Shown: positions 1 through 64,000 of the stretch, one piece after another | How the letters are laid out: the number at the start of each line of letters is the position of its first letter | How positions within the stretch are numbered: position 1 is the first letter of the stretch | Position numbers and translations under genes: made by a program | Assembly: GCA_017461945.1 (NCBI GenBank) | Contig: JAFTSB010000057.1 | Location: forward strand, 3,594 to 67,593 | Reading direction: 5' to 3' | Source: Clostridia bacterium | Lineage (GTDB): Bacteria; Bacillota; Clostridia; Oscillospirales; CAG-272 | DNA: 64,000 bases | Notes under the pieces: model-generated | Database searches by the model: none | What the model was told of the DNA's origin: nothing | The model's input: only the letters and a program-made list of their open reading frames with translations

Positions 1-4
1 AAAG

Positions 5-37
5 AAAAGCCTTGGCGTGGCGGTGTCAAGGCATTTT
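5..37 (+). terminator. possible intrinsic terminator of a gene upstream of the window
   Basis: Stem GCCTTG (9-14) / CAAGGC (27-32) followed by ATTTT. The loop is long (12 nt), so this is weak. Confidence 0.3.
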
Positions 38-135
38 GATATAATTTTGGAGTGATGCGTATTTTTGGGTGATCTTCGCAAAGGCTTGCTGAAAAATCGG
101 CGCTGCGGACGCTAAAAATCAAAAGAATGGTTTGT

Positions 136-188
136 AAAAATGGAAAATAATAAATTAAAAATGGAAAAAAGAATGTAAAATTTGGAAA
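136..188 (+). repeat. three phased copies of AAAA(A/T)TGGAAA upstream of the dxs promoter
   Basis: AAAAATGGAAAA at 136-147 and 157-168, and AAAATTTGGAAA at 177-188. The TGG cores at 141, 162 and 183 are exactly 21 bp apart. Confidence 0.6.
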
Positions 189-229
189 CGGATCGAGAAT
201 TCCGCCGGTCTGCTTTTTTGGCGTGCCAC

Positions 230-258
230 TTGAAATATCGCGCGCGATATGTTATACT
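230..258 (+). promoter_or_regulatory. sigma-70-like promoter of dxs with a palindrome in the spacer
   Basis: TTGAAA (230-235), 17-nt spacer, TGtTATACT extended -10 (250-258). The spacer holds the perfect 16-nt palindrome ATATCGCGCGCGATAT (235-250). Confidence 0.6.
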
Positions 259-289
259 ATATAAGATATAACGAAAGGGGGTGCCCAAT

Positions 290-2194
290 ATGGAGCAATT
301 TGATCAATGGCCCGTATTGGGCACCATTGCATCTCCCGCCGATCTCAAGGAACTGCCTGCTGAAAAGTTGGAGACCTTGGCCAAGGAGATCCGGGAGTAT
401 CTTGTTTTTCGCGTTGGTGAGAACGGCGGACATCTGGCCTCCAATCTCGGTGTTGTGGAATTGACGCTGGCCATTCATCGTGTGTTTGACTCGCCTGTGG
501 ATCACATTGTATTTGATGTGGGGCATCAAAGCTATGTGCATAAGCTGTTGACCGGCCGAAAAGAGGATTTTGACACTCTTCGCGCGCCGGGTGGCCTTTC
601 GGGCTTTACCAAGCGCACCGAGAGCGCGCACGATCCCTTTGGCGCAGGGCATAGCTCCACGGCCATTTCTGCCGCCATCGGTCTGGCAGAGGCAGAGTAC
701 CGCAAGGGCAGCAACGCCTGGACGGTTGCCGTGGTAGGAGACGGCGCGCTGACAGGTGGCCTTGCTTATGAGGCATTGAACAACTGTCCGCGCCACCTGC
801 GCTTGATTTTGATCATCAATGAAAACGAGATGTCCATCTCGCCCAACACAGGGCGCCTTGCCAACCACTTGGCACGAATGCGTACGTCGGGGAGTTATTT
901 AAAAACCAAGGAAGTTACCTCGGGTGCCCTCCGTCATATTCCTTTGATCGGTCGTCCGCTGTACTATCTGATCCGCCGTGCCAAGCGTGGGGTGCGCCAT
1001 CTGCTTTACAAAGAAAATCTGTTTGAACACATGGGAATCCGATATCGTGGACCAGTGGACGGGCACGATACCGATGGCCTGATCGCCCTGCTGGATAATA
1101 CCAAGCGCTTGGGTGAGAGTGTACTGCTGCACGTCAAAACGAAAAAGGGAATGGGGTATGCTCCCGCTGCATCCGACCCCAATGCATACCACTCTTTGCC
1201 GCCCAAGGGCAAGACACCTGTCGGCGAGACCTTTTCCGGGGCGTTTGGTCGCCACCTTTGCCGGTTGGCAGAGGGAAACCGCGATCTTTGCGCCATCACC
1301 GCGGCCATGAGCTGTGGAACGGGACTGGAGCCGTTTCGTGCCCAATACCCCGATCGTTTTTGGGATGTGGGGATTGCTGAGGGGCACGCGGTGACCTTTG
1401 CATCCGGCCTCTGCGCCGGCGGTTTGCGGCCTGTGGTCGCTGTTTATTCCACATTTTTGCAGCGTGCCTATGATAATGTGCTGCACGATGCCGCCCTGCA
1501 GGAATTGCCATTGGTTCTGTGTATTGACCGTGCCGGTCTCAATGCGGGAGACGGCCCCACACATCACGGCATTTTTGATGTGGCGCTGCTGTCGGCCCTG
1601 CCCGGTGTGACCATCTACGCGCCGGTGACGTTGGCCGGTCTTGGTCACTCTCTGGAGGAGGCCTTGACAAAAAAGAAGGGTGTTTCTGCCATCCGCTACC
1701 CCAACGGCGGTCAAAATGCGGAAACGGTAGCCGCTTTTTATCCCCATGGAACAGACGACGGTCAGCCCCTTGGAGTGCGCGTGTGGGAGAACGGTGTTGC
1801 CGATGTACCGTTGACCGTGGTGACCCACGGACGCATTGCCACCGTTGCCCTGGAGGCCGCACGGGCTTTGGGCAAGGTGGGGATCGGCGTGCGTATAGTG
1901 CTGTGTGAAATACTGGCACCGTATGACCGTTTGGCTCATATGGTGGCACCGCATTTGTGTCAAAATGTTCTGTTTTTGGAGGAGGAGATCCGCACGGGCG
2001 GCTTTGGTATGTGCCTTTGTGATGCATTGGAAAGACAAGGTACGATGGCTCACCGCCATCGCGTGATCCTTGGTACCGAGAACGGCTTTGTGACTCCCGA
2101 AAAAGGAAAATCCATGCTGCAAGCCGCAAGATTGGATGCCGAAAACGTGCAAACGGTAGCAGAAAAAATGATCAAAGGAGAAATGTCATGTTAA
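290..2194 (+). CDS. dxs: 1-deoxy-D-xylulose-5-phosphate synthase
   Basis: N-terminus MEQFDQWPVLGTIASPADLKEL and HLASNLGVVELT, plus the TPP motif VVGDGALTGGLAYEALN. SD GAAAGGGGG lies 8 nt before ATG 290; the track ORF starts at in-frame GTG 281. Confidence 0.93.
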   Translation: MEQFDQWPVLGTIASPADLKELPAEKLETLAKEIREYLVFRVGENGGHLASNLGVVELTLAIHRVFDSPVDHIVFDVGHQSYVHKLLTGRKEDFDTLRAPGGLSGFTKRTESAHDPFGAGHSSTAISAAIGLAEAEYRKGSNAWTVAVVGDGALTGGLAYEALNNCPRHLRLILIINENEMSISPNTGRLANHLARMRTSGSYLKTKEVTSGALRHIPLIGRPLYYLIRRAKRGVRHLLYKENLFEHMGIRYRGPVDGHDTDGLIALLDNTKRLGESVLLHVKTKKGMGYAPAASDPNAYHSLPPKGKTPVGETFSGAFGRHLCRLAEGNRDLCAITAAMSCGTGLEPFRAQYPDRFWDVGIAEGHAVTFASGLCAGGLRPVVAVYSTFLQRAYDNVLHDAALQELPLVLCIDRAGLNAGDGPTHHGIFDVALLSALPGVTIYAPVTLAGLGHSLEEALTKKKGVSAIRYPNGGQNAETVAAFYPHGTDDGQPLGVRVWENGVADVPLTVVTHGRIATVALEAARALGKVGIGVRIVLCEILAPYDRLAHMVAPHLCQNVLFLEEEIRTGGFGMCLCDALERQGTMAHRHRVILGTENGFVTPEKGKSMLQAARLDAENVQTVAEKMIKGEMSC

Positions 2195-2817
2195 TAACAG
2201 AGCGCACCTGCGTTATGAATTTCGAAAACGCCATCCGTGGGGCACGCAATCCCATGAACAGCTGGGCCCGTATGGATAGTACCTATGACGAAAAGGGCAA
2301 TTTTGTTTTGGGCCCCAACGATCTGGACCTGGCCAAGCGACTGGCACGCGCCGGCAGCGATCACCGCAAATACCTGCGCCAAATCTTTGTGTCGGTGGAT
2401 ATCACCGCTCCCTTGTATTGGTGGAAGGAATTTGACACCTATAAGGTAGGAACGGTTGCCAATTCCTGCTCTACGATGCATAAAATTCACGCAAAGCCCT
2501 TTGAACGAGATGATTTTTCAAACGATTATCTGGATGAAGGCGGCCTGCAGGCTTTGGATGCTTTGATTGCCTATTTGGAAGGGGAGCGCGTGAAATTTAC
2601 GCAGGATAAGACCAATAAGCAGGCTTGGCACAATATGATCCAGCTGCTGCCCTCGTCCTTCAATCAAATGCGCACCGTGTCGCTGAATTACGAGGTGCTG
2701 ATCAATATTTACTATGCTCGTCGCACCCACAAGCTGGCCGAATGGCATACGCTGTGCGACTGGATCCTTTCGTTGCCCTACGCTCGCGAGCTGATCACCG
2801 TCCGCGAGGAAAATTGA
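2188..2817 (+). CDS. hypothetical protein, distant ThyX/Thy1-like by eye with substrate motifs not conserved
   Basis: AAAGGAG SD 7 nt before ATG 2188; overlaps the dxs stop by 7 nt. GSDHRKYLRQIFVSVDITAPLYWWKEFDTYKVGTVANSCSTMH resembles the ThyX core, but RHRxxS and SxRY are replaced. Confidence 0.7.
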   Translation: MLITERTCVMNFENAIRGARNPMNSWARMDSTYDEKGNFVLGPNDLDLAKRLARAGSDHRKYLRQIFVSVDITAPLYWWKEFDTYKVGTVANSCSTMHKIHAKPFERDDFSNDYLDEGGLQALDALIAYLEGERVKFTQDKTNKQAWHNMIQLLPSSFNQMRTVSLNYEVLINIYYARRTHKLAEWHTLCDWILSLPYARELITVREEN

Positions 2818-2824
2818 CCAAAAT

Positions 2825-2847
2825 GCCGCACACGGTGCGGCGTTTTT
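2825..2847 (+). terminator. intrinsic terminator
   Basis: GCCGCAC-ACG-GTGCGGC hairpin followed by GTTTTT. Confidence 0.7.
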
Positions 2848-2870
2848 GCCCCTTGAAAAGGAGATAATGT

Positions 2871-3980
2871 ATGATTAAATATCGATTGCAGATCGGCCTT
2901 GACGTGGACGATGTTCTGTACGACTGTAACGCCTATGCATTGGAGTGGCTCAATCGGGAGGAGCAGATTGATCCCCCCTTGCATGTCTATGATATCCATG
3001 GCTGGGGAACGGGCGACGAGCGACTGGATCGTCGTATTCGCTATTTTTCAGATCCGCATTTTGTAGAAACGCAGCCCATTTTGCCCGGTGCCAAGGAATT
3101 TGTGCGCAAGCTGACTGAGGTGGCGGAGGTGTTTTTTGTTTCCGCAGTACCGCCTGCCTGTATGAGCGCTCGCGCACTGCGTCTGCGTGAGGATTTTCCT
3201 GAGGTGCCTGCCGAAAATATTTTGCTTGGCACCCGCAAGGATCTGGTGCAGTTGGATATTTTGCTGGATGATGGTGCTCATAACATTTCACGTTCTCCCG
3301 CCACCTATCCAGTACTGTTCCGCAAACCTTGGAATGTGCACCTTTCCGGTTTGATTTCTGTGAATACGTATGACGATTTTGAGCATTTGGTGGAGATTTT
3401 GCGTGCGGCATCCTCGCTGGCTAAGCCCGATTTGACCAAGGGCGGCGTTGTTTGCTTGGTGGGCCCCACGGGCAGCGGCAAAAATGAGATCGCCGAAGCT
3501 TTGGTTCGTGAACATCAAATGATCCGCCCAGTGTCGGTGACGACACGGCCCAACAAGGCCGGCTCCGACGACGATCATTACAAGGTGGTATCGAAAAAGG
3601 AATTTTTCAAGCTGGCCAATGCAGACAAGTTCCTGGAGACCACCGTTTATAGCGGCCATCATTTCGGCACGCTGACCGAAGAACTGGACAATATCGTTTC
3701 CGCCGAAAAATGTGCTGTCATTCCCATTGATATTTGTGGCGCGCTCAGTATGAAAAATCGCTACCGTTCCCGGGCTATGTTGGTCTTTACGCGCTGCCGA
3801 CGCGAGCGCGTGGTGCTGGATATTGTATCTCGCGACCTGGATCCCACCGATAAGACCTGCCGCATTCTATCCTTGGATGATGAATATCGCAACGAGGAGC
3901 TTTGCGATCTGACCGTGCGCACCGACCGTGGGCCGGCAGAGGCCGTTCATGCGATCACGGCCGCCATCACAAAGGGGTAA
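2871..3980 (+). CDS. fusion protein: HAD-type 5'(3')-deoxyribonucleotidase-like N-domain plus guanylate-kinase-like P-loop C-domain
   Basis: N-terminal HAD motif I LDVDDVLYD. C-terminal P-loop GPTGSGKNEI and VSVTTRPNKAGSDDDHYKVVSKKEFFKL...TTVYSGHHFGT (guanylate-kinase pattern). SD AAAAGGAG before the ATG. Confidence 0.75.
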   Translation: MIKYRLQIGLDVDDVLYDCNAYALEWLNREEQIDPPLHVYDIHGWGTGDERLDRRIRYFSDPHFVETQPILPGAKEFVRKLTEVAEVFFVSAVPPACMSARALRLREDFPEVPAENILLGTRKDLVQLDILLDDGAHNISRSPATYPVLFRKPWNVHLSGLISVNTYDDFEHLVEILRAASSLAKPDLTKGGVVCLVGPTGSGKNEIAEALVREHQMIRPVSVTTRPNKAGSDDDHYKVVSKKEFFKLANADKFLETTVYSGHHFGTLTEELDNIVSAEKCAVIPIDICGALSMKNRYRSRAMLVFTRCRRERVVLDIVSRDLDPTDKTCRILSLDDEYRNEELCDLTVRTDRGPAEAVHAITAAITKG

Positions 3981-4047
3981 AAACGCACAATACTGAATGA
4001 ATTTTCTGCATAGAACATTCTATATTGTATAAAATCACACTTTATGC

Positions 4048-4076
4048 TTGACATTTGCATATTTATACGCTATAAT
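4048..4076 (+). promoter_or_regulatory. sigma-70-like promoter of the amino-acid ABC transporter operon
   Basis: TTGACA (4048-4053), 17-nt spacer, TATAAT (4071-4076). Confidence 0.7.
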
Positions 4077-4136
4077 ACTAATGCCTTACGGCTTTAATAT
4101 CTACCCTATGGGGTTGCTTTGAAAGGAAATATGACC

Positions 4137-5030
4137 ATGAAAAAGGTACTGACTCTGGTGCTTGCCGTGCTGATGCTGGTGACCTGCGTAGCCGCCTTCT
4201 CGGCGTGCAGCAAGACCAATGATGATTTTGTGGCTGTGGATGCCGCCGACCTGCTGCAGGAGGATTTCGGCATCGCCGTGAAAAAGAACTCGCCCGAGCT
4301 GCTGGCTGCTGTCAATACGGTGGTTGACGAATGGGTTGCTAACGGCACTATGACCAAGTACGTGGAGTACTACACCGCTTTGGCCGATTATGCCGAAAAG
4401 GGCGGCACCGCCCCCGAGGCCGGTGATCTGAAGACCTCTTGGGATTTTGGCACCGCTACCGAGGTGATTACGGTTTATACCGAATCCGGCTTTGCCCCTT
4501 TTGAGTTTATCTACAACAACGAGGTGGTTGGCGTTGACTTTGCTATTATGAACCAGGTCGCCGTGAATATGGGCAAAAAGGTTGTGGTAAAGGACATTGC
4601 CTTTGATACCATTCCTACCTCCGTTAAGTCCGATACCGGCCTTGCCGTGGGTGCTGCCGGTATGACCATTACCGATGAGCGCCGCGAGGAGGTTGACTTC
4701 TCCAGCATTTATTACAGCTCCACCTTGGTGGTGGTTTCCGCTAAGGATAAGGCGATTGGCAGTGTTGCCGAGCTGGCAGGCTTGAAGGTGGGCGTGCAGG
4801 AGGGCACCAGCGGTGACCTGATCATCTCCGATGCCAAGGGCGACGGCTACTCCTATGAGGTGGAAAAGGAAGACGGCACCGTTGAGACCATTGTGGTCAA
4901 GGCTGCCGGCGCTACGGTATCCCAGTATAAGCAGTATGCACTGGCTCTGGCCGATCTCAAGGCCGGCCGCATTGATGCCATTCTGATGGATAAGCTGCCT
5001 GCACAAACCATGCTGAGTGCTGCAGAATAA
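4137..5030 (+). CDS. amino-acid ABC transporter substrate-binding lipoprotein (SBP family 3)
   Basis: Signal peptide plus lipobox MKKVLTLVLAVLMLVTCVAAFSAC. FAPFEF, VGVDFAI and MTITDERREEVDFSSIYY are typical of polar amino-acid binding proteins. AAAGGA lies 8 nt before ATG 4137. Confidence 0.88.
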   Translation: MKKVLTLVLAVLMLVTCVAAFSACSKTNDDFVAVDAADLLQEDFGIAVKKNSPELLAAVNTVVDEWVANGTMTKYVEYYTALADYAEKGGTAPEAGDLKTSWDFGTATEVITVYTESGFAPFEFIYNNEVVGVDFAIMNQVAVNMGKKVVVKDIAFDTIPTSVKSDTGLAVGAAGMTITDERREEVDFSSIYYSSTLVVVSAKDKAIGSVAELAGLKVGVQEGTSGDLIISDAKGDGYSYEVEKEDGTVETIVVKAAGATVSQYKQYALALADLKAGRIDAILMDKLPAQTMLSAAE

Positions 5031-5095
5031 CAATCACATACAACGAAGGGTGAAGGGGCGAAAGCTCGTTCACCCTTCCCAATGAAAGAGGATTT

Positions 5096-5809
5096 ATGGA
5101 ACAATTATGGACGCGATTTTCCAAAGCGTTTCTGGTGCAGGATCGCTGGAAAATGTATTTGGAGGGCTTGGGTAACACCCTGCTGATCGCCCTAATCGCC
5201 GCCCTGATCGGCATTGTGATCGGCGTGGTGATGGCAATGGTCAATTACATCAATAAAAAGACCGGGCGCTTAAAGGTATTATCCAAGATCTGCAATTTTT
5301 ATATTACCGTTGTGCGCGGCACCCCTGTGGTTTTGCAGCTGATGATTCTGTATTTTGTGGTGTTTGCCTTTTGGGATAACGGCATCATGATCGGTGCCAT
5401 TACCTTTGGTATGAACTCCGGTGCCTATGTGGCCGAAATTGCGCGCTCCGGCTTTGAGAGTGTGGATGACGGTCAAATGGAGGCCGGCCGTTCGCTGGGT
5501 CTTTCCACGTGGCAGACCGTGCGCGCAATCATCATTCCACAGGCCTTGCGCAATTGCTTGCCCCCCCTCTTCAATGAGTTTATTATGCTGGTCAAGGAGA
5601 CCGCTATCGTTGGCTATGTGGGTATTTACGATCTGGGCAAAATCCCGGGACTGATCCAATCCCGTACCTTTGATTATCTGTTCCCGCTGCTGATCGCTGC
5701 ATTGCTTTATTTGGCGGTGGTGTTGGTGCTGACGCGGATTTTGCACATCATCGAAAAGCGGTTGGCTAAGAGTGACCGAAACGGGGGAGGTGTTGGCAAT
5801 GGAAAATAA
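5096..5809 (+). CDS. amino-acid ABC transporter permease (His/Glu/Gln/Arg/opine family)
   Basis: Multi-TM protein with the EAA-like loop [28 protein letters not shown], between the SBP and ATPase genes. Confidence 0.9.
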
Positions 5810-6608
5810 ACCCTTGATCGAGGTCAGAGAGCTGACCAAAAGCTTTGGTGAGCTGCAGGTGCTGCGATCGGTTTCGGTGGATATCATGCCCGGAGAAAAG
5901 GTTGTCATCATTGGCGCCTCCGGCTCCGGAAAAAGCACGCTGCTGCGTTGCCTGAACTGTTTGGAGGATCCCACCGGTGGCTCGATTATGTTCGAGGACG
6001 AGGATCTGGCCGACCCCAAGGTGGATATCAATATCCATCGCCAAAAAATGGGTATGGTGTTTCAACAATTCAATCTGTTCAACAATAAAACCGTGCTTCA
6101 GAATATCACGTTGGCTCCTGTGACCATCCGCAAAAAGAAGCTGGCGCAGGCCAAACGCCGGGCGCTGTTTGGAAAGTGCGAAAAGCCTATCGAAACCAAA
6201 GAGCAGATTTTGAAAGAGGAAAACGAAAAGGCGATGCAGCTCCTTGCACGCATTGGCCTGGAGGATAAGGCTAACGTGTATCCTTCTACACTCTCGGGTG
6301 GACAAAAGCAGCGCATTGCCATTGTGCGCGCCCTTGCGATGAATCCCAAGGTGATGCTGTTTGACGAGCCTACCTCCGCCCTTGACCCCGAAATGGTAGG
6401 CGAGGTGCTGGATCTGATGAAGCAGCTGGCCGATGAGGGCATGACGATGGCTATCGTGACCCATGAGATGGGCTTTGCCCGTGAGGTGGCGGATCGCATC
6501 CTCTTTATGGATGACGGTGTCATCGCTGAGCAGGGTAGTCCCGAGGAGATCTTTGGCAATCCCCAAAGCGAGCGCTTGAAGGCGTTTCTTGCCAAGGTGC
6601 TTTCATAA
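5799..6608 (+). CDS. amino-acid ABC transporter ATP-binding protein
   Basis: Walker [11 protein letters not shown]-loop MVFQQFNLF, signature [15 protein letters not shown], Walker [13 protein letters not shown]. Start chosen at MENKPLIEV, overlapping the permease stop. Confidence 0.92.
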
Positions 6609-6614
6609 AACAGT

Positions 6615-6645
6615 AAAACGGTGCGCTGAAAAGCGCACCGTTTTG
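6615..6645 (+). terminator. intrinsic terminator
   Basis: CGGTGCGC (6619-6626) / GCGCACCG (6633-6640) followed by TTTT. Confidence 0.75.
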
Positions 6646-6705
6646 TCATTTTTATGCCCTTTTGCATAGGCTGACAGAAAGGATTTTTGCTTTTGTGAGG
6701 TGCGT

Positions 6706-8058
6706 ATGGGAAAATATTTTGGGACCGATGGATTTCGGGGCGAGGTAGGACGACAGCTCACCACCGAGCACGCCTTTGCGATCGGTCGTTTTATGGGACA
6801 TCATTTGCAGGGGGACCACCGTCCGCGCGTACTGATCGGAAAGGATACGCGCCGCTCCTCCTATACGCTGGAATACGGCTTAATAGCAGGGCTGACAGCC
6901 TCGGGGGCAGAAGCGCACCTGGTACACGTGCTTCCAACGCCGGGGGTGTCGTATCTGGTACAGACACAGGGCTTTGATTGTGGCATTATGATTTCGGCCA
7001 GTCACAACCGATTTTCGGATAACGGTATTAAAATTTTTGCGCAAAACGGCGCCAAACTGGACGATGATACCACCGCATTGTTAGAGACCTTTCTGGATGG
7101 GGAACGGACGTTGCCGTCGGCGCAAGGAACGGATATCGGCACGGCGGTGGATGCAGGACCGATGGGCGAGCGGTATATGACCCATCTGCGGCAAAGCGTA
7201 CAGGGCGATCTGAAAGGTCTGCGTGTTGGGCTGGACTGTGCCAATGGCAGTGCTTCGCGCCTGGGCGAGATGCTCTTTCGGAATTTGGGTGCAACGGTCT
7301 TTCCCCTTCATTGCACCCCCGACGGCGTTAATATCAACCGCTCCTGTGGCTCCACGCATCCCGAAAGCCTTCAACGGTTGGTGGTGGAAAAGGGACTTGA
7401 TGTGGGGTTTGCGCTGGATGGCGATGCCGATCGTTGTATTGCGGTAGATCACGCCGGGCGCGTGGTGGACGGTGACGGCATTTTGTATGTCATGGGGCAA
7501 TATCTCAAGGCCGCCGGTCGCTTGAAGCACAATACCGTCATTACAACTGTGATGTCAAATATGGGGTTATATCAAGCCTTGGATGCCCTTGACATAACGT
7601 ATGAAAGCACACCCGTTGGCGACCGTTTTGTACACGAGCGAATGGTGCAGACCGATTGCGTTTTGGGGGGAGAACAATCGGGGCATATCATTTTCGGCGA
7701 ATATGCGGATACGGGTGACGGCCTGTTGACCGCGTTGCTGATTGCCGAGCGAATTTGCCGAAGCGGAAAAAGCTTGCAGCAGCTGACGGCAGGCTTTCAC
7801 TCCTACCCGCAACTGACCAAGACCTTTTATGTGTCAAATAGGGAGATGGTCATGGCCGATCCTGCTGTTTTACAAGTGGTGCAGGAGGCGGCCGTCGCGT
7901 TAGCGGGAAAGGGAAGGGTGCTGGCGCGCACCAGCGGTACCGAGCCGGCTGTGCGCTTGACCGTAGAAGCACCGGATGGCGCATTTTGTCGGAAAATTGT
8001 GGAACGTATGGCCGAAATCCTGCAACAAAGGAGGTTTTTGAGCGATGCTGATCACTGA
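6706..8058 (+). CDS. glmM: phosphoglucosamine mutase
   Basis: MGKYFGTDGFRGEVG N-terminus, phosphoserine loop SASHNRFSDNGIK, metal loop LDGDADR, GEQSGH. Confidence 0.92.
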   Translation: MGKYFGTDGFRGEVGRQLTTEHAFAIGRFMGHHLQGDHRPRVLIGKDTRRSSYTLEYGLIAGLTASGAEAHLVHVLPTPGVSYLVQTQGFDCGIMISASHNRFSDNGIKIFAQNGAKLDDDTTALLETFLDGERTLPSAQGTDIGTAVDAGPMGERYMTHLRQSVQGDLKGLRVGLDCANGSASRLGEMLFRNLGATVFPLHCTPDGVNINRSCGSTHPESLQRLVVEKGLDVGFALDGDADRCIAVDHAGRVVDGDGILYVMGQYLKAAGRLKHNTVITTVMSNMGLYQALDALDITYESTPVGDRFVHERMVQTDCVLGGEQSGHIIFGEYADTGDGLLTALLIAERICRSGKSLQQLTAGFHSYPQLTKTFYVSNREMVMADPAVLQVVQEAAVALAGKGRVLARTSGTEPAVRLTVEAPDGAFCRKIVERMAEILQQRRFLSDADH

Positions 8059-8704
8059 TTTTTGGGACTTGTCGCACACCGCTGCTGCACCGTTGCTTCA
8101 CACATGTCCATATCCTTGGGAGGCGCTGGCGCACCTGCGCGAATGGATTCTGTCTTACGGCGATGGGCTGGATCGGGAGTCATACCACCATCCCATGGAA
8201 GGCGTTTGGATCGCCAAAAGCGCCAAGGTGGCGCCTTCGGCGGTGATCAAAGGGCCTGCCATCATCGGTGAGGAGAGTGAGGTGCGACAAGGGGCTTTTT
8301 TGCGCGGCGGAACGGTAGTGGGCGAGGGCTGCGTGGTGGGAAATTCCACCGAGCTGAAGGGCTGCATCCTGTTCGACGGCGTACAGGTGCCGCATTTTAA
8401 TTACGTGGGGGATTCGATCCTGGGCTATAAGGCCCATTTGGGTGCAGGGGCGGTAACCTCGAATGTGAAGGGAGACCGTTCCCCCGTCACGGTGCAATGG
8501 GGCACACATTGCCACCCGACGGGGCTGCGGAAGCTGGGTGCTTTGGTGGGGGATTTTGCTGAGATCGGTTGCCAAGCGGTGTTAAGTCCCGGGGCCGTGT
8601 TGGGACGCCGGAGCACGGTCTATCCACTCTCGCATGTGCGGGGTTATGTGCCGCCGGATAGTATTTTGAAGGGGGAACGGGGAATTTTCTCCAAACGCAA
8701 ATAA
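8045..8704 (+). CDS. hexapeptide-repeat (left-handed beta-helix) protein, GlmU C-terminal acetyltransferase-like
   Basis: Repeated [LIV]G-x4 hexads (IIGEESEVRQGAFLRGGTVVGEGCVVGNSTELKGCILFDGVQV). Overlaps the glmM stop. Confidence 0.7.
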   Translation: MLITDFWDLSHTAAAPLLHTCPYPWEALAHLREWILSYGDGLDRESYHHPMEGVWIAKSAKVAPSAVIKGPAIIGEESEVRQGAFLRGGTVVGEGCVVGNSTELKGCILFDGVQVPHFNYVGDSILGYKAHLGAGAVTSNVKGDRSPVTVQWGTHCHPTGLRKLGALVGDFAEIGCQAVLSPGAVLGRRSTVYPLSHVRGYVPPDSILKGERGIFSKRK

Positions 8705-8732
8705 AAATTATCCGAATCCTGCGAAAAGTCGG

Positions 8733-8761
8733 TTGACATTCCGATGAAAAAAAGGTATACT
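8733..8761 (+). promoter_or_regulatory. sigma-70-like promoter of galE
   Basis: TTGACA (8733-8738), 17-nt spacer, TATACT (8756-8761). Confidence 0.65.
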
Positions 8762-8809
8762 GAATACAATGAAATAATCGCGGCTGTGCCGCGGATGGGA
8801 GTGTGTCAT

Positions 8810-9819
8810 ATGAAGGTTTTGTTGACGGGCGGCGCCGGCTATATCGGTAGCCACACGATTGTGGAAATGTATGCGGCAGGTCACGACGTGGTCGTGGTGG
8901 ATAATTTTGCGAATGCTTCTCCCCGCGTGATGGAGCGCGTGGAGGCCATTACCGGCAAAAAGATTCCCGTGTATGCAGAGGACGTGGCAAACGAGGCCGC
9001 TATGGACCGTATTTTTGCCGAGCATAAGATCGATGCCGTTGTGCATTTTGCAGGTCTTAAGGCTGTGGGTGAATCGGTACGGATGCCTTTGGAATACTAC
9101 GCCAACAATATCGATTCCACCCTGTCCTTGCTGCGTGCCATGAAAAAGGCGGATGTCCGCAAGCTGATCTTCAGCTCCTCTGCCACGGTTTACGGTACCC
9201 CCGAAAAGTGCCCCATTACCGAGGATATGCATACCGGCGATTGCTCCAATCCCTATGGTTGGACCAAGTTTATGATCGAGCAGATCCTGAAGGATTATAG
9301 CCACGCCAATCCCGAAATGCAGGTCATCCTGCTTCGCTATTTCAACCCCGTTGGTGCACATCAAAGCGGACGTATTGGTGAAAGCCCCAAGGGCATCCCC
9401 AACAACCTGATGCCTTATATCACGCAAGTGGCTGTGGGCAAGCGCCCCGAGCTGTCGATTTACGGCAACGATTATCCTACCCCGACGGTACCGGTGTGCG
9501 TGACTATATTCACGTGGTGGATCTTGCCAAGGGTCACGTAGCAGCTCTTGGTTACGAAAAGCCCGGTGTAGGCATCTTCAATCTGGGCACCGGCGTGGGC
9601 TATAGCGTATTGGATATGGTCAATGCCTTTAGCCGCGTGAACAATGTTCCCGTGCCTTATCGCATTGTCGAGCGCCGCCCCGGTGATATCGCCGCTTGCT
9701 ATGCCGACTCCTCCAAGGCGCAAAAGGAGCTGGGTTGGCATGCCGAGCTTGGCCTTGAGGATATGGTGCGCGACTCCTGGAACTGGCAGTCAAACAACCC
9801 CAACGGCTACGATGACTAA
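8810..9819 (+). pseudogene. galE: UDP-glucose 4-epimerase interrupted by a 1-nt frameshift, or a sequencing error
   Basis: MKVLLTGGAGYIGSH and YGNDYPTP run in one frame. The canonical continuation [18 protein letters not shown] is in the -1 frame from 9484. The shift sits at the C-run 9480-9483. Confidence 0.85.
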
Positions 9820-9830
9820 TCTAACAAGCA

Positions 9831-9870
9831 ATCCCCATTGTGCGATTTTCGCACAATGGGGATTTTTTTT
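9831..9870 (+). terminator. intrinsic terminator
   Basis: 15-bp stem ATCCCCATTGTGCGA / TCGCACAATGGGGAT followed by T8. Confidence 0.85.
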
Positions 9871-10052
9871 GTGCATCGCCCTACACCGAATGCGACAAAA
9901 AAAGTCTCGATTTTATCAAAAATGTCTCTTGCGAAAAAAATATTTTTGTGTTAAAATAAGAGAGTAGCAAGAACTGTTTGCGGGACCGCTGCCGCCTTTT
10001 TGACGACACTCTCCCGCCATTTTTGTAAACATTGAACGGGGAGGGGAACACT

Positions 10053-10559
10053 ATGTTTCAGGTTGGAGAACACATCGTTTATGGCATCAACGGCATTTGT
10101 CGCGTGGCCGAGATCGGTCCGTCACCTTATGACAAAGAGGATCCCCGCACGTTTTATTTGCTGATCCCGATCAACAATCCCATGAGCTCAACCATCTACA
10201 CGCCTGTGGATAACGAGCGTGTGCCTATGCGCCGCCTGATGACCAAGGAGGAGATCGAGGCGTTGATCGTTTCCATTCCGGATATCCAGCTTCTGACCGT
10301 TCCCGTAGAAAAGCAACGGCGCGAAATTTACCGCACCGTTATCGGGGAATTGCGACCGGAGGGGTACGTGCAGGTGATCAAGACCGTGCGCTGCCGCCGT
10401 GAGCAGCTGACCGCCGCGCGCAAGCATTTTCCGGTAACTGACTTGGAATACGGACGCCTTGCAAAGCACCTGCTTTGCAGCGAATGTGCCCACGTGCTGG
10501 GTATGAGCGAGGACGAGGTCGATCGTTATATCAGCAACCGCTTGGGCGAAGCGCAATAA
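10053..10559 (+). CDS. CarD_CdnL_TRCF-family transcriptional regulator
   Basis: MFQVGEHIVYGINGICRVAEI (RNAP-interacting Tudor-like N-domain pattern). GGGGAGGGG SD before ATG 10053; the track ORF starts at an upstream TTG. Confidence 0.75.
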   Translation: MFQVGEHIVYGINGICRVAEIGPSPYDKEDPRTFYLLIPINNPMSSTIYTPVDNERVPMRRLMTKEEIEALIVSIPDIQLLTVPVEKQRREIYRTVIGELRPEGYVQVIKTVRCRREQLTAARKHFPVTDLEYGRLAKHLLCSECAHVLGMSEDEVDRYISNRLGEAQ

Positions 10560-10566
10560 ACCGTAC

Positions 10567-10602
10567 AAAAGCCGCAGGGATATTGTATCCCTGCGGCTTT
10601 TG
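10567..10602 (+). terminator. intrinsic terminator overlapping a possible promoter for the next gene
   Basis: GCCGCAGGGA (10571-10580) / TCCCTGCGGC (10588-10597) plus TTTT. TTGTAT (10583-10588) and TGgTATAAT (10603-10611) could act as -35/-10. Confidence 0.7.
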
Positions 10603-10648
10603 TGGTATAATGATAACACCAGTCAATGACATTGCAAAGGAGTACACT

Positions 10649-11953
10649 ATGAACGATGCAAAAAAGTCCACGCCCTTGGGCGGCAAGCTGTGGATCTCGC
10701 TGATCTTTTTCGGCCTTGTGGGGCAGATCGCTTGGGTGGTGGAGAACATGTACTTTGCCACGCTTTCCCAAGATATTTTTGCCAATTCCGGGCGGCAGGA
10801 TCTTTCCTATATTGTGACTACGCTCATGGTTATTTTTTCGGCCATTACAGCCACCGCTACAACCATTGTGGCGGGAGGCTTGTGCGATCGGTCGGGGAAA
10901 CGAAAGCCCTTTATTGCTTATGGCTATATGGCTTGGGGCGTGACCATTATGGCCTTTGCCTTGATCCCCATGCGTGCAGAACATAACCTTTTGTGGGTGG
11001 TGGCTGCCATTTTGGTGGTGTTTGACTGTCTGATGACCCTGTGCGGTTCTACCGCCAACGATGCGGCCTTTAACGCTTGGGTCACCGATGTGACCGATCC
11101 CACCAACCGCGGCAGGGTGGATGCCATTCTTTCCATGCTGCCGGTATTTGCCGTGGTGATTATTTTTATTGGTCTCGGCTCTCTGTACAGCGCCCAAAAT
11201 CAGACCAACGCACTCTTCTTTCTGGTGCTGGGTGCCATTCCTATGATCACGGGCGTGGTGGCGCTTTTTGCCCTTAAGGATCGGTCGCAGGCACAAAAAA
11301 TAGAGAACGGTAGTCGTTTTTCTGATATTTTCTATGGATTTCGCCTTGCAGTGATCCGCAAAAATGCTATGATGTATATCACACTTTGCGCCGCTTGCGT
11401 GGTGGGGGTCGCACAGCAAACCTTCTTCTCATATTTAATGAATTTTGTCATCCGCACCTTGGGGTACGGCGATGGCTTTATGATTCCGGTAGCGGTGATC
11501 ATCGTGGGTGCAGCGGTGATGACGGGCGTGTGCGGTGCGCTGTTCGACCGCCTGGGTCGCAAGCACTTTTATCTGCCCTTGGGGGGCCTTGTTGTGGTGG
11601 GAACTGCTGCAATGTATTGCCTGCAATTTTTGCAAGGAGCAGCCGCCACGGTGGTGCTGTATGTGGGCGGGGTGATCATGATGGGAGCAATCCTGTCGCT
11701 GATTGGAGCATTGACCGCCAATTTCCGTGACTTGACACCGGCTGGATGCGAAGGGCGCTTTCAGGGCGTGCGGATGTGCTTTACGGTTCTGATTCCTATG
11801 ATCGTCGGTCCGCTGATCTCCATGTGCATCGGTTTGGATGCTATGGGGCTGAACGGTGCGGATTTTGCCCCTACGTATGAGATATTTTTGGCCGCTTCCA
11901 TTGTTGCCGCTGTGGCATTGGTGCCCCTGTGGCTGGTGCGTCGCGCCAAATAA
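10649..11953 (+). CDS. MFS transporter (sugar/GPH-like)
   Basis: About 12 predicted hydrophobic helices. AAAGGAG SD before ATG 10649; the upstream part of the track ORF overlaps the carD-like gene and the terminator. Confidence 0.8.
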   Translation: MNDAKKSTPLGGKLWISLIFFGLVGQIAWVVENMYFATLSQDIFANSGRQDLSYIVTTLMVIFSAITATATTIVAGGLCDRSGKRKPFIAYGYMAWGVTIMAFALIPMRAEHNLLWVVAAILVVFDCLMTLCGSTANDAAFNAWVTDVTDPTNRGRVDAILSMLPVFAVVIIFIGLGSLYSAQNQTNALFFLVLGAIPMITGVVALFALKDRSQAQKIENGSRFSDIFYGFRLAVIRKNAMMYITLCAACVVGVAQQTFFSYLMNFVIRTLGYGDGFMIPVAVIIVGAAVMTGVCGALFDRLGRKHFYLPLGGLVVVGTAAMYCLQFLQGAAATVVLYVGGVIMMGAILSLIGALTANFRDLTPAGCEGRFQGVRMCFTVLIPMIVGPLISMCIGLDAMGLNGADFAPTYEIFLAASIVAAVALVPLWLVRRAK

Positions 11954-11962
11954 GCAATTGCC

Positions 11963-12003
11963 AAAAAAGCGCTCACAGAGCTTGTCTGTGAGCGCTTTTT
12001 TTT
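11963..12003. terminator. bidirectional intrinsic terminator between convergent genes
   Basis: AGCGCTCACAG / CTGTGAGCGCT stem flanked by A6 and T8. Confidence 0.8.
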
Positions 12004-12012
12004 ATGATAGGA

Positions 12013-13113
12013 TCAATCAAAATAGCTTTTGCTGATATCGCCATGCAGAATGCGGCGCATGACGCAGATCAACGTGTTGGCCATCATGGCAAAGCCAAGA
12101 TCGGTGGGGTGGGTGTGATCTACGGTACAGCAATCCTCAAAGGGGCCTTGAAAAAAGCTTTCTCCGTCAACGTAATATACGTTGTGGTCGCCCTTATCCA
12201 GGGCATAATTGTAGGTATCCTGCACCACCCGACGGCGCGCCGCTGTGGCGGTGGCAAAAAAGTCTGGGCGGGAGATCATGATATAGGGAATGTCGGGGTG
12301 CTTTTCGCGAATGGTATCGTAAAGCTTTTGGTGAGTGGCGCGCAGATGTGCCACATTGGGGGCATTGTGGTCATAATCCGACACAAACATGGACATATCC
12401 AAGCCGGCAAGATACTTCAGCATAGCGTCTTCAGCACGGCCGTTGCCCGAAAAGCCCAGATTGATAAAATCCAGGGAAAGGGCGCGGCTGATCATGGCTT
12501 GATAAGCGTTGCCGGGGCGAGAAGCGCATCCGCCTTGCGTGATAGAGGAGCCGTAATAGACCACAGGCTTTTGATTGCGATAGGGGGCGCCTTCGCCAAG
12601 ATAAGAGCCCTTTGCTACGCCAATATACAAAGCGTCTACTGCGTTATACAGGGGGAAATTGATGGTGACGTAGTGGAGCTTTTTGCCTGGCAACGGTTGC
12701 TTGGATTCGTATCCGTTTGTCATACCGGTGGGTGGTATAAAGGTGCGGTGATAACGGCTTTCGCGGCCATCGGGCGTGTCGAGAAACAAATCAAAGCCGG
12801 CAGAACCCGAAAGAGGCATGTGCGACAAACGGCCAACGCTTGGCATCACCGCCTTGATCACCACATAGGGCGAGTCGGTGGAAAAACGAACGCGGCCGCC
12901 GGCGGTTTGAAAGCTGAGCTTGTGTACGCCTTCGCTAACGGTGGCAGCTACCTCAGTGGGCATACGCTTGAAAACCGGCTCGGTCAGCGGATTGTACAAT
13001 CCGTAGATCTGAAAGGGAGGCTTGCGCACATCGTGCAGCTCCAGATCGGGGGCATCCACCTTGGCGGCTACTGCAAGGTTGTGATCCAAAAGAGAAATAT
13101 CAAAATTTGCCAT
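12013..13113 (-). CDS. SGNH/GDSL-family hydrolase with an N-terminal beta-sandwich domain (carbohydrate esterase-like)
   Basis: Catalytic block VVYYGSSITQGG, oxyanion block GFSGNG, and DYDHN (Asp-x-x-His block). Confidence 0.8.
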   Translation of the reverse strand: MANFDISLLDHNLAVAAKVDAPDLELHDVRKPPFQIYGLYNPLTEPVFKRMPTEVAATVSEGVHKLSFQTAGGRVRFSTDSPYVVIKAVMPSVGRLSHMPLSGSAGFDLFLDTPDGRESRYHRTFIPPTGMTNGYESKQPLPGKKLHYVTINFPLYNAVDALYIGVAKGSYLGEGAPYRNQKPVVYYGSSITQGGCASRPGNAYQAMISRALSLDFINLGFSGNGRAEDAMLKYLAGLDMSMFVSDYDHNAPNVAHLRATHQKLYDTIREKHPDIPYIMISRPDFFATATAARRRVVQDTYNYALDKGDHNVYYVDGESFFQGPFEDCCTVDHTHPTDLGFAMMANTLICVMRRILHGDISKSYFD

Positions 13114-13127
13114 ACGTACCTCGTTTT

Positions 13128-14237
13128 TTACATCTTTTCCTCACGCAGGCAGCGGCGCAATACATCGCCGATCTGCTCAGCGAACAGCTGAAAGCCAAGA
13201 TCGTTGGGGTGGCCGCCGTCTACGGTGCAGCAATCTCCATAGGTACCGGTGTGAATACGCTCACCGTCGATGAAATAGACGTTCTGATCGCCCTGAGCAA
13301 CAGCGCGACGATAGGAATCCCAAATCACCTCGCGGCGTCGTATGCTGCTTTCCGCACCGCCAATGTAGATGTTGTCGTAATAGAAATCGGAGCGAGAAAT
13401 CATGATATAAGGGATATGGGGGTGCTTTTCGCGGATAGCCTGATACATTTTGAAATGGGTGTTTTGCAGATGCTCCGCTGTCAGGGCGTTGTGGTCGTAA
13501 TCCGATACAAAAGCCGACATCGAAAGCCCGGTCATATAGTTGACCATCACATCCTCGGCAAGGCCGCTGCCCGAAAAGCCGAGATTGATATGATCCACAC
13601 CCAAAGCTCGGGAGATCATGTTCTGATAGCAATTGCCGGGGTGAGAGGCGCATCCGCCTTGCGTGATGGAGGAGCCGTAATACACGATCGGGGCAAGGTC
13701 ACGGTAGGGGGCACCCTCCTCCAGCACAGAGCCTTTGGCAACGCCCACATATAGGGCGGTTACCGGGTTATACAGCGGGAAATGGATGGTAAAGCACCGC
13801 TTGCCGGGGCGATTGATCATGACCTTGGATTCGTAACCGTCGGTCATATTGTACGGGGGGACAAAGGTGCGATGAAACGCAGAGGCGCTGCCGTCGGGAG
13901 CATCAATATACAGATCAAAGCCGGAGGAGCCGGTGAGGGGCATATGCGAGAAATGCGTGACCTTGGGCATTACGACTTTGATGACGATGTAGGGCGAATC
14001 GGTGGAAAAGCGCACACGGCCACCTGCGGTGTGAAGGCTGAGCTTTCGTACCCCTTCACTCACGTTGGCGGCCACCTCGGTGGGCATGCGTTTAAAGTCG
14101 GGCTCGGTCAGCGGATTGTACAATCCGTAAATCTGAAAAGGCGGCTTGCGCACATCGTGCAGCTCCAGATCGGGGGCGTTTACCTTGGTGGCAATTTCCA
14201 AATTTTTATCAATGTCTGCAATATTGAAATCAGCCAT
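13128..14237 (-). CDS. SGNH/GDSL-family hydrolase, tandem paralog of 12013-13113
   Basis: Shares long identical runs with its neighbour (APDLELHDVRKPPFQIYGLYNPLTEP, AGGRVRFSTDSPY, YYGSSITQGGCAS). Confidence 0.8.
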   Translation of the reverse strand: MADFNIADIDKNLEIATKVNAPDLELHDVRKPPFQIYGLYNPLTEPDFKRMPTEVAANVSEGVRKLSLHTAGGRVRFSTDSPYIVIKVVMPKVTHFSHMPLTGSSGFDLYIDAPDGSASAFHRTFVPPYNMTDGYESKVMINRPGKRCFTIHFPLYNPVTALYVGVAKGSVLEEGAPYRDLAPIVYYGSSITQGGCASHPGNCYQNMISRALGVDHINLGFSGSGLAEDVMVNYMTGLSMSAFVSDYDHNALTAEHLQNTHFKMYQAIREKHPHIPYIMISRSDFYYDNIYIGGAESSIRRREVIWDSYRRAVAQGDQNVYFIDGERIHTGTYGDCCTVDGGHPNDLGFQLFAEQIGDVLRRCLREEKM

Positions 14238-14276
14238 AAAATTCTCCTACGTATATGCGTTTTTGGAAAAAGGAGA

Positions 14277-15056
14277 TCAATCCTCCATAATTGCCTTGAT
14301 GGCAGCAATGCACGCAGCTCTGAAGCCCATCTCCTCCAGGGCAGCAACGCCCTTAATGGTAGAGCCACCGGGAGAACAGACCATATCCTTCAGCACGCCG
14401 GGGTGCAGATCGGTCTCGCGCTGGAGCCTGGCACTGCCCTGTACGGTCTCGGCCACCATAGCCATAGCAGTTTTGCGAGGAATACCGTAAAGCACAGCGG
14501 CATCGGCAAAGGCCTCCAACATCAGATCCACAAAGGCAGGACCGCAGCCGCTGATGGCGCCGCCAATCTCCATTTGGGAGGAGGGTAGGGTGTGCACGTG
14601 ACCCACGGCGGCAAACAGTGCGGTCACGGCGGTCAGCTCGTCAGCATTAAGGGAGGTGGTTTGTTCAAACAGAAAGACACCTTCGCCTACCATCGCAGGG
14701 GTGTTGGGCATAATGAACTGCACGCGAACATCGTCGGGCAGCATGGCACGATAGCGGGCGTGATCCCAGCCCAGCGCAATGGAAAGGAGAGCCTTGCCCG
14801 AAAGCAGCTCCTTTGCGTCAGCGAGCGCCTCCTCGACCTGATGGGGCTTGCAGGCCACCAAAACGGTGTCGGCTGCGGCAACGGCCTCTGCAGCAGAGGC
14901 GGCAACAGTAAAGCCGAGAGCCTTGGCCTTGCTTGCCAGCTGCTCGGTGCAGGGGTCAAAGGCAATGATGTCGGCAGCGGCCAGCTTGCCGGATGCAATA
15001 AATCCGCCGGCCAAAGCGCTTGCCATATTGCCCATGCCGATAAAAGCCAGTTTCAT
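14277..15056 (-). CDS. proC: pyrroline-5-carboxylate reductase
   Basis: MKLAFIGMGNMASALAGG (NADP Rossmann motif) and VCSPGGSTIKG near the C-terminus. GGAGGA SD 7 nt before this ATG. Confidence 0.9.
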   Translation of the reverse strand: MKLAFIGMGNMASALAGGFIASGKLAAADIIAFDPCTEQLASKAKALGFTVAASAAEAVAAADTVLVACKPHQVEEALADAKELLSGKALLSIALGWDHARYRAMLPDDVRVQFIMPNTPAMVGEGVFLFEQTTSLNADELTAVTALFAAVGHVHTLPSSQMEIGGAISGCGPAFVDLMLEAFADAAVLYGIPRKTAMAMVAETVQGSARLQRETDLHPGVLKDMVCSPGGSTIKGVAALEEMGFRAACIAAIKAIMED

Positions 15057-15120
15057 GGTGAGTTCCTCCAAGAAAATTCATTAAAACAATTATACTGCGT
15101 GGGCACGAAGATGTCAAGTA

Positions 15121-15162
15121 AAAAGAAAAGCGAGGCGCTAAAAGCGCCTCGCTTTTCTTTTC
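15121..15162 (-). terminator. intrinsic terminator after rpmB
   Basis: CGAGGCGC / GCGCCTCG stem extended by GAAAAG / CTTTTC, with T-runs on both strands. Confidence 0.8.
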
Positions 15163-15167
15163 TCATC

Positions 15168-15353
15168 TTATGCGCGGGTAACTTTACCGGAACGCAGGCA
15201 ACGAGAGCAAACCGCCACAGTAGTGGGGGTACCGTCAACGATAGCCTTGACCTTACGGATGTTGGGCTTCCAAGAACGGTTGGTCTTACGGTTAGAGTGA
15301 GAAACGTTCTGACCGAACACAACGCCCTTTCCGCAAACACTGCACTTTGCCAT
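15168..15353 (-). CDS. rpmB: 50S ribosomal protein L28
   Basis: MAKCSVCGKGVVFGQNVSHSNRKTNRSWKPNIRKV. AGGAGGTG SD before this ATG. Confidence 0.95.
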   Translation of the reverse strand: MAKCSVCGKGVVFGQNVSHSNRKTNRSWKPNIRKVKAIVDGTPTTVAVCSRCLRSGKVTRA

Positions 15354-15419
15354 ATTTGACACCTCCTGTCGCACCCGTGGGTGCTCGTCGTTTCATCAAA
15401 GTTTTCAATAACAACTGGT

Positions 15420-15448
15420 ATTATACCACAACCTGCGTGAAATTGCAA
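15420..15448 (-). promoter_or_regulatory. sigma-70-like promoter of rpmB
   Basis: On the minus strand: TTGCAA (15448-15443), 17-nt spacer, TGgTATAAT (-10 at 15425-15420). Confidence 0.65.
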
Positions 15449-15505
15449 GAGCTTTTTATAATTTTTTTTCAACAGAATTCAAAAAGCTGTGGGATGGCTC
15501 TTTGT

Positions 15506-16894
15506 TCAATTTGTGGGATAAAGAATGGCACGCATCTGGTCATAGGCCTTTGTGCTCATTGCAGATGCCCATGTCGCAGCGAATTCTTCTTCTCGCGGCT
15601 CGCGCCGCTCGGCGGCCAGAAACACCGTCAGACGTGGGGTAGTCAGCCCCGGGCGGGTGATCTGCCGATGATGGCAGGAGGGGATTGCCAGCTCGCAGGT
15701 GATCCGGTGCAGGTCCAGCAGGCAGGCAAGGGCCTCTGATAGCACGGTCTCACTCATGGGGGGCAGCTCCAGCAGAGCGGTGGCGGTCATGTGTTTGGGG
15801 TCGCCTCCTGCAGCAACCAGCTGGCCAACGGTGCGCAAAAGGGTGTCTGCACATCCCTTTTCCGTGGTCATGCCCAACAAAAGCGTTGTATCGTCCTCGG
15901 CCTTGTCAAGAGCCAGCAGACGCTCGGTGCGCGCTGTGACGGTGGGGCGCACGTGGTAGGGGGCAAGAAGAGCATGCAAAAGGCCGTTTTCTGCGGTCAG
16001 CAGCAACGTGTTGCCATGGTGCAGCACCAAGCGCTTGGTGCCGGGCGTGCGCTGCCCCAACAGTGTTATGGGCGCTCCCTTTCCCAACAACAGTGGGAGC
16101 GCGTGCTGCGGAGCGGTGAACAGCACCGTTCCTTTGCCATAAGAGGCAAGGGCAGAAAGCCCCTCATCCGGGTTAAAATACAGCAGGCCGGCGGTATCGA
16201 TGGAAACACCCGTTTCCAATGCCAACAGGTGGGGGAAAACGCCCTCACCGTGTGGTACCGCCAAAGGGGTAAGGCCAAAAGCTTGGTGTGCATCAAAAAA
16301 AGCGGTGACCTCGCGTTCAAAGGGGGCTTGGCCGGTGGGAAACAGCAGCAACAAATAGGGGGCGGAACGAGGGGCCTTATCCTCTGCCATCTGCGCGGCC
16401 ATAACACTGCCCAGCGTTAACGTTGGGCCCTTTGCTCGCCCAAGACCAAGTGCAGAAAACTCTGCTACGTGTCCGCATTTCAGGGATTTATGATGAGGAA
16501 TAGCACCACATCTTGCCAGATAACGCCCACTCATGCTTTGCAGACCGTTTACGTGCAATGCCATACTCTCACCGTCTTGCATCAGCGTTTCCCCTTGCCG
16601 CAGAATATCGGCAAAGATGCGGCGATCCTCATCGCTTCCGCAAACACCATCTATCAGCGTTGCGGCCGGCAAAGTGGCGCGCAGGCTTGTCAATGCATCC
16701 AGAAATCGCAGCTCGCCCACGGTGGGGTCGCGGAGCTCTCGCAATCGAAAATATTCGCGGCAACGCAACAAGGCCGTGAGAGAAAGCGAGAGGCCAAGCT
16801 CAGCTGCCGTATGCTGCAGACCCTCGGGCGACAGCATACCAAAGTTGGTGACGGGACGGCGCTCCGCCATCATGGTATTCATAGGTTCGTTCAT
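15506..16894 (-). CDS. hypothetical protein with a PurL/FGAM-synthase N-terminal-linker-like motif
   Basis: LSLSLTALLRCREYFRLRELRDPTVGELRFLDAL resembles the PurL N-terminal pattern (..gR.PT..EL..f.q). The start ATG overlaps the mtaB stop (ATGA). Confidence 0.6.
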   Translation of the reverse strand: MNEPMNTMMAERRPVTNFGMLSPEGLQHTAAELGLSLSLTALLRCREYFRLRELRDPTVGELRFLDALTSLRATLPAATLIDGVCGSDEDRRIFADILRQGETLMQDGESMALHVNGLQSMSGRYLARCGAIPHHKSLKCGHVAEFSALGLGRAKGPTLTLGSVMAAQMAEDKAPRSAPYLLLLFPTGQAPFEREVTAFFDAHQAFGLTPLAVPHGEGVFPHLLALETGVSIDTAGLLYFNPDEGLSALASYGKGTVLFTAPQHALPLLLGKGAPITLLGQRTPGTKRLVLHHGNTLLLTAENGLLHALLAPYHVRPTVTARTERLLALDKAEDDTTLLLGMTTEKGCADTLLRTVGQLVAAGGDPKHMTATALLELPPMSETVLSEALACLLDLHRITCELAIPSCHHRQITRPGLTTPRLTVFLAAERREPREEEFAATWASAMSTKAYDQMRAILYPTN

Positions 16895-18213
16895 GGTTCT
16901 ACCTCGTTTAGCTGTGCCATCAGGCGGTCACCCTCCACGCAAAGCAACGTTACAGTTCCCAGCTTGGAGCGCAATGGTACCGGCGATGGCGCGCAGACCT
17001 CTAAAAACGTATCGGTATGGCCGATGGCCATTCCGTTCTCGTATGTTTCAAAAAGAACCCTACGTGTGGGTGTTTTCAGCGCATTTTCGAGCCGCTTTTG
17101 ATGCAATTCTTCGGCCACGGCCATCAAAGCCGCAGAGCGCTCTTTCTTCACCGCCTTGGAAATCTGATCGGGGAGCGTGGCGGCAATTGTGCCTGCGCGC
17201 TTGGAATAGGCGAATACGTGCATAGAGAGAAATTCTGCCTGCCGTGCCATATCAACGGTTTCGGCAAAATCCGCATCCGTTTCACCGGGAAAGCCCACAA
17301 TGAAATCGGTGGTCAGCTCCAGGTCCGAAAAGGCGGCACGCAGACGCTGAATGCCGGCCAAGGCTTGATCACGATTGTATTTGCGCTTCATAGCGGCCAG
17401 CACGCGGGAGGAGCCGCTTTGCATCGAAATATGGAAGTGGGGGGCGAGAGAATGGAGCGCGGCGATGCGACGAACGAAATCGTCTTTCATCAAAGAAGGA
17501 TCCAAAGAGCCCAGTCGTATACGGCCAATACCCGGGATGGCATCCACAGCCTCCAGCAGATCGGCCAGCCCAACATCCTGCAGATCGCGGCCCCAAGAGG
17601 CGGTCTCAATGCCGGTCAGTACCACCTCGCGGCACCCGCCCTTGACCAAGCCGGTGACCTCTCGCACCACATCGGCCAGAGGCTTGGAGCGCACACGCCC
17701 TCTGGCGCCCGGAATGGCGCAGTAAGCACAGCGATTTTCGCATCCGTCTTCAATTTTTACATAGGCACGCGTGCGGTCAAAGTGTGTGATCTCCATTGGC
17801 TCAAAGGGGGCGGTGTTCACGTCGCCTATGCGAAGGGTGGGGGCGTTTGGCTTTCCGGTTTTCAGCAGCTCCTTGGCGCGGTTCACCACCGAGAGCTTGT
17901 CCACATTACCGCAAATGTCGTCCACGCCTGCAATACGGGCGGCGGCCTGGGGGTCTGCCTGCGCAAAGCAGCCGGTCAGCAGGATCACAGCCTTGGGGTT
18001 GCGTAAATGCATGCGACGGGCCAGTTGCCCCGCCTTTCGGTCCGATTCGGCGGTAACGGTGCAGGTGTTGATCACGTAGACGTCGCAGGGCTCGTCTGTG
18101 TGCTGCACCAAAAAGCCCTCGCGCTCAAAGGCCTCTGCGATGGCTTCGCTTTCGTATTGATTGACCTTGCATCCAAGGGTCAGTACCGAAACGGTGGGCT
18201 TTTCGTTGTGCAT
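16891..18213 (-). CDS. mtaB: tRNA t6A37 methylthiotransferase (radical SAM, MtaB-type)
   Basis: UPF0004 N-domain VSVLTLGCKVNQYESEAI, radical-SAM cluster GCENRCAYCAIP, C-terminal TRAM-like region. Confidence 0.88.
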   Translation of the reverse strand: MHNEKPTVSVLTLGCKVNQYESEAIAEAFEREGFLVQHTDEPCDVYVINTCTVTAESDRKAGQLARRMHLRNPKAVILLTGCFAQADPQAAARIAGVDDICGNVDKLSVVNRAKELLKTGKPNAPTLRIGDVNTAPFEPMEITHFDRTRAYVKIEDGCENRCAYCAIPGARGRVRSKPLADVVREVTGLVKGGCREVVLTGIETASWGRDLQDVGLADLLEAVDAIPGIGRIRLGSLDPSLMKDDFVRRIAALHSLAPHFHISMQSGSSRVLAAMKRKYNRDQALAGIQRLRAAFSDLELTTDFIVGFPGETDADFAETVDMARQAEFLSMHVFAYSKRAGTIAATLPDQISKAVKKERSAALMAVAEELHQKRLENALKTPTRRVLFETYENGMAIGHTDTFLEVCAPSPVPLRSKLGTVTLLCVEGDRLMAQLNEVEP

Positions 18214-18302
18214 GGCGTTCCCTCACTTTTTATTGTTCTCTTTATTTTACCACGATATGGGGCGGCGGTCAACAGCCGCAAAAATATTTTTTGGCACAGC
18301 TA

Positions 18303-18331
18303 TTGAAAAAGAGGGGAAATGATAGTATAAT
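18303..18331 (+). promoter_or_regulatory. sigma-70-like promoter of the pseudouridine synthase gene
   Basis: TTGAAA (18303-18308), 17-nt spacer, TATAAT (18326-18331). Confidence 0.65.
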
Positions 18332-18349
18332 GTAGGAGACATCGTGGCT

Positions 18350-18377
18350 CGGCAGTGATTGATACTGCCGATTTTTT
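18350..18377 (+). promoter_or_regulatory. terminator-like hairpin inside the 5' leader (possible attenuator)
   Basis: CGGCAGT (18350-18356) / ACTGCCG (18364-18370) plus A-T6, located between the promoter and the SD/ATG at 18395. Confidence 0.5.
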
Positions 18378-18394
18378 GATGAAGGGAGCAGGGC

Positions 18395-19357
18395 ATGAGA
18401 CGACTGATCGTTGGCAAAAACGACGCGGGACAGCGTCTGGATAAATTCATTTCCAAGGCGGTCAAGGGACTGCCCAAATCACTTTTGTATAAAGACATTC
18501 GCACCAAGCGCATCAAGGTCAACGGGGCACGCGCCAAGGAAAACCAGATCCTTGCCTTAGGGGACGAGATCACGCTGTTCATCCGCGATGAATTTTTCGA
18601 TTCTCCCGAGCGTGACGATCACGCGCTGGCGCACATCAAGCCCAAGCTTTCCATCGTGTATGAGGATGAAAACATTCTGCTGCTCAACAAGCGCCCCGGC
18701 GTTTTGGTGCACGAGGATACGGCCGGCGGCGAAAACACCTTGATCCTGCACGTAAAGGCGTATCTGTATGGGAAAGGGGAATATGACCCCGATATCGAGC
18801 AATCCTTTGCTCCGGCGCTTTGCAACCGGATCGACCGCAATACGGGCGGTATTGTGATCGCCGCCAAAAATGCCGAGGCGCTGCGAATTATGAATGAAAA
18901 GATCCGCGAAAATGAAATCAGCAAATTTTATCTTTGCGCGGTCAAGGGCAAAATGCCCCGTCGCGCTGACGAGCTTCGCGGCTATTTGAAAAAGGATAGC
19001 GATGCCAATATGGTTCAGATCTTCGATCGTCCCTTTGCCGGCGCCAAGACCATCATTACGCGCTATCGCGTGTTGGGGGAAAACGGTGGCAATTCGCTAC
19101 TGGAGGTGGAGCTGGTCACGGGTCGAACGCATCAGATCCGCGCTCATATGGCACACATCGGCCACCCGCTGCTTGGAGACGGCAAATATGGCGTGAACCG
19201 CGACGAACGCGGCAAAGGATACAAGCACCAGGCTCTTTATGCGGTGCGATTGCGCTTTGACTTTCAGAGCGAGGCCGGTGCCTTGTCTTACCTGAAGGGC
19301 AAGGAGTTTTCTATTGATGAGAACGAGGTCTGGTTCCTGCGCGATTTTATAAAATAA
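18395..19357 (+). CDS. RluA-family 23S rRNA pseudouridine synthase with an N-terminal S4 domain
   Basis: S4-like N-terminus (QRLDKFISK...), catalytic NRIDRNTGGIVIAAK, GRTHQIRAHMAHIGHPLLGDGKYG. Confidence 0.9.
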   Translation: MRRLIVGKNDAGQRLDKFISKAVKGLPKSLLYKDIRTKRIKVNGARAKENQILALGDEITLFIRDEFFDSPERDDHALAHIKPKLSIVYEDENILLLNKRPGVLVHEDTAGGENTLILHVKAYLYGKGEYDPDIEQSFAPALCNRIDRNTGGIVIAAKNAEALRIMNEKIRENEISKFYLCAVKGKMPRRADELRGYLKKDSDANMVQIFDRPFAGAKTIITRYRVLGENGGNSLLEVELVTGRTHQIRAHMAHIGHPLLGDGKYGVNRDERGKGYKHQALYAVRLRFDFQSEAGALSYLKGKEFSIDENEVWFLRDFIK

Positions 19358-19376
19358 CAGAAAAGGAGGGGGATAC

Positions 19377-21005
19377 ATGAGGAATAAAATGAAAGAAATC
19401 GGCAAACGTGTCGCCGTTTTTTTGACAAAAGTGCCCCCAATGCTGTGTTTGCCCTTCAGCGCTGTTTTAATGGCTCTGTGCTTAATGATCCCCCAGCTTG
19501 GCCCGATGCAATGGTTTTGTATGATTCCTGCGCTTTGGTATCTTTTGGGCCGTTTTCAAAAGGAGCGCATCCCGTTGCGCCGGGCATACGGCCTTGGTTT
19601 TTTGTATTATATCGTCTTTTTTCTGATCATCTGGCATTGGTTTATTGACCTCTATCCTATGGAATTTGCCGGCATCAGCAAGCTGGAGGCGGTGGGGCTG
19701 ATCGCCATCTGCTGGATCGGCCTTTCGTTGCTTCAGGCTTCGCTTGCCGCCCTATCCTTTCCGGTTTTTGCGGCGTTGCTCCGCACGCGCCCCCTACAAC
19801 GCGTTTCGATTTTGACCCCCTTTCTGTTTGCATCGGTTTATACCGTTGCGGAATGGGCACAGACCTTGACCTGGTCCGGCGTGCCTTGGGCGCGCTTGGC
19901 CTTGGGGCAGAGCCAATGCGGCGTTCTGTTTCACAGTGTTTCCTTGTTCGGCTCTTATTTTTTGACTTTCGCCATCGTGGCTGTCAACGCTTTGGCTGCC
20001 TATGCCATTCTGCATTTGGATCGGGCCAGACGGGTGGCCCTGCTGTGTGCCGCCGTATTCGGCCTGAATCTTGCGGCGGAGATGATCGGGTACTTTACCG
20101 CACCCGTTGGTCAGGGAGAAGGCGTTGTGGTAGCAGCGGTACAGGGCAATGTGGGTTCTGCCAATAAATGGACCGCTGACAACACCAAGCAAAGCTACGC
20201 GGTTTACGAAAAGTACACGGCCGAGGCCGTGGCGCGTGGGGCGGAGATCGTTGTGTTCCCTGAAACCTTTATGCCTTACCGCATCACCGAAAACACCGAT
20301 TTGGGGCAATACGTATCGGCCCTGGCCGTCACCTATGGCGTGACCATTCGCTGCGGTGGCTTTTATTACGCGGATGACAACGTATACAATGGCATCTTTA
20401 CGGTGTATCCCAATGGCGAAATTTCCGACACCGTATATGCCAAACGTCGCTTGGTGCCCTTTGGCGAGTTCGTTCCGTGGCGCCCTGTGATCGAGTTCCT
20501 GATCCCACCCTTGGCGGATATGAACATTCTTTCTGACGATCTGGCGCCCGGCACAGATTCTGTCGTCGTAGAGACCTCTGCGGGGCTTGCCGGCACGCTG
20601 ATCTGTTTTGACTCTATCTATGAGAATTTAACGCTGGATGCGGTGCAAAACGGGGCAGAGTACATCTGCCTTTCCACCAACGACTCTTGGTTTTTGGATT
20701 CGATTGGTGTGTATATGCATCATCGGCAAGCTTGCCTGCGTGCCGTGGAAAGCGGACGCTATATCGTCCGCTCCGCCGATACCGGAATCTCTTCTATGAT
20801 CGCCCCCGATGGCCGTAGCTATGAGGTGTTGCCGCCGCTGGTGGAAGGGGTTTCGGTTGGAACAATCTATCCTACCACCCATCGCACGCTGTATTCTTAT
20901 ATCGGCAACACGATGGTGTATCTGCTGATCGCTGCCGAGCTTCTGCTGGCGGCTGACGGCGTGATTACCCTTGTTAAAGCGCGCAAACGCAAGAACGAAG
21001 CATAA
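19377..21005 (+). CDS. lnt: apolipoprotein N-acyltransferase
   Basis: About 8 N-terminal TM helices, then a CN-hydrolase domain with the E-K-C triad context (VVFPETF, KRRLVPFGEFVP, LICFDSIY). Confidence 0.85.
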   Translation: MRNKMKEIGKRVAVFLTKVPPMLCLPFSAVLMALCLMIPQLGPMQWFCMIPALWYLLGRFQKERIPLRRAYGLGFLYYIVFFLIIWHWFIDLYPMEFAGISKLEAVGLIAICWIGLSLLQASLAALSFPVFAALLRTRPLQRVSILTPFLFASVYTVAEWAQTLTWSGVPWARLALGQSQCGVLFHSVSLFGSYFLTFAIVAVNALAAYAILHLDRARRVALLCAAVFGLNLAAEMIGYFTAPVGQGEGVVVAAVQGNVGSANKWTADNTKQSYAVYEKYTAEAVARGAEIVVFPETFMPYRITENTDLGQYVSALAVTYGVTIRCGGFYYADDNVYNGIFTVYPNGEISDTVYAKRRLVPFGEFVPWRPVIEFLIPPLADMNILSDDLAPGTDSVVVETSAGLAGTLICFDSIYENLTLDAVQNGAEYICLSTNDSWFLDSIGVYMHHRQACLRAVESGRYIVRSADTGISSMIAPDGRSYEVLPPLVEGVSVGTIYPTTHRTLYSYIGNTMVYLLIAAELLLAADGVITLVKARKRKNEA

Positions 21006-21036
21006 AAAATCCGCTCCATGGAGCGGATTTTTTTTG
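21004..21036 (+). terminator. intrinsic terminator
   Basis: ATCCGCTC-CATG-GAGCGGAT followed by T8. Confidence 0.85.
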
Positions 21037-21126
21037 TTTTACCGAAATGCTTAAATTTGGTAGACAAACCAAGCAAAATGCGGTATAATGGAAGCAACAA
21101 TCAAGCTTGGAAAGGATTTTTGTCAT

Positions 21127-22998
21127 ATGAAAAGCAATGTGATCCCCGAAATCAAAAACGCTCGCGCGCTGGAGCGGAGCGACGATATCCGTATGAAGCT
21201 GGAGGGTACCCTGGCCGAGGCGGTGCGCTTTATCGAGCGCAATCAGATCTGCGAGGTGGGCCTGTGGCGCAAGTTCGTCGAGGTGTTCCGTATGCACGGC
21301 GACGGCATTGGCGACGTTTGGGTCAGCTGGCGAAGCGAATACTGGGGTAAGATGATGCGCGGTGCCTCTATGGTGTTGCAATATACCAATGATAACGGTA
21401 TGTATAAGATTTTAGAGGAAAGCGTGCGCGATATGCTCACGGCCGAAGATGAGCATGGCCGCATTTCCGGTTATTCCGTCGAACAGGAGTTTACCCGTTG
21501 GGATCTTTGGGGCCGCAAGTATGTGATGCTGGGCATGATGTATTTTATGGAGATCTGCCGCGACGAGGAGCTGAACCATGCCATGATCGCCTCGATGCGC
21601 CGCCAGGCGGATTATATCATCGACCGTATTGGCCCCGGCAAGCTGGATATCCGCACCTGCTCCAAAAACTGGGAGGGGATGAATTCCTGCTCCATTCTGG
21701 AGCCGATGGTGCGACTGTATCGCCTTACCGGTGAGCAGCGCTATCTGGATTTTGCGGAATATATCATTTCCACCGGCTTTATCCAGTCGGCTAACCTGAT
21801 CGAGTTGGCCTATGCCGACGAGGTTGCCCCTCACGATTATCCTGTGGTCAAGGCTTATGAAATGATGTCCTGCTTTGAGGGCCTTTTGCAATATTATTAT
21901 GTGACCGGTATCGAAAAATACAGGACCGCTGTGCTGAATTTCGGGCACCGGATTCTGGATGGCGAGCTGAGCGTGATTGGCTGTAGTGGCTGCACTCATG
22001 AGCTGTTTGACCATACTGCTGTCCGACAGACCCAAACCGATTACAAGGGCATCGTGCAGGAAACCTGCGTGACTGTCACTTGGATGAAGTTTGCTGCAGC
22101 ATTGTTAGAGCTTTCGGGCGAGGCCGCCTTTGCCGACCGTATTGAGCAGTCTTATTACAATGCGTACCTTGGCTCCTTCAACACCCAGCGCGCTCTGTTC
22201 AGCGATAAGAAAATGAACGATGTTCCTCAAGTGCTGCCCTTTGACAGCTATTCGCCCCTGGTGGCAGATCGCCGCGGACGCAAGGTGGGCGGTTATAACT
22301 ATTTTCCCGATCATACCTTTTACGGCTGCTGCGCTTGCATTGGCGCAGCCGGTGCCGGTGTGATCCCCCAGATCGCATTGATGCGCTCGGCTCAGGGCTT
22401 GACGCTGAACTATTATGAGCAGGGTGTGATCCATACCACGACCCCTACCGGTAAAGCGCTGACCTTGACGATGGATACCGCTTATCCCTACGACGGCAAG
22501 GTGCGCATTGCGTTGGAAACCGAGGCTGACGAGCTTTTCACCTTGGCACTTCGTGTGCCTGCGTGGTGTCAAAAGGCAACGGTCACCGTGGGTAGCAGCA
22601 CGCAAGAGGCCGCTCCCGGATATGTCCAGTTGTCGCAAAAATGGCAGAACGGTGATGTGATTTTGCTGGATCTCCCCATGCGCGTGACGCGCGTATTGCC
22701 CCCCGAGGGTGCTGTGAATGCGGATGTATTTGCCGCCTATCAGCACGGCCCCATTGTATTGGCCGCCGACAAGCGTGTGGCTGACCCCGATAGCGTGCTG
22801 GCTCTGCAGTGTGATGAGCAGGGAACGGCCGACTCGCGCGCGGTATATTGTCCCGAGATCCGAGAGGCACACCTTTGCCTTGAGGTTGCGTTGGAAAATG
22901 GCGAGAAGGCTCGCCTGATCGACTATGCCTCGGCAGGCAAGACCTGGACCGAGGAATCTCGCTGTGCCGCGTGGCTTTATCAAAAGCCTCTCGCATAA
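21127..22998 (+). CDS. glycoside hydrolase family 127-like (DUF1680, beta-L-arabinofuranosidase-type)
   Basis: Size and layout fit GH127, with a Cys-rich active-site-like block FYGCCACIGAAGAG. Start chosen at MKSNV; the call is from memory of the family. Confidence 0.6.
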   Translation: MKSNVIPEIKNARALERSDDIRMKLEGTLAEAVRFIERNQICEVGLWRKFVEVFRMHGDGIGDVWVSWRSEYWGKMMRGASMVLQYTNDNGMYKILEESVRDMLTAEDEHGRISGYSVEQEFTRWDLWGRKYVMLGMMYFMEICRDEELNHAMIASMRRQADYIIDRIGPGKLDIRTCSKNWEGMNSCSILEPMVRLYRLTGEQRYLDFAEYIISTGFIQSANLIELAYADEVAPHDYPVVKAYEMMSCFEGLLQYYYVTGIEKYRTAVLNFGHRILDGELSVIGCSGCTHELFDHTAVRQTQTDYKGIVQETCVTVTWMKFAAALLELSGEAAFADRIEQSYYNAYLGSFNTQRALFSDKKMNDVPQVLPFDSYSPLVADRRGRKVGGYNYFPDHTFYGCCACIGAAGAGVIPQIALMRSAQGLTLNYYEQGVIHTTTPTGKALTLTMDTAYPYDGKVRIALETEADELFTLALRVPAWCQKATVTVGSSTQEAAPGYVQLSQKWQNGDVILLDLPMRVTRVLPPEGAVNADVFAAYQHGPIVLAADKRVADPDSVLALQCDEQGTADSRAVYCPEIREAHLCLEVALENGEKARLIDYASAGKTWTEESRCAAWLYQKPLA

Positions 22999-23004
22999 AA
23001 CAAC

Positions 23005-23036
23005 AAAAAGGCCGCCCAATTGGGCGGCCTTTTTAT
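23005..23036. terminator. bidirectional intrinsic terminator
   Basis: GGCCGCCCA / TGGGCGGCC stem flanked by A5 and T5, between convergent genes. Confidence 0.85.
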
Positions 23037-23045
23037 TTACCGTCA

Positions 23046-23300
23046 TTAGTCGGTAACGTAGGGCAGCAGAGCAACCTGACGAGCACGCTTGATAGCGGTG
23101 TTCAGCTCGCGCTGATGCTTTGCGCAAGCGCCGGAAATACGGCGGGGCAGGATCTTGCCGCGCTCGCTGATGAACTTGCGAAGCTTTGCGGTATCCTTGT
23201 AATCAATGAAAGCGACCTTGTCAGCGCAGAACACGCAAACCTTCTTTCTCTTGCGGTTCATGGGGCGCACAGGGCGCACGGTAGTTTCGGTTCTATCCAT
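23046..23300 (-). CDS. rpsR: 30S ribosomal protein S18
   Basis: [49 protein letters not shown]. Confidence 0.95.
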
Positions 23301-23335
23301 GATAAGAAATCCTCCTATAAATATTTGGTGATCTG

Positions 23336-23803
23336 TCAGAAGGGCAGATCGTCGTCCGCCTTCAGCTCCTCAAAATTGGGAGCACCTGCAGGGGTAGAGA
23401 AGGCAGGAGCGGGAGCGGCATAGGCGTCAGGGGTATAACCACCTGCAGCGCCGGTTTCATTTCTGCTGTCAACAAACATGGCCTCGTCTACAACCACCTC
23501 GGTGGCATAGCGGCGCTGACCCTGCTGGTCCTGCCAGGATCTGGTCTGGATCGAGCCGGTCACGCACAGAGCGGAGCCCTTTTTGAAGTACTTGGAAATG
23601 AATTCCGCGGTTTGCCGCCAAGCAACAACGCTGATGAAATCAGCCTGCTGACCGCCTGCGGCATCGGCGGTACGGGATTGGAATCTACGGTTAACGGCGA
23701 GCGTAAAGGTGACTACGGCAACGCCGTTCTGGGTCTGCTTCAGTTCGGGATCGGCAGTAAGCCGTCCGCAAAGCACCACTTTGTTCAGATTTAAGCTGGA
23801 CAT
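23336..23803 (-). CDS. ssb: single-stranded DNA-binding protein
   Basis: [24 protein letters not shown]-fold N-terminus and the acidic tail DDDLPF. Confidence 0.95.
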
Positions 23804-23835
23804 ACCAAACGCCTCCTACTGTTCCGTAAGTTCGA

Positions 23836-24216
23836 TTACTCTGCGTCGGCTACGGGCTCGGCAGCAGGAGCTTCCTCGGTGGCAGCCTCTTCAGCAGGAG
23901 CAGCAGCCTTGGCTACAGCCTCATGCTCAAGACGGATCACCATGGAGCGCATGACGTTCTCATCGATGTTGTAGAGACGCTCAAGCTCTGCGGGGAACTC
24001 AGCCTCGGACTTAAAGGTCACGACCGTGTAGTATCCCTCGGGCTTGTCATTGATGGGGTATGCAAGACGACGCTTGCCCCAATCGGCGACTTCCACGACC
24101 TCGGCGTTCTTTGCGATGATGTCGGTGAACTTGGCAACGACGGCCTTGGTGGCCTCCTCGCCGCCCTCAACATCAACGATGAACAGGGTTTCGTAAGAGT
24201 TGATTACCTTTTCCAT
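23836..24216 (-). CDS. rpsF: 30S ribosomal protein S6 with an Ala/Glu-rich C-terminal extension
   Basis: YETLFIVDV...WGKRRLAYPINDKPEGYY. Confidence 0.93.
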   Translation of the reverse strand: MEKVINSYETLFIVDVEGGEEATKAVVAKFTDIIAKNAEVVEVADWGKRRLAYPINDKPEGYYTVVTFKSEAEFPAELERLYNIDENVMRSMVIRLEHEAVAKAAAPAEEAATEEAPAAEPVADAE

Positions 24217-24311
24217 ATTTTACACCTCCCTATGGACGTTAGACCGCACACATGATAGAATTTATATGCGGTAAGGAGACGGGCGCTGATAGCAGCCCGC
24301 ATCAAGACAAT

Positions 24312-24340
24312 ATTTTACCATGATTTTGCTTGCTTGTCAA
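24312..24340 (-). promoter_or_regulatory. sigma-70-like promoter of rpsF-ssb-rpsR
   Basis: On the minus strand: TTGACA (24340-24335), 17-nt spacer, TAAAAT (24317-24312). This leaves a ~95-nt leader. Confidence 0.6.
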
Positions 24341-24435
24341 GTGCTTTCTCGCCAATCATCGGGCTATTTTTCGCTTTCTTTCCGTATTATTTGTACAAAA
24401 GCCCGGATTTTTTAAAATAAAAATCAAAAAAGGGG

Positions 24436-24464
24436 TTGACAGCAAGAGGGACTTGTGCTATACT
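24436..24464 (+). promoter_or_regulatory. sigma-70-like promoter of ylxM-ffh
   Basis: TTGACA (24436-24441), 17-nt spacer, TGcTATACT (24456-24464). Confidence 0.7.
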
Positions 24465-24498
24465 CTGTAAAGGATTTTGCTTTACAGGGGGTGTTTGC

Positions 24499-24837
24499 AT
24501 GTTTGAAAAGAATTTGCACATCGCCTATTTGCTTGATCAATACGCCTGCGTTTTGGGTGAGCGGCACCGCACCGTGTTGGATTATTACTATAATCAGGAT
24601 TTTTCCCTATCCGAGATCGCCGGCGAGCTGGGCATTTCCCGTCAGGGGGTGCGCGACAGCATCAAAAAGGCCGAGGAGGAGCTCTTCTTTTTGGAAGAGA
24701 ATCTGGGGCTGTATCAGCGTGCCGTTAAAGTCACGGAGCTGGGAGAGCAGCTGCTTTCCACCGAGATGTCGCAGACAGCAAGGGCCTTGATCAACGAGCT
24801 GATCTCCACAGCGGGCGGCAGTCCGCAGCAAAAATAA
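24499..24837 (+). CDS. ylxM: UPF0122/YlxM helix-turn-helix protein (SRP-operon associated)
   Basis: RTVLDYYYNQDFSLSEIAGELGISRQGVRDSIKKAE, immediately upstream of ffh. Confidence 0.88.
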   Translation: MFEKNLHIAYLLDQYACVLGERHRTVLDYYYNQDFSLSEIAGELGISRQGVRDSIKKAEEELFFLEENLGLYQRAVKVTELGEQLLSTEMSQTARALINELISTAGGSPQQK

Positions 24838-24852
24838 GAAAGGCGGTATTTT

Positions 24853-26193
24853 ATGTTTGAGAGCTTAAGCGAAAAATTGAGTAACGCCTTTAAGTTTTTC
24901 CGCAATAAAGGTAAACTTACCGAGGCCGACGTCAAGGCCGGTATGCGCGAGATCAAGCTGGCGCTGCTGGAGGCTGATGTTAATTTTAAAGTGGTGCGCG
25001 ATTTCGTCAAAATGGTGTCGGAGCGCGCCGTTGGCAGTGAGGTGCTGGAATCTCTGGTGCCTGCACAGCAGATCGTTAAGATCGTAAACGAAGAAATGAT
25101 CCGCCTGATGGGCGAGACGCAGGCCAAATTGACCATTGCGCCCAAGCCCCCCACGGTGGTCATGATGGTTGGTTTGCAGGGCGCCGGTAAGACCACCCAC
25201 GCCGGCAAGCTGGCCGGTATGTATAAAAAGCAGGGCAAAAAGCCTTTGCTGGTGGCTTGTGACGTATACCGTCCCGCCGCTATTAAGCAGCTCCAGATCG
25301 TGGGTGAAAAGCTGGATATCCCCGTGTTCACCATGGGTGAGAAGGAAAAGCCCGTTAAGATCGCCAAAGAGGGCTTGAAGCACGCCGAAAAGATGGGCTA
25401 TGATATGGTCTTTGTGGATACGGCAGGCCGTCTCCACATTGATGAGGAGCTTATGGGCGAGCTGCAGGATATCAAAAAGGCCGTAGAACCCACCGAGATC
25501 CTGTTGACCATTGATGCAATGATCGGTCAGGATGCCGTAACGGTGGCGGATCACTTCAACAGCCAGCTTGACGTGACCGGTGTGATCCTTACCAAGCTGG
25601 ATGGCGACACCCGTGGTGGCGCAGCGCTTTCGGTGCGTCACGTGACCGGCAAGCCGATCAAATTTGTGGGCGTTGGCGAAAAGCTGGATGCCATCGAGCC
25701 CTTTTATCCCGACCGTATGGCCAGCCGTATCCTTGGTATGGGCGATGTGCTCTCTTTGATTGAAAAGGCAGAGCAGGCCTATGACGAAAAGCAGGCCAAG
25801 GAGCTGGAGAAAAAGATCCGCGAGTCCACCTTTACCCTTGATGACTATCTGCAGCAGTTCGAGCAGCTGCGCAAGATGGGAAATATTGAGTCGCTTCTGG
25901 GTATGATGCCGGGCGTGAACGCAAGCGCCTTGAAGGATGCCAAGATCGACGAAAAGCAGCTTTCCCGTACCGAAGCGATCATCAAATCCATGACCTTGAA
26001 GGAAAGGGAAAAGCCCGACATCATCGGTGCTTCTCGCAAGCAGCGTATTGCCAAGGGCAGCGGCACCTCAGTAGAGGATGTCAACAAGCTGCTTAAGCAA
26101 TTTGAGCAGGTGCGCAAGATGATGAAGCAGTTTGCCAACGGCGGCATGAAGCGCGGCATGTTTGGCAAGGGGAAGATGCGCTTTCCCATGTAA
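24853..26193 (+). CDS. ffh: signal recognition particle protein
   Basis: MFESLSEKL N-terminus, GTPase motifs GLQGAGKTT, DTAGR and TKLDGD, and a Met-rich M domain. Confidence 0.96.
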   Translation: MFESLSEKLSNAFKFFRNKGKLTEADVKAGMREIKLALLEADVNFKVVRDFVKMVSERAVGSEVLESLVPAQQIVKIVNEEMIRLMGETQAKLTIAPKPPTVVMMVGLQGAGKTTHAGKLAGMYKKQGKKPLLVACDVYRPAAIKQLQIVGEKLDIPVFTMGEKEKPVKIAKEGLKHAEKMGYDMVFVDTAGRLHIDEELMGELQDIKKAVEPTEILLTIDAMIGQDAVTVADHFNSQLDVTGVILTKLDGDTRGGAALSVRHVTGKPIKFVGVGEKLDAIEPFYPDRMASRILGMGDVLSLIEKAEQAYDEKQAKELEKKIRESTFTLDDYLQQFEQLRKMGNIESLLGMMPGVNASALKDAKIDEKQLSRTEAIIKSMTLKEREKPDIIGASRKQRIAKGSGTSVEDVNKLLKQFEQVRKMMKQFANGGMKRGMFGKGKMRFPM

Positions 26194-26268
26194 TGTGTCT
26201 TAAAAACAAGACACCGTAACACAGTTTTCCAAAAAATTTATTTATAAAAACAAAGGAGAATTTTAACC

Positions 26269-26505
26269 ATGGTTAAAATCAGACTCACCAGAACCGGTAA
26301 GACTCATTCCGCTTGCTACCGCATCGTTGTTGCCGATCAGCGCTCTCCCCGCGACGGTCGCTTCATCGAGGAGATCGGCTTCTACAACCCCAACTCCAAG
26401 GAGTTGAAGGTAAACGAAGAGGCTGCAAAGAAGTGGATCGCTAACGGCGCACAGCCCAGCGACACCACCAAGGCACTCCTGAAGAAGGCCGGCGTTATCG
26501 CTTGA
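26269..26505 (+). CDS. rpsP: 30S ribosomal protein S16
   Basis: [41 protein letters not shown]. Confidence 0.95.
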
Positions 26506-26519
26506 TCCGGGGTGACGCA

Positions 26520-26759
26520 ATGGTCAACCTGAAGGAGATCCTCTCCGACATCGCACGCGCTATCGTGGATCATCCCGATGACGTTGTGGTGACCGAGGAG
26601 GAAAAAGGCGACGAGGTCACTCTGACCCTTGGCGTTCATGCCGACGATATGGGCATGGTCATCGGCCGTCACGGCAGAATTGCAAAGGCAATCCGCTCTG
26701 TGATGAAGTCGGTTGCCGGCACCTGCGGCAAAAAGGTCAACGTCGAGATCAAGGACTGA
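26520..26759 (+). CDS. KH-domain RNA-binding protein (UPF0109/YlqC-like)
   Basis: GMVIGRHGRIAKAIRSVM (KH GxxG loop). Conserved position after rpsP. Confidence 0.85.
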   Translation: MVNLKEILSDIARAIVDHPDDVVVTEEEKGDEVTLTLGVHADDMGMVIGRHGRIAKAIRSVMKSVAGTCGKKVNVEIKD

Positions 26760-26768
26760 CGAAACACC

Positions 26769-26866
26769 AAAAGAGCGCGCACCGCTGCGGTGCGCGCTCT
26801 TTTGGTTAAACTGCCACAGTAAGCCCCCTGTAAGGGGGCTTTTGTCGGAAATCCGACAAAGTTTTT
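26769..26866 (+). terminator. three consecutive hairpins closing the ffh-rpsP operon
   Basis: AGAGCGCGCAC / GTGCGCGCTCT plus TTT (26772-26803). AGCCCCC-TGTA-AGGGGGCT plus TTT (~26821-26843). TTGTCGG-AAAT-CCGACAA followed by AGTTTTTT (~26842-26866). Confidence 0.75.
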
Positions 26867-26875
26867 TCCCTTACC

Positions 26876-26904
26876 TTGACATTTCGGGGGACGGGTGTTA
26901 CAAT
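26876..26904 (+). promoter_or_regulatory. sigma-70-like promoter of the MFS gene
   Basis: TTGACA (26876-26881), 17-nt spacer, TACAAT (26899-26904). Confidence 0.7.
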
Positions 26905-26936
26905 TACCATATATTGATACTATAACGGAGGGAATT

Positions 26937-28217
26937 ATGAGTTTAACCATCTCTGCAAAGGCCAAAAAGATCACGTGGCTGCTTGCTATGGTCTATTTTG
27001 CCAGCTATTTGATGCGCAAAAACTTCTCGGTTATGCTGGCCGCTATTACGGCCTCGGGCTTTGACCCGGTTGCTCTTGGTGTGGTGGGCTCTGCAATGAC
27101 CATCTCTTACGGTGCAGGGCAGATCGTCAACGGTATTCTGGGAGATAAGATCAAACCCCAGTATATGCTGACCTGCGGCCTGTTTTTGGCTGCCGCGTGC
27201 AACTTTGCCATGTCCTTTTGTACCACGGTCACGCTGATGGCGGTGGTATGGTTTGTCAACGGCTTTGCACACGCCATGCTGTGGCCGCCCATTGTTCGCT
27301 TGATGGCAATGCACATGAATGACACCGAATATGGCTATGCCGCTGTTCGCATTTCTGCCGCATCCTCTATTGCGACCATCGTGCTATACTTACTCTCTCC
27401 CGTTTTGCTTAAGGTGATGGATTGGAACAAGGTGATCCTGTGTATCGGCTTTGCCGGTGTTGCCATTGCCGTTGCCTGGGTGCTGCTCAACCCCCGCTTG
27501 TTCCAAAAGGAGGGCGCTTCCTTGCCCACGGCCGATGGAGCAGAGGAAGCTGCCGCGCCTGCCGACGCCAAAAAGAACGTTCCGCTGCCGGCCATGGTCT
27601 GGCTGCCCATCGTGCTGATCTTTCTTGGTATTGTGCTGCAGGGTGCTTTGCGTGACGGCGTGGGCGACTGGATGCCCACCTATATGGCGCAGGCCTTTGA
27701 GCTGGATCCCGAAAACGCCATCATTACCGGTGTGGTTCCCGCTATTTTCAGCATCATCAGCTTTACGGCCTTCGACCTGCTGCATCGCAAGCTTCTCAAA
27801 AACGAGGTTACCTGTGCAGCTGTGATCTTCGTGGGCTCTACGGTTTGCGCAGGACTTCTTCTGATGCTCAATCTGTTGGGCGTTTCCGGCTGGGGCGCTG
27901 CCATTCTCTCCGCTTTGCTGATCGGTGTTCTGGTGGCTTGCATGCACGGCATCAACCTGATGCTGATTACCGTTGTACCTAAGAGATTTATTAAAAGTGG
28001 CAAGGTTTCTACCTTCTCCGGTCTGTTGAATGCCGGTACTTATGTGGGTGCTGCTGTGGCACTGCCGCTGTTCCCTGCTTTGGCCGAGAACTTTGACTGG
28101 AACGCCACCATCATCGCGTGGGCCGTCATTGCCGCTCTGGGGGCAATCGTTTGCTTCGCTGTCGTACCCTTGTGGACGAAATTCAGAAAAGAATACTCCG
28201 ATAATCCCGAGGTGTAA
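26937..28217 (+). CDS. MFS transporter, organophosphate:phosphate antiporter (GlpT/UhpC)-like
   Basis: About 12 TM helices. The N-terminal WLLAMVYFASYLMRKNFSVMLAAI matches the R-x-NFS pattern I associate with the OPA family. GGAGGGA SD before ATG 26937. Confidence 0.7.
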   Translation: MSLTISAKAKKITWLLAMVYFASYLMRKNFSVMLAAITASGFDPVALGVVGSAMTISYGAGQIVNGILGDKIKPQYMLTCGLFLAAACNFAMSFCTTVTLMAVVWFVNGFAHAMLWPPIVRLMAMHMNDTEYGYAAVRISAASSIATIVLYLLSPVLLKVMDWNKVILCIGFAGVAIAVAWVLLNPRLFQKEGASLPTADGAEEAAAPADAKKNVPLPAMVWLPIVLIFLGIVLQGALRDGVGDWMPTYMAQAFELDPENAIITGVVPAIFSIISFTAFDLLHRKLLKNEVTCAAVIFVGSTVCAGLLLMLNLLGVSGWGAAILSALLIGVLVACMHGINLMLITVVPKRFIKSGKVSTFSGLLNAGTYVGAAVALPLFPALAENFDWNATIIAWAVIAALGAIVCFAVVPLWTKFRKEYSDNPEV

Positions 28218-28221
28218 AGGG

Positions 28222-28259
28222 AAAAGCCGCAGTTTGCAAATGCAATCTGCGGCTTTTTG
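28222..28259 (+). terminator. intrinsic terminator
   Basis: AGCCGCAG (28225-28232) / CTGCGGCT (28247-28254) plus TTTTT. Confidence 0.75.
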
Positions 28260-28260
28260 C

Positions 28261-28289
28261 TTGACTTTCATTTTTGCTCGTGCTACAAT
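28261..28289 (+). promoter_or_regulatory. sigma-70-like promoter of the PHP-PHP-phosphoesterase operon
   Basis: TTGACT (28261-28266), 17-nt spacer, TACAAT (28284-28289). Confidence 0.65.
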
Positions 28290-28315
28290 AAAACCAAAGA
28301 AAGAGAGGTGCTGAT

Positions 28316-29353
28316 ATGAAGCAGTATCTGTTGCCCGAAAACGGGAATTTTTACAAGGCGAATATGCACACGCATACCAATATTTCCGACGGTGCATTCA
28401 CCCCGGAGGAGATCAAAAAGAAGTATTCCGAAGCAGGCTATTCCATCGTGGCCTTTACCGATCATGAGGTAATGGTATCGCAAAATCACTTAACGGATGC
28501 GCATTTTTTGGCCATTAACGCCGTTGAGACGATCACCAGCGACAAATGGCCGGGTGGCTATTGCTATAATAAGACCTACCACATCAATTTTTATGCCAAA
28601 TCGCCCGACATCACCCATTGCCCAGTACTTAGCGCCAAAAATATCTGGCAGGAGCACACCAAGGCCTATGCCACGCCCGAGATGATCGAGCACCCCTATA
28701 AGAACCACTATTCCATTGCCGGTGTGAACGATGCCATTCAAAAGGCCAAGGCCGCAGGCTTTTTGGTGTGTCTTAACCACCCGGTCTGGTCCAGCCAGGA
28801 TTATACCGACTATATGGGTCTCAAGGGTCTTTGGGGCGTTGAGGTCTATAACACCGGCTGCTATCGTGGCGGTCAGCACGATACGGTGCAGCCCATGGTT
28901 GATATGCTGCGCACCAACGAGCACGTTATGCCCGTGGCCGCCGATGACATTCACTCTGCCGGTGATGCATTTGGCGGCTGGTTGATGGTCAAGGCGGATC
29001 AACTGGAGTACACCACGGTGATGAATGCCTTGGAGCGTGGTGATTTTTATGCTTCCACCGGACCGGAAATCAAGGCACTATATCTGGAGGATGGTGTGTT
29101 GAAAATCGAAACCTCTGAGGCCTTTAGCATTTCGCTGATCAGCAGCTATCGCTACCACCGCGAGCGCCGCGGAACCGACGAGGCCCCCTTGACCGCCGCC
29201 GCCTTTGACCTGAATGAGTTCATCAAACAAAACAACGCTCACGCTTATCCTCGCAATACACCTTGGGTGCGCCTGGAGGTGCGTGATATGCGTGGCAATC
29301 TGGCCTGGACCCGTGCCTTCTTCTTGGACGAGCTGAACGGAAGGGGAGAATGA
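28316..29353 (+). CDS. PHP-domain metal-dependent phosphoesterase
   Basis: N-terminal KANMHTHTNISDG (H-x-H...D PHP motif), IVAFTDHE, and later AADDIHS. Confidence 0.8.
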   Translation: MKQYLLPENGNFYKANMHTHTNISDGAFTPEEIKKKYSEAGYSIVAFTDHEVMVSQNHLTDAHFLAINAVETITSDKWPGGYCYNKTYHINFYAKSPDITHCPVLSAKNIWQEHTKAYATPEMIEHPYKNHYSIAGVNDAIQKAKAAGFLVCLNHPVWSSQDYTDYMGLKGLWGVEVYNTGCYRGGQHDTVQPMVDMLRTNEHVMPVAADDIHSAGDAFGGWLMVKADQLEYTTVMNALERGDFYASTGPEIKALYLEDGVLKIETSEAFSISLISSYRYHRERRGTDEAPLTAAAFDLNEFIKQNNAHAYPRNTPWVRLEVRDMRGNLAWTRAFFLDELNGRGE

Positions 29354-29354
29354 A

Positions 29355-30410
29355 ATGAAACAGTATCTACTTCCCGAAAACGGCAATTTTTATAAAGCCA
29401 ACCTGCACGTACACACCACGGTTTCTGACGGTGCCACCACGCCCGAGGAGACCAAGGCCGGCTATGTGGAGCACGGTTATTCCATCGTTGCCTTTACCGA
29501 TCACGAGGTATTTGTACCGCAAAACGCTTTAACGGATGAGCATTTTCTTGCCATTAACGCTGTGGAACTGGCTGTTAACGACGGCTGGCCGGGCGGATTC
29601 AAATACAACAAGTCCACGCACCTCAATCTCTATGCCATGGATCCCAACAAGACCGATTGCGCTGTTTGCTCCGGCAAGTTTGTGTGGCTGGAGCAATCCA
29701 AGCCCTATATTTCTGAGGCTGCCGCCAACAACAAGTATCGCAAACACTATTCGGTGGCCGCCTATAACGATTTGATTCGCAAGGCGCGCGCTGACGGATT
29801 TCTGACCTGCTACAATCATCCCGTTTGGTCGATGCACAATTACAGCGATTACAGCGGTATGCAGGGCTTGTGGGGCGTTGAAGTCTATAACACCGGCTCG
29901 GCCCGTGGCGGCATGGAGGATACGGTTCAGCCCTTTGAGGATCTGCTTAACCAGGGGCAGCATCTGGTGCCCGTTGCTGCCGACGATGCCCACAGCCTTG
30001 GCGGCTCTGCTTACGGCGGTTGGACAATGGTGAAGGCTGATCAACTGGAGTATGTCACCGTTATGAAGGCCCTGGAGAGAGGGGATTGCTACTCCTCCAA
30101 TGGCCCCGAGATCAAGGAGCTTTATATTGAGGATGGCGTGGTGCATATGACCACCTCCGAGGCGGTCTTTGTTCGCCTGGTGACCAGCATCCGTTATAAG
30201 CATGTGAAGCACGGCACCGAAGAAGAACCCGTTACCGAGGTTGCCTTCGACATCAATCCTTTTATCGAGGGTGAAAAGGAATGCCGCGCTACCCGCACCG
30301 CTCCTTGGTTCCGCTTGGAGGTCAAGGATCGGCGTGGCAAGCACGCTTGGACAAGAGCTTACTTTTTGGACGAGCTGCAAGAAGCCCCCCACGAGGAGGA
30401 AGCCAAATGA
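29355..30410 (+). CDS. PHP-domain metal-dependent phosphoesterase, tandem paralog
   Basis: Starts 1 nt after the previous stop. Shares MKQYLLPENGNFYKAN, YSIVAFTDHEV and VKADQLEY with its neighbour. Confidence 0.8.
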   Translation: MKQYLLPENGNFYKANLHVHTTVSDGATTPEETKAGYVEHGYSIVAFTDHEVFVPQNALTDEHFLAINAVELAVNDGWPGGFKYNKSTHLNLYAMDPNKTDCAVCSGKFVWLEQSKPYISEAAANNKYRKHYSVAAYNDLIRKARADGFLTCYNHPVWSMHNYSDYSGMQGLWGVEVYNTGSARGGMEDTVQPFEDLLNQGQHLVPVAADDAHSLGGSAYGGWTMVKADQLEYVTVMKALERGDCYSSNGPEIKELYIEDGVVHMTTSEAVFVRLVTSIRYKHVKHGTEEEPVTEVAFDINPFIEGEKECRATRTAPWFRLEVKDRRGKHAWTRAYFLDELQEAPHEEEAK

Positions 30411-31948
30411 GAATCGCTTTGGTGGCCGATCTGCATCTATCCGATATTGAAAACACACCTCAGGAGGAAGCGCTGCATTGGGCCATTGAGGAACTGAACC
30501 ACCTGCAGCCGGATGCCTGTGCGTGGCTGGGTGATATCACCGCCTGCGGCGCACCCGACGCGGCCATTCGCTTTCGGCAAAAGATCAGCCGGCTTTCCTG
30601 CCCCTCGGTGACGGTGCCCGGCAATTCGGATCTGCGCACGCCTGCAACGGCGCCTGCGGTCCAACGCTTTTTTTGTAATGACCCTCAGGGCCTGAAGGTG
30701 GGGAACGTGCGCTTGGTGGGGATGGATCTTTCTCGCGATTGCATTTTGCCCGACGAGCGCGCACGGTTGGCAGCCATCGACGGCTGCGACGACCTTGTGC
30801 TGTGCAGCCATCAGCCGGCCAAATATCTGGACGAGGATTCCTTGGCCTTTTTGCGCGGCTGGATCAAGGAGCGTGTAGCCAAGCAACGCATTTTGCTGTG
30901 GGCCAGTGGTCATCGCCACGTGTATGAAAAGGGCGACTTTGAGGGTGTCCCCACCCTTTCAATGCGCGCGCTGGATCCGGATAAGTGCATTGGCGGCTCT
31001 GCGCAGATCTGCATTTTTGACACCGAGCAGGGTGTGGATGGTTTGACAGAGCTGAGCTATTCGCGCCATATGCCGGCGGCCTGGAGTGATGAGGAGCGCC
31101 GCGAATTTTCCGGATTCTTGGGCATCACCTGCTATAACAAAAGCAAGGTGGAGCGTGATATGCCCTTTGCCATCGAGCAGGGCGTGCGCCATTTGGAATG
31201 GCGAAGCATCAAAGAGGGAGAGATCTCCCTGCTGGAGGCCTGGCGTCGGGGCGGAGGAAAGACCTTCTCGCTGCATTTGCCGTCTATTGGATATAACGGG
31301 GAGATTACACACGCGCCCGAATTTCAAAGTGCCGCCATAGATGCGGTGCGGGCGGCGGCTGATATGGTCACCGTGCACCCACCTCAGCTCCCCATGGAGC
31401 ACATGCAAAGCGGATCCCCCATTTTTGAGGCACTTGCCGATACTATGGCAGAGGCGCTATTGCCTGTTTCAAGGGCCGGAATTGACATTTTGGTTGAGAA
31501 CAATCACACAGCCCCCGGCACCAAGCGTGAAACGTTGCGCTTGCCCTATGGCTGCACACCTCTGGATCTGATCGGCTGGCGGGAGGCCTTGCGTGCACGT
31601 CTGGGTGCCGATAGCTGCCACCTGCGCCTTGATATCGGGCACGCACGGAATAATATGCCATTCTCGCAGGAATATCCCATTGGTAAATGGTATGGCGTGA
31701 TCGGTAAAGAGGCGCGCGCCTATCATTTGCATCAGACGATTTATTCCAAAAAGGATAAAAAAATGCACAATCACCATCCCATCATGGGCTGGCACAACAG
31801 CTTTGTCTCCTTTGATGGTTTTTTATGGGCGTGGCACACCGGTGTGCTGAACCACGGGCCGTTGATCCTGGAGATTCGGGAGGGTGAGGGCGCTCCCGCC
31901 ACGTGGGCACGCCTGCAGCGTATGCTGCGCGAGGGTACTTGTCAATAA
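30407..31948 (+). CDS. fusion: calcineurin-like metallophosphoesterase N-domain plus xylose-isomerase-like TIM-barrel C-domain
   Basis: ATG overlaps the previous stop (ATGA). Phosphoesterase motifs VADLHLSD, LGDITACG, PGNSDL, ASGHRHV. C-terminal half has FSLHLP, VTVHPP, ILVENNH, LDIGHA. Confidence 0.75.
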   Translation: MRIALVADLHLSDIENTPQEEALHWAIEELNHLQPDACAWLGDITACGAPDAAIRFRQKISRLSCPSVTVPGNSDLRTPATAPAVQRFFCNDPQGLKVGNVRLVGMDLSRDCILPDERARLAAIDGCDDLVLCSHQPAKYLDEDSLAFLRGWIKERVAKQRILLWASGHRHVYEKGDFEGVPTLSMRALDPDKCIGGSAQICIFDTEQGVDGLTELSYSRHMPAAWSDEERREFSGFLGITCYNKSKVERDMPFAIEQGVRHLEWRSIKEGEISLLEAWRRGGGKTFSLHLPSIGYNGEITHAPEFQSAAIDAVRAAADMVTVHPPQLPMEHMQSGSPIFEALADTMAEALLPVSRAGIDILVENNHTAPGTKRETLRLPYGCTPLDLIGWREALRARLGADSCHLRLDIGHARNNMPFSQEYPIGKWYGVIGKEARAYHLHQTIYSKKDKKMHNHHPIMGWHNSFVSFDGFLWAWHTGVLNHGPLILEIREGEGAPATWARLQRMLREGTCQ

Positions 31949-31964
31949 AACGGACATACGTATC

Positions 31965-32006
31965 AAAAAAACGCCGACATTTCAGCGAAATGTCGGCGTT
32001 TTTTCT
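31965..32006. terminator. intrinsic terminator, usable from both strands
   Basis: ACGCCGACATT / AATGTCGGCGT stem flanked by A7 and T6. Confidence 0.8.
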
Positions 32007-32094
32007 TATGCTTTATCGGTAAAGATCTCCGTATCCTCGTTATGTGATAATGCTTGCGAACCTTGAATTCGTCGTTGCGAAGCATCCAGTTGTC

Positions 32095-34236
32095 TTATAC
32101 ATTTAACTGACGAACGACATTGACCTTTTTCTTCTTGGGGGTGTACAACAACTCGTATTGGCTTTCCAATCCACCATCGGCCTGCAGTACCAGTGTTACA
32201 CGGTCGGTTTCGGCGTGGGGCAGCTCAAAGCGCACCGTGGGGCCGCGATGGTTGCCGTTCGCTTCTGCAGCGGCGCTCCAATCCAGCAGCTCGATCACCT
32301 CGTCGCCCACCTTGGCACTGACGTGAACCGTGCCCGATACCGCCTTGGGGGTGTCGTTCAGCAGCCAAAGCTCTGCCTCAAAGGTTTCGCCCTCCTTCCA
32401 GTCAAACTTCGGGATCCTGGCGCTGAACAGGGTGGGGCGCATTGCTTTTTGTACATAGTAGTAGCAGGGCTTGATCTTGGTGGGGTAAGCGATCAGCTCA
32501 TTGCCTGCGGCGGTGATCCAGGGCTCGTTGTAGTCCCAGTTGATGCCCATGCTGCAGTGGGGCCACTGACGGCGGATCTCCTCAAAGGCACCGCGATAGC
32601 CCTCGCACTGCATCCATTGCTGCCCCTTTACCATTTCCTCCAGGGAGCTGGGAGTGCCGAAATAGTGCTCGTAAACATCCTGACAAACCCATCTGCTTTG
32701 CCCCCAGGCTTTAAAGCCGTGATGCGCTACCCACGCGGGGGTCTCACGAATGGGGAAGAGCTCGTCCTCGGGGATGATCTGCTTCAGGGTTTCGACGTCG
32801 GCGATAGAAGGAACGCCGAATTCGGTATAGGCGGTGTGATGGGAGCCTTGGAATTGCTGGAACACATCGCCGCCCTGGCTTTCGGAGTAGAAGACATAGC
32901 CACCGTGTGCCATGCCATAAAGGGGAGAGGTATAAAGGAAAGGACGCTTGTAGTCCAGCTCGAGGCAGAGCTTGTTGAGAAGGCGCAGAGGGGCAGACTG
33001 CTCATCCATACCCGACCAGGCGTTGAACAGCTCATTTCCGCCGCACCAAAAGGCAAGGCAGGGGTGATGGCGGAACTTTCTGATCATGCCGGTGGCTTCA
33101 TTTTCCAGGGTCTGCATATAATTGCCCACGTCGATGTACTCGTTACAGGCCAGCATAAATTCCTGCCAGAGCAGGATGCCTTCGCGGTCACAGATGTCAT
33201 AAAAGCTTTCCTTGGGAGTGCCTGCACCGCCCCACATACGAAAGATGTTCATGTGGCATTCCTTGGCAAGGCGGATCAACTCCTCATAGCGCGCCGCAGT
33301 GATCTCGCCCCAGAACAGCTCGGGGTTGACCCAGTTGGAGCCCTTGCAGAAGATGCGGCGATTGTTCAGCTCCACGGTGATGGGGGCCTCGTATCTGCCC
33401 TTGGGGAAGATAGAGGGGCCTCTTGCGCCCGCATTGCGCAGCAGGCGGAGGCGGCGGAAGCCCAGCTTGCCCGTGTGTTCCTCATGGCCGTTGCGCACCA
33501 CCCATGTGTACAGATAGGGCGCACCCTGACCGTTGCACCACCACAGCTCGGGGGTGTTTACGGTAAACTGCTTATCGGTGCCGCGATAGACCTCCTTGCC
33601 CTCCTCATCCAATAGCAGGATCTCACAGGGCAGAGCGCAGTCAAAGCTGCAACGAACGGTGCCCACGGTCAGGTCGTCGCTGATGTCTGCCAGCACCTCG
33701 CATGCGCCAATGTGGCTATCGCCACGCGTTTCAATATAGGTGTCGTCCCAGATACCGGAGATCAGCAAACGGGGGTTCCAGTCCCAACCGTAATAAACGG
33801 GGGGATTGCAGGATTCGTTGGCCTCGTCACGGGAATTTGCGTGGCCACGTCCGCTCTTGGGGTGGGGGTAAATATGTACCGTCAGCAGGTCATCCTGGCC
33901 GGTGAGATGTTCGGTCAGCTCGATCTCGTGACCGCGGAACATGCCTTCGTAAGAGAACAGCAGCTTGTCGCCCAGCAGGATGTCGTACCGATATTGAATA
34001 CCCTTTGTCACAAAGAACACGCGCTCGCCGGGTTGGCGCTCCAGCTGTAAGTGGGTGCGGTATTCCCAATGGTCGTTTTCCAAAGGAAGGAACTGCTTGT
34101 AGTTATCCGCGAACTGTACATCTGCAAAGTTGTGGGCGGTGGCATAGTCCTTCTGGATGTTACCGGGGACGGTGGCAGGGAACCACACGTCGGGCTCGGA
34201 GCAGTTTCGGCCTTCCCAAATTTGATAGAATTTCAT
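32095..34236 (-). CDS. glycoside hydrolase family 2 (beta-mannosidase/exo-glucosaminidase-like)
   Basis: GH2 layout with WCGGNELFNAW and a NEY acid/base-like block (ACNEYI); sugar-binding N-domain pattern VPGNIQKDY. Confidence 0.7.
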   Translation of the reverse strand: MKFYQIWEGRNCSEPDVWFPATVPGNIQKDYATAHNFADVQFADNYKQFLPLENDHWEYRTHLQLERQPGERVFFVTKGIQYRYDILLGDKLLFSYEGMFRGHEIELTEHLTGQDDLLTVHIYPHPKSGRGHANSRDEANESCNPPVYYGWDWNPRLLISGIWDDTYIETRGDSHIGACEVLADISDDLTVGTVRCSFDCALPCEILLLDEEGKEVYRGTDKQFTVNTPELWWCNGQGAPYLYTWVVRNGHEEHTGKLGFRRLRLLRNAGARGPSIFPKGRYEAPITVELNNRRIFCKGSNWVNPELFWGEITAARYEELIRLAKECHMNIFRMWGGAGTPKESFYDICDREGILLWQEFMLACNEYIDVGNYMQTLENEATGMIRKFRHHPCLAFWCGGNELFNAWSGMDEQSAPLRLLNKLCLELDYKRPFLYTSPLYGMAHGGYVFYSESQGGDVFQQFQGSHHTAYTEFGVPSIADVETLKQIIPEDELFPIRETPAWVAHHGFKAWGQSRWVCQDVYEHYFGTPSSLEEMVKGQQWMQCEGYRGAFEEIRRQWPHCSMGINWDYNEPWITAAGNELIAYPTKIKPCYYYVQKAMRPTLFSARIPKFDWKEGETFEAELWLLNDTPKAVSGTVHVSAKVGDEVIELLDWSAAAEANGNHRGPTVRFELPHAETDRVTLVLQADGGLESQYELLYTPKKKKVNVVRQLNV

Positions 34237-34251
34237 ACACGGTACCTCGTT

Positions 34252-34980
34252 TTATGAATTTTGATTTAGAATGGCATCTATGGCACACTGCGAAAGCAGG
34301 GCTTTTTTGTCATCGGGCAGATCGCAATGACCGCAATGGGGGATCTCATAGTATTGCACGTGTCGCCCGGCTTTCTTCATTGCGGCAACGAAGCGATCCG
34401 AATGCTTTTCCTTGTTTACCGCCTGGTCGGCTGCACAATGGAAGATATGATACGCAGCGGCAGGCATATGCGGTGCAAGGTGCAGGGGGGAAAAGCGCTC
34501 CAGCACTTGTTCTATGGTGCCCTCCTCGTGCCAAAAGGCGCTGTACAGGGTGCGGGGCAGATCCGGGCGCTCGGTCAGGTGATAGGGGAGATCGCACACC
34601 GGGCAGTTGGCAATGCAGGCCACGGGGGTGCGCTTTGCATAGTGAGTATAGACCAGGGCGCATAGTCCACCCATGCTACCGCCGGTGGCCACCACAGGGA
34701 TGCTTTCAGGGAGCTTGTAGTGGTCGATCAGCACGTCCAGAATTTCGTCGGTCATAGCAACGGACTGGGGGTTCATCCAGTTCCACGGATTGTTATAGGG
34801 ATGCACATAAAGAATGCCGCGTTCTCCATAGTAAGCGCCGGCGCCGGTTTCGGCATGGAACATTTTGGTGTTGCCCAGCCCGAAAAAGGAAACGACAATA
34901 CCGCGCACGGGTGCTTGACACACGGCGGTGTTGACATAAGCAAAGCCTGCCAAATGCTCCATGGTAATCATTTTTTGCAT
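34252..34980 (-). CDS. alpha/beta-hydrolase esterase
   Basis: Nucleophile elbow GGSMGG, and HCAADQAV / PHCGH candidates for the acid/His. AAAGGAG SD before MQKMITME. Confidence 0.7.
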   Translation of the reverse strand: MQKMITMEHLAGFAYVNTAVCQAPVRGIVVSFFGLGNTKMFHAETGAGAYYGERGILYVHPYNNPWNWMNPQSVAMTDEILDVLIDHYKLPESIPVVATGGSMGGLCALVYTHYAKRTPVACIANCPVCDLPYHLTERPDLPRTLYSAFWHEEGTIEQVLERFSPLHLAPHMPAAAYHIFHCAADQAVNKEKHSDRFVAAMKKAGRHVQYYEIPHCGHCDLPDDKKALLSQCAIDAILNQNS

Positions 34981-34996
34981 GCGTAGCTCCTTTTCC

Positions 34997-37294
34997 TTAA
35001 AACTCACTGGCAAGTGCCGCCTGCTCGCTTTTCAGGTGCTGAATGGATTCAATCACCGGGATTTCTCCTTCCGCTGCGCTTGTGGGGGTGGCCAAGAAAA
35101 AGGTGGAATGGCAAGAGGCCAAGGTCAAACGCAGGTTGGTGTAAGGCTCTCCCTTATAGGAAAGAAGCTTGCAGCGGCGTTTGACCATTGAGCCGGAGTG
35201 AGGATCCCATTCCTCCACCTCAAAGGCGCCACGCAGCAGTACGTGATGGTCATATGGCGTTTTGGTAGTGTTGGAAAAATAATAGATGTCACAATCGTCG
35301 TGCTGCTTGTGGATATGATTGATCATACCGCCGCCCGGTATGGTGCGGTGCAGACCAAGATTGTGAAATTCGGGATAAACGGAATTCAGCGCGCCGGTGA
35401 TCTCCAGGCGCGACATACCCGGCATATAAATGTCATAAGGTAGCTCAAAGGAGTTCAGCGCATCGTTGACCGTGGTGCTGCGCACCATGCGGGTGCCGTC
35501 TGCTGCCGAGGCGCTAAAGTACAAAAAGATGGCCTCGCCGCCCTGTGCATTGCGGTGAATGCAGTAATTACGCATGACCGCAGGGTCGCAGGCTTCCTCA
35601 CCAAAAATAGCGCGGATCAAGCGGCAGACCTCACGGTCATTTTCGCCGCTTGCATCGTATTCAAAGGCCTTGGTGGGTAGAACTCCTGTGGCCAGTATTT
35701 TACCGCCCTCGTCATAAAATTTCTTTAACGTTTGCAAGTTTTTCAAACTGATCATCGTGGTTCCGGGGAGTACCACCACGCGGAATTTCTCGCGGTTGCA
35801 GGCGTTATCCAGGTACAAAACACCACCCTCGGTGCGGCAACGGGTATTGACGGTTTCGGGGTGCAGTAAGGTCAGATCGTGACCGGAATAGATCGAGATC
35901 GAATTGATCAGGGTCATATAATCAGCACTGGAGGGCGTGGAAGGATATTCATATCCGTCGGCAGGGGAAAAGTAAAGCCCGGTTTTGCTGTGAAGATCAT
36001 AGATAGGATAGAGCATGGCAATATCGGCCACGTGCCTGCCGCCGCGCAGCAGGGTTTGAGTGCGGGCCACAAAATCGCAGAAATCGCTGTTGGCCGTCAG
36101 CTCGTCGGATAAATGCAGTGCCGTGCAGTTGGCACCGCGAGCAAAGGCGTTCATGGCGTCCTTGTATTGACGCTCGCGGTCATGCTTGGCGTAATTGCGG
36201 AACAGCTCTGCGTTGACGCGCTCGATGTCAAAATTATACGCCGCGCCCGCTGCTACCTTGACCGAATTGGTGCCGTACATATAGGCCTTGTCAAACAGGG
36301 CGCAGGGGGCGTAGATGTTATTGAGCATCGCATCACCCATGGAGAAGGAGCAGGAGGTCAGCTTAGGCTCAGAAAGGTTGCCAAAGGGGGTCAGCCCCAT
36401 CTCGGTGGCAAAATCCCGCAGCGCGCGCAGGATGCCGTTTTGCAGCAGCGAGGCACGCAGGGTCATAAAGCAGGATTTCAGGTGGTCGGTCTCCTTGCCG
36501 ACAAAGCCGAACAGGGCAGGGTAATAGGGGGCAGGGTCAAAGCCAAAGCGCTTTTCAAACAGGCGGTTAAAGGCGGGATCCCAGCTGCGCCGGTTGCGGC
36601 CATTAAAGCCGATGCCCGAATAGGAAATGATATTCAGCGTTTTGCCAAGATAGGGGGCAAAGGTGTCGGCAAACAGCGAAAAGACCGCGCGGATATAGCT
36701 CATGGAGGCTTCATAGGAAAGGTAGTTAGCCCCCTCTCGTTCGGTGTCGTCCACGGCCAGATATTCCCGGATCACATAATTGCCGGCGGGCACCTGCCAA
36801 ATCAGCATCCCATCCTTTACAAAGGGGCGCAGATCGATCAGCTCGCAAAACTCCTCATCAACGGCTACCAGCGACATACGCTCGCCGGGGGTCAAACGGC
36901 GATTGGTGGTTTCTCCACGCTCGCAAATGTATTCCTTGCAGATCAGAATTTTGGCGCGCATGCATTCCTCGCCGATCTCGCTCATGGTGCGGATCACCGC
37001 ATTCTCATAAGCCGGATCCAGATAAAAGCCTACGGTCAATCCCCATTCCTCGGCACGGCGCAAAATAAAAGCATACATGGCCCGGATGTTCGCCAGCGTG
37101 TCGGTATTCAGGGCAGTCCCCATGGGCAGCTGCGGAATCAACGTGCTGCAGCCGCTACGGCGGCAACGTGCCATTTCTGCCTGTAAATAGGATTCAAAAT
37201 TGGGATCATCTGCCGCAGGGAGGGTGAAATAGTACATGGGTCTGCGCGCATTGGTGGGAGTCATAAATGTGGCGCGGCGCTTGTTGGTGGGCAT
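34997..37294 (-). CDS. large uncharacterised protein, putative glycoside hydrolase by context
   Basis: 765 codons. AAAGGAGG SD before MPTNKRR. Heads the operon with the esterase and GH2 genes. I recognise no catalytic motif. Confidence 0.6.
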   Translation of the reverse strand: MPTNKRRATFMTPTNARRPMYYFTLPAADDPNFESYLQAEMARCRRSGCSTLIPQLPMGTALNTDTLANIRAMYAFILRRAEEWGLTVGFYLDPAYENAVIRTMSEIGEECMRAKILICKEYICERGETTNRRLTPGERMSLVAVDEEFCELIDLRPFVKDGMLIWQVPAGNYVIREYLAVDDTEREGANYLSYEASMSYIRAVFSLFADTFAPYLGKTLNIISYSGIGFNGRNRRSWDPAFNRLFEKRFGFDPAPYYPALFGFVGKETDHLKSCFMTLRASLLQNGILRALRDFATEMGLTPFGNLSEPKLTSCSFSMGDAMLNNIYAPCALFDKAYMYGTNSVKVAAGAAYNFDIERVNAELFRNYAKHDRERQYKDAMNAFARGANCTALHLSDELTANSDFCDFVARTQTLLRGGRHVADIAMLYPIYDLHSKTGLYFSPADGYEYPSTPSSADYMTLINSISIYSGHDLTLLHPETVNTRCRTEGGVLYLDNACNREKFRVVVLPGTTMISLKNLQTLKKFYDEGGKILATGVLPTKAFEYDASGENDREVCRLIRAIFGEEACDPAVMRNYCIHRNAQGGEAIFLYFSASAADGTRMVRSTTVNDALNSFELPYDIYMPGMSRLEITGALNSVYPEFHNLGLHRTIPGGGMINHIHKQHDDCDIYYFSNTTKTPYDHHVLLRGAFEVEEWDPHSGSMVKRRCKLLSYKGEPYTNLRLTLASCHSTFFLATPTSAAEGEIPVIESIQHLKSEQAALASEF

Positions 37295-37381
37295 AGAGTG
37301 ACCTCCTTTGCTTGCTACTACCACAAGTATATCATATTTTCTTGGTAATTTCCATAGCGTATGTAAATTTTTTAGGTATCA

Positions 37382-37410
37382 TTGACAGCCGGCGTAAAAT
37401 GCGGTACAAT
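37382..37410 (+). promoter_or_regulatory. sigma-70-like promoter
   Basis: TTGACA (37382-37387), 17-nt spacer, TACAAT (37405-37410). Confidence 0.7.
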
Positions 37411-37441
37411 AATACTATATTTGCAAGAAGGGGGGGTGCGC

Positions 37442-38437
37442 GTGTCACCGATCGAAGGGCAATATCGTAATCTCATGACCCGCCTGGGGCTCACCATGCT
37501 GGTGTTTGAGGCACTGTATACCATTTTTGGTGTGATCATTGGCATTTTGCCTTTTGTTACAGATCGCTTGATGAACCCCATTGCAGGTGATGTGATCTAC
37601 GAGCTGCTTTACGGGCTGCTCTATGCCGCTATTTTTGTGTTGCCGGTGGTGTTCTTTCACTTGATCTCCGGGGGCAAGCGACAGGAGCCTATGGAGCTGG
37701 AGCTCCGATTGCCCCGGTCTACTATCCTGTATATTTTTGCCGGTATGGCCGTCATCAACGCCGCTGCCTATCTGAACTCGTATCTTGTCAGCATTTTCAA
37801 CTATAGCGCTTTTACCGAGCAGCTGATGGAGACCCATAGCGCCGTTACCAACTATCAGCTGATACTGATGGTCTTTACCACGGCGGTGGTGCCTGCCTTT
37901 GTAGAGGAATTCTTGTTCCGCGGCTTGATTCTTTCCAATCTTGCCCCCTATGGCCGCACCACCGCGGTGGTGGCCAGCGCCTTGCTGTTTGGCTTGATGC
38001 ATCAGAATGCCGGCCAATTGCTGTATGCAACGGCTGCAGGCGTTGTGCTGGGCCTGCTTTATCTCAAGGCAAAATCCATTTGGCCCTGTGTGCTGTTGCA
38101 CTTTGTCAACAACTTTGTTTCGGTGATCCAGACCGCCCTGCTGCAGCGCTTGGGCGAGGAAACGGGCAACGGCATTGTAGGGGTAATGCAGGGACTGATC
38201 CTTGGCGTTGGGTTGCTGTGCGCCATTGTGCTGATTTTGCGTGAAAAACGCGAACGTCCTTCCGTTTTTGCGACAGGATGCTTTGAAAAGGATCTGCCTG
38301 CCGATCCCGAATATGTTGCTGCAGAGCTGTCCTTTGGCCGTCGTGTGCGTCTCTTTTTCTCGGCTCCCATGATCATCTTTTTGGTGATCTGCACCGTGCA
38401 GATGGCAGGGCTGATTCTGATGGCGCTTTTGCTTTGA
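37442..38437 (+). CDS. CPBP-family intramembrane glutamic endopeptidase (CAAX protease-like)
   Basis: Motifs VPAFVEEFLFRG, FGLMH and HFVNN in a polytopic membrane protein. GTG start after AAGGGGGGG. Confidence 0.8.
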   Translation: MSPIEGQYRNLMTRLGLTMLVFEALYTIFGVIIGILPFVTDRLMNPIAGDVIYELLYGLLYAAIFVLPVVFFHLISGGKRQEPMELELRLPRSTILYIFAGMAVINAAAYLNSYLVSIFNYSAFTEQLMETHSAVTNYQLILMVFTTAVVPAFVEEFLFRGLILSNLAPYGRTTAVVASALLFGLMHQNAGQLLYATAAGVVLGLLYLKAKSIWPCVLLHFVNNFVSVIQTALLQRLGEETGNGIVGVMQGLILGVGLLCAIVLILREKRERPSVFATGCFEKDLPADPEYVAAELSFGRRVRLFFSAPMIIFLVICTVQMAGLILMALLL

Positions 38438-38447
38438 CGAGGTGCTT

Positions 38448-38924
38448 ATGACAGAACAGGATCAAATCTTTATGGCCTTGGCCTTGGCCGAAGCTGCAAA
38501 AGCCGCCGAGGAGGGAGAAACCCCCATCGGTGCCGTGCTGGCGCGGGATGGGCAGGTCGTGGCCGCAGCACACAATCACCGTGAGCGTACCAATGACGTG
38601 ACCTCGCACGCCGAGCTGGAGGTGCTTCGCCTGGCGGGGCAGCAGCGGGGGGATTGGCGACTTTCGGACTGCACCCTTTATGTGACCCTGGAACCCTGCC
38701 CTATGTGCGCAGGGGCCATCCTGGCCGCCCGCGTGCGGCGTGTTGTTTTTGGGGCCAAGGATGCCACCGCAGGGGCAATGGGCAGCGTACTGAACCTGCC
38801 GCGCTATCCTCTGGGTGCAAAGCCCTTGGTAGAGCAAGGTGTGATGGAGCAGGAATGCAGGGAATTGCTGCAAGGCTTTTTCCGTGCCAGACGCGCTAAG
38901 GCCGAAAAAAGGGATTTGCTTTAA
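38448..38924 (+). CDS. tadA: tRNA adenosine(34) deaminase
   Basis: HAELEVL and TLEPCPMCAGAI zinc-binding deaminase motifs. Confidence 0.92.
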   Translation: MTEQDQIFMALALAEAAKAAEEGETPIGAVLARDGQVVAAAHNHRERTNDVTSHAELEVLRLAGQQRGDWRLSDCTLYVTLEPCPMCAGAILAARVRRVVFGAKDATAGAMGSVLNLPRYPLGAKPLVEQGVMEQECRELLQGFFRARRAKAEKRDLL

Positions 38925-38954
38925 AAAACAAAAACCGTTATATAACCAATAAAC

Positions 38955-38996
38955 ACCCAAAGAGGCCCCCATTTTGGGGGCCTCTTTGGGTGTTTT
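38955..38996. terminator. bidirectional intrinsic terminator
   Basis: 16-bp stem ACCCAAAGAGGCCCCC / GGGGGCCTCTTTGGGT between convergent tadA and icd. Confidence 0.85.
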
Positions 38997-38997
38997 C

Positions 38998-40215
38998 TTA
39001 TGCCAATCTCTTTTCCAATCTTTCGCGAATGGCCGCAATGAAGTCAGCGGAGTTGACTGCCTGCACCTTGGTGCCGGGCACCACCAGACCAACCAGATCC
39101 TTGGTCATAACACCGTCGTTCAAGGTATCAAGGCACGCGCCCTCCAGCTGATCGGCAAAGTGCATCAGCTCCGAAAGACCATCCAGCTCGCCACGCTTGC
39201 GGAGCGCGCCGCTCCAAGCATAAATGGTGGCAATGGGGTTGGTGGAGGTCTGCTCGCCGCGGCAATAGCGGTAATAGTGCTGGGTCACGGTGCCGTGGGC
39301 GGCCTCGTACTCATAGTTGCCGTCGGGGGAAACCAAAACCGAGGTCATCATAGCAAGAGAACCAAAGGCGGTGGAGACCATATCGCTCATTACGTCACCG
39401 TCATAATTCTTACAAGCCCAGATAAAGCCGCCTTTACTGCGGATCACGCGGGCCACGGCATCGTCGATCAGCGTATAGAAATAGGTAATGCCGGCCTGCT
39501 CAAATTTGGCCTTGTATTCGTTTTCGTAAATTTCCTGAAAGATCAGCTTAAAGGTCTGATCGTACTGCTTGGAAATGGTATCTTTGGTGGAAAACCACAG
39601 GTCCTGCTTGGTAGAAAGGGCATATTGGAAGCAGGAATGTGCAAAGGAGCGGATCGAGCTATCCTTGTTATAGGAGCCCTGCAGTACGCCGGGGCACTCA
39701 AAGTTATAGACCGTCTCACGGAAGGTCTCTTTGCCTTCTTTATCGGTAAAGACCAGCTCGGCCTTGCCCTCGGTGGGTACACGGTACTCGGTTGCCTTGT
39801 AAATGTCTCCGTAGGCGTGACGGGCAATGGTAATGGGCTTTTCCCAGTTGCGCACGGCGGGGCGGATGCTGTCGATCAGAATAGGAGCGCGGAACACAGT
39901 GCCGTCCAGAATGGCACGAATGGTACCGTTGGGGGATTTCCACATTTGCGAAAGATGGTATTCCTCCACGCGCTGCTTGTTGGGGGTGATGGTGGCACAT
40001 TTGACCGCCACACCGTATTTCTTGGTGGCGTTAGCAGAATCCAACGTGACCTGATCCTTGGTGCGCTCGCGCTCGGGCAGACCAAGATCGTAATATTCGG
40101 TCTTCAAGTCAACAAAGGGCAGCAGAAGCTCCTCCTTGATCATCTGCCAAAGGATACGGGTCATTTCGTCGCCGTCCATTTCCACCAAGGGAGTTTTCAT
40201 TTTGATCTTTTCCAT
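38998..40215 (-). CDS. icd: NADP-dependent isocitrate dehydrogenase (eukaryote-like type II homodimer)
   Basis: PLVEMDGDEMTRILWQMIKEELLLPFVDL...YYDLGL, KCATITP and NYDGDVMSD. GGAGGT SD 7 nt before ATG 40215. Confidence 0.92.
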   Translation of the reverse strand: MEKIKMKTPLVEMDGDEMTRILWQMIKEELLLPFVDLKTEYYDLGLPERERTKDQVTLDSANATKKYGVAVKCATITPNKQRVEEYHLSQMWKSPNGTIRAILDGTVFRAPILIDSIRPAVRNWEKPITIARHAYGDIYKATEYRVPTEGKAELVFTDKEGKETFRETVYNFECPGVLQGSYNKDSSIRSFAHSCFQYALSTKQDLWFSTKDTISKQYDQTFKLIFQEIYENEYKAKFEQAGITYFYTLIDDAVARVIRSKGGFIWACKNYDGDVMSDMVSTAFGSLAMMTSVLVSPDGNYEYEAAHGTVTQHYYRYCRGEQTSTNPIATIYAWSGALRKRGELDGLSELMHFADQLEGACLDTLNDGVMTKDLVGLVVPGTKVQAVNSADFIAAIRERLEKRLA

Positions 40216-40271
40216 ATTCAATACCTCCGAAATTTGGAAAAATAAAGATACGTATTGCGTTTTTGCGCCAT

Positions 40272-41126
40272 TTACCGTGCTTCGCGCTCTGCAATCCGGC
40301 GCACACGGTTAAGGGCAAGTGCATAAAAATCGGCCAAGGGCATAGCGCGATAAGCATCATGGTCCGACCGGCCGGGGCTGGGAGTCAGCTTCAGCTCACA
40401 CATCAGTGGTCCGCGATAAGGCGAGGCGTCGATACGATCCATCACGTTCTCCCAGTTGACAATGCCGTCACCGGGGGGGAGATGCATATCGTTGTAGACC
40501 CAAAGGGCAGAATCGGTTTCAGGCGCCCAGCGCCCGTGGTTGTCGTTGAGATGCGTGAGGCAAAGCTTGTGGCCGTAAAGGGCCATCATATCCTTGCCGC
40601 GATTGTGGCACTGCTCGTGACCGGTGTCAAAGCAAAAGCCGCAGGCGGGGGAGTGGCCAAAGGTCTGCATGACGGCGGCCAAATATTCTTCACCCTCCAA
40701 GTTCTCAAACCCAACCGTTACGCCGTTTTGTTCCGCCGTGTCCAAGATGCGAGCATAGCGATCCAGTCCGATCTGTGACAGAGGCGGAAAATGATAGCCG
40801 ATGCAGGGGTGTACCACCATCACCTGCACGCCGTGCCGGGCGCAATCCCGGATGCAATCCATCAGCATAGTGGCTACCGCATCTCCTGCTTCTCCTTCAC
40901 GCCATAGCTGGGGCGTTTGCTTGCAGGGGGCGTGAATGGAATAGTAGTCAAGGCCGCATCGCTCCGCCGTTTTGGCCAGCATGGCGGTCTGGTCGGGCTC
41001 CCAGGCTGTAAAGAAGGCATCAAAGCCTGCATCCCGCACCATTTCGATCTGCTGCTGTGTGGGGTAGCGACTGGTGTCGCCCAAAATGTTGATACCGTAG
41101 GTTCGTTTTTTTGACATTTGTATCAC
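40272..41126 (-). CDS. xylose-isomerase-like TIM-barrel protein (sugar phosphate isomerase/epimerase family), paralog 1
   Basis: FENLEGE, DTGHEQCHN, LTHLNDN, PGDGIVNW. Start uncertain (GTG 41126 or ATG 41117). Confidence 0.75.
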   Translation of the reverse strand: MIQMSKKRTYGINILGDTSRYPTQQQIEMVRDAGFDAFFTAWEPDQTAMLAKTAERCGLDYYSIHAPCKQTPQLWREGEAGDAVATMLMDCIRDCARHGVQVMVVHPCIGYHFPPLSQIGLDRYARILDTAEQNGVTVGFENLEGEEYLAAVMQTFGHSPACGFCFDTGHEQCHNRGKDMMALYGHKLCLTHLNDNHGRWAPETDSALWVYNDMHLPPGDGIVNWENVMDRIDASPYRGPLMCELKLTPSPGRSDHDAYRAMPLADFYALALNRVRRIAEREAR

Positions 41127-41956
41127 AAAGAGCGGTCACGTACACGGCGTGCGCGCTCCAGGGTCAAGGCGTAAAACGTGTCAATGGGCATATTGACATA
41201 CGCTCCGTGTGTGTTGCGTTCGGGCTTGTTTTTGGTGGTCAGCTCGCAGGAAAGCACGCCCTCAAAGGGGGAGGCCTCAATGCGTTCCATAACGGTCTTC
41301 CAGTCCACAATACCGTCACCCATAGGCAGGTGGGAATCGTCGTACCACGTAATGATGTCGCCGGTGACACCCAAATTGTCATCAAAGTGCGTGTGGCAGA
41401 GCTTTTCACCGTAAAGGGCCATCATATCACTGTTGCGATAACATTGCTCGTGGCCGGTGTCATAGCAAAAGCCAACGCAGGGCTCGTTCCAGAATTTTTG
41501 CATGACGGCAGCGAGAAATTCCTCTCGCTCGGTGTTCTCAAACGCCAGCTTTACGCCATGCCTGTTGCCGGCCTCGATAATGCGGGCATAGCCGTCCAAT
41601 CCCACCTGCGTGGGGGCAGCAGGGGTCTTGGGCGAAAAGCCGTTCATGGTGTGCAGCACCACGACCGGGATGTCAAAACGAGCGCAATCCTCGATACAAG
41701 CGATCATGGTGGCAATCTCCTTTTCGCCGTCCTCACCGCCGTTCCAAATACGGTACTCGTGGCTGAAGGGAGCGTGGAGAGAGGTGTAGATCAAGCCGTT
41801 TTTGGCACCCGTTTCGGCCCATTTTTCCACGTTGTTGTGATCCCAGCTGGTGAAAAAGGCATCCCAGCCGATTTGCTTGACCAACTCAATGTGCTGGGGG
41901 ATGGTCAGCTCGCTTCGTCCGCCCTGTATGTTAATGCCAAGCTTAAATTCTTTCAT
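41123..41956 (-). CDS. xylose-isomerase-like TIM-barrel protein, paralog 2
   Basis: FENTEREE, DTGHEQCYRNSDMMALYGEKLCHTHFDDNLG, MGDGIVDWK. GGGAGA SD. Confidence 0.78.
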   Translation of the reverse strand: MKEFKLGINIQGGRSELTIPQHIELVKQIGWDAFFTSWDHNNVEKWAETGAKNGLIYTSLHAPFSHEYRIWNGGEDGEKEIATMIACIEDCARFDIPVVVLHTMNGFSPKTPAAPTQVGLDGYARIIEAGNRHGVKLAFENTEREEFLAAVMQKFWNEPCVGFCYDTGHEQCYRNSDMMALYGEKLCHTHFDDNLGVTGDIITWYDDSHLPMGDGIVDWKTVMERIEASPFEGVLSCELTTKNKPERNTHGAYVNMPIDTFYALTLERARRVRDRSL

Positions 41957-41958
41957 TG

Positions 41959-42810
41959 TTACATCTCCCGGTCTCTGACCTTGCGTGCCCGATTCAGAGC
42001 AAAGGCGTAATATTGATCAATGGACATTGCGGCATAGGCGTCGTGATCGGGTCTGCCGTTTTTGTTGTGACGGGTCAGCTCACAGATCAGCGGCCCTTCG
42101 TAGGGAGAAGCATCAATGCGGTCCATTACGCCCTTCCAATCCACAATGCCATCGCCCATGGTCAGGTGCAGGTCATTCTTCCAGCTCAAATCAATGGGCA
42201 GGGTCTTGTCAATGGTGCCAAGATTGTCATTGAAGTGGGTGTGACACAGTTTTTCGCCGTAAAGTGCCATCATGTCCTTGCCCCCGTTATAGCATTGCTC
42301 GTGGCCGGTGTCCAGGCAAAAGCCACAGCTGGGCTCGTTCCAGAAGGTTTTCATCAGGGCGGCTAAATATTCCTCACCCTCTACGTTTTCAAAGCCAAGG
42401 GTCACGCCCAACTTATTGGCAACCTCAATCACACGGGCATAGTTATCCAGACCTACTTGGGTGGGGGTGTGGTCCTTAAAGCCGATGAAGGGGTGAATGA
42501 CCATCACAGGGATGTCAAAGCGTGCGCAATCCTTTACGCAATCGATCAGCGCGTTGGTCACAAACACACCCTCCTCGCCCTCGCGCCACATGCGGCTGAC
42601 CTTATAGTCGCCGCTGAAGGGGGAGTGGATGGATTGATAGATCAGACCGTTACGGGCGGCGGTGTTGGCCCATTCCTCTACCTTGTTGTGATCCCAACCG
42701 GTGAAAAAGGCATCCCAGCCCACCTGCTTGATCAGATCAATGTGCTGTGAAACGGTCATGCCGGGGACGTCGGCAATGATGTTAATGCCCAGCTTATACT
42801 GTTTAGCCAT
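41959..42810 (-). CDS. xylose-isomerase-like TIM-barrel protein, paralog 3
   Basis: FENVEGEE, DTGHEQCYNGGKDMMALYGEKLCHTHFNDNLG, MGDGIVDWK. AAAGGAG SD before MAKQYKLG. Confidence 0.78.
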   Translation of the reverse strand: MAKQYKLGINIIADVPGMTVSQHIDLIKQVGWDAFFTGWDHNKVEEWANTAARNGLIYQSIHSPFSGDYKVSRMWREGEEGVFVTNALIDCVKDCARFDIPVMVIHPFIGFKDHTPTQVGLDNYARVIEVANKLGVTLGFENVEGEEYLAALMKTFWNEPSCGFCLDTGHEQCYNGGKDMMALYGEKLCHTHFNDNLGTIDKTLPIDLSWKNDLHLTMGDGIVDWKGVMDRIDASPYEGPLICELTRHNKNGRPDHDAYAAMSIDQYYAFALNRARKVRDREM

Positions 42811-42845
42811 GTTGAAAACTCCTTTCAAAACGGTATACCGTGTGC

Positions 42846-45095
42846 TTATTTTTGTGCCTGTGCGGCGTAATAGTTCATCAGACAACCGCGCAGAATGATT
42901 TCCTTTTCGTTGTCGGTCAGCCCCTTGATGTACAGTACGATGGGCTCTGTCGTGCCGTCTGCGCGGATCACCTTGGCAGGAAAGGCCTCGCAGCCCGCTG
43001 CAATGCCCTCGCGCACATCGGGGACAAATACAAAATCGCCCTCGCTGTACTCAAACTTGGTCTTGGGATCCAGCGTGAAGGGGAGAATACCCCAGTTGAT
43101 GCAGTTAGAGCGATAGCGCTTGGTGGCAAATTCATAGCAGATATTGGCAAAGCCACCCAGCACCTTCTGGCAGGAGGCGGCTTGCTCACGGGCCGAGCCG
43201 TCACCCGGCTTATTTGCAAACACGCAGGAGCCAAATTGGGTCACAGGTGCCAGCTCCTCCGCTTTTCCCACCTTGGATAGGGCAAAACGGATCTTCTCCG
43301 ACAGCTTGCCCTCCCGGCGCGCAGCCTCGTCGGCGGCAACCGCCTTGGAACGTCCCACATATGCGGGGCACCGGCGAGAAAGGGCAAATTCAGAAAGGCG
43401 CAAGGGGTTAGAACGGTAAGAGGAGGTCTCGCCGGAGGGGATCAACTCGTCGGTGGTAGTGACGGGATCGTGAATAACAGCGGCCAACTCTAAGAGCATA
43501 TTATCGGCAAGCTCGTACATTTTCGGCCAGTCGGTGATGTTGGGGCCAAGGATCAGCTCGGCTTCCTTATCGGCCTTGCCAAAGCCATAGTAGCAGCGCT
43601 TTTCATAAACCGAGCGATCATAGTGATACTTGTGCATCTCGTGGTCGTAAGTCACATCGGTGGCGGCGGTAATGATGCCGCCGTTGGCGGCGGTAGCTGC
43701 AATGGAGCGTGCATCCATCAGTGCCACGCCTGAAAGCTGACCCTCACCGGGCTTAGAGCCCTCGCGGTTGGGGAAGTTACGGGTGGTGTGACGGAGCGAA
43801 AGACCGTTGTTGGCGGGCACATCGCCGGCACCAAAGCAGGGCCCGCAGAAGGAGGGCTTGATGACCGCGCCGTTTGCCAGAAGATCGGCAGAAACGCCAA
43901 TGCGGGTCAGCTCCAGAGATACGGGCACGCTGGTGGGATAGACCGACAGTGAGAAATAGCTGTTGCCCACATTGCCGGTTTTGAGAATGGAGGAGGCCTC
44001 ATCAATGCTGTCAAACATACCGCCGGCGCAGCCTGCGATAATACCCTGATCGGCCATGACCTTGCCATCGGGGCGGACCTTGGAGACCAGATCCAGCTTG
44101 GCCTTTTTTCCAAACTTTTCCGCGGCTTCAGCCTCTACCTCTGCCAGCAGCTCCTTTGCGTGCTGGTTAAAATAGTGAATGGTATACGCTCTGGAGGGGT
44201 GGAAGGGCAGGGCGATCATCGACTCCATTTTTGAAAGATCGATCTCTACCATGCGGTCGTAGTAGGCCACCTTGCCGGGCTGCAGCTTTTTGTAGTCCTC
44301 GGGTCTGCCGTGGGCCTTGTAGTGCTGCTCCACCACCTCATCGGTCTCCCAAATCGAGGAAAGGCAGGTGGTTTCGGTGGTCATTACGTCAATGCCGTTA
44401 CGGAAGTCCATGGGCAGCTCCTTCACACCGGGGCCAACGAACTCCAGCACGCGGTTTTTCACAAAGCCGCTTTCAAAGGTGGCACCCACCAGGGCAATGG
44501 CCACGTCGTGGGGACCGATGCCCTTTTTGGGCTTGCCGGTCAGATATACCAGAACCACCTCGGGGGTGGGAATGTCATAGGTGTTTTTCAAAAGCTGCTT
44601 GACCAGCTCAGGGCCGCCCTCACCGACGGCCATCGTGCCGAGAGCGCCATAGCGGGTGTGGCTGTCCGAGCCCAGGATCATAGCGCCGCATTTGGCCATT
44701 TCCTCACGGGCAAAGGAATGGATGACGCTTTGATTGGCGGGTACGTAAATGCCGCCATATTTTTTTGCGGCAGAAAGTCCGAATACGTGGTCGTCCTCAT
44801 TGATGGTGCCGCCAACCGCGCAAAGGGAATTGTGACAGTTGGTCATGGCATAGGGCATAGGGAATTCCTTCAAGCCGCTGGCACGGGCGGTCTGGATGAT
44901 GCCCACATAAGTGATATCGTGAGAAAGCATCGCATCAAAGCGGATGTTCAGCTGTTCGTCATTGCCGGAGGTGTTATGCGCTTGCAGAATGGAGTACGCA
45001 ATGGTGTTTTTGCGTGCCTCTGCAGGGGTGAGAGGGGCGGTTGCGGCCACCTTGCCGTCAACAAGATAAACGCCCTTGTCGGTTAATTTGATCAT
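42846..45095 (-). CDS. aconitase-family Fe-S hydratase (putative aconitate hydratase)
   Basis: ILGSDSHTRYG, IIAGCAGG and FCGPCFGAG (aconitase cluster-ligand contexts), with a C-terminal swivel-like domain. AAAGGAG SD. Confidence 0.82.
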   Translation of the reverse strand: MIKLTDKGVYLVDGKVAATAPLTPAEARKNTIAYSILQAHNTSGNDEQLNIRFDAMLSHDITYVGIIQTARASGLKEFPMPYAMTNCHNSLCAVGGTINEDDHVFGLSAAKKYGGIYVPANQSVIHSFAREEMAKCGAMILGSDSHTRYGALGTMAVGEGGPELVKQLLKNTYDIPTPEVVLVYLTGKPKKGIGPHDVAIALVGATFESGFVKNRVLEFVGPGVKELPMDFRNGIDVMTTETTCLSSIWETDEVVEQHYKAHGRPEDYKKLQPGKVAYYDRMVEIDLSKMESMIALPFHPSRAYTIHYFNQHAKELLAEVEAEAAEKFGKKAKLDLVSKVRPDGKVMADQGIIAGCAGGMFDSIDEASSILKTGNVGNSYFSLSVYPTSVPVSLELTRIGVSADLLANGAVIKPSFCGPCFGAGDVPANNGLSLRHTTRNFPNREGSKPGEGQLSGVALMDARSIAATAANGGIITAATDVTYDHEMHKYHYDRSVYEKRCYYGFGKADKEAELILGPNITDWPKMYELADNMLLELAAVIHDPVTTTDELIPSGETSSYRSNPLRLSEFALSRRCPAYVGRSKAVAADEAARREGKLSEKIRFALSKVGKAEELAPVTQFGSCVFANKPGDGSAREQAASCQKVLGGFANICYEFATKRYRSNCINWGILPFTLDPKTKFEYSEGDFVFVPDVREGIAAGCEAFPAKVIRADGTTEPIVLYIKGLTDNEKEIILRGCLMNYYAAQAQK

Positions 45096-45204
45096 AGGAC
45101 TGCTCCTTTGAATAAATATACAGTAATATTATATAAAACAAAAATAAGAAAGTCAAGGTATGCGCTTCAATTTTTAGGGTTTGCATAATATTTCCGACTT
45201 TCCC

Positions 45205-45233
45205 TTGCCAAAAATAAGAGAGTATGATAAAAT
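45205..45233 (+). promoter_or_regulatory. sigma-70-like promoter
   Basis: TTGCCA (45205-45210), 17-nt spacer, TAAAAT (45228-45233) preceded by TGA. Confidence 0.55.
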
Positions 45234-45263
45234 ACAAGCGAATCGGAAAAGAGGTGAACAGCG

Positions 45264-46070
45264 GTGTTTGGAATGAAAGAAGTATGCGAGTGCCCCATTT
45301 GCGGCAAGGAGTATGACACCAACCCCGGCACCTGCTCCTGTGGCTTTGAAGGGCTTGTGTTTTTGCCGTGCTACACCACCGATGCCGTGCGCGAAAAATA
45401 CGAAGGGAAGCGAAAGGAGATGACCTTTCGGATCTATAAATTCGCCAAGCAGGTCTATTATGGAGAAAAGCCTTACGAAAGCTCCTCGCTGGTGACCTAT
45501 GAACGGGAGAACCGCATTGACGTGGATGAGGCGTTGGAGCGGCGCGGTCTGGCGGTGGTCGATCCTGCCCGACAACAAAAAAATGGCCTGCCCACCGTGG
45601 CTGTCGAGGGCCTTTTGGCAATGCGCTCCAATGTGCGCGCCCTGATCCTCAACACCGACGAGGCCGAATACAGCGTGCTGGATGAAAGCGGCGTGGAGAT
45701 CCTGCTGCTGGGGGCGCATTTCAAACGATTTTGCGACGGTGGCCTTTTGCAATATCGGGCACTTCGCTATCTTTGGGTGGACGGCAAAAACCGTCACTTT
45801 ATGGCCGACGATAACGTGCTGTTCAGCAAGGATCGGACCAAGCTGCATCTATATGCCCGTTCCCGACCCGGAGAGGAATACCGTGTGCCACCTTGTGTCA
45901 AAATTCTGGAACCGTATAGCTTTTTTATGCCCCATTTTCTCAAAAAACTGTATCTCCCCAAGGGGATTCGTATTGCCCAAAATGCGCTGACGATCCACAA
46001 CGCTTACACCAAAAATGATAACGGCGAGCTGGTCAAAGTACAGCCCGATTTCGAAGTAGTCTACTATTGA
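45264..46070 (+). CDS. hypothetical protein: N-terminal zinc-ribbon plus BspA-type leucine-rich-repeat-like C-domain
   Basis: CECPICGKEYDTNPGTCSCG (4-Cys ribbon). The C-terminal pattern KILEPYSFFMPHFLKKLYLPKGIRIAQNAL is typical of the BspA-like LRR. Start GTG 45264 or ATG 45273. Confidence 0.6.
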   Translation: MFGMKEVCECPICGKEYDTNPGTCSCGFEGLVFLPCYTTDAVREKYEGKRKEMTFRIYKFAKQVYYGEKPYESSSLVTYERENRIDVDEALERRGLAVVDPARQQKNGLPTVAVEGLLAMRSNVRALILNTDEAEYSVLDESGVEILLLGAHFKRFCDGGLLQYRALRYLWVDGKNRHFMADDNVLFSKDRTKLHLYARSRPGEEYRVPPCVKILEPYSFFMPHFLKKLYLPKGIRIAQNALTIHNAYTKNDNGELVKVQPDFEVVYY

Positions 46071-46084
46071 GGGGAGGGGAACGT

Positions 46085-46612
46085 ATGCTGTTGAAAACGG
46101 AATGGTTCTCTCGCCCCGCTACCAAGCTGGCCCCCCTCTTGCTTGGCAAGCTGCTCTGCCGCCGCTTGCCTGACGGCACGGTGCTGCGCTATCGCATAAC
46201 CGAGACCGAGTGTTATTTTGGTGAGGAGGATACGGCCTGCCACGCCCACAAGGGGCGCACGCCGCGCACCGATACGCTGTATCAAGGGGGTGGCATCACT
46301 TATGTGTATTTGTGTTATGGTATCCATAGCCTGCTCAATCTGGTTACCGGAGAAAAAGACCATCCTGAGGCAGTTTTGATCCGCGGCATCGAAGGGGCGA
46401 GCGGCCCCGGCAGAGTCACCAAGCGATTGGAGATCACCTGTGCCGATAACCGCTTGATCCTGACTCCGGAAAACGGTATTTGGATCGAGGATGACGGCAC
46501 ACCGCCACCCGCTTATGTAGCACTGCCACGGGTGGGTATTGATTATGCCGACCCATGCGACCGCGATCGCCCGTGGCGCTATCTTTTGACACAAAAAGGA
46601 GATACGGTGTGA
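46085..46612 (+). CDS. mpg: DNA-3-methyladenine glycosylase (Mpg/AAG family)
   Basis: LLGKLLCRRLPDGTVLRYRITETECYFGEEDTACHAHKGRTPRT...YVYLCYGIHSLLN. GGGGAGGGG SD. Confidence 0.9.
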   Translation: MLLKTEWFSRPATKLAPLLLGKLLCRRLPDGTVLRYRITETECYFGEEDTACHAHKGRTPRTDTLYQGGGITYVYLCYGIHSLLNLVTGEKDHPEAVLIRGIEGASGPGRVTKRLEITCADNRLILTPENGIWIEDDGTPPPAYVALPRVGIDYADPCDRDRPWRYLLTQKGDTV

Positions 46613-47514
46613 AAAAAACACGCATTTTGCTGATTTCTGATATCCATTATACCACCGAGCAAACTGCCAGGGAGCTCAAGGAGATCGATCCTGTGATCAA
46701 GGGCTCGCTTGCCAATGGCCCCATTCTTGGTTATACACAAAAGCAGCGAATGGATTTTATGCTGGAATGTATTCTGCGCGAGCACGCCGCCGCTCCCTTA
46801 GATGCTATTTTGGTGCCGGGAGACCTTTCTATTGATGATTATGATTTCCGCTGCCTGCCACGCAATTATTGCTATGGCGTGAAAAAGGATTATCTGGAGC
46901 GATTTCCGGCCCCCACTTATGTACTTCCTGGCAATCACGATAGCTATCCCAATGTGATCTGGCAAAAGTATATGGGCACCCCCCGTCAGTTTTCAGCGGA
47001 GGTGAACGGTTGCTTGTATTTAATGGCTGACACCTATAACCATACCCCTGCACACAGTGCCTCAGGTTCTCCCTATACGCCCCTTGATCTTGCCTGGGTG
47101 GAGGAGGAATTAAACGCCCATCCGGGGATGCCTGCGTTCTTGCTAGCGCACTATTTTAAGCCAGCCGAAGAAAGCACCCAATTTGCAGAATTTTTGACTA
47201 CGCATTCCCAAATTCGCGCTCTTTTTATGGGACACACCCATCGTTTTGCCGCCCACGATCCTGCCCCTGCATATGGCAATAAGCCTTTGTTTGATATCGG
47301 TGGCTTTTCCTATTATACCAGGCCTACCGATGGCAAATGGGATTTCAACATCTTCCATCCCGAATGGCGTTGGGGCTATCAGTTGCTGGAGCTGGATCAG
47401 AAGCAGTTCCATAGCTGGCACGTGTTTCCTGCCGTGCATTATCACGGCCACAACGGCGATTTTGATCTGCCCTGTGAGATCACCGAGGTCAAGAGCTACG
47501 CACTGTACGATTGA
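46609..47514 (+). CDS. calcineurin-like metallophosphoesterase
   Basis: ILLISDIHYT, VPGDLSIDD, LPGNHDS, MGHTHRF. The GTG start overlaps the mpg stop. Confidence 0.8.
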   Translation: MKKTRILLISDIHYTTEQTARELKEIDPVIKGSLANGPILGYTQKQRMDFMLECILREHAAAPLDAILVPGDLSIDDYDFRCLPRNYCYGVKKDYLERFPAPTYVLPGNHDSYPNVIWQKYMGTPRQFSAEVNGCLYLMADTYNHTPAHSASGSPYTPLDLAWVEEELNAHPGMPAFLLAHYFKPAEESTQFAEFLTTHSQIRALFMGHTHRFAAHDPAPAYGNKPLFDIGGFSYYTRPTDGKWDFNIFHPEWRWGYQLLELDQKQFHSWHVFPAVHYHGHNGDFDLPCEITEVKSYALYD

Positions 47515-47520
47515 TCCTGC

Positions 47521-47555
47521 AAAAAGGCCGCCGAGCCAATGCTCGGCGGCCTTTC
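47521..47555. terminator. bidirectional intrinsic terminator
   Basis: GGCCGCCGAGC-CAAT-GCTCGGCGGCC flanked by A5 and TTTC. Confidence 0.8.
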
Positions 47556-47563
47556 AATTGCAC

Positions 47564-47743
47564 TCAATCCTTGGTTTCAAAATTGCCAAGCGTCATATCC
47601 TGTGCGGCTTGCTCGGGCGCAAAATTGCCCAGGGACATTTCGGTGTGCGCCCGATTGGGTACGGGAGGATCCGGCACCTCAAATTCAGGTACAAAGGGTG
47701 CTTCAATTTCCAATTGCTTTTTCTTTTTCTTGGGGTCTGTCAT
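47564..47743 (-). CDS. small hypothetical protein (59 aa) with an internal M(S/T)LGNF repeat
   Basis: GAGGTG SD 6 nt before ATG 47743. Sequence MTDPKKKKKQLEIEAPFVPEFEVPDPPVPNRAHTEMSLGNFAPEQAAQDMTLGNFETKD. Flanked by terminators on both sides. Confidence 0.4.
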   Translation of the reverse strand: MTDPKKKKKQLEIEAPFVPEFEVPDPPVPNRAHTEMSLGNFAPEQAAQDMTLGNFETKD

Positions 47744-47796
47744 ATTCATCACCTCGTTATTATTTTGATACGTGTGCCTGTTTTTTATACCAAAAT

Positions 47797-47851
47797 AAAA
47801 AAACGCCGATCTCGGTGCGTCCTCCCGAAAGCGAACGCATCAAGATCGGCG
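47797..47851 (-). terminator. intrinsic terminator after the Ldh_2 gene
   Basis: CGCCGATCT (47804-47812) / AGATCGGCG (47843-47851) with an inner GCGT/ACGC stem. T7 on the minus strand (A-run 47797-47803). Confidence 0.7.
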
Positions 47852-47859
47852 GCAGTTTT

Positions 47860-49008
47860 TTATTGCTCCATACCCTTAATTTCGTAGGTGGTTTCCTTGG
47901 CGTTGGAAATATCCACATCGCCAAAGTATTCGCGGCTATCCAGCCCCAGATCGTTGCAGATATTGATCATCTCGGCCACGGTGCTGATGTCTACCTCAAT
48001 ACCATGCTCCTTGTGATACTGCATTGCCAGCGCTTCCTTTTCACCGTGGGTGTAGATCGGCACGTTTTCGTCGGCGCGCTTGGCGTCGCGCAGCTCCTGC
48101 AAAAAGGCGGAAAGATGTGCTTCGATCTCTTGGGTGTCTCCGAAAATCTTGGGGTCGATCACAATAAAGGCGTGACAGGTGCCGGCGCTTTGCCCGGGCT
48201 TGCGCACATGGTGATTGGAGGTGGCACCGCCCGAGGTGATGGCGCAGAGCAGCTCACAGATCATACTAAAGCCATAGCCCTTATGGCTGCCACTTTCCTC
48301 ACGGATACCGCCAACGGGCAGAATGCCCCCCACGCCCTTTTTGCTGTCAATGCAGGCAAGCACACGCTTGGCATCGCGGCAGGCCTCACCGTTTTCGTCG
48401 GTGCCCCAGTTCTCACCAAGGGGCTTGTCTGCCTTGTGATACACTTCCAACTTTCCCTTGGGCACCACCGTGGTGGCGGCATCAAACCAGAAGGGGTAGG
48501 GCTTGGCCGGCATAGCAAAGGCAATGGGGTTAGAGCCAAGAATAGCCTGCTTGGAGTTGGTATGTACCATAATGGATTCGGAGTTGGTCACACACATGGC
48601 CATCATGCCTTGATCGCACGCCATTTTGGTATAATAGCCTGCTATGCCATAGTGATTGGAGTTGCGAACGGTCACAAAGGCCATGCCAACCTTTCTGGCC
48701 TTTTCAATGGCCAGATTCATGGCGTAGATCGAGGTCAGCTGACCCATGGCAGCGTTGGCATCGATCACCGCAGAAACCGGCGTTTCAAACACGATCTGGG
48801 GCTTGGCATCGACCTTGACGCACCCCTTTCCAATGGATTTGTGATAGCGCACCAGTCGCTGCGTGCCGTGGGATTTCACGCCGTAAAGATCGGCCAACAG
48901 CAAAACATCGGTGATCTGGGCGGCTTCCGTTGCGGAAAAGCCGAATTTTTCAAACATATCGCGGCAGGCACGCTCCAGCGTTTCTGCGCTATAGGTGACA
49001 TAGCTCAT
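47860..49008 (-). CDS. Ldh_2-family (malate/L-lactate/sulfolactate-type) NAD(P)H oxidoreductase
   Basis: ADLYGVKSHGTQRLVRY and NSNHYGIAGYY are characteristic of the Ldh_2 family. AGAGGAGAG SD. Confidence 0.82.
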   Translation of the reverse strand: MSYVTYSAETLERACRDMFEKFGFSATEAAQITDVLLLADLYGVKSHGTQRLVRYHKSIGKGCVKVDAKPQIVFETPVSAVIDANAAMGQLTSIYAMNLAIEKARKVGMAFVTVRNSNHYGIAGYYTKMACDQGMMAMCVTNSESIMVHTNSKQAILGSNPIAFAMPAKPYPFWFDAATTVVPKGKLEVYHKADKPLGENWGTDENGEACRDAKRVLACIDSKKGVGGILPVGGIREESGSHKGYGFSMICELLCAITSGGATSNHHVRKPGQSAGTCHAFIVIDPKIFGDTQEIEAHLSAFLQELRDAKRADENVPIYTHGEKEALAMQYHKEHGIEVDISTVAEMINICNDLGLDSREYFGDVDISNAKETTYEIKGMEQ

Positions 49009-49202
49009 GATGCTCTCCTCTTAAAATCAAAGTTGATAGTATTATTGTAAAGAAAATTGGAGCTTCTGGCAATAGCCAATCGTTCGCCGTTTTGGGCTTT
49101 TCGTTCAAATTTGACCGGCTCAAAGCAGAAAAAAACCGGATACTGTTGATTTTCGTTCAAATTTATGGTATGCTATGATGAGAAGGGGGCGTGAGACGAA
49201 TC

Positions 49203-50015
49203 ATGCAGGAGAGCAGCTTTGACCACGGCTTTGGCACCGTGTGGAAGGATGTTTATGTCCACCGCAGAGAGGGATACTATACCTCGGTCAGTGATTTCCA
49301 CCGGCACGAGTTTTACGAATTGAATCTGATTCTTTCAGGCAATGTCAATATTTTGTTGGGTGACCGTGCCGAGCAGGGGCGCGGCTATCATCTGGTGTTG
49401 ACACAGCCCGGCGTGCCCCATTATATTTCCTGCAAGCCCGATACGCTTTACAGCCGCTTGTATCTGGCCTTTTCTACCGATTTTGTCAGTACGATTCCCG
49501 AATGGGTGCAGCTTTGCTCAGCCTTTGGAGAGCAGGGCACCGTTCTGACCCTGACCGCAGAAAGCTGCCACCGTCTGCAAGCCTTGATCCAGCAGATCGG
49601 CGGCGAGACCTCATCCTTTCGCCAACGAATGCTGGTGGGCTATCTGATGTCGCTGATCGGCGAGGAGGCAGGCGAGCAACCGACCGATGTCGCGCGCACT
49701 CCTGCCTATATTTTACAGGCGTTGGCCTATATCGAGGAGCATTATGGTGAAAAGATCGTGGCTGCCGCACTGGCTCACCACCTGAATGTTAGCCGAACCA
49801 CTCTGATGACCGAGTTTAAGCGACACACCGACCGTACTGTTGTAGAATACCTCACTCATTGTCGCATCCGCCATGCTACGCGGTTGCTGCGCGAGGGTAA
49901 AACGCTGGAGGATGTGGCCGCCCACTGCGGCTTCGCCGACAGCAGCGGACTGGTGCGCTGTTTTAAGCGTTGCTATGGTACCACGCCCCGTCGCTATTTG
50001 GCGCAGGGAAAATAA
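49203..50015 (+). CDS. AraC-family transcriptional regulator
   Basis: Cupin-like N-domain and C-terminal HTH pair (LAHHLNVSRTTLMTEFKRH, EDVAAHCGFADSSGLVRCFKRCYGTTPRRY). Start ambiguous (GTG 49191 or ATG 49203). Confidence 0.85.
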   Translation: MQESSFDHGFGTVWKDVYVHRREGYYTSVSDFHRHEFYELNLILSGNVNILLGDRAEQGRGYHLVLTQPGVPHYISCKPDTLYSRLYLAFSTDFVSTIPEWVQLCSAFGEQGTVLTLTAESCHRLQALIQQIGGETSSFRQRMLVGYLMSLIGEEAGEQPTDVARTPAYILQALAYIEEHYGEKIVAAALAHHLNVSRTTLMTEFKRHTDRTVVEYLTHCRIRHATRLLREGKTLEDVAAHCGFADSSGLVRCFKRCYGTTPRRYLAQGK

Positions 50016-50046
50016 GAAAGCGAGCGACTGCGGTCGCTCGCTTTCT
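50015..50046. terminator. 14-bp hairpin between convergent genes
   Basis: AGAAAGCGAGCGAC-TGCG-GTCGCTCGCTTTCT. There is no long T-run. Confidence 0.5.
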
Positions 50047-50047
50047 G

Positions 50048-50365
50048 TTAATCCAGATCAAACTGCCTGCTGATTCTTTTGGACATATGGCGGTAACGCT
50101 TTATGGTGGCGCGGTATTTGCGCTTCATAGGCAACAGCGTGACATCATAAGGGGAACCATCCAACTTCATATCGTCCAGCAGAGATTGCATGACCTTGAT
50201 ATTGCCGGGCAGCTTTTCAGCGGCCTTTTGCATTTTTAAAAGCTCGCGCTCCAGCTGTCGTGCTTCCTCGGTCTCCAAGCCATAAGGACCCTCGTCCTCC
50301 AGGCGCAATGCCTCCAGGCAGCTTTTGATACAAAGACAGCTGTCCAGTTCTCCATCTTCAAACAT
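50048..50365 (-). CDS. hypothetical protein (105 aa)
   Basis: Strong SD AAGGGAGGG 6 nt before the ATG. Acidic, coiled-coil-like N-half and a basic tail. Sits directly downstream of the GH51 gene. Confidence 0.6.
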   Translation of the reverse strand: MFEDGELDSCLCIKSCLEALRLEDEGPYGLETEEARQLERELLKMQKAAEKLPGNIKVMQSLLDDMKLDGSPYDVTLLPMKRKYRATIKRYRHMSKRISRQFDLD

Positions 50366-50429
50366 GCAAAACCCTCCCTTGCTCGGTCACGTTACAACAT
50401 TGTTATTATAGCACAAACCATTGCTGTTG

Positions 50430-51908
50430 TCAAATATGATTTTCGGGGGCGAGCTGAATACGTACTGCAGCTACAGCGGCAGGGGGAAGGGTGATGCGAT
50501 CCCCTTCGACGACAACACGCTTTACGGTAAAGATATCGGTGTTTACAGGAGTGATCTCGGTGGCAGGATCGGTGGCAATATAGTGCATCTCGGCGCTTTC
50601 GATCCGGCGGCCACCAAGCTCCAGCACAAGCTCCTGCGCGCGCTTCATATCAATGTTGGCCAAATGCAGGAATACCGTGTCGTCGGTCATGGACGCTACA
50701 GCATCCACAGCACCCTTGTAGGTCAGATCCAATGCGTGAGTACCCTGATGCTTGCCAAACAGGCTCATTACGGCACCAACGGGCTGCAAATAGGGCTTGC
50801 CTGCGCGGATGGGAGTGGGCAGCATGACGGCGTTGACCTGCCATACGTTGCCAAAGAAGTCGGCCATGGTGGCAATGTCCAGCACATCGCTGTGACGCAT
50901 AATGGTGTTCAAGCAACGGGCATAGGCCACGCCGGCACCCCAAGAGGAAAGCACCTCGTTGCGGTTGCGACCGGGCAGGGCAAAATGTCCCTCGGTCATG
51001 GCCAGGCGCTTGCTGCCACAGTTGGCGCGCATTAGCTTAATGTGATCATCCAAAGACTTATAAGCGTGCATCAGGTGGATCCACGTGCATTCGTAATTGT
51101 CGCGGTACTCGGTGCCGGTGAGAGGGGAATTCTCCAGACCGGAATTGAAGTGGTGATGAAAGGCGATAGCATCAATGCCGTCGGCCTCGCTCATGATCTT
51201 ACACCAGTTGGCCTTGTCGTGGGCACCTTTGTTATCGCCCCAACCGATCAGATAGATCGAGGGGTCCTTTTCTCTCATAGCCGCGGCAAAGCGTTGGGTG
51301 GTCTCATAGCACCCTTCGGCCGTGAAGCCGTAATGTCGCTCTGTGTTGCGAAAACCAACGGTACGGTACGAGGTTTCGTTACCGATCTGCCAATATTTTA
51401 CCCCAAAGGGCTCGGCGGCACCGTTGGCAATGCGCAGGGCGTTTTCGGGGTTGTTGCAGTAATCCACCCACGCGGCGGCTTCCTCGGCGGTGCCCATACG
51501 CAGGGTGTCGTTTTTGGGGCGCTGCCAAAAATCCAAGCCCTCCGACTCCATATTGGCCACGATCAAGGGGGCGGCCTTTACTTGCTTACAAAAGTCCAGA
51601 AATTCGTGGGTGCCTACCTGGTTGTGATAAATGCCGCTCCAGGCATGGTTGATCATCGGAACGCGCTCGCAACGCTTGCCCACCGCTTCGCGCCAATGGT
51701 AATAGGAGGCAAAGCAACCGCCAAAGCGGACCATAGTGGGGCCCAGCTCGCGGATCTTATCCATGACCTCGGGGAACCATTCGTTTTCCACAAAATCCCA
51801 AGCGGCATCGACCGAGGCATCTGCCACCCCAAGGGGCTCCATAAATTGCATATACAGATAAGGGGAGATCGAATGCTTTTTTTGCGTGCTGATATTTAAC
51901 GTGATCAT
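50430..51908 (-). CDS. abfA: alpha-L-arabinofuranosidase (GH51)
   Basis: ISPYLYMQFMEPLG, RFGGCFASYYHW and YWQIGNETS (acid/base Glu context). AAAGGAG SD before MITLNIS. Confidence 0.82.
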   Translation of the reverse strand: MITLNISTQKKHSISPYLYMQFMEPLGVADASVDAAWDFVENEWFPEVMDKIRELGPTMVRFGGCFASYYHWREAVGKRCERVPMINHAWSGIYHNQVGTHEFLDFCKQVKAAPLIVANMESEGLDFWQRPKNDTLRMGTAEEAAAWVDYCNNPENALRIANGAAEPFGVKYWQIGNETSYRTVGFRNTERHYGFTAEGCYETTQRFAAAMREKDPSIYLIGWGDNKGAHDKANWCKIMSEADGIDAIAFHHHFNSGLENSPLTGTEYRDNYECTWIHLMHAYKSLDDHIKLMRANCGSKRLAMTEGHFALPGRNRNEVLSSWGAGVAYARCLNTIMRHSDVLDIATMADFFGNVWQVNAVMLPTPIRAGKPYLQPVGAVMSLFGKHQGTHALDLTYKGAVDAVASMTDDTVFLHLANIDMKRAQELVLELGGRRIESAEMHYIATDPATEITPVNTDIFTVKRVVVEGDRITLPPAAVAAVRIQLAPENHI

Positions 51909-52060
51909 AGCGCTTCTCCTTTGACTTAATACCGTTATTCTACACCCGTTTGCGGAAGATTGCAATGCAAGAGCAAGACTTTTTCGCCCGTTCTATGTCC
52001 GAATATTAAAGTTTTTGCTAAAAACTTGATTTTTTACAATACTTATGTTATACTGCAGAT

Positions 52061-52927
52061 ATGGAAAAGAACATACAAAAAAAGCCCCCATTCTACGCGG
52101 TAGACCTGGGGGGGATTCAATTAAAGGTGTTTATCGTGGGTGCCGATCCGCGCATCAAAAAACGTGCCAGAACCGAACGCGACCCCGAGGGGATGAGAGG
52201 GGTACATACGCACTTTGCCTACGAGGTGTTTTTTGTAACAGCAGGCACCCTGCGCTTGGTTACCGAGGACGATACCAAAGAATACCGCCGTGCCGTGCTG
52301 GTGATCCCACCCCACGTCAATCACTATTCTGCCCCCGATCGAGAGGGCAGCTTTTGCTTGTTGTTTGCGCCGGAGGAGGGCACAAACAGCGAAACGGTAT
52401 TGAAAAAACGGATGGAAGCCGGCGTTTGCGAGCTGCCGCTGGATGAGGACATCGCCTTTTATATCGATCGCTTGGCAAAGCGTTATTGTGAGGATACTCC
52501 TACAGCCCAGCGCGACGTGGAGTTGCTGATCTCCCTGATCTTTAATCGCATGTTTGCGGTGCTGAAGCCAGATCAACCTGCCCCCAAGCGCACAGGCGCA
52601 GTCTCACACATTGGCGCCATTGACAGTTATATCAATCATCGACTTTCCAAACGCATCACCCTGACCGATGTGGCGGAGCACGTGTATCTCAGCACCAAGC
52701 AGATCTCTCGCATTATCGAAAAGGAATATGGCTGCTCCTTTTCGGAGCTGGTTGCCACCAAACGACTGGCTCGCGCCGAAATGCTGCTGAAAAACACCGA
52801 TATGCCTGTTTCGCAGGTGGCCTCTGCCGTGTTTCCATCCTCCGAGGGGTATTTCTATGTGCTGTTCAAAAAACGCTTCGGCATCTCCCCCCTCCAATAC
52901 CGCAAGGAGAGCCGGAACTTCAAATAA
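52061..52927 (+). CDS. AraC-family transcriptional regulator
   Basis: C-terminal HTH pair (VAEHVYLSTKQISRIIEKEYG, VASAVFPSSEGYFYVLFKKRFGISPLQY). Divergent from the GH51 gene. Confidence 0.85.
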   Translation: MEKNIQKKPPFYAVDLGGIQLKVFIVGADPRIKKRARTERDPEGMRGVHTHFAYEVFFVTAGTLRLVTEDDTKEYRRAVLVIPPHVNHYSAPDREGSFCLLFAPEEGTNSETVLKKRMEAGVCELPLDEDIAFYIDRLAKRYCEDTPTAQRDVELLISLIFNRMFAVLKPDQPAPKRTGAVSHIGAIDSYINHRLSKRITLTDVAEHVYLSTKQISRIIEKEYGCSFSELVATKRLARAEMLLKNTDMPVSQVASAVFPSSEGYFYVLFKKRFGISPLQYRKESRNFK

Positions 52928-52929
52928 AC

Positions 52930-52958
52930 AAAAAGCCGCACACGGTGCGGCTTTTTTG
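52930..52958. terminator. bidirectional intrinsic terminator at the core/island boundary
   Basis: GCCGCAC-ACG-GTGCGGC flanked by A5 and T6. Confidence 0.8.
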
Positions 52959-52962
52959 TGTT

Positions 52963-54339
52963 TTATTTAGGCATTCGGTCTTTTCTTGACTTCATGCCAT
53001 AGTAGGAGTTTCCTTGCCACGAATGGTCATAAAAGACGATTTCCGGTATCATCACGCCGGCCTCAAAAAAAGGATTGTGATAATAATTCTTGGCGGGAAT
53101 GGAATAAATTTTGGCTAATATACCATTTTCGATAAAGAACAATTGGTTTTTCAATACTTGTAAGGGCGAACAAAAGCAGTGCAATTCTTCAAAGCCCTCG
53201 TCTATATAGATTTTGGCACAGACATAGCACTCATCTGCCGAATTATACACGCCGTCGTTCCCTTTGTATTTTATGTTCATGTCATTGGCGTAAATGTCCG
53301 TAGCCGGGATATTTTGCGCCAAAAGATAGTTTTTCCCGGCTTCACTTAACGGGAGGGCATCAAGCTGGCCGTTTTCGGCGTGCGTGCTGCCCGGAATGTA
53401 AAACTTTACTTGTTTGCCGTGTTCCTTTAATTCGTGGTAGAGTGCTATTCCTGCGTTTAAGCGGCTACAAAATTCCTCGTTGGGTGTGTCGCCGTTGACA
53501 AGAGGATGTTGTGCAGATATTTGAATCAGAACACGTTTGGGATCAGCGACTTGCGTTTGTAGGGCGTGTTTGTATTTTTCGGCCCAATACACCTCTGCAG
53601 TATTTTCCCATGATGGGCTAATGTTCCAAACCGTGTTAAAATGTTCTGTTAACATATAAACAAAATTATCGTTTTCTTGCTGCAGCGCGGCGGTTTGACA
53701 GTCCATTCGGAACAAAATATGCTCCTTGGCTTTTGCAGGGGGGAGCGTAATATTTAGCCATACCGAGGTTTTAGCCTTGGGCGAATTTTCGTCAAAAGAA
53801 GCAATGACCAAAGGGAGCCGATATTCACTGGAAAAGTAGCGGACCTGCAGCTTGTTTTTCGATCCGCGGTTCAGATTTTCTAAAATTTCGTGTACCCGAT
53901 CCACTTCCAGATCTATGTTATCCTCAAAGGAGCGATAAGAAAATTCATGCTCCATGTTTTTGATATCCTTCAAAAATGGATTGTTTTTGCGAGAAAGAAG
54001 GATCTCGATCTTCGCACCTCTTGCCAATGCCTTTTTGATCATTTCCTGCTTTTTGATATCACTAAAAAAGCCTATGCCCGTTACAAAAATCAATTTGATC
54101 GTGTGAGCGTGAGAAAAAATGTAGCGGTATTCCTTTTCTGTAATATTTTTGTTGGATATGGAAGAAAGAAATCCATATTTTGAAAGCTCATTTGCAAATG
54201 TAATTTTGCTGATATATTTTTTTGTGAAAATAACAGCAATAAAGCCCGTTATGGCGGCCACGATCAGAGACTTTAGAATGTCGCTCCAAAAAGCGATGTG
54301 ATCAATGCTTGTCCAAAGCGCAAGATAATGATTAGGCAT
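52963..54339 (-). CDS. membrane-anchored fusion protein: N-terminal TM helix, unknown middle domain, C-terminal DUF218/YdcF-like domain
   Basis: AAGGAG SD 8 nt before ATG 54339. TM segment LKSLIVAAITGFIAVIF. C-terminal VLIQISAQHPLVNGDTPNEEFCSRLNAGIALYHE...LSEAGKNYLLAQNIP fits the DUF218 pattern. Visibly AT-richer than the core. Confidence 0.65.
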   Translation of the reverse strand: MPNHYLALWTSIDHIAFWSDILKSLIVAAITGFIAVIFTKKYISKITFANELSKYGFLSSISNKNITEKEYRYIFSHAHTIKLIFVTGIGFFSDIKKQEMIKKALARGAKIEILLSRKNNPFLKDIKNMEHEFSYRSFEDNIDLEVDRVHEILENLNRGSKNKLQVRYFSSEYRLPLVIASFDENSPKAKTSVWLNITLPPAKAKEHILFRMDCQTAALQQENDNFVYMLTEHFNTVWNISPSWENTAEVYWAEKYKHALQTQVADPKRVLIQISAQHPLVNGDTPNEEFCSRLNAGIALYHELKEHGKQVKFYIPGSTHAENGQLDALPLSEAGKNYLLAQNIPATDIYANDMNIKYKGNDGVYNSADECYVCAKIYIDEGFEELHCFCSPLQVLKNQLFFIENGILAKIYSIPAKNYYHNPFFEAGVMIPEIVFYDHSWQGNSYYGMKSRKDRMPK

Positions 54340-54433
54340 GGCAAGAACTCCTTGTTCTTTCGATGAGATGAAGCCGTGTGCGACAGGATTGGTGTTACAG
54401 TTACGTAAGACCACTCCATTGGTGTGTAGTTAT

Positions 54434-54462
54434 AGTGTAACATATATCGAACAGTTTGTCAA
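54434..54462 (-). promoter_or_regulatory. sigma-70-like promoter of the DUF218-fusion gene
   Basis: On the minus strand: TTGACA (54462-54457), 17-nt spacer, TACACT (54439-54434). Confidence 0.6.
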
Positions 54463-54561
54463 TTTCGATTACAGGAAAAGAGCGGCGACCGTTTGTGTAC
54501 TGCTGGCTGCGACTCATATGCTACTTTGCACCGTCGCACATTTGTTGGATAACCCAGAACG

Positions 54562-54598
54562 CAAAAAGCTCCCATCGCTTTGTGCGATGGGAGCTTTT
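54562..54598 (-). terminator. intrinsic terminator directly after the tRNA-Arg 3' fragment
   Basis: On the minus strand: AGCTCCCATCGC-ACAAA-GCGATGGGAGCT followed by TTTTT, starting 1 nt after the CCA. Confidence 0.85.
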
Positions 54599-54642
54599 TG
54601 GCACCCGCAGCGGGAATCGAACCCACAACTAACCCTTAGGAG
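54599..54642 (-). pseudogene. 3' half of a split tRNA-Arg(CCT) gene (anticodon loop to CCA)
   Basis: The minus strand reads CTCCTAAGGGTTAGTTGTGGGTTCGATTCCCGCTGCGGGTGCCA. This is the T arm GTGGG-TTCGATT-CCCGC and acceptor 3' strand TGCGGGT. There is no 5' half adjacent. Confidence 0.85.
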
Positions 54643-54778
54643 TTTTTATTGGTGTTCATTTCTATCTGTGTGTGGGTGTTTTTCTTGCAAAACAAGCGTA
54701 AAATCGACCGAAACGATAGATCTTACGCTTGGTAGGTTGTGTGTTTGTTGGTGGTTTTTGTAGTGCTTTGTAATGTGC

Positions 54779-54803
54779 GGGTGTACAATGGGTGGACAAA
54801 AAG
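54779..54803 (+). repeat. left copy of the 25-nt motif GGGTGTACAA-N-GGGTG-N-ACAAAA
   Basis: GGGTGTACAATGGGTGGACAAAAAG, compared with GGGTGTACAAAGGGTGTACAAAACAG at 56981-57006. Same orientation. Confidence 0.8.
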
Positions 54804-54813
54804 TAAAGTGCGT

Positions 54814-55575
54814 TTATTTGGTTTCGTTGCCATAAATCCGATCAATTTTATCGTTTATTTTTGTTTTTGCCAATAATTCACTCTGCATATTATTCAGAAC
54901 AGACATTTTTTCGTCAATTATTAGAGATTGAAAATGAGCGTGGATGTTATCATACAAAATGTATTCATCATAAGAGCCTTCTTCATAATTGGTGATAACA
55001 GCGTTAATTCGGTTGTTCGCTGTGTAGTCATATTCAGCCAAAGCTCTAATCATAGAAATCATTAAAGCTTTAATGCCGTTTATAGTATTTTCTTTTGGCT
55101 TCCATATTGTATTGCAATAGTCATCTATTATTGAGTACATTGAATCAAAATCAAAACTGGCTATTCGGTTAATTCTGTTATATAAGTCTATTACGAGTGG
55201 TTTATTATATGCGTGGTTGTTCAGCTTTAATTTTTCAAGTTTCTCGAAATCATCTTTATCCAAATTAGTAAAATTTATGTTGTAATTAACCTTGGTTCCC
55301 TTATGAGAATACCAATTAGCAACAGATCTTATTAAGTTTACGCAAGTTATGAATTTTGTATTGAAATCTCGTTCGTATTCGAATTTTATGGAATAAAAAT
55401 TTATAAAGGCTAACGTACCGCTTAGAAAAGCTCCGCCCACAAGTGATATGAATATGTTCAAAAACACTTCAAAAACAGGATGGCAATTTTTTAATGGAGT
55501 AAAGACACATATACACAAAATACTTAGTAAAAATGAGACTAGCGAAATCCAAAAAACTAATTTATTTATTTTCAT
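54814..55575 (-). CDS. hypothetical membrane protein (253 aa, two N-terminal TM helices plus a soluble domain)
   Basis: AGGTGA SD before ATG 55575, with its own TTGATT...TATAAT promoter-like signal upstream. TM segments LVFWISLVSFLLSILCICVF and FLNIFISLVGGAFLSGTLAFINF. Confidence 0.7.
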   Translation of the reverse strand: MKINKLVFWISLVSFLLSILCICVFTPLKNCHPVFEVFLNIFISLVGGAFLSGTLAFINFYSIKFEYERDFNTKFITCVNLIRSVANWYSHKGTKVNYNINFTNLDKDDFEKLEKLKLNNHAYNKPLVIDLYNRINRIASFDFDSMYSIIDDYCNTIWKPKENTINGIKALMISMIRALAEYDYTANNRINAVITNYEEGSYDEYILYDNIHAHFQSLIIDEKMSVLNNMQSELLAKTKINDKIDRIYGNETK

Positions 55576-55684
55576 CAATGTTCACCTATGATTTTTTATT
55601 ATATTATAGCATAAAGCATAATAAAATCAATGTATTTTACAAGCATACAAACCGTTGAAAATACTCTTTTGGGGAACAGGATAA

Positions 55685-55730
55685 GAGGAGGGGCTAAATT
55701 GCCATCACTGCGTGAATTTAGCCCCTCCTC
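55685..55730. repeat. perfect 16-bp inverted repeat with a 14-nt spacer
   Basis: GAGGAGGGGCTAAATT (55685-55700) and AATTTAGCCCCTCCTC (55715-55730), GC-rich arms in AT-rich intergenic DNA. Confidence 0.85.
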
Positions 55731-55760
55731 GATTGCTCAAAAGCGGGATACCCGCCTTTA

Positions 55761-55922
55761 TTATTTGGTTGAAAGTATTGCTGAAAGTGCAGCCAATATT
55801 TCCAGAGGATGCTTGGCTTTGTCTATGGATTGCTTCAATAGTTCCTTATCTAAATCGGTTAGCGGATGATTTGAATGATCAACCAGTAATTTCCACATAG
55901 TTTTAACTTGTTGTTCTGTCAT
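55761..55922 (-). CDS. small hypothetical protein (53 aa), below the ORF-track size cut-off
   Basis: ATG lies 1 nt after the upstream gene's TGA (TGATATG). MTEQQVKTMWKLLVDHSNHPLTDLDKELLKQSIDKAKHPLEILAALSAILSTK, followed by a short GCGGG/CCCGC hairpin plus TTTT. Confidence 0.5.
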   Translation of the reverse strand: MTEQQVKTMWKLLVDHSNHPLTDLDKELLKQSIDKAKHPLEILAALSAILSTK

Positions 55923-55923
55923 A

Positions 55924-56829
55924 TCAAAGTCCTAAAATTTGTTTTTTCTTTTGCTCATAATCTTCTTGTGTAATCAATCCGTCATCAAGCATTTCTTTTA
56001 ATTCTTGGAGTTTCTCTTTTGAGGAAGTGGGAGTTTTTGAAAAAGCTCCCGCAAAGGGCGTTACTGCATCTTCAAGTTTTCTTGCATTTAACACAAATTC
56101 AAGTTCTGAACATACAGCATGCAAACTTTTTCTCGCTTCTTTGTAAATGTTAGTAGACTTGTTAATGTTTCCGCCGTTTATAAATGCTATATTAAGCTGA
56201 GTGTTTGCAGAATCGTTTATGCGAATAATTAATTCTAATTGAGAACACATTTCGTTTATTGACCTGCCGACATTACTGCCTACAATCATTCCACCAAGTC
56301 CGAAAAACGCTCCGCCTATCAATGCACTACCTGCCGTTCCTTCTACTTCGCGCCTGCCATTTTCATATACTTCGTAATTGATGATGTCAGAAAAGTTATA
56401 GGTTTTTGAAAAAGTGGATTTTACTTGATAGATAAACTTTTTGTTTTTGTCGTCAATTAAAAGTTTTTTGGTGGTTCGTCCCTTGCCAAAAATCATTATA
56501 ATTTTAGACAATACAAAATTGCTATCAGGGATCCCTGCTTGAGGGGTTAATGCTTCGATGCCTTCGGGCAAACAGGCAATATGCTTGCACATCATATAGT
56601 CGATAATCCAACCGTAGTCGCTTCTAGTTTTATATACATACATAAACCAAATGCAAACAAACAAAGTGGAAATGAAAAAAAGCAAACTTAAAGTGAGCAA
56701 AGCCCTTTCAAACAAGAGAGACAGCACTACACATACAAGCATCATAATACATGCGACAACACCCAAATATGTGGAAAACAACCAAAGTGCCTTCCTCTTT
56801 TTAATAATTTGAATTGGATCGATATTCAT
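55924..56829 (-). CDS. membrane protein with a C-terminal SHOCT domain (301 aa)
   Basis: AGGAGAG SD before ATG 56829; the track ORF extends upstream into the tRNA. Two TM helices, a glycine zipper GSALIGGAFFGLGGMIVGS, and the SHOCT-like tail KLQELKEMLDDGLITQEDYEQKKKQILGL. Confidence 0.75.
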   Translation of the reverse strand: MNIDPIQIIKKRKALWLFSTYLGVVACIMMLVCVVLSLLFERALLTLSLLFFISTLFVCIWFMYVYKTRSDYGWIIDYMMCKHIACLPEGIEALTPQAGIPDSNFVLSKIIMIFGKGRTTKKLLIDDKNKKFIYQVKSTFSKTYNFSDIINYEVYENGRREVEGTAGSALIGGAFFGLGGMIVGSNVGRSINEMCSQLELIIRINDSANTQLNIAFINGGNINKSTNIYKEARKSLHAVCSELEFVLNARKLEDAVTPFAGAFSKTPTSSKEKLQELKEMLDDGLITQEDYEQKKKQILGL

Positions 56830-56879
56830 ATGGTACTCTCCTAATTTGAATTGACGGAATGATCCTTCCAAAATCAATA

Positions 56880-56954
56880 TGGCACCCCCAACGGGAATCG
56901 AACCCATAACTAACCCTTAGGAGGGGTTTATTATATCCATTTAACTATGGAGGC
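56880..56954 (-). tRNA. tRNA-Arg(CCT), complete, carried inside the insertion
   Basis: The minus strand folds by hand into a 75-nt cloverleaf. Acceptor GCCTCCA/TGGGGGT, D arm GTTA..TAAT, anticodon arm AACCC-CTCCTAA-GGGTT, T arm ATGGG-TTCGATT-CCCGT, then G-CCA. Confidence 0.85.
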
Positions 56955-56980
56955 GTGCTATTTAATTGTGATTTTCGCTT

Positions 56981-57006
56981 GGGTGTACAAAGGGTGTACA
57001 AAACAG
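56981..57006 (+). repeat. right copy (tandem GGGTGTACAAA x2) of the motif also found at 54779-54803
   Basis: GGGTGTACAAAGGGTGTACAAAACAG, about 90 nt inside the right junction. Confidence 0.8.
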
Positions 57007-57095
57007 CGATTAGCAGGTTTAGGACACAAAATCCTTGTAGTGTTTGAGTCTATCCTCATAAGGTTTCATTCTATCCTCGCGGATAGACCTACCGA

Positions 57096-57133
57096 TTAGG
57101 AGGGGCTTGTTATATCCATTTAACTATGCAGGC
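57096..57133 (-). pseudogene. 5' half of the split tRNA-Arg(CCT) gene (acceptor 5' strand to anticodon loop)
   Basis: The minus strand reads GCCTGCATAGTTAAATGGATATAACAAGCCCCTCCTAA and then diverges (TCGGTAGG...). GCCTGCA pairs with TGCGGGT of the fragment at 54599-54642. Confidence 0.85.
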
Positions 57134-57405
57134 GTATTCAATTTTTGACACCGTATCGGCGTTTTTGTCGCATTTTGCTGCCAAATAGGTGCTGTTCGGC
57201 AGCAGCAACAGTGGAGCATCGCCCCGACACAACGGCTTGTGCATTACAGAGTATACCACATTTCGGACAAAAAGGCAAGAGCTTAAAAAAGCTTTTGGCA
57301 AGATTTTATGTGCGGTCAAGTGTGTTCCGTGCTCGCCAGGGAAAGTAAAAGTATGAGTTTCTTGAAATTTGATCGCAAAAAGTTCAAAAATCTTGGAAAA
57401 AGAGC

Positions 57406-57435
57406 TTGACATTTGCTTCTTGATTATGTTATAAT
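57406..57435 (+). promoter_or_regulatory. sigma-70-like promoter of rplU-prp-rpmA
   Basis: TTGACA (57406-57411), 18-nt spacer, TGtTATAAT (57427-57435). Confidence 0.7.
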
Positions 57436-57523
57436 AAATGGCCGCTTGAAAAAGGCTATGTGAAGTGTATCCTCGCGATACCGCCTGAGATCAGCGAGTC
57501 TATAAGAAAGAGAGGTGCTTTTC
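57436..57523 (+). promoter_or_regulatory. 5' leader of rplU; possible L21-leader-type autoregulatory RNA
   Basis: An ~88-nt untranslated leader between the promoter and GTG 57524. It sits in the position where Firmicutes carry the L21 leader. The structure was not verified. Confidence 0.3.
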
Positions 57524-57835
57524 GTGTACGCAATTATCGAAACCGGCGGAAAGCAGTACAAGGTCAACGAAGGCGACGTTATCTTCGTTGAAAAGCTCGG
57601 CGTTGCTGAGGGTGAGACCGTAGAGTTCACCAATGTAAAGGCTCTGTCCAAGGACGGCGCTCTGGTTGTTGGTACTCCCGTTGTTGAAGGCGCAAAGGTT
57701 ACCGCTACCGTTGTAAAAGAGGGTAAGGGTAAGAAGGTCGTTGTCTTCAAGTACAAGTCCAAGAAGAACGAGAAGAAGAAGATGGGCCACAGACAGCCCT
57801 ACACGAAGGTTCAGATCAACGCTATCGTTGGTTGA
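57524..57835 (+). CDS. rplU: 50S ribosomal protein L21
   Basis: (V)[27 protein letters not shown] start after GAGAGG. Confidence 0.95.
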
Positions 57836-57837
57836 TC

Positions 57838-58215
57838 ATGACGACCATCACATTTTTCAGAAGCGACGGTATCTTTTACGGGTTTGAGGAAAAGGGCCAC
57901 GTTGGCTATGGCGAGTGGGGCAGCGATCCCTTCTGTGCAATGCTTTCCTCCCTGACCATGTACATCGTTGACGCCATTGAGGAGGTCTATCATGGCGAGG
58001 TCACTTACGATATCAACGACGGTGACACGGTGATTACCATTCGCTCCAAATCCGCTCTCCCTGCCTATGAGGCTGATGAGCGCGTACGCTTTGCCGTTTC
58101 GGGCTTGTTCCTTACGTATTATACGATGCTTGAGGATATGCTGCTCCACGGTGATATGTACGAGTTCACGGGGGACGGTGGCCTCGTCGTAAAGGTCGAG
58201 GACAAAGAATTTTGA
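57838..58215 (+). CDS. prp: ribosomal-processing cysteine protease Prp
   Basis: The His/Cys dyad context GHVGYGEWGSDPFCAMLSS, located between rplU and rpmA. Confidence 0.85.
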   Translation: MTTITFFRSDGIFYGFEEKGHVGYGEWGSDPFCAMLSSLTMYIVDAIEEVYHGEVTYDINDGDTVITIRSKSALPAYEADERVRFAVSGLFLTYYTMLEDMLLHGDMYEFTGDGGLVVKVEDKEF

Positions 58216-58281
58216 CCAAAACCGCCATTGGCGGTATCCGCACACGCACGTGTGTAATTTGATAAGGAGGATTTTCGAACC

Positions 58282-58560
58282 ATGTTGAGAATCAGCTTGC
58301 AGTTCTTCGCCCACAAGAAGGGCGTTGGTTCTACCAAGAACGGCCGCGATAGCGAGTCCAAGCGTCTTGGTGTAAAGGCAGCAGACGGCCAGACCGTAAC
58401 CGCCGGCAGCATTATTGTTCGCCAGAGAGGCACTGCTATTCATCCCGGCAACAACGTTGGCATCGGCAAGGACGACACCCTGTTTGCTCTCATCGAGGGT
58501 AAGGTGAAGTTCGAGCAGAAGAGCCGCGACAAAAAGCAGGTTAGCGTTTACGCCGACTAA
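58282..58560 (+). CDS. rpmA: 50S ribosomal protein L27 with a Prp-cleaved N-terminal extension
   Basis: [32 protein letters not shown]. Confidence 0.95.
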
Positions 58561-58574
58561 ATTTTGTACAGAAT

Positions 58575-58608
58575 AAAAAGGGCGCGCCATCATGGCGCGC
58601 CCTTTTTA
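58575..58608 (+). terminator. intrinsic terminator
   Basis: AGGGCGCGCCAT / ATGGCGCGCCCT followed by TTTTT. Confidence 0.85.
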
Positions 58609-58732
58609 GCATTGCCAAGAGGTGGTCGACGTACTTTTGTACGCCTTGGCCCCCCTTGGCAATGCATCTGCCCCAAAATCGATTGTCGCAACAATCTTTT
58701 TTGAAAAAAGCCAAAAAAATTCAAAAACCCCC

Positions 58733-58761
58733 TTGACAAACCCGTTGTTTTTTAGTATAAT
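58733..58761 (+). promoter_or_regulatory. sigma-70-like promoter of tRNA-Ser
   Basis: TTGACA (58733-58738), 17-nt spacer, TATAAT (58756-58761). Confidence 0.75.
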
Positions 58762-58777
58762 ATATGAGTCGCAGCAC

Positions 58778-58869
58778 GGAGAGATGGCTGAGCTGGTCTA
58801 AGGCGCACGACTGGAAATCGTGTTAGGGCTAATACCCCTACAAGAGTTCGAATCTCTTTCTCTCCGCCA
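58778..58869 (+). tRNA. tRNA-Ser(GGA)
   Basis: 92 nt. Acceptor GGAGAGA/TCTCTCC, anticodon arm CACGA-CTGGAAA-TCGTG, long variable arm, T arm AAGAG-TTCGAAT-CTCTT, then G-CCA. Confidence 0.9.
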
Positions 58870-58873
58870 CGAC

Positions 58874-58902
58874 AAAAGGACGTCCGAAAGGGCGTCCTTT
58901 TT
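58874..58902. terminator. bidirectional terminator between tRNA-Ser and the integrase gene
   Basis: GGACGTCC-GAAA-GGGCGTCC flanked by A4 and T5. Confidence 0.8.
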
Positions 58903-58906
58903 GCAT

Positions 58907-59764
58907 TTAAAACACCTCCAGGCAGCGCTTTTGCACGCTGACGTCCGGGTGCAGATACGTATCGGCGGTGATCGCGATATCAGAGTGGCCGAGCACGTCG
59001 GAAATGATTTTGAGATCCACGCCCTTTTTCAACATCAACGTAGCGTAGCTGTGCCGGAGATCGTGAAAGCGTATGTTAGGGAAATCGAAATTCTCAAGCA
59101 AGATCTTAAATCGGTTCTCCATCTGATTAGGCGTGAGCTTGCAAGCGTAGGATCCGTTATAGGGAGTACAGCATAGCATATCAAAATGCTCCGGTCGCAG
59201 AAGGATGTACCGATCAGAGTCCTCGGTCTTGCAAGGAGTGACCACCTCGCGACCGGACTCCCAGGATCGAGACCGCTGCACGTGCAGCGTCATATCACAC
59301 GGATCCAGGTCGCGCTCTGGGATGATGCCAAGGCACTCACCGCGGCGCAGGCCGTAGCACAGCGCCATGGTCACCGGGATTTCCAGGGAAGTTCCCTGAA
59401 CACAATCAAGCATACGGCGCATCTCGCTTTCCGGCAACACTTGATATTTATACCGGTTGATCCGGGGGAGATCAAAGCGGCCGTAAGGATTGAAATCCAT
59501 ATAACCGCGCCGGATCGCGTAATTGATCATCTTGCGCAACGTGGCGTGCACGTAGACGATCGATCGGTTAGAAAGGCCACGGCCTTTCAGCAGCTCGGTG
59601 AGGAAATCAAGATCAGATACGGTCAGACTGTCGGCCGGAAAGTCACCGAACGCAGGCAGCACGTGCCGGTGCAGGTTCACCCGGTACCCGCGCACGGTGG
59701 AGGGGCGCAACCGGCGCTCACAGTAGTTTTTGAGGAATTCCTCGGCAAGGGTGTTAATGGTCAT
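58907..59764 (-). CDS. tyrosine site-specific recombinase/integrase
   Basis: SAM-like N-domain (NTLAEEFLKNYCERRLRPSTVRGYRVNL). Catalytic contexts LRRGECLGI, HDLRHSYATLML and GHSDIAITADTYLH. Confidence 0.9.
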   Translation of the reverse strand: MTINTLAEEFLKNYCERRLRPSTVRGYRVNLHRHVLPAFGDFPADSLTVSDLDFLTELLKGRGLSNRSIVYVHATLRKMINYAIRRGYMDFNPYGRFDLPRINRYKYQVLPESEMRRMLDCVQGTSLEIPVTMALCYGLRRGECLGIIPERDLDPCDMTLHVQRSRSWESGREVVTPCKTEDSDRYILLRPEHFDMLCCTPYNGSYACKLTPNQMENRFKILLENFDFPNIRFHDLRHSYATLMLKKGVDLKIISDVLGHSDIAITADTYLHPDVSVQKRCLEVF

Positions 59765-60762
59765 TTCATTTTCTCCTTTTCTTCATCGGTCATTTGTCTG
59801 ACACGGGTCATACGGTAGCCAAAACCTACCATCCACTCATACGTAACGACGACGTACTCAACGTCACGACGCAACTGCTCGTTATCGGTATATACAAGAT
59901 CACCATCAGTCACGTCATCCAGCTTGAGCTTGCGCGCAATTTCCTTAAAAACTCCGGTAAAAGAGCACAAGCGCCGACCGGCAAGCGCGGTAGACAACAG
60001 ATCTACAGCACGATCAATCTGCTGATCAGTTCCACGCAGATAATCAGCATCTTTCAACGTATACTTAGCCACCTCAAGGACGGCGCCCTTCAAACTGACC
60101 TCACCGTCATCCATTTCACGAGCTCGCACCTTGTGAATCTCTACCGAAGGATCATAATCCAAACGGCAGCACTCACGCCAAAGCTGCATAAGCTCATCGT
60201 GGTTTATGTAATCCTTACCGTGAAAGTAAGATTCTCTAACGGCAATAATCAAATGCAAATGGGGATGCCACTCAATGCTCCGAAAATACTCCGGGTGGCG
60301 CGTAATCTCAACGGCTTTGAAAACGCCTTTGAATGCTCGATGCACTTTGGCGCGCTGCATAAAACGATTAAAAGCACTTTGGATATCATCTAAGGTACGA
60401 ATCAAATCTGATCCGGCACAGTTCCGAACGGTCAGAGTGCAAAAAACAAAGCGATACCCTTGTGCAGACAACACGTCCATGATCTGCGAGATCTGGCCGT
60501 AAATCTTACGTGTTCGTCTCCACGTACACATGCGACAAAGGCGATCTTTACAAAAATTAGCAAATGATAGCCGAGGAGGGGAACCATCTGTAAAAAAATG
60601 CCACTCGGTATACGTACCACACAGCTCCACAAGTTTGGCACGATCGTGCATACCAAGCCGCTGATAAGAAAAGATCAAGGGCTGATTATCAAGCTTTCGA
60701 TCCACAAACTTGGTGCCAAGCTCACCGCTCTCCAGCTCGTGAGCGGTATCATCAAAATTCAA
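59761..60762 (-). CDS. rolling-circle replication initiator, Rep_1 (pC194/pUB110) family
   Basis: HUH motif WHPHLHLIIAV, active-site Tyr context LEVAKYTLKD, and Cys-rich FANFCKDRLCRMCTWRR. The stop overlaps the integrase ATG (ATGA). Confidence 0.85.
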   Translation of the reverse strand: MNFDDTAHELESGELGTKFVDRKLDNQPLIFSYQRLGMHDRAKLVELCGTYTEWHFFTDGSPPRLSFANFCKDRLCRMCTWRRTRKIYGQISQIMDVLSAQGYRFVFCTLTVRNCAGSDLIRTLDDIQSAFNRFMQRAKVHRAFKGVFKAVEITRHPEYFRSIEWHPHLHLIIAVRESYFHGKDYINHDELMQLWRECCRLDYDPSVEIHKVRAREMDDGEVSLKGAVLEVAKYTLKDADYLRGTDQQIDRAVDLLSTALAGRRLCSFTGVFKEIARKLKLDDVTDGDLVYTDNEQLRRDVEYVVVTYEWMVGFGYRMTRVRQMTDEEKEKMK

Positions 60763-60805
60763 ACCTTTTCACCACCTTTCTTTTAGTGCAGCGAAGATGT
60801 TAACG

Positions 60806-61278
60806 ACGTTACGGTTTACCACAGTTCACACAGCGCGCTACTACTATAGTCCTGCGCTCGCTCCCGCGGCGCGTTACGCTGCGCTTTCATATATTTAGAG
60901 AGAACATTATAAAATTTTGCTCATGAAGAGAACGAAGGATGCGGACGTGTGGAAACTATGGAAAACTCCATATAGTCAGATAAAATGATTCAAATACGTT
61001 TGAGTTTACCACAGTTCCCACACGGGAAGCTGTGCAAACTATGGAAAACCGGACGGTAATGCAGCTAAGGAGGGGGAGGCGCCCCTGGCGCCTTTTTTAC
61101 ATCCCCCCGTAGTCCCCCTTCCTACTGTCAGAACCTACTCGGCGGCCTCTTGGTGTGGTGTCGCTCGCTGCGCTCGCTTTGGGGAAAGCCGCCTATCCTA
61201 ACTTTTGCCTTTCGGAAGGGGGACTGATAAGCGAGACACCGAACAGCCTCCGGCTTTCGGTTTTAACACTTTCGGTTT
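60806..61278. repeat. three sets of short direct repeats upstream of rep (iteron-like)
   Basis: GTTTACCACAGTTC at 60814-60827 and 61004-61017. AAACTATGGAAAAC at 60953-60966 and 61036-61049. CTTTCGG at 61209-61215, 61254-61260 and 61269-61275 (the last two as CTTTCGGTTT). Confidence 0.8.
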
Positions 61279-61313
61279 CTCGCGCTCTTCCAATGAAATA
61301 GAATTTTGATGAT

Positions 61314-61475
61314 TTAATGAGCTGTATCAGAAGAGATGTAAGTGAAAGTGACGTCAATGTGGAATTCATTGGGATTTCTGTTGCTAATAACAGCATCAAC
61401 TGCAAATTCATTGCAAAGTAAAGAATGAACCTTTAAAAAAACTTCTAAAGAATCAAAAACCGCATGAAATTTCAT
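61314..61475 (-). CDS. small hypothetical protein (53 aa), below the ORF-track cut-off
   Basis: AAGGAG SD 8 nt before ATG 61475. MKFHAVFDSLEVFLKVHSLLCNEFAVDAVISNRNPNEFHIDVTFTYISSDTAH. Overlaps the track ORF 61193..61411 in another frame, which has no SD. Confidence 0.45.
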   Translation of the reverse strand: MKFHAVFDSLEVFLKVHSLLCNEFAVDAVISNRNPNEFHIDVTFTYISSDTAH

Positions 61476-61554
61476 TTTCAAAACTCCTTACATTGAAAAC
61501 TATAATAAGATGTAGAATTTTAATTTTGGGCACAGGAGTTGTTTCTATATTCTC

Positions 61555-61900
61555 AAGGCAAGGCACGCGCTCCGCGCGTACGTCGTCGGAGGGTGCGAGA
61601 CCCACGCCAGAGCCGCGCGCAAGCGCGGCGGCACGTGGCATGGTTCTCGCGCTCTCCGATCGACGGGAGGCGGGGAACGGGGAAAGCGAAAAGCCGGTAG
61701 GCCCTTACGGGCGCAAGCTTTGCAGCTTGGGTCCGCCGAGCTCGGCTCCCTGGGAGCCTCGGGTCGATGCGACTTGGGCTCAATGGGGAAAGACAACGTC
61801 CTTTCCATAGACACCGAAACATAGTGCCTCTCAACCGACCGCACCTGGCGTGGGCTGATAGGGAAAGGGGGAAGGGGCAAAACTTGTTGCTTTGGGCGGA
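61555..61900. other. GC-rich, hairpin-dense non-coding segment (candidate structured RNA or single-strand origin)
   Basis: Hairpins at 61565-61579, 61612-61629 (GCCGCGC-GCAA-GCGCGGC), 61744-61758 and 61787-61806. A 10-nt long-range complement joins 61601-61610 and 61845-61854. Only overlapping R/P/A-rich ORFs occur, on both strands. Confidence 0.5.
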
Positions 61901-62290
61901 TCAAGTGGAAAAACCAACAGTCTCGAAAACAAGATTGAACAGAGCACTCATAAAAGCAAAGCCTTCGGTCAACAGCTCCCAGATCAGACGAACAAAATCA
62001 ACAAAGAATTTGAACATACCGACAAAGTAATTCACCAGGAAATCTTTGATGTTTATAAAAAAGCCTTCCACACCGGAAAGATCGCTGTTCCACTTGAAGG
62101 AATAGGGGCTATATACCCCATCTTTGAAATTGGTAACGAAATCAACCAGATCGTCAAAGTTAGGATCAAACAACTGCAGATCTAACAAGATGCGATCGAG
62201 AGAGATCTCACCAACACCGTTTACGGCTCGGATCAGCGAGATACACACCAAAACACCACAGATCAAAGCAAGGAACTTGGGTACTCTCAA
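61901..62290 (-). CDS. small membrane protein (129 aa)
   Basis: N-terminal hydrophobic segment FLALICGVLVCISLI and a hydrophobic C-terminal third. The ATG overlaps the upstream stop (4 nt). Confidence 0.65.
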   Translation of the reverse strand: MRVPKFLALICGVLVCISLIRAVNGVGEISLDRILLDLQLFDPNFDDLVDFVTNFKDGVYSPYSFKWNSDLSGVEGFFINIKDFLVNYFVGMFKFFVDFVRLIWELLTEGFAFMSALFNLVFETVGFST

Positions 62291-63771
62291 AGCACCACCT
62301 TCTTTACAATGATCAGCAGCACGCAGATCGCAAGAATGGATCCAAACGCAGCTCGCATATCAAGACCCAGGACCTCAAAATTGAAAAGACTCTGAAAGGT
62401 ATTGACAGGGGTTTCAACAACCGAAAGCATCAAGCTACGCCAATCACCGGTCTCAGAGATCTGAAGTCCTTCCTTTTTGCCGGCAGAAAAACCGACGTTA
62501 TAACCGACACCATAGCCGGAGTCATAGCTATCCTGGATCGACGTGCCGGAGATCGACTCTTGGCCGGCCATGAACCCTTGTGTATAACCATAAGAGTAAC
62601 CGGGGGAAGCTGCAGTCAGATCTGTCCAAAGACGAAGGCTTGAAAAACTGATCAAAGAAAAACTGCCGGAATACGCCCGGATCGTAAAGAAAAGGATCTC
62701 CTTGGTACTAACCGCATCGCTATAGAAATAGTTAGAGGTACCGTCAGTCTTGATCCAAAGCATAGTACCGCCATCCTCGGCAGCATCTTGAGGCCATTCG
62801 GGCGCCATAATCAGACCGGGGTACGTTGCACTGGGAAGATTGGTATAGATAGGTTTACTGAAAATAAACGACGTGCCGGTAACCGTGCGAGTGCTCCAAT
62901 TAAAGCGAGCTTCCAGATCCGAAAGCAACGAAGCATCAAAGCTGCCGACCAGTTCTGTTATATAACTGATCACATAATTGTACGAACTCGTGAAAGAAGC
63001 GGTACCGTTTGAAAAATCAAAAGGCACGTGATACAAACTATAACTTGAGCTTACGCCATCTACGGTGTATTTGAATGAAAGGGTCAACGTGCAAAGCTCA
63101 AAGATGTTCTTTACAGACGAGTTCTGCAACACATCCGAAAATTCATTCATGGCAGCATCAAAGCCCTCTTGATATTCATCGGAAGCGGAATTATCTGTCG
63201 ACAACGACTGCAGCCACAGCCAGGGCACGGTGTAATCGGGGCGATTGGAAGGAGGCCTACTCACATAAGGATGGCACGAAATATAAACGCTATAATCATC
63301 ATACGTCTGACCGGACTCCATACCCCACTCAATACCAATGGTAATGGTGGATCCTTGCTGAACCTCGATTTCTAAAACCTCCTCGCCGGCCATACCGTCA
63401 AGGACAAAAAATCGATCATCAACACCGATAGAAATATCAAAATATCTAAAACCGGCTTCTGCAGGAAAATCGCTATAGTAATCAACGTAGATCATGCACG
63501 TGGAATAACGTTCCTTAGTCACAGTAAACGTGGCAAGATCACCGTACTGTGCACTTTGGCCGTCTGCTGTGATATACATCAAGCCATCATTATCAAATAT
63601 GATCTGATCTTCTATCAGCACATCAGGAGCATAATTCCACACAATGATATTGTCATTGTTCGTATAAACGTAATCTTCGATATAGTTGATCTCGGACGCC
63701 GACACCGGGATCACCGTCATGGCGACAACCGCAACCAACGCGCCGATCAGCGCAATTACTCTCTTGTACAT
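62287..63771 (-). CDS. secreted protein with a C-terminal membrane anchor (494 aa); possible adsorption/spike protein
   Basis: Signal peptide MYKRVIALIGALVAVVAMTVIPVSA/SE. G/S/Y-rich tract GYSYGYTQGFMAGQ...GYGVGYNVGFSAG. C-terminal TM AAFGSILAICVLLIIV followed by KKVVL. Confidence 0.7.
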   Translation of the reverse strand: MYKRVIALIGALVAVVAMTVIPVSASEINYIEDYVYTNNDNIIVWNYAPDVLIEDQIIFDNDGLMYITADGQSAQYGDLATFTVTKERYSTCMIYVDYYSDFPAEAGFRYFDISIGVDDRFFVLDGMAGEEVLEIEVQQGSTITIGIEWGMESGQTYDDYSVYISCHPYVSRPPSNRPDYTVPWLWLQSLSTDNSASDEYQEGFDAAMNEFSDVLQNSSVKNIFELCTLTLSFKYTVDGVSSSYSLYHVPFDFSNGTASFTSSYNYVISYITELVGSFDASLLSDLEARFNWSTRTVTGTSFIFSKPIYTNLPSATYPGLIMAPEWPQDAAEDGGTMLWIKTDGTSNYFYSDAVSTKEILFFTIRAYSGSFSLISFSSLRLWTDLTAASPGYSYGYTQGFMAGQESISGTSIQDSYDSGYGVGYNVGFSAGKKEGLQISETGDWRSLMLSVVETPVNTFQSLFNFEVLGLDMRAAFGSILAICVLLIIVKKVVL

Positions 63772-64000
63772 GCACGTTCTCCCTTCTCAATCAGACTGTG
63801 AGCGAACCGGGGAATAAACACCACGGCGTCAAACAGGCAATGGGCAACCTCTACGCAGATCAGATAGGAGAGAAAGCCGGCAAGCTGCAGTTCGGCGCCA
63901 AAGGCGGTGGTCCAAACGTTGTTGATGATATCCCGGATAAAAGGAAAAGCAAACTGCTCGTCAATGAACGTGAGGATCTCCGGCGCGGATCCAATACGGT
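63756..64000 (-). CDS. 3' end of a gene truncated by the window edge (hydrophobic protein)
   Basis: My own translation of the minus strand gives ...FIDEQFAFPFIRDIINNVWTTAFGAELQLAGFLSYLICVEVAHCLFDAVVFIPRFAHSLIEKGERACTRE*. The stop overlaps the start of the 494-aa gene. Confidence 0.4.
   Translation of the reverse strand, partial: RIGSAPEILTFIDEQFAFPFIRDIINNVWTTAFGAELQLAGFLSYLICVEVAHCLFDAVVFIPRFAHSLIEKGERACTRE

Follow-up and report, generated by a model that had tools for sequence, protein, structure and literature searches.

Among the described systems closest to the locus studied here, the glpT-glpQ pair of E. coli places an MFS transporter of the organophosphate:phosphate antiporter (OPA) type beside a phosphodiesterase, GlpQ, which is a periplasmic GDPD enzyme. 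C-P lyase pathways include PhnP, of the MBL fold, and a PHP-type cyclic phosphate dihydrolase, a precedent for one task on a sugar cyclic phosphate being served by both the MBL and the PHP fold. GpdQ, the glycerophosphodiesterase of Enterobacter aerogenes, and Rv0805, a class III cyclic-nucleotide phosphodiesterase, are metallophosphodiesterases devoid of a TIM barrel. Here, we analysed 64,000 nucleotides (the window) from a Clostridia bacterium, an uncultured inhabitant of gut or rumen, where an MFS transporter precedes two PHP proteins and a fusion of a Metallophos domain with a TIM barrel. This cassette probably degrades an imported phosphorylated sugar-like compound. No characterised system with its composition, or with its enzyme families, was found in the papers and structure libraries searched.

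The four genes lie on the forward strand, exactly where the first-pass annotation had placed them. The MFS gene (26937..28217, 426 aa) starts at an ATG 7 nt after GGAGGG; this start was preferred to a longer GTG frame from 26895, which was rejected. Position 26876, where that annotation began, is the -35 hexamer of a promoter-like site upstream of the gene (26876..26904, TTGACA-17-TACAAT, TG-extended -10, 11 of 12 matches), and the leader, of only about 30 nt, has no Rfam family at threshold. A terminator-like hairpin with a T-run (28214..28265, 25-nt arms, 84% complementary) overlaps the MFS stop codon and the next -35, separating the transporter gene from PHP-A, and the enzymes have a promoter-like site of their own (28261..28289, TTGACT-17-TACAAT, TG-extended, 10 of 12 matches). 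Promoter-like sites show no excess in the region (5, against 4.4 in shuffles); these two are the best-scoring and best-placed of the five. PHP-A (28316..29353, 345 aa) and its paralog PHP-B (29355..30410, 351 aa) are 61% identical and spaced by 1 nt, the PHP-B RBS GGGGAG lying inside the end of PHP-A, and the fusion gene (30407..31948) begins on the PHP-B stop codon, with the letters ATGA in common. These two junctions point to a single predicted operon for the three enzymes. It ends at an intrinsic, bidirectional terminator (31966..32004, 18-bp stem, T-runs on both strands) common to the fusion and a convergent GH2 gene. The architecture proposed earlier, i.e. a transporter with its own promoter and terminator and a separately promoted operon of abutting or overlapping PHP paralogs and a third gene, is thus recovered, the promoters as promoter-like sites. 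Nearby genes encode glycoside hydrolases (GH2, GH106-like and GH127), and no regulator, kinase, aldolase or dehydrogenase that would complete a catabolic route is present with the cassette.

The transporter (Pfam MFS_1, E 9e-36) is distantly OPA-like, of the GlpT/UhpC/PgtP/SLC37 type. Its best NCBIfam matches are OPA models, yet it falls far under the cut-off of every named or curated organophosphate transporter model (for TIGR00881, 120 bits against 407.75), and the carboxylate (ACS) transporter model TIGR00893 also scores (75.5 bits). Its closest PDB relatives by sequence are GlpT (6.6e-15) and the glucose-6-phosphate exchanger SLC37A4. Both substrate-binding arginines of GlpT are retained (R45 and R269), together with Y38, Y42, Y76, D88 and Y393, while K80 and H165 of GlpT are replaced by Q and S. 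The earlier designation as an organophosphate-type transporter therefore stands as to kinship and arginines, but not as to membership in any named OPA family. Relatives that are 30-40% identical were fetched at 29 loci of the same order. In four of these a 254-aa NPP-type phosphodiesterase adjoins the transporter, and at the two loci inspected both genes run in the same direction and overlap. At one further locus the transporter has a weak PHP-like gene as its neighbour (465 aa; 24.5 bits for Pfam PHP, short of the cut-off); this gene excepted, neither the cassette PHP family nor the fusion was found beside the transporter at the 29 loci.

The enzymes carry intact metal sites. PHP-A and PHP-B score 32.2 and 28.8 bits against the Pfam PHP cut-off of 26.4, and the AlphaFold models are confident (pLDDT 95-96; 94.6 for PHP-A). 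PHP-A consists of a PHP trinuclear-metal domain (around residues 10-245) and an Ig-like beta-sandwich (around 248-343), and its nine ligand positions (H18, H20, D25, H50, E71, H89, H155, D211 and H213) are invariant in the family. The N-terminal domain of the fusion (residues 1-220, 30407..31066) reaches 30.6 bits (Metallophos cut-off 21.5) and is a binuclear metallophosphodiesterase of the Rv0805/GpdQ (class III) type, with seven invariant ligands (D8, H10, D43, N73, H135, H169 and H171). The metal sites being complete in all three, the view that the operon encodes three phosphoesterase domains was upheld. Because they contain no hydrophobic segment, PHP-A, PHP-B and the fusion are read as cytoplasmic.

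The fusion belongs to a small family, 214 clusters at 50% identity, with members in several phyla. A third metallohydrolase adjoins the fusion or is fused to it in about half of 80 species, either an RNase Z-like MBL protein (25-27 species) or a short PHP domain (12-13 species); a further phosphoesterase is therefore its recurrent partner. The 345-aa PHP type adjoins it in three species and the MFS gene is present in two, all of this genus, and the four-gene set was not found outside the genus in the genomes searched. Co-localisation, which the first-pass annotation had named as its own test, thus holds within the genus, at the same site, and stops there among the 80 species.

Might these enzymes instead act on nucleotides or nucleic-acid fragments, e.g. 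cyclic nucleotides, 3',5'-bisphosphates, short oligonucleotides or damaged ends, with a transporter that is unrelated or imports nucleotide-like phosphates? We regard this as unlikely. Structural neighbours of the PHP protein do include RNase AM (Z 15.8), BAD_1165 (Z 17.6), EndoQ (Z 16.4) and Cv1693 with bound AMP; the MBL partner that the fusion has elsewhere resembles RNase Z most, with a match to Apyc1 as well; and the PHP family, widespread in gut Clostridia, usually stands alone across the order among miscellaneous housekeeping genes, e.g. rluD, trmO and dnaE (PHP-A-type genes also stand alone after rluD-lnt in four genus-mates). However, no nucleic-acid-binding domain was detected, and the C-terminal domain of the PHP protein is the Ig-like sandwich. 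The closest match of the fusion N-domain is Rv0805 (Z 24.4; 6e-10 in the profile search against the PDB, where Mre11 and SbcD also score), but GpdQ, a glycerophosphodiesterase, ties with it (Z 23.6). Likewise, seven of the nine Endo IV metal ligands align in the fusion barrel, yet sugar isomerases and epimerases score at least as high as Endo IV, and the histidines concerned are mostly common to an ordinary sugar-isomerase-like barrel elsewhere in the window. The glycoside hydrolases around the cassette and the arrangement in one related species, G023, also speak against nucleic acids.

Four other species of the genus have the cassette at the same place, after ffh-rpsP-KH. The order is KH-MFS-PHPA-PHPB-fusion in G002 and KH-MFS-PHPB-fusion in G278, the latter also in G012 across a contig break, and it is the PHP-B subtype that immediately precedes the fusion in G000, G002, G278 and G012. 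In G023, MFS-PHP-PHP is followed by a FucI-like sugar isomerase in place of the fusion. The MFS-PHP gap of G023 holds an RBS, without terminator or promoter, and since it spans only 23 nt the MFS and PHP genes are predicted to form one co-transcribed operon. The isomerase swap fits a scheme in which a sugar is dephosphorylated and then isomerised. These arrangements bear on a rather unlikely alternative, that the genes share no pathway, the MFS gene being a long-standing resident beside ffh-rpsP-KH and independent genes (PHP paralogs, fusion, GH2, esterase, GH106) having gathered in the adjoining variable region. The site indeed exists in three states in the genus: KH and GH106 with nothing between (G277 and G014), KH-MFS with a different gene next and neither PHP nor fusion beside it (G009), and KH-MFS-PHP(s) followed by fusion or isomerase. 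Here, moreover, the MFS gene has its own promoter-like site and hairpin, and divergence from G002 is mosaic (identities of 56% for MFS, 90% for PHP-B and 72% for the fusion). But MFS precedes PHP in every one of the four cassettes that can be assessed, and probably also in G012, across two MFS allele types that are only 56-61% identical. The short G023 junction, the constant adjacency and translational coupling of PHP-B and fusion, and the PHP or MBL domains that other lineages have joined to the fusion protein also argue against independent genes.

The C-terminal domain of the fusion (residues 233-513, 31103..31948) is a xylose-isomerase-like/AP_endonuc_2 TIM barrel. The AP_endonuc_2 score is only 20.9 bits, below the cut-off of 31.1, but the structural model and fold searches confirmed the barrel that had been proposed. 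The best matches are effectively tied (MJ1311, Z 21.8; Art22 isomerase, 21.2; tagatose/allulose epimerases, about 19.8; Endo IV, 19.7). E364, D409, H440 and E489 are conserved, with further invariant His, Asn and Gln residues, and the domain cannot be assigned to the isomerase or to the Endo IV branch. Were it an Endo IV-like trinuclear phosphoesterase, four phosphoesterase centres would strip a polyphosphorylated compound, e.g. the inositol polyphosphates of feed phytate, with no isomerase step, and several paralogous phosphatases would suit positional specificity on such a substrate. We find this quite improbable. With E. coli Nfo, hhalign pairs H324/H109, E364/E145, D409/D179, H412/H182, H440/H216, H456/H231 and E489/E261, residues invariant in the fusion family, and H290 lies 3 residues from Nfo H69. 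However, the hhalign probability is only 67-69%, the equivalent of Nfo D229 is not conserved, and the nfo model TIGR00587 has no match on the fusion. Since the ordinary barrel at 41123-41956 of the window likewise carries histidines where the fusion has H290, H324, H412 and H440, these are not discriminating, and the replacement of the fusion by a FucI-like isomerase in G023 points away from a phosphoesterase barrel. Finally, detoxification of xenobiotic organophosphates or carbamates (flame-retardant diesters, pesticides) is highly implausible: PMC5460133 and PMC11656708 describe PHP-family diesterases active on organophosphate diesters, and the CehA/McbA metallohydrolase model NF038032 aligns end to end with both PHP proteins, but it gives them only 50.5 and 70.9 bits where its cut-off is 80, the host degrades glycans anaerobically in gut or rumen, the PHP family is common in gut Clostridia, and a sugar-isomerase-like barrel would have no role in such a route.

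We are thus evenly divided on whether the cassette is an accessory catabolic or phosphate-scavenging set for an imported organophosphate, and we infer the direction of transport, every catalytic activity and the substrate as follows. The MFS protein would import an anionic phosphate ester through the pair of arginines with which GlpT binds phosphate. The cytoplasmic PHP enzymes, each with a trinuclear metal centre, and the fusion N-domain, akin to GpdQ and Rv0805, would hydrolyse phosphoester or phosphodiester bonds, and the xylose-isomerase-like barrel would isomerise or epimerise the released sugar or polyol towards central metabolism. The likeliest class of substrate would be a sugar or polyol, phosphodiester-linked or bearing several phosphates, that is set free from complex glycans or membranes in the gut. 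To the pathway of uptake, dephosphorylation and isomerisation first suggested for this locus, the GlpT-like arginines, the intact metal sites, the genus synteny and G023 are favourable, whereas the restriction of the four-gene set to the genus, the usually solitary PHP genes, the transporter relatives of the order without these partners and the lone MFS gene of G009 are not. The separate promoter-like site and hairpin of the MFS gene, its low OPA scores with the loss of K80 and H165, and the missing regulator and downstream enzymes also weigh against the cassette as a single pathway. One might only speculate that dephosphorylation is stepwise, or on any particular substrate.

How does the cassette compare with described systems? 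The fold matches of PHP-A, BVU_3505 (PDB 3e38, Z 19.1) and TM0559 (2anu, Z 18.8), are structural-genomics PHP phosphoesterases about 20% identical to it, and BVU_3505 has the same two-domain build of PHP barrel and beta-sandwich; these matches give no function because neither has a known substrate. The PhnP and PHP-type dihydrolase pair parallels the MBL-or-PHP partner of the fusion, but PHP-B matches the dihydrolase model NF041661 over its first 37 residues only (20.8 bits, cut-off 500) and the surroundings of the cassette showed no phn genes. As in glpT-glpQ, an OPA-type transporter with the TM1 and TM7 arginines of GlpT stands beside esterases. Yet GlpT and this transporter share only 24% identity, the glpT models score it far under their cut-offs, the esterases are apparently cytoplasmic and of PHP and Metallophos types, and glpT-glpQ has no attached sugar-isomerase-like barrel. 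The fusion N-domain shares the fold of GpdQ and Rv0805 (rmsd 2.0-2.4 over about 190-206 residues) and all seven ligands of their binuclear site, but it is 21-23% identical to them, has serine for the histidine of GNH(D/E) throughout its family (GNSD) and, unlike them, is joined to a TIM barrel. That barrel has the fold (Z 19.5-21.8) and the E-D-H-E metal positions of xylose-isomerase-like proteins (MJ1311, Art22 isomerase, D-tagatose/D-allulose 3-epimerases, UlaE and IolE) and of endonuclease IV, and differs from all of these by its sub-gathering Pfam score, its extra invariant residues and its covalent link to a phosphodiesterase.

The first-pass annotation had described four genes in a particular order, and this layout was borne out. 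An MFS transporter gene (26937-28217) precedes two tandem genes of the PHP family, PHP-A (28316-29353) and, after a gap of 1 nt, PHP-B (29355-30410), whose stop overlaps in an ATGA the gene (30407-31948) of a fusion protein joining a metallophosphodiesterase domain to a xylose-isomerase-like TIM barrel. Separate promoters and a terminator after the transporter gene had also been claimed, and were recovered as two near-consensus, TG-extended promoter-like sites (26876-26904 and 28261-28289), of a kind no more numerous in the region than in shuffled sequence, and as a long hairpin, followed by a T-run, that separates the MFS gene from PHP-A (28214-28265). The PHP-PHP-fusion unit is closed by a bidirectional terminator (31966-32004). 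The leaders of both transcription units measure ~20-30 nt, and a search against Rfam for riboswitches and leaders gave no family at threshold, only sub-threshold Thr_leader matches lying on terminator hairpins. PHP-A, PHP-B and the fusion contain no hydrophobic segment. Opposite the MFS and PHP genes, on the minus strand, are long open reading frames (27390-28397 and 29529-30458; reaching 580 aa in one relative, L131 1787-3529, minus strand), long enough to deceive gene picking by longest frame. The window belongs to a 2.2-Mb metagenome-assembled genome (MAG), 85% complete, whose nearest public relatives are MAGs labelled Clostridia or Oscillospiraceae, from ruminant and other guts.

The most economical explanation of this cassette is that it takes up an organophosphate, strips off the phosphate groups and passes the carbon skeleton onward. 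We consider this about as probable as all other readings taken together. The MFS transporter would bring the organophosphate into the cell, the phosphoesterases would take the phosphate groups off the imported compound, and what remains of the carbon skeleton would enter onward metabolism.

The transporter had been annotated as an MFS protein of the organophosphate type, and this stood in part. Its fold is that of an MFS protein of some 12 transmembrane segments (Pfam MFS_1 at 123.9 bits, 10-12 hydrophobic segments), its residues 18-418 align with the GlpT structure 1pw4, and its top matches are models of the organophosphate:phosphate antiporter family (OPA; TC 2.A.1.4, with GlpT, UhpT, UhpC, PgtP and SLC37) and, in the PDB, GlpT and SLC37A4. 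The substrate-binding arginines of GlpT, R45 (TM1) and R269 (TM7), are both arginine in the alignment with the E. coli protein; among 28 aligned relatives the first position is R in 26 and K in 2, the second R in 21 and K in 7. Also kept are GlpT Y38, Y42, Y76, D88 and Y393. In the binding pocket, K80 is replaced by Q and H165 by S, here and in most relatives. Membership of a named class did not stand: the OPA subfamily model TIGR00881 gives 120.4 bits against a cut-off of 407.75, and the equivalog models also fall below theirs (glpT 83.9 against 632.55, UhpC 47.8 against 564, PgtP 28.9 against 750), so that the protein scores at most one third of every curated OPA cut-off. It is OPA-like and belongs to no named subfamily, and organophosphate:phosphate exchange would be its predicted activity. 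The conserved arginines are among the observations that carry most weight for import and dephosphorylation.

The two PHP proteins (345 and 351 aa) are 61% identical, and both exceed the cut-off of Pfam PF02811. Their family is large and has no name; at 90% identity it comprises over 1,700 clusters, most of them from MAGs of Clostridia. The structural model (pLDDT 94.6) shows the distorted (beta/alpha)7 PHP barrel, with Z-scores of 15.8-19.1 to PHP structures, followed by an Ig-like sandwich. In an alignment of 29 sequences, among them both window genes and three paralogs, the ligands of a trinuclear metal site are invariant (H18, H20, D25, H50, E71, H89, H155, D211 and H213; HxH, D, H, E, H, H, DxH), nine positions that we take to correspond to the ligands of histidinol phosphate phosphatase. 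A search of PDB sequences with the PHP protein gave no significant match, and the CehA/McbA model NF038032 (cut-off 80 bits) scored only 50.5 on PHP-A and 70.9 on PHP-B despite aligning end to end. By fold, the nearest structures are BVU_3505 and TM0559, then BAD_1165, EndoQ and RNase AM; the closest two are both of unknown function. A share of the probability not given to the import of an organophosphate goes to a role in nucleotide or nucleic-acid metabolism. The only longer fused form found for the family is a metagenome protein of 869 aa (P0228; 36% identity), joined to a PF13320 domain.

The window's genome holds five paralogs of the 345-aa protein. Three of them lie at C68:45787-46809, C11:6858-7892 and C61:74994-75983 (loci L006, L007 and L008); one is preceded by an AraC regulator, with a GH38 mannosidase close by, one is flanked by a short-chain dehydrogenase and a histidine phosphatase, and one comes behind an ABC ATPase. 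The family occurs in 36 of the 40 species genomes of the genus, with up to six copies per genome, and in 35 of 251 genomes of the order, usually as a single copy, most genomes of the order having none or one. Its partners across the order are heterogeneous, with no constant neighbour, and the context of most members is housekeeping-like, which is a weak point of the import reading.

The model of the fusion protein is of high quality (pLDDT 95.8, pTM 0.93). Its N-domain (residues 1-220) resembles the class III phosphodiesterase type of calcineurin-like metallophosphoesterases (Rv0805, GpdQ, CpdA). It matches Rv0805 (Z 24.4) and GpdQ (Z 23.6) over the whole catalytic domain, a profile search gives Rv0805 at E 6e-10, and the ligands of a binuclear site are invariant among 29 sequences (D8, H10, D43, N73, H135, H169 and H171; DxH / GD / GN / H / GHxH). 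Rv0805 and GpdQ share the fold but carry GNHD, whereas the histidine of the GNH(D/E) motif is absent from the fusion family, whose consensus is GNSD; YfcE-type enzymes have a cysteine at this position. The C-domain (residues 233-513) is a xylose-isomerase-like barrel closest to MJ1311 (Z 21.8), Art22 (21.2), ketose epimerases (about 19.8) and Endo IV (19.7), part of a range of 19.5-21.8 to many PF01261-type members. Pfam PF01261 (AP_endonuc_2) reaches 20.9 bits on the window's protein, below its gathering score of 31.1, and is annotated in precomputed form on many homologs. The three metal-dependent phosphoesterase domains and the isomerase-like barrel proposed from the sequence hold at the level of folds and ligands, with nine ligands in each PHP protein, seven in the Metallophos domain and the Z-scores just given for the barrel.

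What the barrel does is harder to say. Its Glu-Asp-His-Glu metal positions, E364, D409, H440 and E489, have E145, D179, H216 and E261 as their counterparts in Nfo, and with hhalign seven invariant residues pair with the zinc ligands of Endo IV, H69 being three residues out of register and D229 not conserved. This pairing made an Endo IV identity attractive, but it does not discriminate: at least five of these ligands, among them most of the histidines, recur in a control barrel encoded elsewhere in the window, and the Z-scores do not separate the two readings either. The control (41123-41956), with histidines at the positions that look Endo IV-like in the fusion, is one of three tandem xylose-isomerase-like barrels (40272-42885, minus strand) between aconitase-like and isocitrate-dehydrogenase-like genes. 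No NCBIfam family, the nfo model TIGR00587 included, matched the fusion, and in its own genome a search with that model hit other barrels and not this gene; a PDB search with the single fusion sequence gave no significant match. Because an ordinary barrel shares most of the paired histidines, such comparisons do not tell whether the domain would be an isomerase or a fourth phosphoesterase. A variant with four esterases takes another share of the probability left beside the import reading.

We surveyed 40 species genomes of the genus, many of them incomplete, where absence means that a gene was not found with the query used; neighbourhoods here and in 80 fusion-bearing species were read by tblastn and by HMM searches that covered every reading frame. 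The fusion occurs in six genomes (close homologs in G000, the window's own, and in G002, G278 and G012; distant ones in G007 and G282) and an MFS gene of at least 54% identity in seven. The site between the KH gene that ends ffh-rpsP-KH and a GH106-like gene (26760-26936 and 32095-37324 in the window) is variable, with three states. G277 and G014 have nothing there, KH leading directly into GH106, and only the MFS gene is present in G009, whose following genes were identified solely by similarity to the window genome. The full cassette reads MFS-PHPA-PHPB-fusion in G000 and G002, MFS-PHPB-fusion in G278, and MFS, contig break, PHPB-fusion in G012; in G023, MFS-PHP-PHP is followed by a FucI-like isomerase (PF02952) that replaces the fusion. 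A GH2 gene and an esterase accompany full cassettes at this site. The genus has three PHP subtypes: in each of the four genomes with a close fusion homolog, the gene immediately before the fusion is of type B, and type A additionally stands by itself behind rluD-lnt in four species. The MFS alleles fall into two types with 57% identity between them (G000/G023 against G002/G278; 26937-28217 against L014, L135 and L131), whereas PHP-B stays at 85-92% identity, and at 89-92% across these same genomes. The locus is therefore mosaic.

In G023 the gap between the MFS and PHP genes is 23 nt and holds only a ribosome-binding site, indicating a predicted single operon. The recurring order of MFS then PHP, with one tight operon among the cases, and the different sugar isomerase in the place of the fusion are further observations that weigh most for import and dephosphorylation. 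Further weak points are that the full set is taxonomically narrow and that the transporter is independent in G000 and G009. The genes might merely be juxtaposed, which takes part of the remaining probability; if they are unrelated neighbours, the finding is ordinary. Detoxification of a xenobiotic accounts for the rest.

Co-occurrence of the four genes had been proposed as a check, and its outcome is mixed: the set recurs at the same site within the genus, and co-localisation was not found outside it among the genomes searched. In only three of the 80 fusion-bearing species, all in this genus, is a PHP gene of the long type adjacent to the fusion, and only two have the MFS gene; E. coli genomes gave no match. 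Relatives of the transporter occur in 39 of the 251 genomes of the order, with diverse neighbours. At the 29 loci fetched, a weak PHP-like gene is adjacent in one and a small NPP/alkaline-phosphatase-type phosphodiesterase of 254 aa in four (L107:731-1495, L112:704-1468, L103:2718-3560 and L126:654-1490); in the two loci inspected, L107 and L112, the NPP gene is on the same strand and overlaps the MFS start. This is a different pairing of transporter and esterase, which may share the substrate class of the cassette. A tex gene adjoins MFS relatives in two genomes (L104 and L110).

The fusion family itself is rare, with 214 clusters at 50% identity (E <= 1e-30) among 1.84 billion representatives and 201 matching stretches in a motif scan of one-per-species genomes. 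Its members come from Clostridia, Lentisphaerota/Victivallales, Kiritimatiellia, Armatimonadia, Latescibacterota, Anaerolineae and Gemmatimonadota. In 25-27 of 80 fusion loci the immediate upstream neighbour, or an added N-terminal part of the protein, is an RNase Z-like MBL hydrolase (~257 aa), and in 12-13 of them a short PHP domain is fused C-terminally or encoded just downstream; an Atlas cluster contains 153 proteins joining fusion and short PHP. No other operon partner of the fusion recurs, rhamnosidase, GFO/IDH/MocA and the like appearing only two or three times in 71 proteins, and the ESM Atlas returned only the proteins' own families. From these counts, the fusion tends to operate together with one more phosphodiesterase, whose fold varies. 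Such partner fusions in other lineages also rank among the weightiest observations for the import reading. One might go further and speculate, though we find it rather doubtful, that the fusion is the core of an undescribed rare module of glycan-degrading anaerobes in several phyla, needing a second phosphodiesterase that is supplied interchangeably by the RNase Z-like MBL, the short PHP domain or the 345-aa PHP protein, and that its junction with an OPA-like importer in this genus makes a complete, previously unknown route for a phosphodiester-linked sugar or polyol.

The gut is rich in sugars and polyols that carry phosphodiester links, for example in teichoic acids, phosphoglycans, glycerophospho-compounds and inositol phosphates, and to our knowledge little is known of their use by strict anaerobes. 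Neither the long PHP family nor the fusion family yielded a characterised member when structures, protein families and the literature were searched, and full-text searches found no paper on the gene set or the fusion, in agreement with the earlier statement that no characterised pathway of this composition was known. The cassette unites three enzyme families without a studied member with a transporter that hints at the substrate class. Its three soluble proteins make a compact and testable entry point, and natural variants offer comparisons, having either one or two PHP genes and either the fusion or a FucI-like isomerase. With its recurring MBL or PHP partner, the fusion family is also a clear example of metallohydrolases that take each other's place as partners. 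A transporter beside phosphoesterases is already familiar from glpT-glpQ and similar operons, and the cassette follows the same logic. Hence it extends a known theme and is not a new kind of system.

Follow-up and report, generated by a model that had tools for sequence, protein, structure and literature searches.

The window (the whole stretch of 64,000 nucleotides analysed here) contains a tRNA-Arg(CCT) gene on the minus strand whose two halves lie 2453 bp apart. The insert between them (54643-57095) carries a complete second tRNA-Arg(CCT) gene and three small open reading frames (ORFs), and its GC content is 30-38%, compared with approximately 50% in the flanks (Table 1). An earlier note, made from the letters alone, had described a gene split at its anticodon loop by a cassette that brings a replacement tRNA, and its coordinates and sequences all match on re-checking. 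Joining 57133 to 57096 with 54635 to 54599 gives a 75-nt tRNA-Arg(CCT) that is called by ARAGORN and has 7 of 7 acceptor pairs, which confirms that the two fragments are halves of one gene. The anticodon loop, CTCCTAA, is the sole sequence that the halves have in common.

The insertion itself is borne out by two metagenome contigs from related strains (L012 and L013), in which an uninterrupted tRNA gene identical to the join lies between rplU and the same 458 amino acid ORF. The 5' half in the window is 100% identical to positions 1-38 of this intact gene, and the same terminator is also found 3' of the gene in L012. ARAGORN reports the intact gene at both empty sites and only the internal tRNA at the occupied locus. 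Samples containing the occupied locus are ERZ28654584, ERZ28018778, ERZ28654056, ERZ28654190 and ERZ28653727. The host gene has indeed been destroyed, for neither junction rebuilds a tRNA-Arg(CCT): the core is followed at attL by tcggtaggtctatcc... and preceded at attR by ...caccaataaaaa, neither of which is tRNA sequence. The hallmark of a canonical tRNA island, a displaced segment carried by the element and a target regenerated at one junction, is absent. An exact-protein look-up (L21) gave no match from the GTG start and a match from a shorter start.

Table 1. Features of the split tRNA-Arg(CCT) locus, in the direction of transcription of the tRNA genes (positions in the window).
Feature	Position	Strand	Description
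Promoter-like site of the host tRNA-Arg(CCT) unit	57250..57278	-	TTGCCT-17-TATACT, with TG before the second hexamer (consensus scan)
5' half of host tRNA-Arg(CCT), positions 1-38	57096..57133	-	ends with the loop CTCCTAA (57102-57096); attL-type junction
Conserved left end (L)	57037..57095	-	tcggta-GGTCTATCC-gcga-GGATAGA...GGATAGAC...AAACACTAC
Left arm-like motif (M)	56981..57003	-	TTTTGTACACCCTTTGTACACCC; 26 nt upstream of the cassette tRNA
Replacement tRNA-Arg(CCT) of the cassette	56880..56954	-	ARAGORN; Rfam tRNA
Cargo ORF, 301 aa	55924..56829	-	membrane protein; PH_gly_zipper match and C-terminal SHOCT domain (phrog_888)
Cargo ORF, 53 aa	55761..55922	-	without family match; called as a gene in L001-L004
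Conserved non-coding element, approximately 95 nt	55666..55759	-	GGTGGGTATCCCAC hairpin, second long hairpin, then invariant TTATCCTGTTCCCTAAAAT
Cargo ORF, 254 aa (253 aa from ATG)	54814..55578	-	without family match
Right arm-like motif (M)	54779..54801	-	TTTTGTCCACCCATTGTACACCC; approximately 135 nt before the right junction
Conserved right end (R)	54643..54668	-	CAGATAGAAATGAACACCAATAAAAA; abuts the core; alignment of 23 right ends
3' half of host tRNA-Arg(CCT), positions 32-75	54599..54642	-	begins with the second CTCCTAA (54642-54636); attR-type junction
Native terminator of the host tRNA gene	54562..54600		perfect 17-bp hairpin, then a T run (inverted repeat I3)
Predicted attP junction of the cassette			...CACCAATAAAAA-CTCCTAA-TCGGTAGGTC...

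The second tRNA-Arg(CCT) is complete, as had been claimed: in addition to the ARAGORN call, it scores 58 bits against the Rfam tRNA model (gathering score 29). It differs from the split gene at 6 of 75 positions, and the compensatory pairs reported earlier (acceptor 5:68 G-C to C-G; T-stem G-C to A-T) are present. The identical sequence is found in cassettes of six other species-level genomes. AGG codons do occur in the cargo (4 of 611 codons, versus 4 of 3870 in the sampled host genes).

Among the ORFs of the cassette we find no recombinase and no virion genes. The 254 amino acid protein is rare, with 8 clusters in a collection of 5.8 billion proteins. PADLOC defence models match neither the cargo nor the 458 amino acid neighbour, and in BLAST comparisons of the whole insert with phage and plasmid collections the tRNA is the only match. 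The conserved non-coding element lies on the tRNA strand of approximately 22 cassettes, mostly directly upstream of a cargo gene (nhmmer). It has no match in Rfam, and because its covariation is weak (RNAalifold: 2 of 10 pairs compensatory) we do not call it an RNA.

The ends of the insert are conserved as DNA. We aligned the left ends of 26 members found in different genomes, and a map of the members shows fixed spacing; the left end contains a GATAGAC-type motif in one inverted and two direct copies, and the left arm-like motif is invariant in 26 family members. Matches to the motif number 9 in the window versus 2.6 expected, with 4 of the 9 inside the cassette. The core is the 7-bp CTCCTAA in the window cassette and the 8-bp CTCCTAAG in 24 of the 25 other aligned members. 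No clear dyad symmetry was found in the element regions flanking the core.

Are there similar insertions elsewhere? A motif scan of a genome collection gave 47 loci, and about 39 of them show the same ordered architecture; these represent about 39 species-level genomes, for the most part uncultured gut Clostridia and Oscillospiraceae MAGs. The order is 5' half, left end, tandem TTGTACACCC motif, full tRNA, variable cargo, motif, right end and 3' half, with fixed distances of 179 nt from the 5' half to the full tRNA and 157 nt from the motif to the 3' half. All mapped members have a full tRNA-Arg(CCT) of their own, which is kept, with compensatory changes, in every unit, and the flanking repeat is CTCCTAA of tRNA-Arg(CCT) in every case. 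The flanking halves pair at 7 of 7 acceptor positions in a host-specific manner (GCCTGCA/TGCGGGT, GTCTTCA/TGGAGAC, GCTTCCG/CGGGAGT), and halves matched in this way mark the insertions, on sequence grounds, as independent. The end sequences of different species agree at 83-93% identity, whereas the cargo proteins have almost nothing in common. This large cassette family of gut Clostridia is apparently undescribed. The arm-motif matches in two viral contigs (L016, L017) were treated as unrelated; these are high-GC phage contigs without the tRNA or related genes.

Many units, including the window cassette, are integrase-less cassettes of 1.2-2.7 kb. In at least five such units with matched halves and wholly different cargo, the two ends, the two motifs and the tRNA are all retained, and their spacing is conserved. 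One integrase-less unit, with DUF4236 cargo, is shared by two species whose flanks differ (L040 and L058; 90.8% identity), the homology ending approximately 28 nt into the 3' half. Units are also nested. In L069 and L034 the tRNA of a cassette, together with the upstream motif, is split by the left end of the next one, and a cassette that is intact in L036 has the 3' half of its tRNA cut off by another cassette in L061.

Other members carry integrases (L030, L026, L166, L169). In three of these, L030, L026 and L166, a tyrosine integrase of 532-540 amino acids directly adjoins the motif, right end and core. Such autonomous members encode a primase-polymerase, methylases and two integrase-like genes, and the second integrase-like protein, of 336-378 amino acids, also lies beside the right end; no capsid or terminase gene appears in the up to approximately 10 kb read. 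L030 and L067, which are on the same contig, might be neighbouring 8-kb chunks that make up an element of 4 kb, but relatives suggest a size of 10 kb or more. One integrase-bearing element, P0015, was found in host tRNA-Arg(CCT) genes of two types, each time at CTCCTAA, and has its own 78-nt tRNA-Arg(CCT). The tRNA-Arg(CCT) of integrase-bearing elements is a "type B" form of 77-78 nt. Pfam detects no arm-binding domain in the integrase N-terminus. The 64-kb window holds no family integrase; its sole recombinase (58907-59764, 285 amino acids, next to tRNA-Ser) shows 24% identity in the catalytic domain. Integrase relatives in viral and metagenome collections (at most 56% identity) lack the family's exact motifs. 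Some of these relatives lie near tRNA-Gly(CCC), with TACACCC-like tandem repeats, and some near R-type junctions at CTCCTAA of tRNA-Arg(CCT).

We consider it likely that the insert is a non-autonomous, integrase-dependent member of a site-specific integrative family that uses the tRNA-Arg(CCT) anticodon stem-loop as its attachment site. Element and target match only over the 7-8 nt of the anticodon loop, CTCCTAA(G), the length of a tyrosine-recombinase overlap region, so that each junction retains a dead half-gene after integration, the 5' half on one side and the 3' half on the other side. The loss would be offset by the element's complete tRNA-Arg(CCT), 179 nt downstream of the split point. 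The promoter-like site upstream of the host gene could be functional, and the cassette tRNA could be transcribed from it by read-through across the 5' half and the left end. Integration would be catalysed by the tyrosine integrase of the autonomous members (approximately 535 amino acids), whose likely arm-type binding sites are the tandem TTGTACACCC repeats that flank the core. The window cassette has three cargo genes and no recombinase, and was therefore presumably moved by an integrase acting in trans or co-resident in an array. After integration the element's own tRNA would be the only intact target, so the next element would insert there and nested arrays would grow.

An alternative is that the cassette is a dead relic, i.e., an integrase-bearing element that lost its integrase and most of its genes by internal deletion, and that the polymorphism now spreads only through recombination in the flanks. 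The missing recombinase fits such a history, as do decayed units elsewhere (degenerate 5' halves in L040 and L061, a hybrid tRNA in L023). So does attL, where the core is directly followed by T in the window cassette, by G in 24 of 25 other left ends and by A in L024; the T could impair excision, and neither a circular attP junction nor an excised form of the cassette was seen. The empty-site contigs point the same way. Their identity to the occupied contig breaks exactly at the insertion point, from 99.86% in the right flank to 90% overall in the left flank (78% beside the tRNA), which suggests a history of recombination and not simple insertion or excision. These contigs are not isogenic with the occupied one, so the presence/absence difference may stem from homologous recombination and not from fresh integration. 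However, no integrase remnant lies beside the right motif, and the 254 amino acid ORF stops 13 nt before it. A relic would also be hard to reconcile with the integrase-less units of different cargo that keep their ends, motifs and tRNA at conserved spacing, or with the DUF4236 cassette shared by two species. We therefore regard a relic as unlikely.

The exact 7-bp direct repeat around the insert, which is single in the empty site, could also be read as the target-site duplication of a transposon-like element that hit a tRNA anticodon loop by coincidence. This is very improbable: the target is invariant throughout the family, the inverted repeats found include no terminal ones, no transposase is present, and family members encode tyrosine integrases and not DDE enzymes. 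The anticodon loop is the known place of group I introns in bacterial tRNA genes, but an intron of group I or II, or another intervening sequence removed from the RNA of a still working gene, is hardly credible here. A search of 54000-59000 gave no match to an intron family at E <= 1, and the loop is present in duplicate, an effect that introns do not have. The insert contains a tRNA gene besides the three ORFs, along with internal structures that resemble hairpins or terminators, and what is conserved at its ends are DNA repeats of the kind typical for att sites.

A broader picture is possible, which we put forward tentatively and with some doubt. In many gut Clostridia, the tRNA-Arg(CCT) gene might be a self-renewing, integron-like capture platform, where a dedicated tyrosine integrase mobilises small recombinase-less cassettes in trans. 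With every insertion the target tRNA would be destroyed and a fresh one brought in that keeps AGG decoding and serves as the next site, building nested ("Russian doll") arrays of hypervariable cargo driven by the host tRNA promoter. The anticodon loop is identical in every tRNA-Arg(CCT) examined; with this invariant loop as the only target, the host range of such a platform, if real, would be very broad. The accumulation of nested cassettes may represent a distinct route of gene capture. The family integrases could serve as broad-host integration tools, with the tRNA giving a built-in selection. For annotation, tRNA halves and runs of 179-nt repeats beside tRNA-Arg(CCT) in Clostridia MAGs are real biology and not assembly noise.

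The earlier note took the destruction of a tRNA gene by an element that delivers a whole substitute to be an undescribed strategy. In this it was mistaken, as the same logic is known as "tRNA-dependent lysogeny" (Guerrero-Bustamante and Hatfull, mBio 2024, PMC10865867). That experimental work of 2024 on actinobacteriophages (Fionnbharth, LeBron, Gaia and others) describes a short common core of 8-17 bp, a tRNA that is not rebuilt and a cognate tRNA on the element, with prophage Lj965 of Lactobacillus johnsonii as a likely further case (PMC10865867). The likeness to our family is close. In both, attB falls within a tRNA gene of the host, neither attL nor attR restores a functional tRNA, the core is short (7-8 bp here) and the element encodes the cognate tRNA, all of which holds for the window cassette. 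Both have tyrosine integrases and, around the core, putative arm-type sites in pairs, and in both, related integrases use different tRNA targets. Unlike the phages, the window cassette has no integrase of its own and is not a temperate phage, and the hosts are gut Clostridia, not Actinobacteria. Integrase-less cassettes of 1.2-2.7 kb, and a replacement tRNA that is fixed 179 nt from the crossover, re-targeted and built into nested arrays, are not reported in PMC10865867. The strategy of destroying a tRNA and bringing one's own thus reaches beyond actinobacteriophages to non-phage elements of anaerobic gut Firmicutes, and the about 39 species-level genomes found in one motif scan suggest that it is common there. 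What had not been described before is that the replacement tRNA is the next target, so that elements nest and small integrase-less cassettes with hypervariable cargo accumulate.

Canonical tRNA islands and prophages of the anticodon-loop class (Islander; the tycheposons of Prochlorococcus) share with our family a tyrosine integrase specific for one tRNA gene and a crossover within the anticodon loop or close to it, a class already known. They too include cargo-carrying forms, and repeated integration builds islands marked by tRNA fragments. According to PMC4383910 and the tycheposon preprint, canonical islands carry the displaced part of the tRNA in an att block of approximately 40 nt, by which one of the junctions regains an intact gene, whereas here it is regenerated at neither. 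Successive canonical elements are arranged in tandem, the older ones pushed outward; here each is nested in the tRNA of the previous element.

By analogy, the units also recall integron cassettes and the CIMEs of streptococcal ICEs. These, like the units described here, are small and recombinase-less, with conserved recombination ends and hypervariable cargo that would mostly be co-oriented with an upstream promoter. They likewise gather at one chromosomal platform and would rely on a recombinase encoded elsewhere. The likeness to integrons is functional only, and the window ORFs near the site include no IntI-like gene. In integrons, moreover, the arrays are linear; here the platform is a tRNA gene that is renewed by each unit, and the arrays are nested.

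The two tRNA-Arg(CCT) fragments that border the 2453-bp cassette are halves of one gene (see the table). On the minus strand the 5' half runs directly into non-tRNA sequence (tcggtaggtctatcc...), and the 3' half has non-tRNA sequence before it and a perfect 17-bp hairpin terminator after it. When they are joined with a single copy of the loop, ARAGORN calls a 75-nt tRNA-Arg(CCT) with a fully paired acceptor stem. The complete second tRNA-Arg(CCT) that the earlier note saw inside the insert is also called by ARAGORN and scores 58 bits with the Rfam tRNA model (gathering score 29). It differs from the joined tRNA at 6 of 75 positions, and two of the differences are compensatory double changes, as that note had described. 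The DNA between the halves has 30–38% G+C; the flanks have about 50%. The split tRNA is real, and the structure first proposed for it is right.

Features of the cassette and its surroundings (window positions)
Feature	Position	Strand	Basis or remark
Host tRNA-Arg(CCT) 5' half, GCCTGCATAGTTAAATGGATATAACAAGCCC-CTCCTAA	57133->57096	-	sequence
Host tRNA-Arg(CCT) 3' half, CTCCTAA-GGGTTAGTTGTGGGTTCGATTCCCGCTGCGGGTGCCA	54642->54599	-	sequence
Complete internal tRNA-Arg(CCT)	56954->56880	-	ARAGORN; Rfam tRNA model
301-aa ORF	inside insert	-	PH_gly_zipper + SHOCT, phrog_888
Conserved non-coding element, ~95 nt	55666-55759	-	window cassette
Host promoter-like site	57278-57250	-	consensus scan
tRNA leader	57134-57250	-	
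458-aa ORF	52963-54339	-	
tRNA-Ser(GGA)	58778-58869	+	
285-aa tyrosine recombinase	58907-59764	-	
Rep_1 rolling-circle replication protein	59761-60762	-	

Metagenome contigs from the same or closely related organisms were obtained by exact-protein look-up of neighbouring genes. Six contigs (represented by L001-L004 and L011; L005, L006 and L008-L010 are duplicates of four of the six) have the identical occupied arrangement. The intact gene that the earlier note proposed to seek in related genomes is present in two further contigs, L012 and L013, where an uninterrupted tRNA-Arg(CCT), identical in sequence to the joined halves, is flanked by rplU and the same 458-aa ORF. An insertion split the gene, either duplicating CTCCTAA and nothing else or crossing over inside it. 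Identity between occupied and empty contigs is 99.86% on the right-hand side of the anticodon loop (52555-54642) but only 90% on the left-hand side (57096-58160), with 78% over the 470 bp adjoining the tRNA; the break falls exactly at the insertion point. Because of this left-flank divergence, the two alleles are not isogenic. The comparison suggests that homologous recombination around the tRNA has also shaped the distribution of the cassette.

Two flanking features deserve mention. The 458-aa ORF, directly downstream of the tRNA terminator, has low G+C (35–45%), occurs in occupied and empty contigs alike, and gave no match in Pfam, PHROG or PADLOC searches. The leader of about 115 nt from the promoter-like site to the host 5' half is unusually long for a tRNA gene, is divergent among strains and has no Rfam match.

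Wherever both junctions are visible, the outer halves pair at 7 of 7 acceptor positions, with sequences that vary among hosts and differ from the internal tRNA (GCCTGCA/TGCGGGT in the window, GTCTTCA/TGGAGAC in locus L038, GCTTCCG/CGGGAGT in locus L056). The element with integrase P0015 is found at the CTCCTAA of two host tRNA-Arg(CCT) types (L169, L173). A transposon that met this target by chance is excluded, since the target is the anticodon loop in every case.

We scanned one genome per species with the pattern TTGTMCACCCNTTGTACACCC and found 47 loci, against about 2 expected by chance from the pattern length. Nearly all come from gut MAGs (ruminant and other) of uncultured Clostridia, Oscillospiraceae or Eubacteriales; about 27 of the 47 have a tRNA-Arg(CCT) 26 nt downstream of the motif. 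Mapping with permissive patterns (about 39 loci) gives a common order of 5' half, conserved left end, arm-like motif, full tRNA, cargo, motif, conserved right end and 3' half, with near-invariant spacings from 5' half to tRNA (179 nt) and from motif to 3' half (157 nt). The consensus is CTCCTAA-G.GGTAGGTCTATCC-N4-aGATAGAC..AAAC..TAT..GGATAGAC for 26 aligned left ends and GCAGATAGACACGAACACTTATGAAAA-CTCCTAA for 23 right ends. In contrast to these strongly conserved ends, the cargo proteins of different loci have almost nothing in common. The end modules of the window are 83–93% identical to those of other species, and its host flanks have no match among the family loci. The window cassette is one member of a large family.

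Some loci (L033, L049, L067, L068, L169-L173) carry a 77–78-nt replacement tRNA-Arg(CCT) variant (GTCGGGTTAGCTCAGTTGGATA...GCGCC-CTCCTAA-GCGC...), in some cases together with an integrase. No split copy of this type was seen among the family loci, and further elements might insert into it less readily.

Nesting is a prediction of the model, because the element's own tRNA is the sole attB left intact by an insertion. In L069 and L034, another left end, motif and tRNA come after a tRNA 5' half; this half belongs to a cassette, because the motif precedes it at 26 nt. Serial right ends and 3' halves are found in L043, L026, L058 and L061. A cassette intact in L036 is also found in L061, where a second, complete cassette lies to the left of its tRNA 3' half and cargo (94% identical). 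Chimeric or simplified forms also occur: in L023, L055 and L060 the cargo, motif and right end come straight after a full tRNA, and L037 has a right end-core-left end junction with a mismatched hybrid tRNA. We infer that non-cognate junctions, or the 38-nt direct repeats formed by 5' halves, recombined with each other. L037 (CAVJMJ010000014.1), labelled Parasutterella excrementihominis, is possibly a mis-binned Firmicute contig. An AT-rich stretch of it (minus strand, about 640-900) combines an attP-like junction (right-type end, CTCCTAA, left end), the motif, and a hybrid tRNA whose 5' and 3' halves come from different tRNA-Arg(CCT) types and whose acceptor stem is mismatched; non-cognate junctions probably recombined to produce it.

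The insert has three co-oriented ORFs (301, 53 and 254 amino acids). The two shorter ones have no family match, no recombinase was found among the three, and a defence-model search of them gave no match. Distant homologues of the 254-aa protein (47–48% identity) are found in L018-L021 and L022, adjoining a DUF4238 protein and an MmeI-type restriction-modification enzyme in L018, and, in L022, a PH_gly_zipper/SHOCT protein and a Fic protein, with an intact tRNA-Arg(CCT) upstream of the homologue. These neighbourhoods hint that the cargo has a role of the defence-island type. Within the insert, roughly 100 nt from the left junction, lies a tandem repeat, TTTTGTACACCCTTTGTACACCC, with 26 nt between it and the internal tRNA downstream; its near copy, TTTTGTCCACCCATTGTACACCC, lies roughly 140 nt from the right junction. 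In a circular form the two would be placed around the core like the arm-type sites of a lambda-type attP.

The conserved non-coding element of about 95 nt is found on the tRNA strand in nearly every cassette (about 22 loci, e.g., L053 7520-7635 and L070 1146-1253) and at L022 2414-2529, often 20–60 nt upstream of a cargo start codon. It consists of a GGTGGGTATCCCAC hairpin, a long second hairpin with invariant loop GTGAYGGCAATTT, and an invariant TTATCCTGTTCCCTAAAAT. It has no match in Rfam and covariation is only weak; it could be a promoter, an operator or a module boundary.

Three family loci (L030, L026, L166) encode a tyrosine integrase (532–535 amino acids) whose reading frame stops about 215 nt short of the motif, right end and core. 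The protein matches Phage_integrase and a SAM-like domain, has PDB relatives among tyrosine recombinases, and is preceded by a second integrase-like ORF (336–378 amino acids); the integrase belongs to a large protein family, with 310 clusters at E <= 1e-30. In L166, four copies of TGTACACCC occupy the motif position beside the integrase. The larger relatives additionally encode a primase-polymerase (NrS1-1 HBD), DUF3846, two DNA methylases and DUF1281_C, with no virion genes in the parts read. In L026 the integrase-bearing unit is followed by more right-end modules; therefore, autonomous and non-autonomous units co-reside. No family-type integrase was found within the window. The recombinase immediately after tRNA-Ser(GGA), followed by the Rep_1 protein, looks like part of a separate small integrative, plasmid-like element (58778-60762), and a search as far as position 64000 gave no second copy of the tRNA-Ser 3' end.

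Human-gut metagenome contigs encode integrases 48–57% identical to the family integrase, with sites about 900 nt after the integrase (L086, L091) or about 6 kb upstream of it (L087, L089, L090). Some adjoin tandem TACACCC-like repeats and tRNA-Gly(CCC); others occur with junctions at which non-tRNA sequence meets CTCCTAA and the 3' half of a tRNA-Arg. The same strategy may be used by related integrase clades and at other tRNAs.

We propose that a heterobivalent-type tyrosine integrase recombines the element's 7–8-bp overlap, CTCCTAA(G), with the tRNA-Arg(CCT) anticodon loop. G.GGTAGGT, on the right side of the element core, is a candidate core-type site, plausible because it resembles the tRNA's GGGTTAGTT; TTGTACACCC pairs are plausible arm sites, and an accessory factor or the second integrase-like protein may bind to the GATAGAC repeats. 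In this mechanism the host tRNA gene is destroyed and the element tRNA takes its place. Read-through from the host promoter-like site could plausibly express tRNA and cargo, because the consensus scan lists no minus-strand terminator-like site between that site and the cassette tRNA, or between this tRNA and the first ORF. The window cassette would need integrase in trans.

The earlier note did not recognize this as a described strategy, a view that is outdated because tRNA-dependent lysogeny (PMC10865867) has the same logic. There, cores are 8–17 bp, the tRNA is not rebuilt, viable lysogens need the cognate phage tRNA, and pairs of arm-type sites flank the core; prophage Lj965 is given as a likely case outside Actinobacteria. 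In canonical islands (PMC4383910) and tycheposons, the tRNA is rebuilt from an att block of about 40 nt, with tandem stacking. In full texts on tRNA-dependent lysogeny, Lj965 and tycheposons (few from subscription journals), we came across no account of integrase-less cassettes of this kind, nested arrays or the Clostridia family. The class of mechanism is known; what sets this case apart within it, and is worth following up, is the type of element, its lack of autonomy, a target that renews itself, and the nesting.

Follow-up and report, generated by a model that had tools for sequence, protein, structure and literature searches.

Integration at the cost of a tRNA gene, made good by a tRNA that the element itself carries, was described only in 2024, as the tRNA-dependent lysogeny of actinobacteriophages (Fionnbharth, Cluster L; Guerrero-Bustamante & Hatfull, mBio 2024; PMC10865867), in a work that also cites prophage Lj965 of Lactobacillus johnsonii and whose authors asked how widespread this strategy is. 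In the actinophages it is established that a tRNA is disrupted through a short core, that the element brings a tRNA of that isotype and that flanking arm sites are present, and the element tRNA has been shown to be essential (PMC10865867). The cassette described here is similar in that attB lies in a tRNA gene, the common core (~10 bp in the phages, 7 bp in the cassette) is too short to restore the tRNA, and paired putative arm-type sites flank the attP core (PMC10865867). The actinophage integrase is lambda-like and has an N-terminal arm-binding domain (PMC10865867); the integrase of the cassette family, whose own domain is predicted, may resemble it. However, the actinophages are autonomous temperate phages with their own integrase, and their case was described in Actinobacteria with tRNA-Lys(TTT), whereas our cassette is a unit of 2.46 kb without integrase that occupies tRNA-Arg(CCT) in a member of the gut Clostridia, and its autonomous relatives are ICE- or IME-like rather than phages.

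The cassette also resembles CIMEs, such as those related to ICESt1/ICESt3 of Streptococcus thermophilus, which have the attL and attR of an integrase-bearing family but no recombination or transfer genes, are thought to be mobile when a related element supplies the integrase, and form tandem or nested accretions at one site (PMC5704250; ICEberg 2.0, PMC6323972). Unlike CIMEs, the cassettes of ~30 species keep to one minimal architecture, in the order arm, tRNA, cargo, arm, and have diversified in their cargo. CIMEs are usually viewed as sporadic decay products, and to our knowledge none with a replacement tRNA has been reported. The cassette combines "tRNA-dependent" (disrupt-and-complement) integration with CIME-like non-autonomy, and the family of mini-cassettes to which it belongs is previously undescribed. 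The disrupt-and-complement logic is now found in another phylum, in elements of conjugative or mobilizable type and in integrase-less miniature cassettes that keep the arms, the core and the tRNA.

Other site-specific systems share parts of this organization. Class I anticodon-loop islands and prophages (Islander, PMC4383910) and tycheposons (bioRxiv 10.1101/2020.12.28.424599) also cross over in the symmetric anticodon stem-loop, and their successive integrations displace older units outwards into arrays of partial tRNAs, but their attP includes the 3' part of the tRNA, the gene is regenerated at a junction and they have their own integrase. The systems of lambda Int (P/P' arms) and Tn916/Tn1549 Int share with the cassette family direct repeats that stand on either arm, ~100-160 bp away from an overlap of 6-8 bp, although Tn916/Tn1549 have low target specificity and the cassette system uses strictly one anticodon loop. 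Integron cassettes are likewise small recombinase-less units that form arrays at one site, depend on a tyrosine recombinase encoded in trans and are co-oriented to an upstream promoter, but their attC hairpin is a single-strand substrate and attI is fixed, whereas here attP is duplex with two arms and a tRNA, and each cassette brings a new target. Assignment to the integron cassettes was rejected because of the two conserved arms, the duplicated 7-nt core and the tRNA, and because the integrases are lambda/Tn1549-like.

In the window, i.e. the whole stretch of 64,000 nucleotides analysed, a tRNA-Arg(CCT) gene is split within its 7-nt anticodon loop, CTCCTAA, by an AT-rich insertion of 2,460 bp (a size that includes one core copy) with a GC content of 30-37%, against ~45-55% in the flanks. 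The loop is duplicated, so that this 7-bp core, common to element and target, stands at both junctions (54636-54642 and 57096-57102). The orphan 3' half with the left core, which reads CTCCTAA on the minus strand, occupies 54599-54642, and the orphan 5' half with the right core 57096-57133, both on the minus strand. Aligned to a full tRNA, the two halves overlap by exactly the 7-nt loop, and they are complementary to each other (G5-C68) and not to the cassette tRNA, which has C5-G68. No hybrid tRNA exists at either junction. Because only 7 bp are shared between cassette and target, the orphan halves stand without a rebuilt tRNA, for which the tRNA of the cassette would compensate.

The empty allele was located through a look-up of the exact flanking protein. 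In two loci from other metagenomes (L086 and L087), an intact tRNA identical to the one reconstructed from the orphan halves, with a single copy of the core, lies between the same L21 and 458-aa genes, and the alignments of the two flanks overlap by exactly the 7-nt core. This is a presence/absence polymorphism with a downstream flank that is 99.5% identical, the kind of variation on which the sequence-only reading had made its case depend. A strict empty-site pattern gave 0 matches in JGI metagenomes. Our results show that the cassette entered by a precise event in the anticodon loop of the resident tRNA-Arg(CCT). The cassette is present in samples ERZ28654584, ERZ28654190, ERZ28653727, ERZ28018778, ERZ28654056 and SRR12529366.

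Inside the insertion there are a complete tRNA-Arg(CCT), three small cargo genes, all on the minus strand, and no recombinase. The tRNA (56880-56954; ARAGORN, Rfam 58 bits) would replace the disrupted resident gene, from which it differs at 6 positions, including a compensated acceptor pair, and cassettes with an identical copy occur in 6 species with differing resident tRNAs. The cargo genes code for a 253-aa predicted membrane protein (54814-55575), which belongs to no Pfam or PADLOC family and occurs only with this cassette, a 53-aa protein (55761-55922), also without Pfam or PADLOC family, and a 302-aa membrane protein with PH_gly_zipper and a C-terminal SHOCT (55924-56832; Pfam SHOCT 5.7e-09; PF27000 precomputed). 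The cargo is downstream of the tRNA and co-directional with it, and is probably co-transcribed with it up to the conserved hairpin of the far end. That no recombinase lies inside had already been read from the sequence and holds, as Pfam and PADLOC assign the three ORFs to PH_gly_zipper/SHOCT or to nothing, with no integrase, excisionase or transfer gene among them, and the family integrase used as tblastn query had no match within the cassette. A PADLOC search of the window cargo and 7 other cargo proteins of the family returned one weak coiled-coil-type match and nothing convincing.

Each end of the cassette carries a tandem GGGTGTACAA pair in the same orientation, at 54779-54799 and 56981-57001. 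These are the repeats that had been noticed in the sequence-only reading, and their edges lie 136 and 94 nt from the two junctions, close to the ~140 and ~90 nt estimated there. The 21-nt pattern GGGTGKACAANGGGTGKACAA has exactly 2 matches in the 64-kb window, both on the plus strand, even with 2 mismatches allowed, whereas the chance expectation is 0 (none in 100 shuffles); single 10-mers of the repeat occur elsewhere in the window at background level. Read on the tRNA strand (minus), the far-end pair is TTGTCCACCCATTGTACACCC and begins 157 nt before the core, a spacing found in 14 of 16 far ends, and the tRNA-proximal pair is TTGTACACCCTTTGTACACCC, invariant in 19 aligned loci, which begins 101 nt after the core (100-101 nt among the loci) and ends 26-27 nt before the cassette tRNA.

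The arms between these pairs and the cores are conserved as well. The far-end arm (54643-54778, minus strand; conserved in 17 loci) contains a box, AGATAGAAATGAACAC (54652-54667), an inverted repeat with a T-run (54693-54731, terminator-like) and an A/C-rich spacer, and the tRNA-proximal arm (57002-57095, minus strand; conserved in 19 loci) contains two GATAGAC-type boxes (57048-57055 and 57063-57075 on the plus strand) and an inverted repeat, TCTATCC/GGATAGA. The latter (TCTATCC-N4-GGATAGA, 57070-57087), together with GTCTATCC at 57048-57055, had also been pointed out from the sequence, and both are present and kept across the family. A further motif proposed next to the junctions, GTTCATTTCTATC / GTTTCATTCTATC, fared less well on the window alone, where an indel is required to match its second copy and the same count is attained in 64 of 100 shuffles, but in comparative alignments a conserved box, GATAGAnnnGAAC/AAAC, stands close to the core at either end of the family's elements and covers both copies. 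With regard to the core itself, attB has a perfect inverted repeat, the anticodon stem, whereas in the reconstructed attP the tRNA-proximal side alone resembles the attB repeat (G..GTAGGT vs GGGTTAGTT), the far side is A-rich and there is no clear inverted repeat beside the core.

The same layout was found in 33 loci (32 contigs) of a one-genome-per-species collection, all from gut Clostridia and representing ~30 species. A genome-wide scan for the repeat pair gave 72 loci, ~40 of them in gut Clostridia; among the latter, 24 have a pair starting 100-101 nt after a core at the end of an orphan 5' half, and in 15 the pair starts 147 or 157 nt ahead of a core with which an orphan 3' half begins. 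The motif is therefore tied to insertion ends and not a dispersed repeat unrelated to them, which would have spoken against the sequence-only reading, and it was found, as that reading had proposed to check, next to integrase genes and at other tRNA-Arg loci. Both ends are conserved over ~260 bp, with the repeat pairs as the best-conserved blocks apart from the tRNA, while the cargo between them is unrelated from locus to locus. In 5 of 7 loci, the orphan halves give a valid tRNA when joined again, and the element tRNA is tRNA-Arg(CCT) in all relatives with the exception of L067 (TCT). The cargo of the family includes restriction-modification systems and many membrane proteins with no known role. 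There is no recombinase among 20 of these proteins, and clustering across loci revealed almost no shared families, which argues against a hidden common enzyme. The repeat pair had 0 matches in viral contigs, and thus gave no indication of an origin from phages.

Autonomous relatives, ICE- or IME-like, have the same core and geometry and encode a tyrosine integrase of 464-571 aa. Repeat, core and geometry are common to the cassette and to the integrase-encoding loci L013, L007 and L096-99. In L013, L007 and L096-98, a 532-534-aa tyrosine integrase (Pfam 7.5e-21) is followed directly by four TTGTACACCC copies and the core, the last pair beginning 147 nt before the core in L013, L007 and L096, and in L099 and L077 the repeat pair stands at +100 and +111. 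The integrases of the closest clade (P0001-P0008), which is delimited by at least 66% identity with P0001 and whose integrase genes have a small ORF of 52-70 aa upstream, are associated with the same repeat sequence as the cassette, whereas with integrases that are 56% (L082) and 55% (L092) identical the repeat becomes AATACACCC and TTTACACC, respectively, with unchanged geometry. A more distant case, P0061 (integrase 47% identical), was uninformative, as it adjoins tRNA-Arg(TCT) and has no split-tRNA signature. In the model of the family integrase, the N-terminus forms a beta-beta-beta-alpha module (residues 2-69; pLDDT of the block ~67-86), which is predicted to be of the arm-binding type; Pfam reported no arm-binding family at this N-terminus with E up to 10. 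In structure the model is closest to Tn1549 Int and lambda Int, with which it would have the predicted beta-sheet-plus-helix module in common, and IntI4 is a distant fold match. The family integrase is larger than the integrases of lambda, Tn916 and Tn1549, with a ~100-aa insertion and a C-terminal extension.

Since the relatives share core and geometry and the repeat sequence changes with the integrase clade, the repeats are most likely arm-type integrase sites. We consider it probable, on these comparisons, that the GGGTGTACAA pairs are the arm-type sites of a composite attachment site and that the cassette is a 2,460-bp non-autonomous integrative element mobilised in trans, and it is this trans-mobilisation that we infer. 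No cognate integrase is encoded in the 64-kb window; a heterobivalent Tn1549/lambda-like tyrosine integrase of the P0001-P0008 clade, encoded elsewhere, would dock its N-terminal domain on the repeat pairs, which in the circular form would lie ~100 nt from the core on one side and ~157 nt on the other, and its catalytic and core-binding domains would carry out strand exchange over the 7-bp overlap, with the anticodon stem-loop of the tRNA gene that is the target as partner. The tRNA of the cassette would then offer a fresh target for the next insertion. Of the attachment-site layout put forward in the sequence-only reading, the arm-type repeats, the 7-bp core and an integrase in trans or lost are strongly supported by the comparison, but neither the neighbouring gene that it named as helper nor its promoter alternative is.

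The helper had been sought in the integrase at 58907-59764, which has in its favour the proximity to the cassette (1.8 kb). It is a protein of 285 aa whose SAM-like core-binding domain begins at residue 2, so that there is no room for an arm-binding domain, and its alignment with the cognate-type integrase covers only the catalytic domain, at 24% identity. It adjoins a Rep_1 gene and directly follows tRNA-Ser(GGA), the arrangement of a small integrative element in its own right. No tRNA-Ser repeat bounding the Int+Rep_1 element was found within the window. Besides, none of the ~30 other cassette loci has such a neighbour, and mobilisation by this integrase is very improbable. Insertion by a DDE transposase would explain a 7-bp direct duplication around the insert as a target-site duplication, but the cassette ends have no terminal inverted repeats, the internal end repeats are direct and not inverted throughout the family, the target is the same 7-nt anticodon loop at every insertion, and the autonomous relatives encode tyrosine integrases at their ends and not transposases, which makes this origin scarcely credible. 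As for the promoter alternative, in which the repeats would be a -35 element or an operator of the cassette tRNA and not recombination sites, the position of the tRNA-proximal pair 26-27 nt upstream of the tRNA does cover a plausible -35 region, and TTGTAC resembles TTGACA, with an A/T-rich -10-like stretch 17-19 nt on when read by eye. However, a consensus promoter scan reports none at this pair, the far-end pair is placed between the cargo, on one side, and a terminator-like hairpin and a dead tRNA half, on the other, where there is no gene to regulate, and the motif is absent from the promoter region of the resident tRNA. The distance from pair to core is fixed, whereas that from pair to tRNA ranges from 27 to 67 nt among relatives, and the repeat varies together with the integrase clade. 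A purely transcriptional function is quite improbable, but the tRNA-proximal pair may have a second, regulatory role.

A more serious alternative is that the cassette is an immobile fossil, left by internal deletion of an integrase-bearing element, with relic arm sites of no present function. The lack of integrase and excisionase inside agrees with it, as do the decaying units with mutated cores or truncated ends in the array of L007. A circle junction through CTCCTAA had been proposed as a check in the sequence-only reading, and for the cassette it is predicted to read ...GATAGAAATGAACACCAATAAAAA-CTCCTAA-TCGGTAGGTCTATCC...; the family-wide attP pattern had 0 matches in contigs of metagenomes and viruses and in all loci retrieved, which also agrees with a fossil but weighs little, as circles are seldom preserved in assemblies. 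On the other hand, both cores and both repeat pairs of the cassette are intact, the pairs are conserved in ~30 species, and the same tRNA and ends occur with differing cargo in 6 of them. The presence/absence polymorphism and the nested units of L075, L065 and L007, in which insertions entered cassette-borne tRNAs, also speak for mobility, and independent deletions would not lead to one and the same minimal architecture again and again. Taken together, a fossil is unlikely, and a non-autonomous element mobilised in trans is the preferred reading.

Mobilisation in trans would make these cassettes a compact platform for gene shuttling in gut Clostridia, with built-in retention, as the host would depend on the cassette tRNA, and extensibility, as each cassette brings a new target. 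A broader and more tentative idea is that integrase-less "tRNA-swap" cassettes could be an active, integron-like gene-capture system of gut Clostridia, whose units (arm, tRNA-Arg, cargo, arm) would be mobilised by co-resident ICE- or IME-like integrases, would inactivate the tRNA gene that they enter and so become indispensable through their own tRNA (addiction), and would stack indefinitely, on the fresh attB that each of them brings, to form nested arrays from which accessory, restriction-modification and membrane-protein genes are read by way of the tRNA promoter. The att/integrase pair is minimal and highly site-specific (7-bp core, defined arms), and could be of use for engineering the genomes of poorly tractable anaerobes. 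Some members of the family show a further variation in the displaced tRNA: in L026, L036, L065 and L076, what could be taken for a coding region reading into the core was rejected as such, since this stretch, in which Rfam recognised nothing, is a ~115-nt insertion in the D-loop of the displaced tRNA half.

The tRNA-Arg(CCT) locus in the window contains one complete gene, carried by the cassette (56880-56954, minus strand), and two halves of a second, resident gene that were delimited by alignment with the complete tRNA, the 5' half at 57133-57096 and the 3' half at 54642-54599, both on the minus strand. In this alignment the entire 7-nt anticodon loop CTCCTAA closes the 5' half and opens the 3' half (TTAGGAG on the plus strand at 54636-54642 and 57096-57102). 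Fusion of the halves via a single loop copy gives a 75-nt tRNA with the acceptor stem pair G5-C68, whereas the corresponding pair in the internal tRNA is C5-G68; chimeras of the halves and the internal tRNA fold less well. This indicates that one insertion, bringing its own complete tRNA, split a single resident gene. No hybrid tRNA is present at either junction, and the GC content of the insert is 30-37%, compared to ~45-55% in the flanks.

The sequence-only reading would have been refuted by a lack of presence/absence variation of the cassette among strains, and a search of every contig encoding the exact 458-aa flanking protein returned both occupied alleles (L083-L085, L002 and L003) and empty ones (L086 and L087), with ~3,185 nt and ~710 nt, respectively, between the ribosomal L21 gene and the 458-aa gene. 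The intact tRNA-Arg(CCT) of L086 is identical to the reconstructed resident tRNA, and the two alignments of L086 to the occupied window overlap by 7 nt, the core. Therefore, the cassette is a precise and polymorphic insertion of 2,460 bp (one core copy counted) into the anticodon loop, with a 7-bp duplication, and it carries a replacement tRNA. The occupied and empty alleles share 99.5% identity in the flank downstream of the tRNA, but the upstream flank towards the L21 operon (57134-57600 in the occupied window, 561-1046 in L086) is only ~80-82% identical, which suggests recombination or strain divergence directly at the tRNA promoter side. The flanking 458-aa protein (52963-54339, minus strand) has no Pfam domain and is exactly conserved in nine metagenome contigs.

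Near-identical repeats in the same orientation had been noticed at both inner ends of the cassette, and our analysis corroborated them as tandem pairs of GGGTGTACAA with an 11-nt period at 54779-54799 and 56981-57001. The repeat-pair pattern has two matches in the window, still two with two mismatches permitted, and none in 100 shuffles, and single 10-mers elsewhere in the window are at background level. A second motif reported next to both junctions is not significant on the window alone, but it coincides with a box conserved across the cassette family. The three ORFs of the cassette, all in the same orientation, encode two membrane proteins, one of 302 aa with PH_gly_zipper and SHOCT domains and one of 253 aa, as well as a 53-aa product; no similarity to recombinases or known defence proteins was seen in any of the three, in agreement with the earlier statement that no recombinase gene lies inside. 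A perfect 16-bp inverted repeat (GAGGAGGGGCTAAATT / AATTTAGCCCCTCCTC) between cargo genes at 55685-55730 is probably an internal terminator.

When the repeat-pair pattern was scanned against one genome per species, 72 loci matched, ~40 of them in gut Clostridia/Oscillospiraceae MAGs, with the remaining matches in scattered phyla, consistent with chance. The motif does recur in related genomes, where the split-tRNA-Arg architecture around it is constant across the Clostridia loci. In the sense of the tRNA, this consists of an orphan 5' half ending in CTCCTAA, a conserved arm of 94 nt, TTGTACACCCtTTGTACACCC starting 100-101 nt past the core, a spacer of ~27 nt, the complete tRNA-Arg, 0.8-3.7 kb of cargo, TTGTmCACCCnTTGTACACCC, an A/C-rich spacer, a conserved hairpin with a T-run, the box AGATAGnnnnGAACAC, CTCCTAA starting 157 nt after the repeat pair, and an orphan 3' half. 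Both arms of the cassette ends are conserved; among the genome-collection loci the tRNA-proximal end was found in 24, the far end in 15 and both in 6, and the orphan halves give a valid rejoined tRNA in five of the seven complete cases. Almost no cargo proteins are common to different loci. None of the 20 cargo proteins tested is a recombinase; among them are a restriction-modification pair of the Bpu10I type, a type I-like methylase accompanied by two specificity subunits and many small proteins of the membrane or zinc-ribbon type. Most cargo ORFs (20/22) are in the tRNA orientation. The cassette tRNA is identical across six species whose resident tRNAs differ, which argues for horizontal spread of a module made of the tRNA and the ends. 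Nested units, with stacked proximal ends in L075, serial far ends in L065 and L007, and the oldest units of L007 decaying, indicate that cassette-borne tRNAs serve as targets too.

Relatives with the same site design carry an integrase. In locus L013, a far end has four TTGTACACCC copies, and the 534-aa ORF directly preceding it encodes a tyrosine integrase (Phage_integrase at 7.5e-21 and a SAM-like domain); L007 and L096-98 share this arrangement, so that the repeats directly follow integrase genes, where the sequence-only reading had suggested looking for them. Homologues of the L013 integrase form a family of 464-571-aa proteins in ICE- or IME-like contexts, and the parent elements encode a VirB4/TraG-type ATPase, ArdC, a primase-polymerase, DNA methylases, a MobL relaxase, toxin-antitoxin or restriction genes and a second, degenerate integrase paralogue. 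The complete elements L082 (~10.2 kb) and L092 (~10.8 kb) have orphan tRNA-Arg(CCT) halves at their bounds and their own tRNA-Arg just inside. Where the integrase is at least 66% identical to that of L013 (L013, L007, L096-99 and L077), the repeat is (T/C)(T/C)GTACACCC, at +100 to +111 on the tRNA side and in four far-end copies, the last pair of which starts 147 nt before the core. The L082 integrase P0009 (56% identical to that of L013) is accompanied by (C/G)AATACACCC, with two copies at ~+99 and three copies ~160 nt before the core, and the L092 integrase P0022 (55%) by TTTTACACCC / ATTTACACC, with pairs at ~+100 and -146; an older unit of L007 has a different repeat, TTGGTAT x3, at ~-150 relative to its core. 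The repeat sequence shifts with the integrase clade while its position is held fixed. A regulatory role of the right-hand repeat for the internal tRNA had been offered as an alternative, but the distance from repeat to tRNA varies from 27 to 67 nt. A fixed core geometry, a variable tRNA distance and co-variation with the enzyme would be expected of arm-type sites but not of a promoter element, and the proposed tyrosine-recombinase attachment layout with arm-type repeats is thus favoured by these comparisons.

The degenerate paralogue (336-385 aa) has a weak Phage_integrase match and apparently lacks catalytic residues; in the ICE-like parents its gene always lies directly upstream of that for the functional-looking integrase (L013, oriented, 81-1091; L077, 8833-9990; L096, 8838-9974; L099, 385-1515). 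The side of the integrase gene relative to the attachment site is opposite between two groups of parent elements, being antisense and just past the element's tRNA in L077, L082, L092 and L099, and at the far end and directed towards the core in L013, L007 and L096-98.

An AlphaFold2 model of the integrase, built on 32 family members (mean pLDDT 80), places three beta-strands and then a long helix in residues 2-69, before the SAM-like core-binding domain, a layout known from the lambda Int and Tn916 Int arm-binding domains. The best Foldseek matches were Tn1549 Int and full-length lambda Int. Pfam detected no arm-binding family in the sequence, so the predicted arm-binding-type N-terminal domain of the family integrase rests on the modelled fold. 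The 285-aa integrase at 58907-59764, flanked by tRNA-Ser(GGA) and a Rep_1 replication gene, had been put forward as a possible source of mobilisation. However, its SAM-like domain starts at residue 2, leaving it without an arm-binding module, and it is only 24% identical to the family integrase, in the catalytic domain only. With these features and its tRNA-Ser/Rep_1 setting it is an unlikely helper and belongs to a different small element, and no closer integrase homologue was found within the 64-kb window. The stretch at 58778-60762, which may extend past 64000, contains tRNA-Ser(GGA), this tyrosine integrase and the Rep_1 rolling-circle replication gene and resembles a small, plasmid-like integrative element of its own; no far-end tRNA-Ser repeat for it was found within the window.

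We propose that a heterobivalent integrase supplied from elsewhere would bridge the repeat pairs and the core on a circular cassette and recombine it with the tRNA-Arg(CCT) anticodon stem-loop. Since cassette and target have no more than the loop in common, insertion would inactivate the target gene, and the cassette tRNA would take over, becoming in turn the next target and giving rise to nested arrays. The same integrase would be required for excision, probably together with a small directionality factor, for which the 52-70-aa ORFs preceding the integrase genes in parent elements may be candidates. A search of metagenome contigs, viral contigs and the retrieved loci for the circle junction found none, and the cassette might instead be an immobile fossil with relic repeats; we consider this improbable. 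The cassette shares features with systems already described. In 2024, experiments on mycobacteriophages established disrupt-and-complement integration that uses a short common core flanked by arm sites, and the authors mentioned Lj965 of L. johnsonii as a possible case outside Actinobacteria (PMC10865867). CIMEs are att-flanked derivatives that lack an integrase and are mobilised in trans (PMC5704250, PMC6323972). In contrast to the cassette, classical anticodon-loop islands and tycheposons restore the tRNA gene and encode an integrase of their own (PMC4383910; 10.1101/2020.12.28.424599). In a limited literature search we found no description of Clostridia ICE/IME-type elements with a disrupt-and-complement strategy, nor of a conserved miniature cassette retaining the arms and the tRNA but lacking the integrase.

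Several loci of the family have further features. In L007 (oriented, 990-6100), four successive far ends are nested behind a single tRNA locus; an integrase is carried by the newest unit, and the oldest units have the core mutated to TTCCTAA or truncated ends. Displaced tRNA 5' halves in L026, L036, L065 (two copies) and L076 contain a non-coding D-loop insertion of ~115 nt, just 5' of the core preceding the tRNA-proximal arm, with conserved segments CCGCCCAAAGCAACGAG ... GAGTATGCGACGGTGGAG and no match to an Rfam family. This insertion may be a further small element, either mobile or structured. An older cassette unit of L065 (4472-4541, original coordinates, minus strand) has a match to the Gut-1 RNA motif (RF01706) of 47.1 bits, slightly below the gathering score of 50. 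The cassette tRNA at 6919-6993 in L067 has the anticodon TCT rather than CCT, through a single C-to-T change within the 7-nt core, which alters decoding and by which the core would be lost as a target for further insertion.
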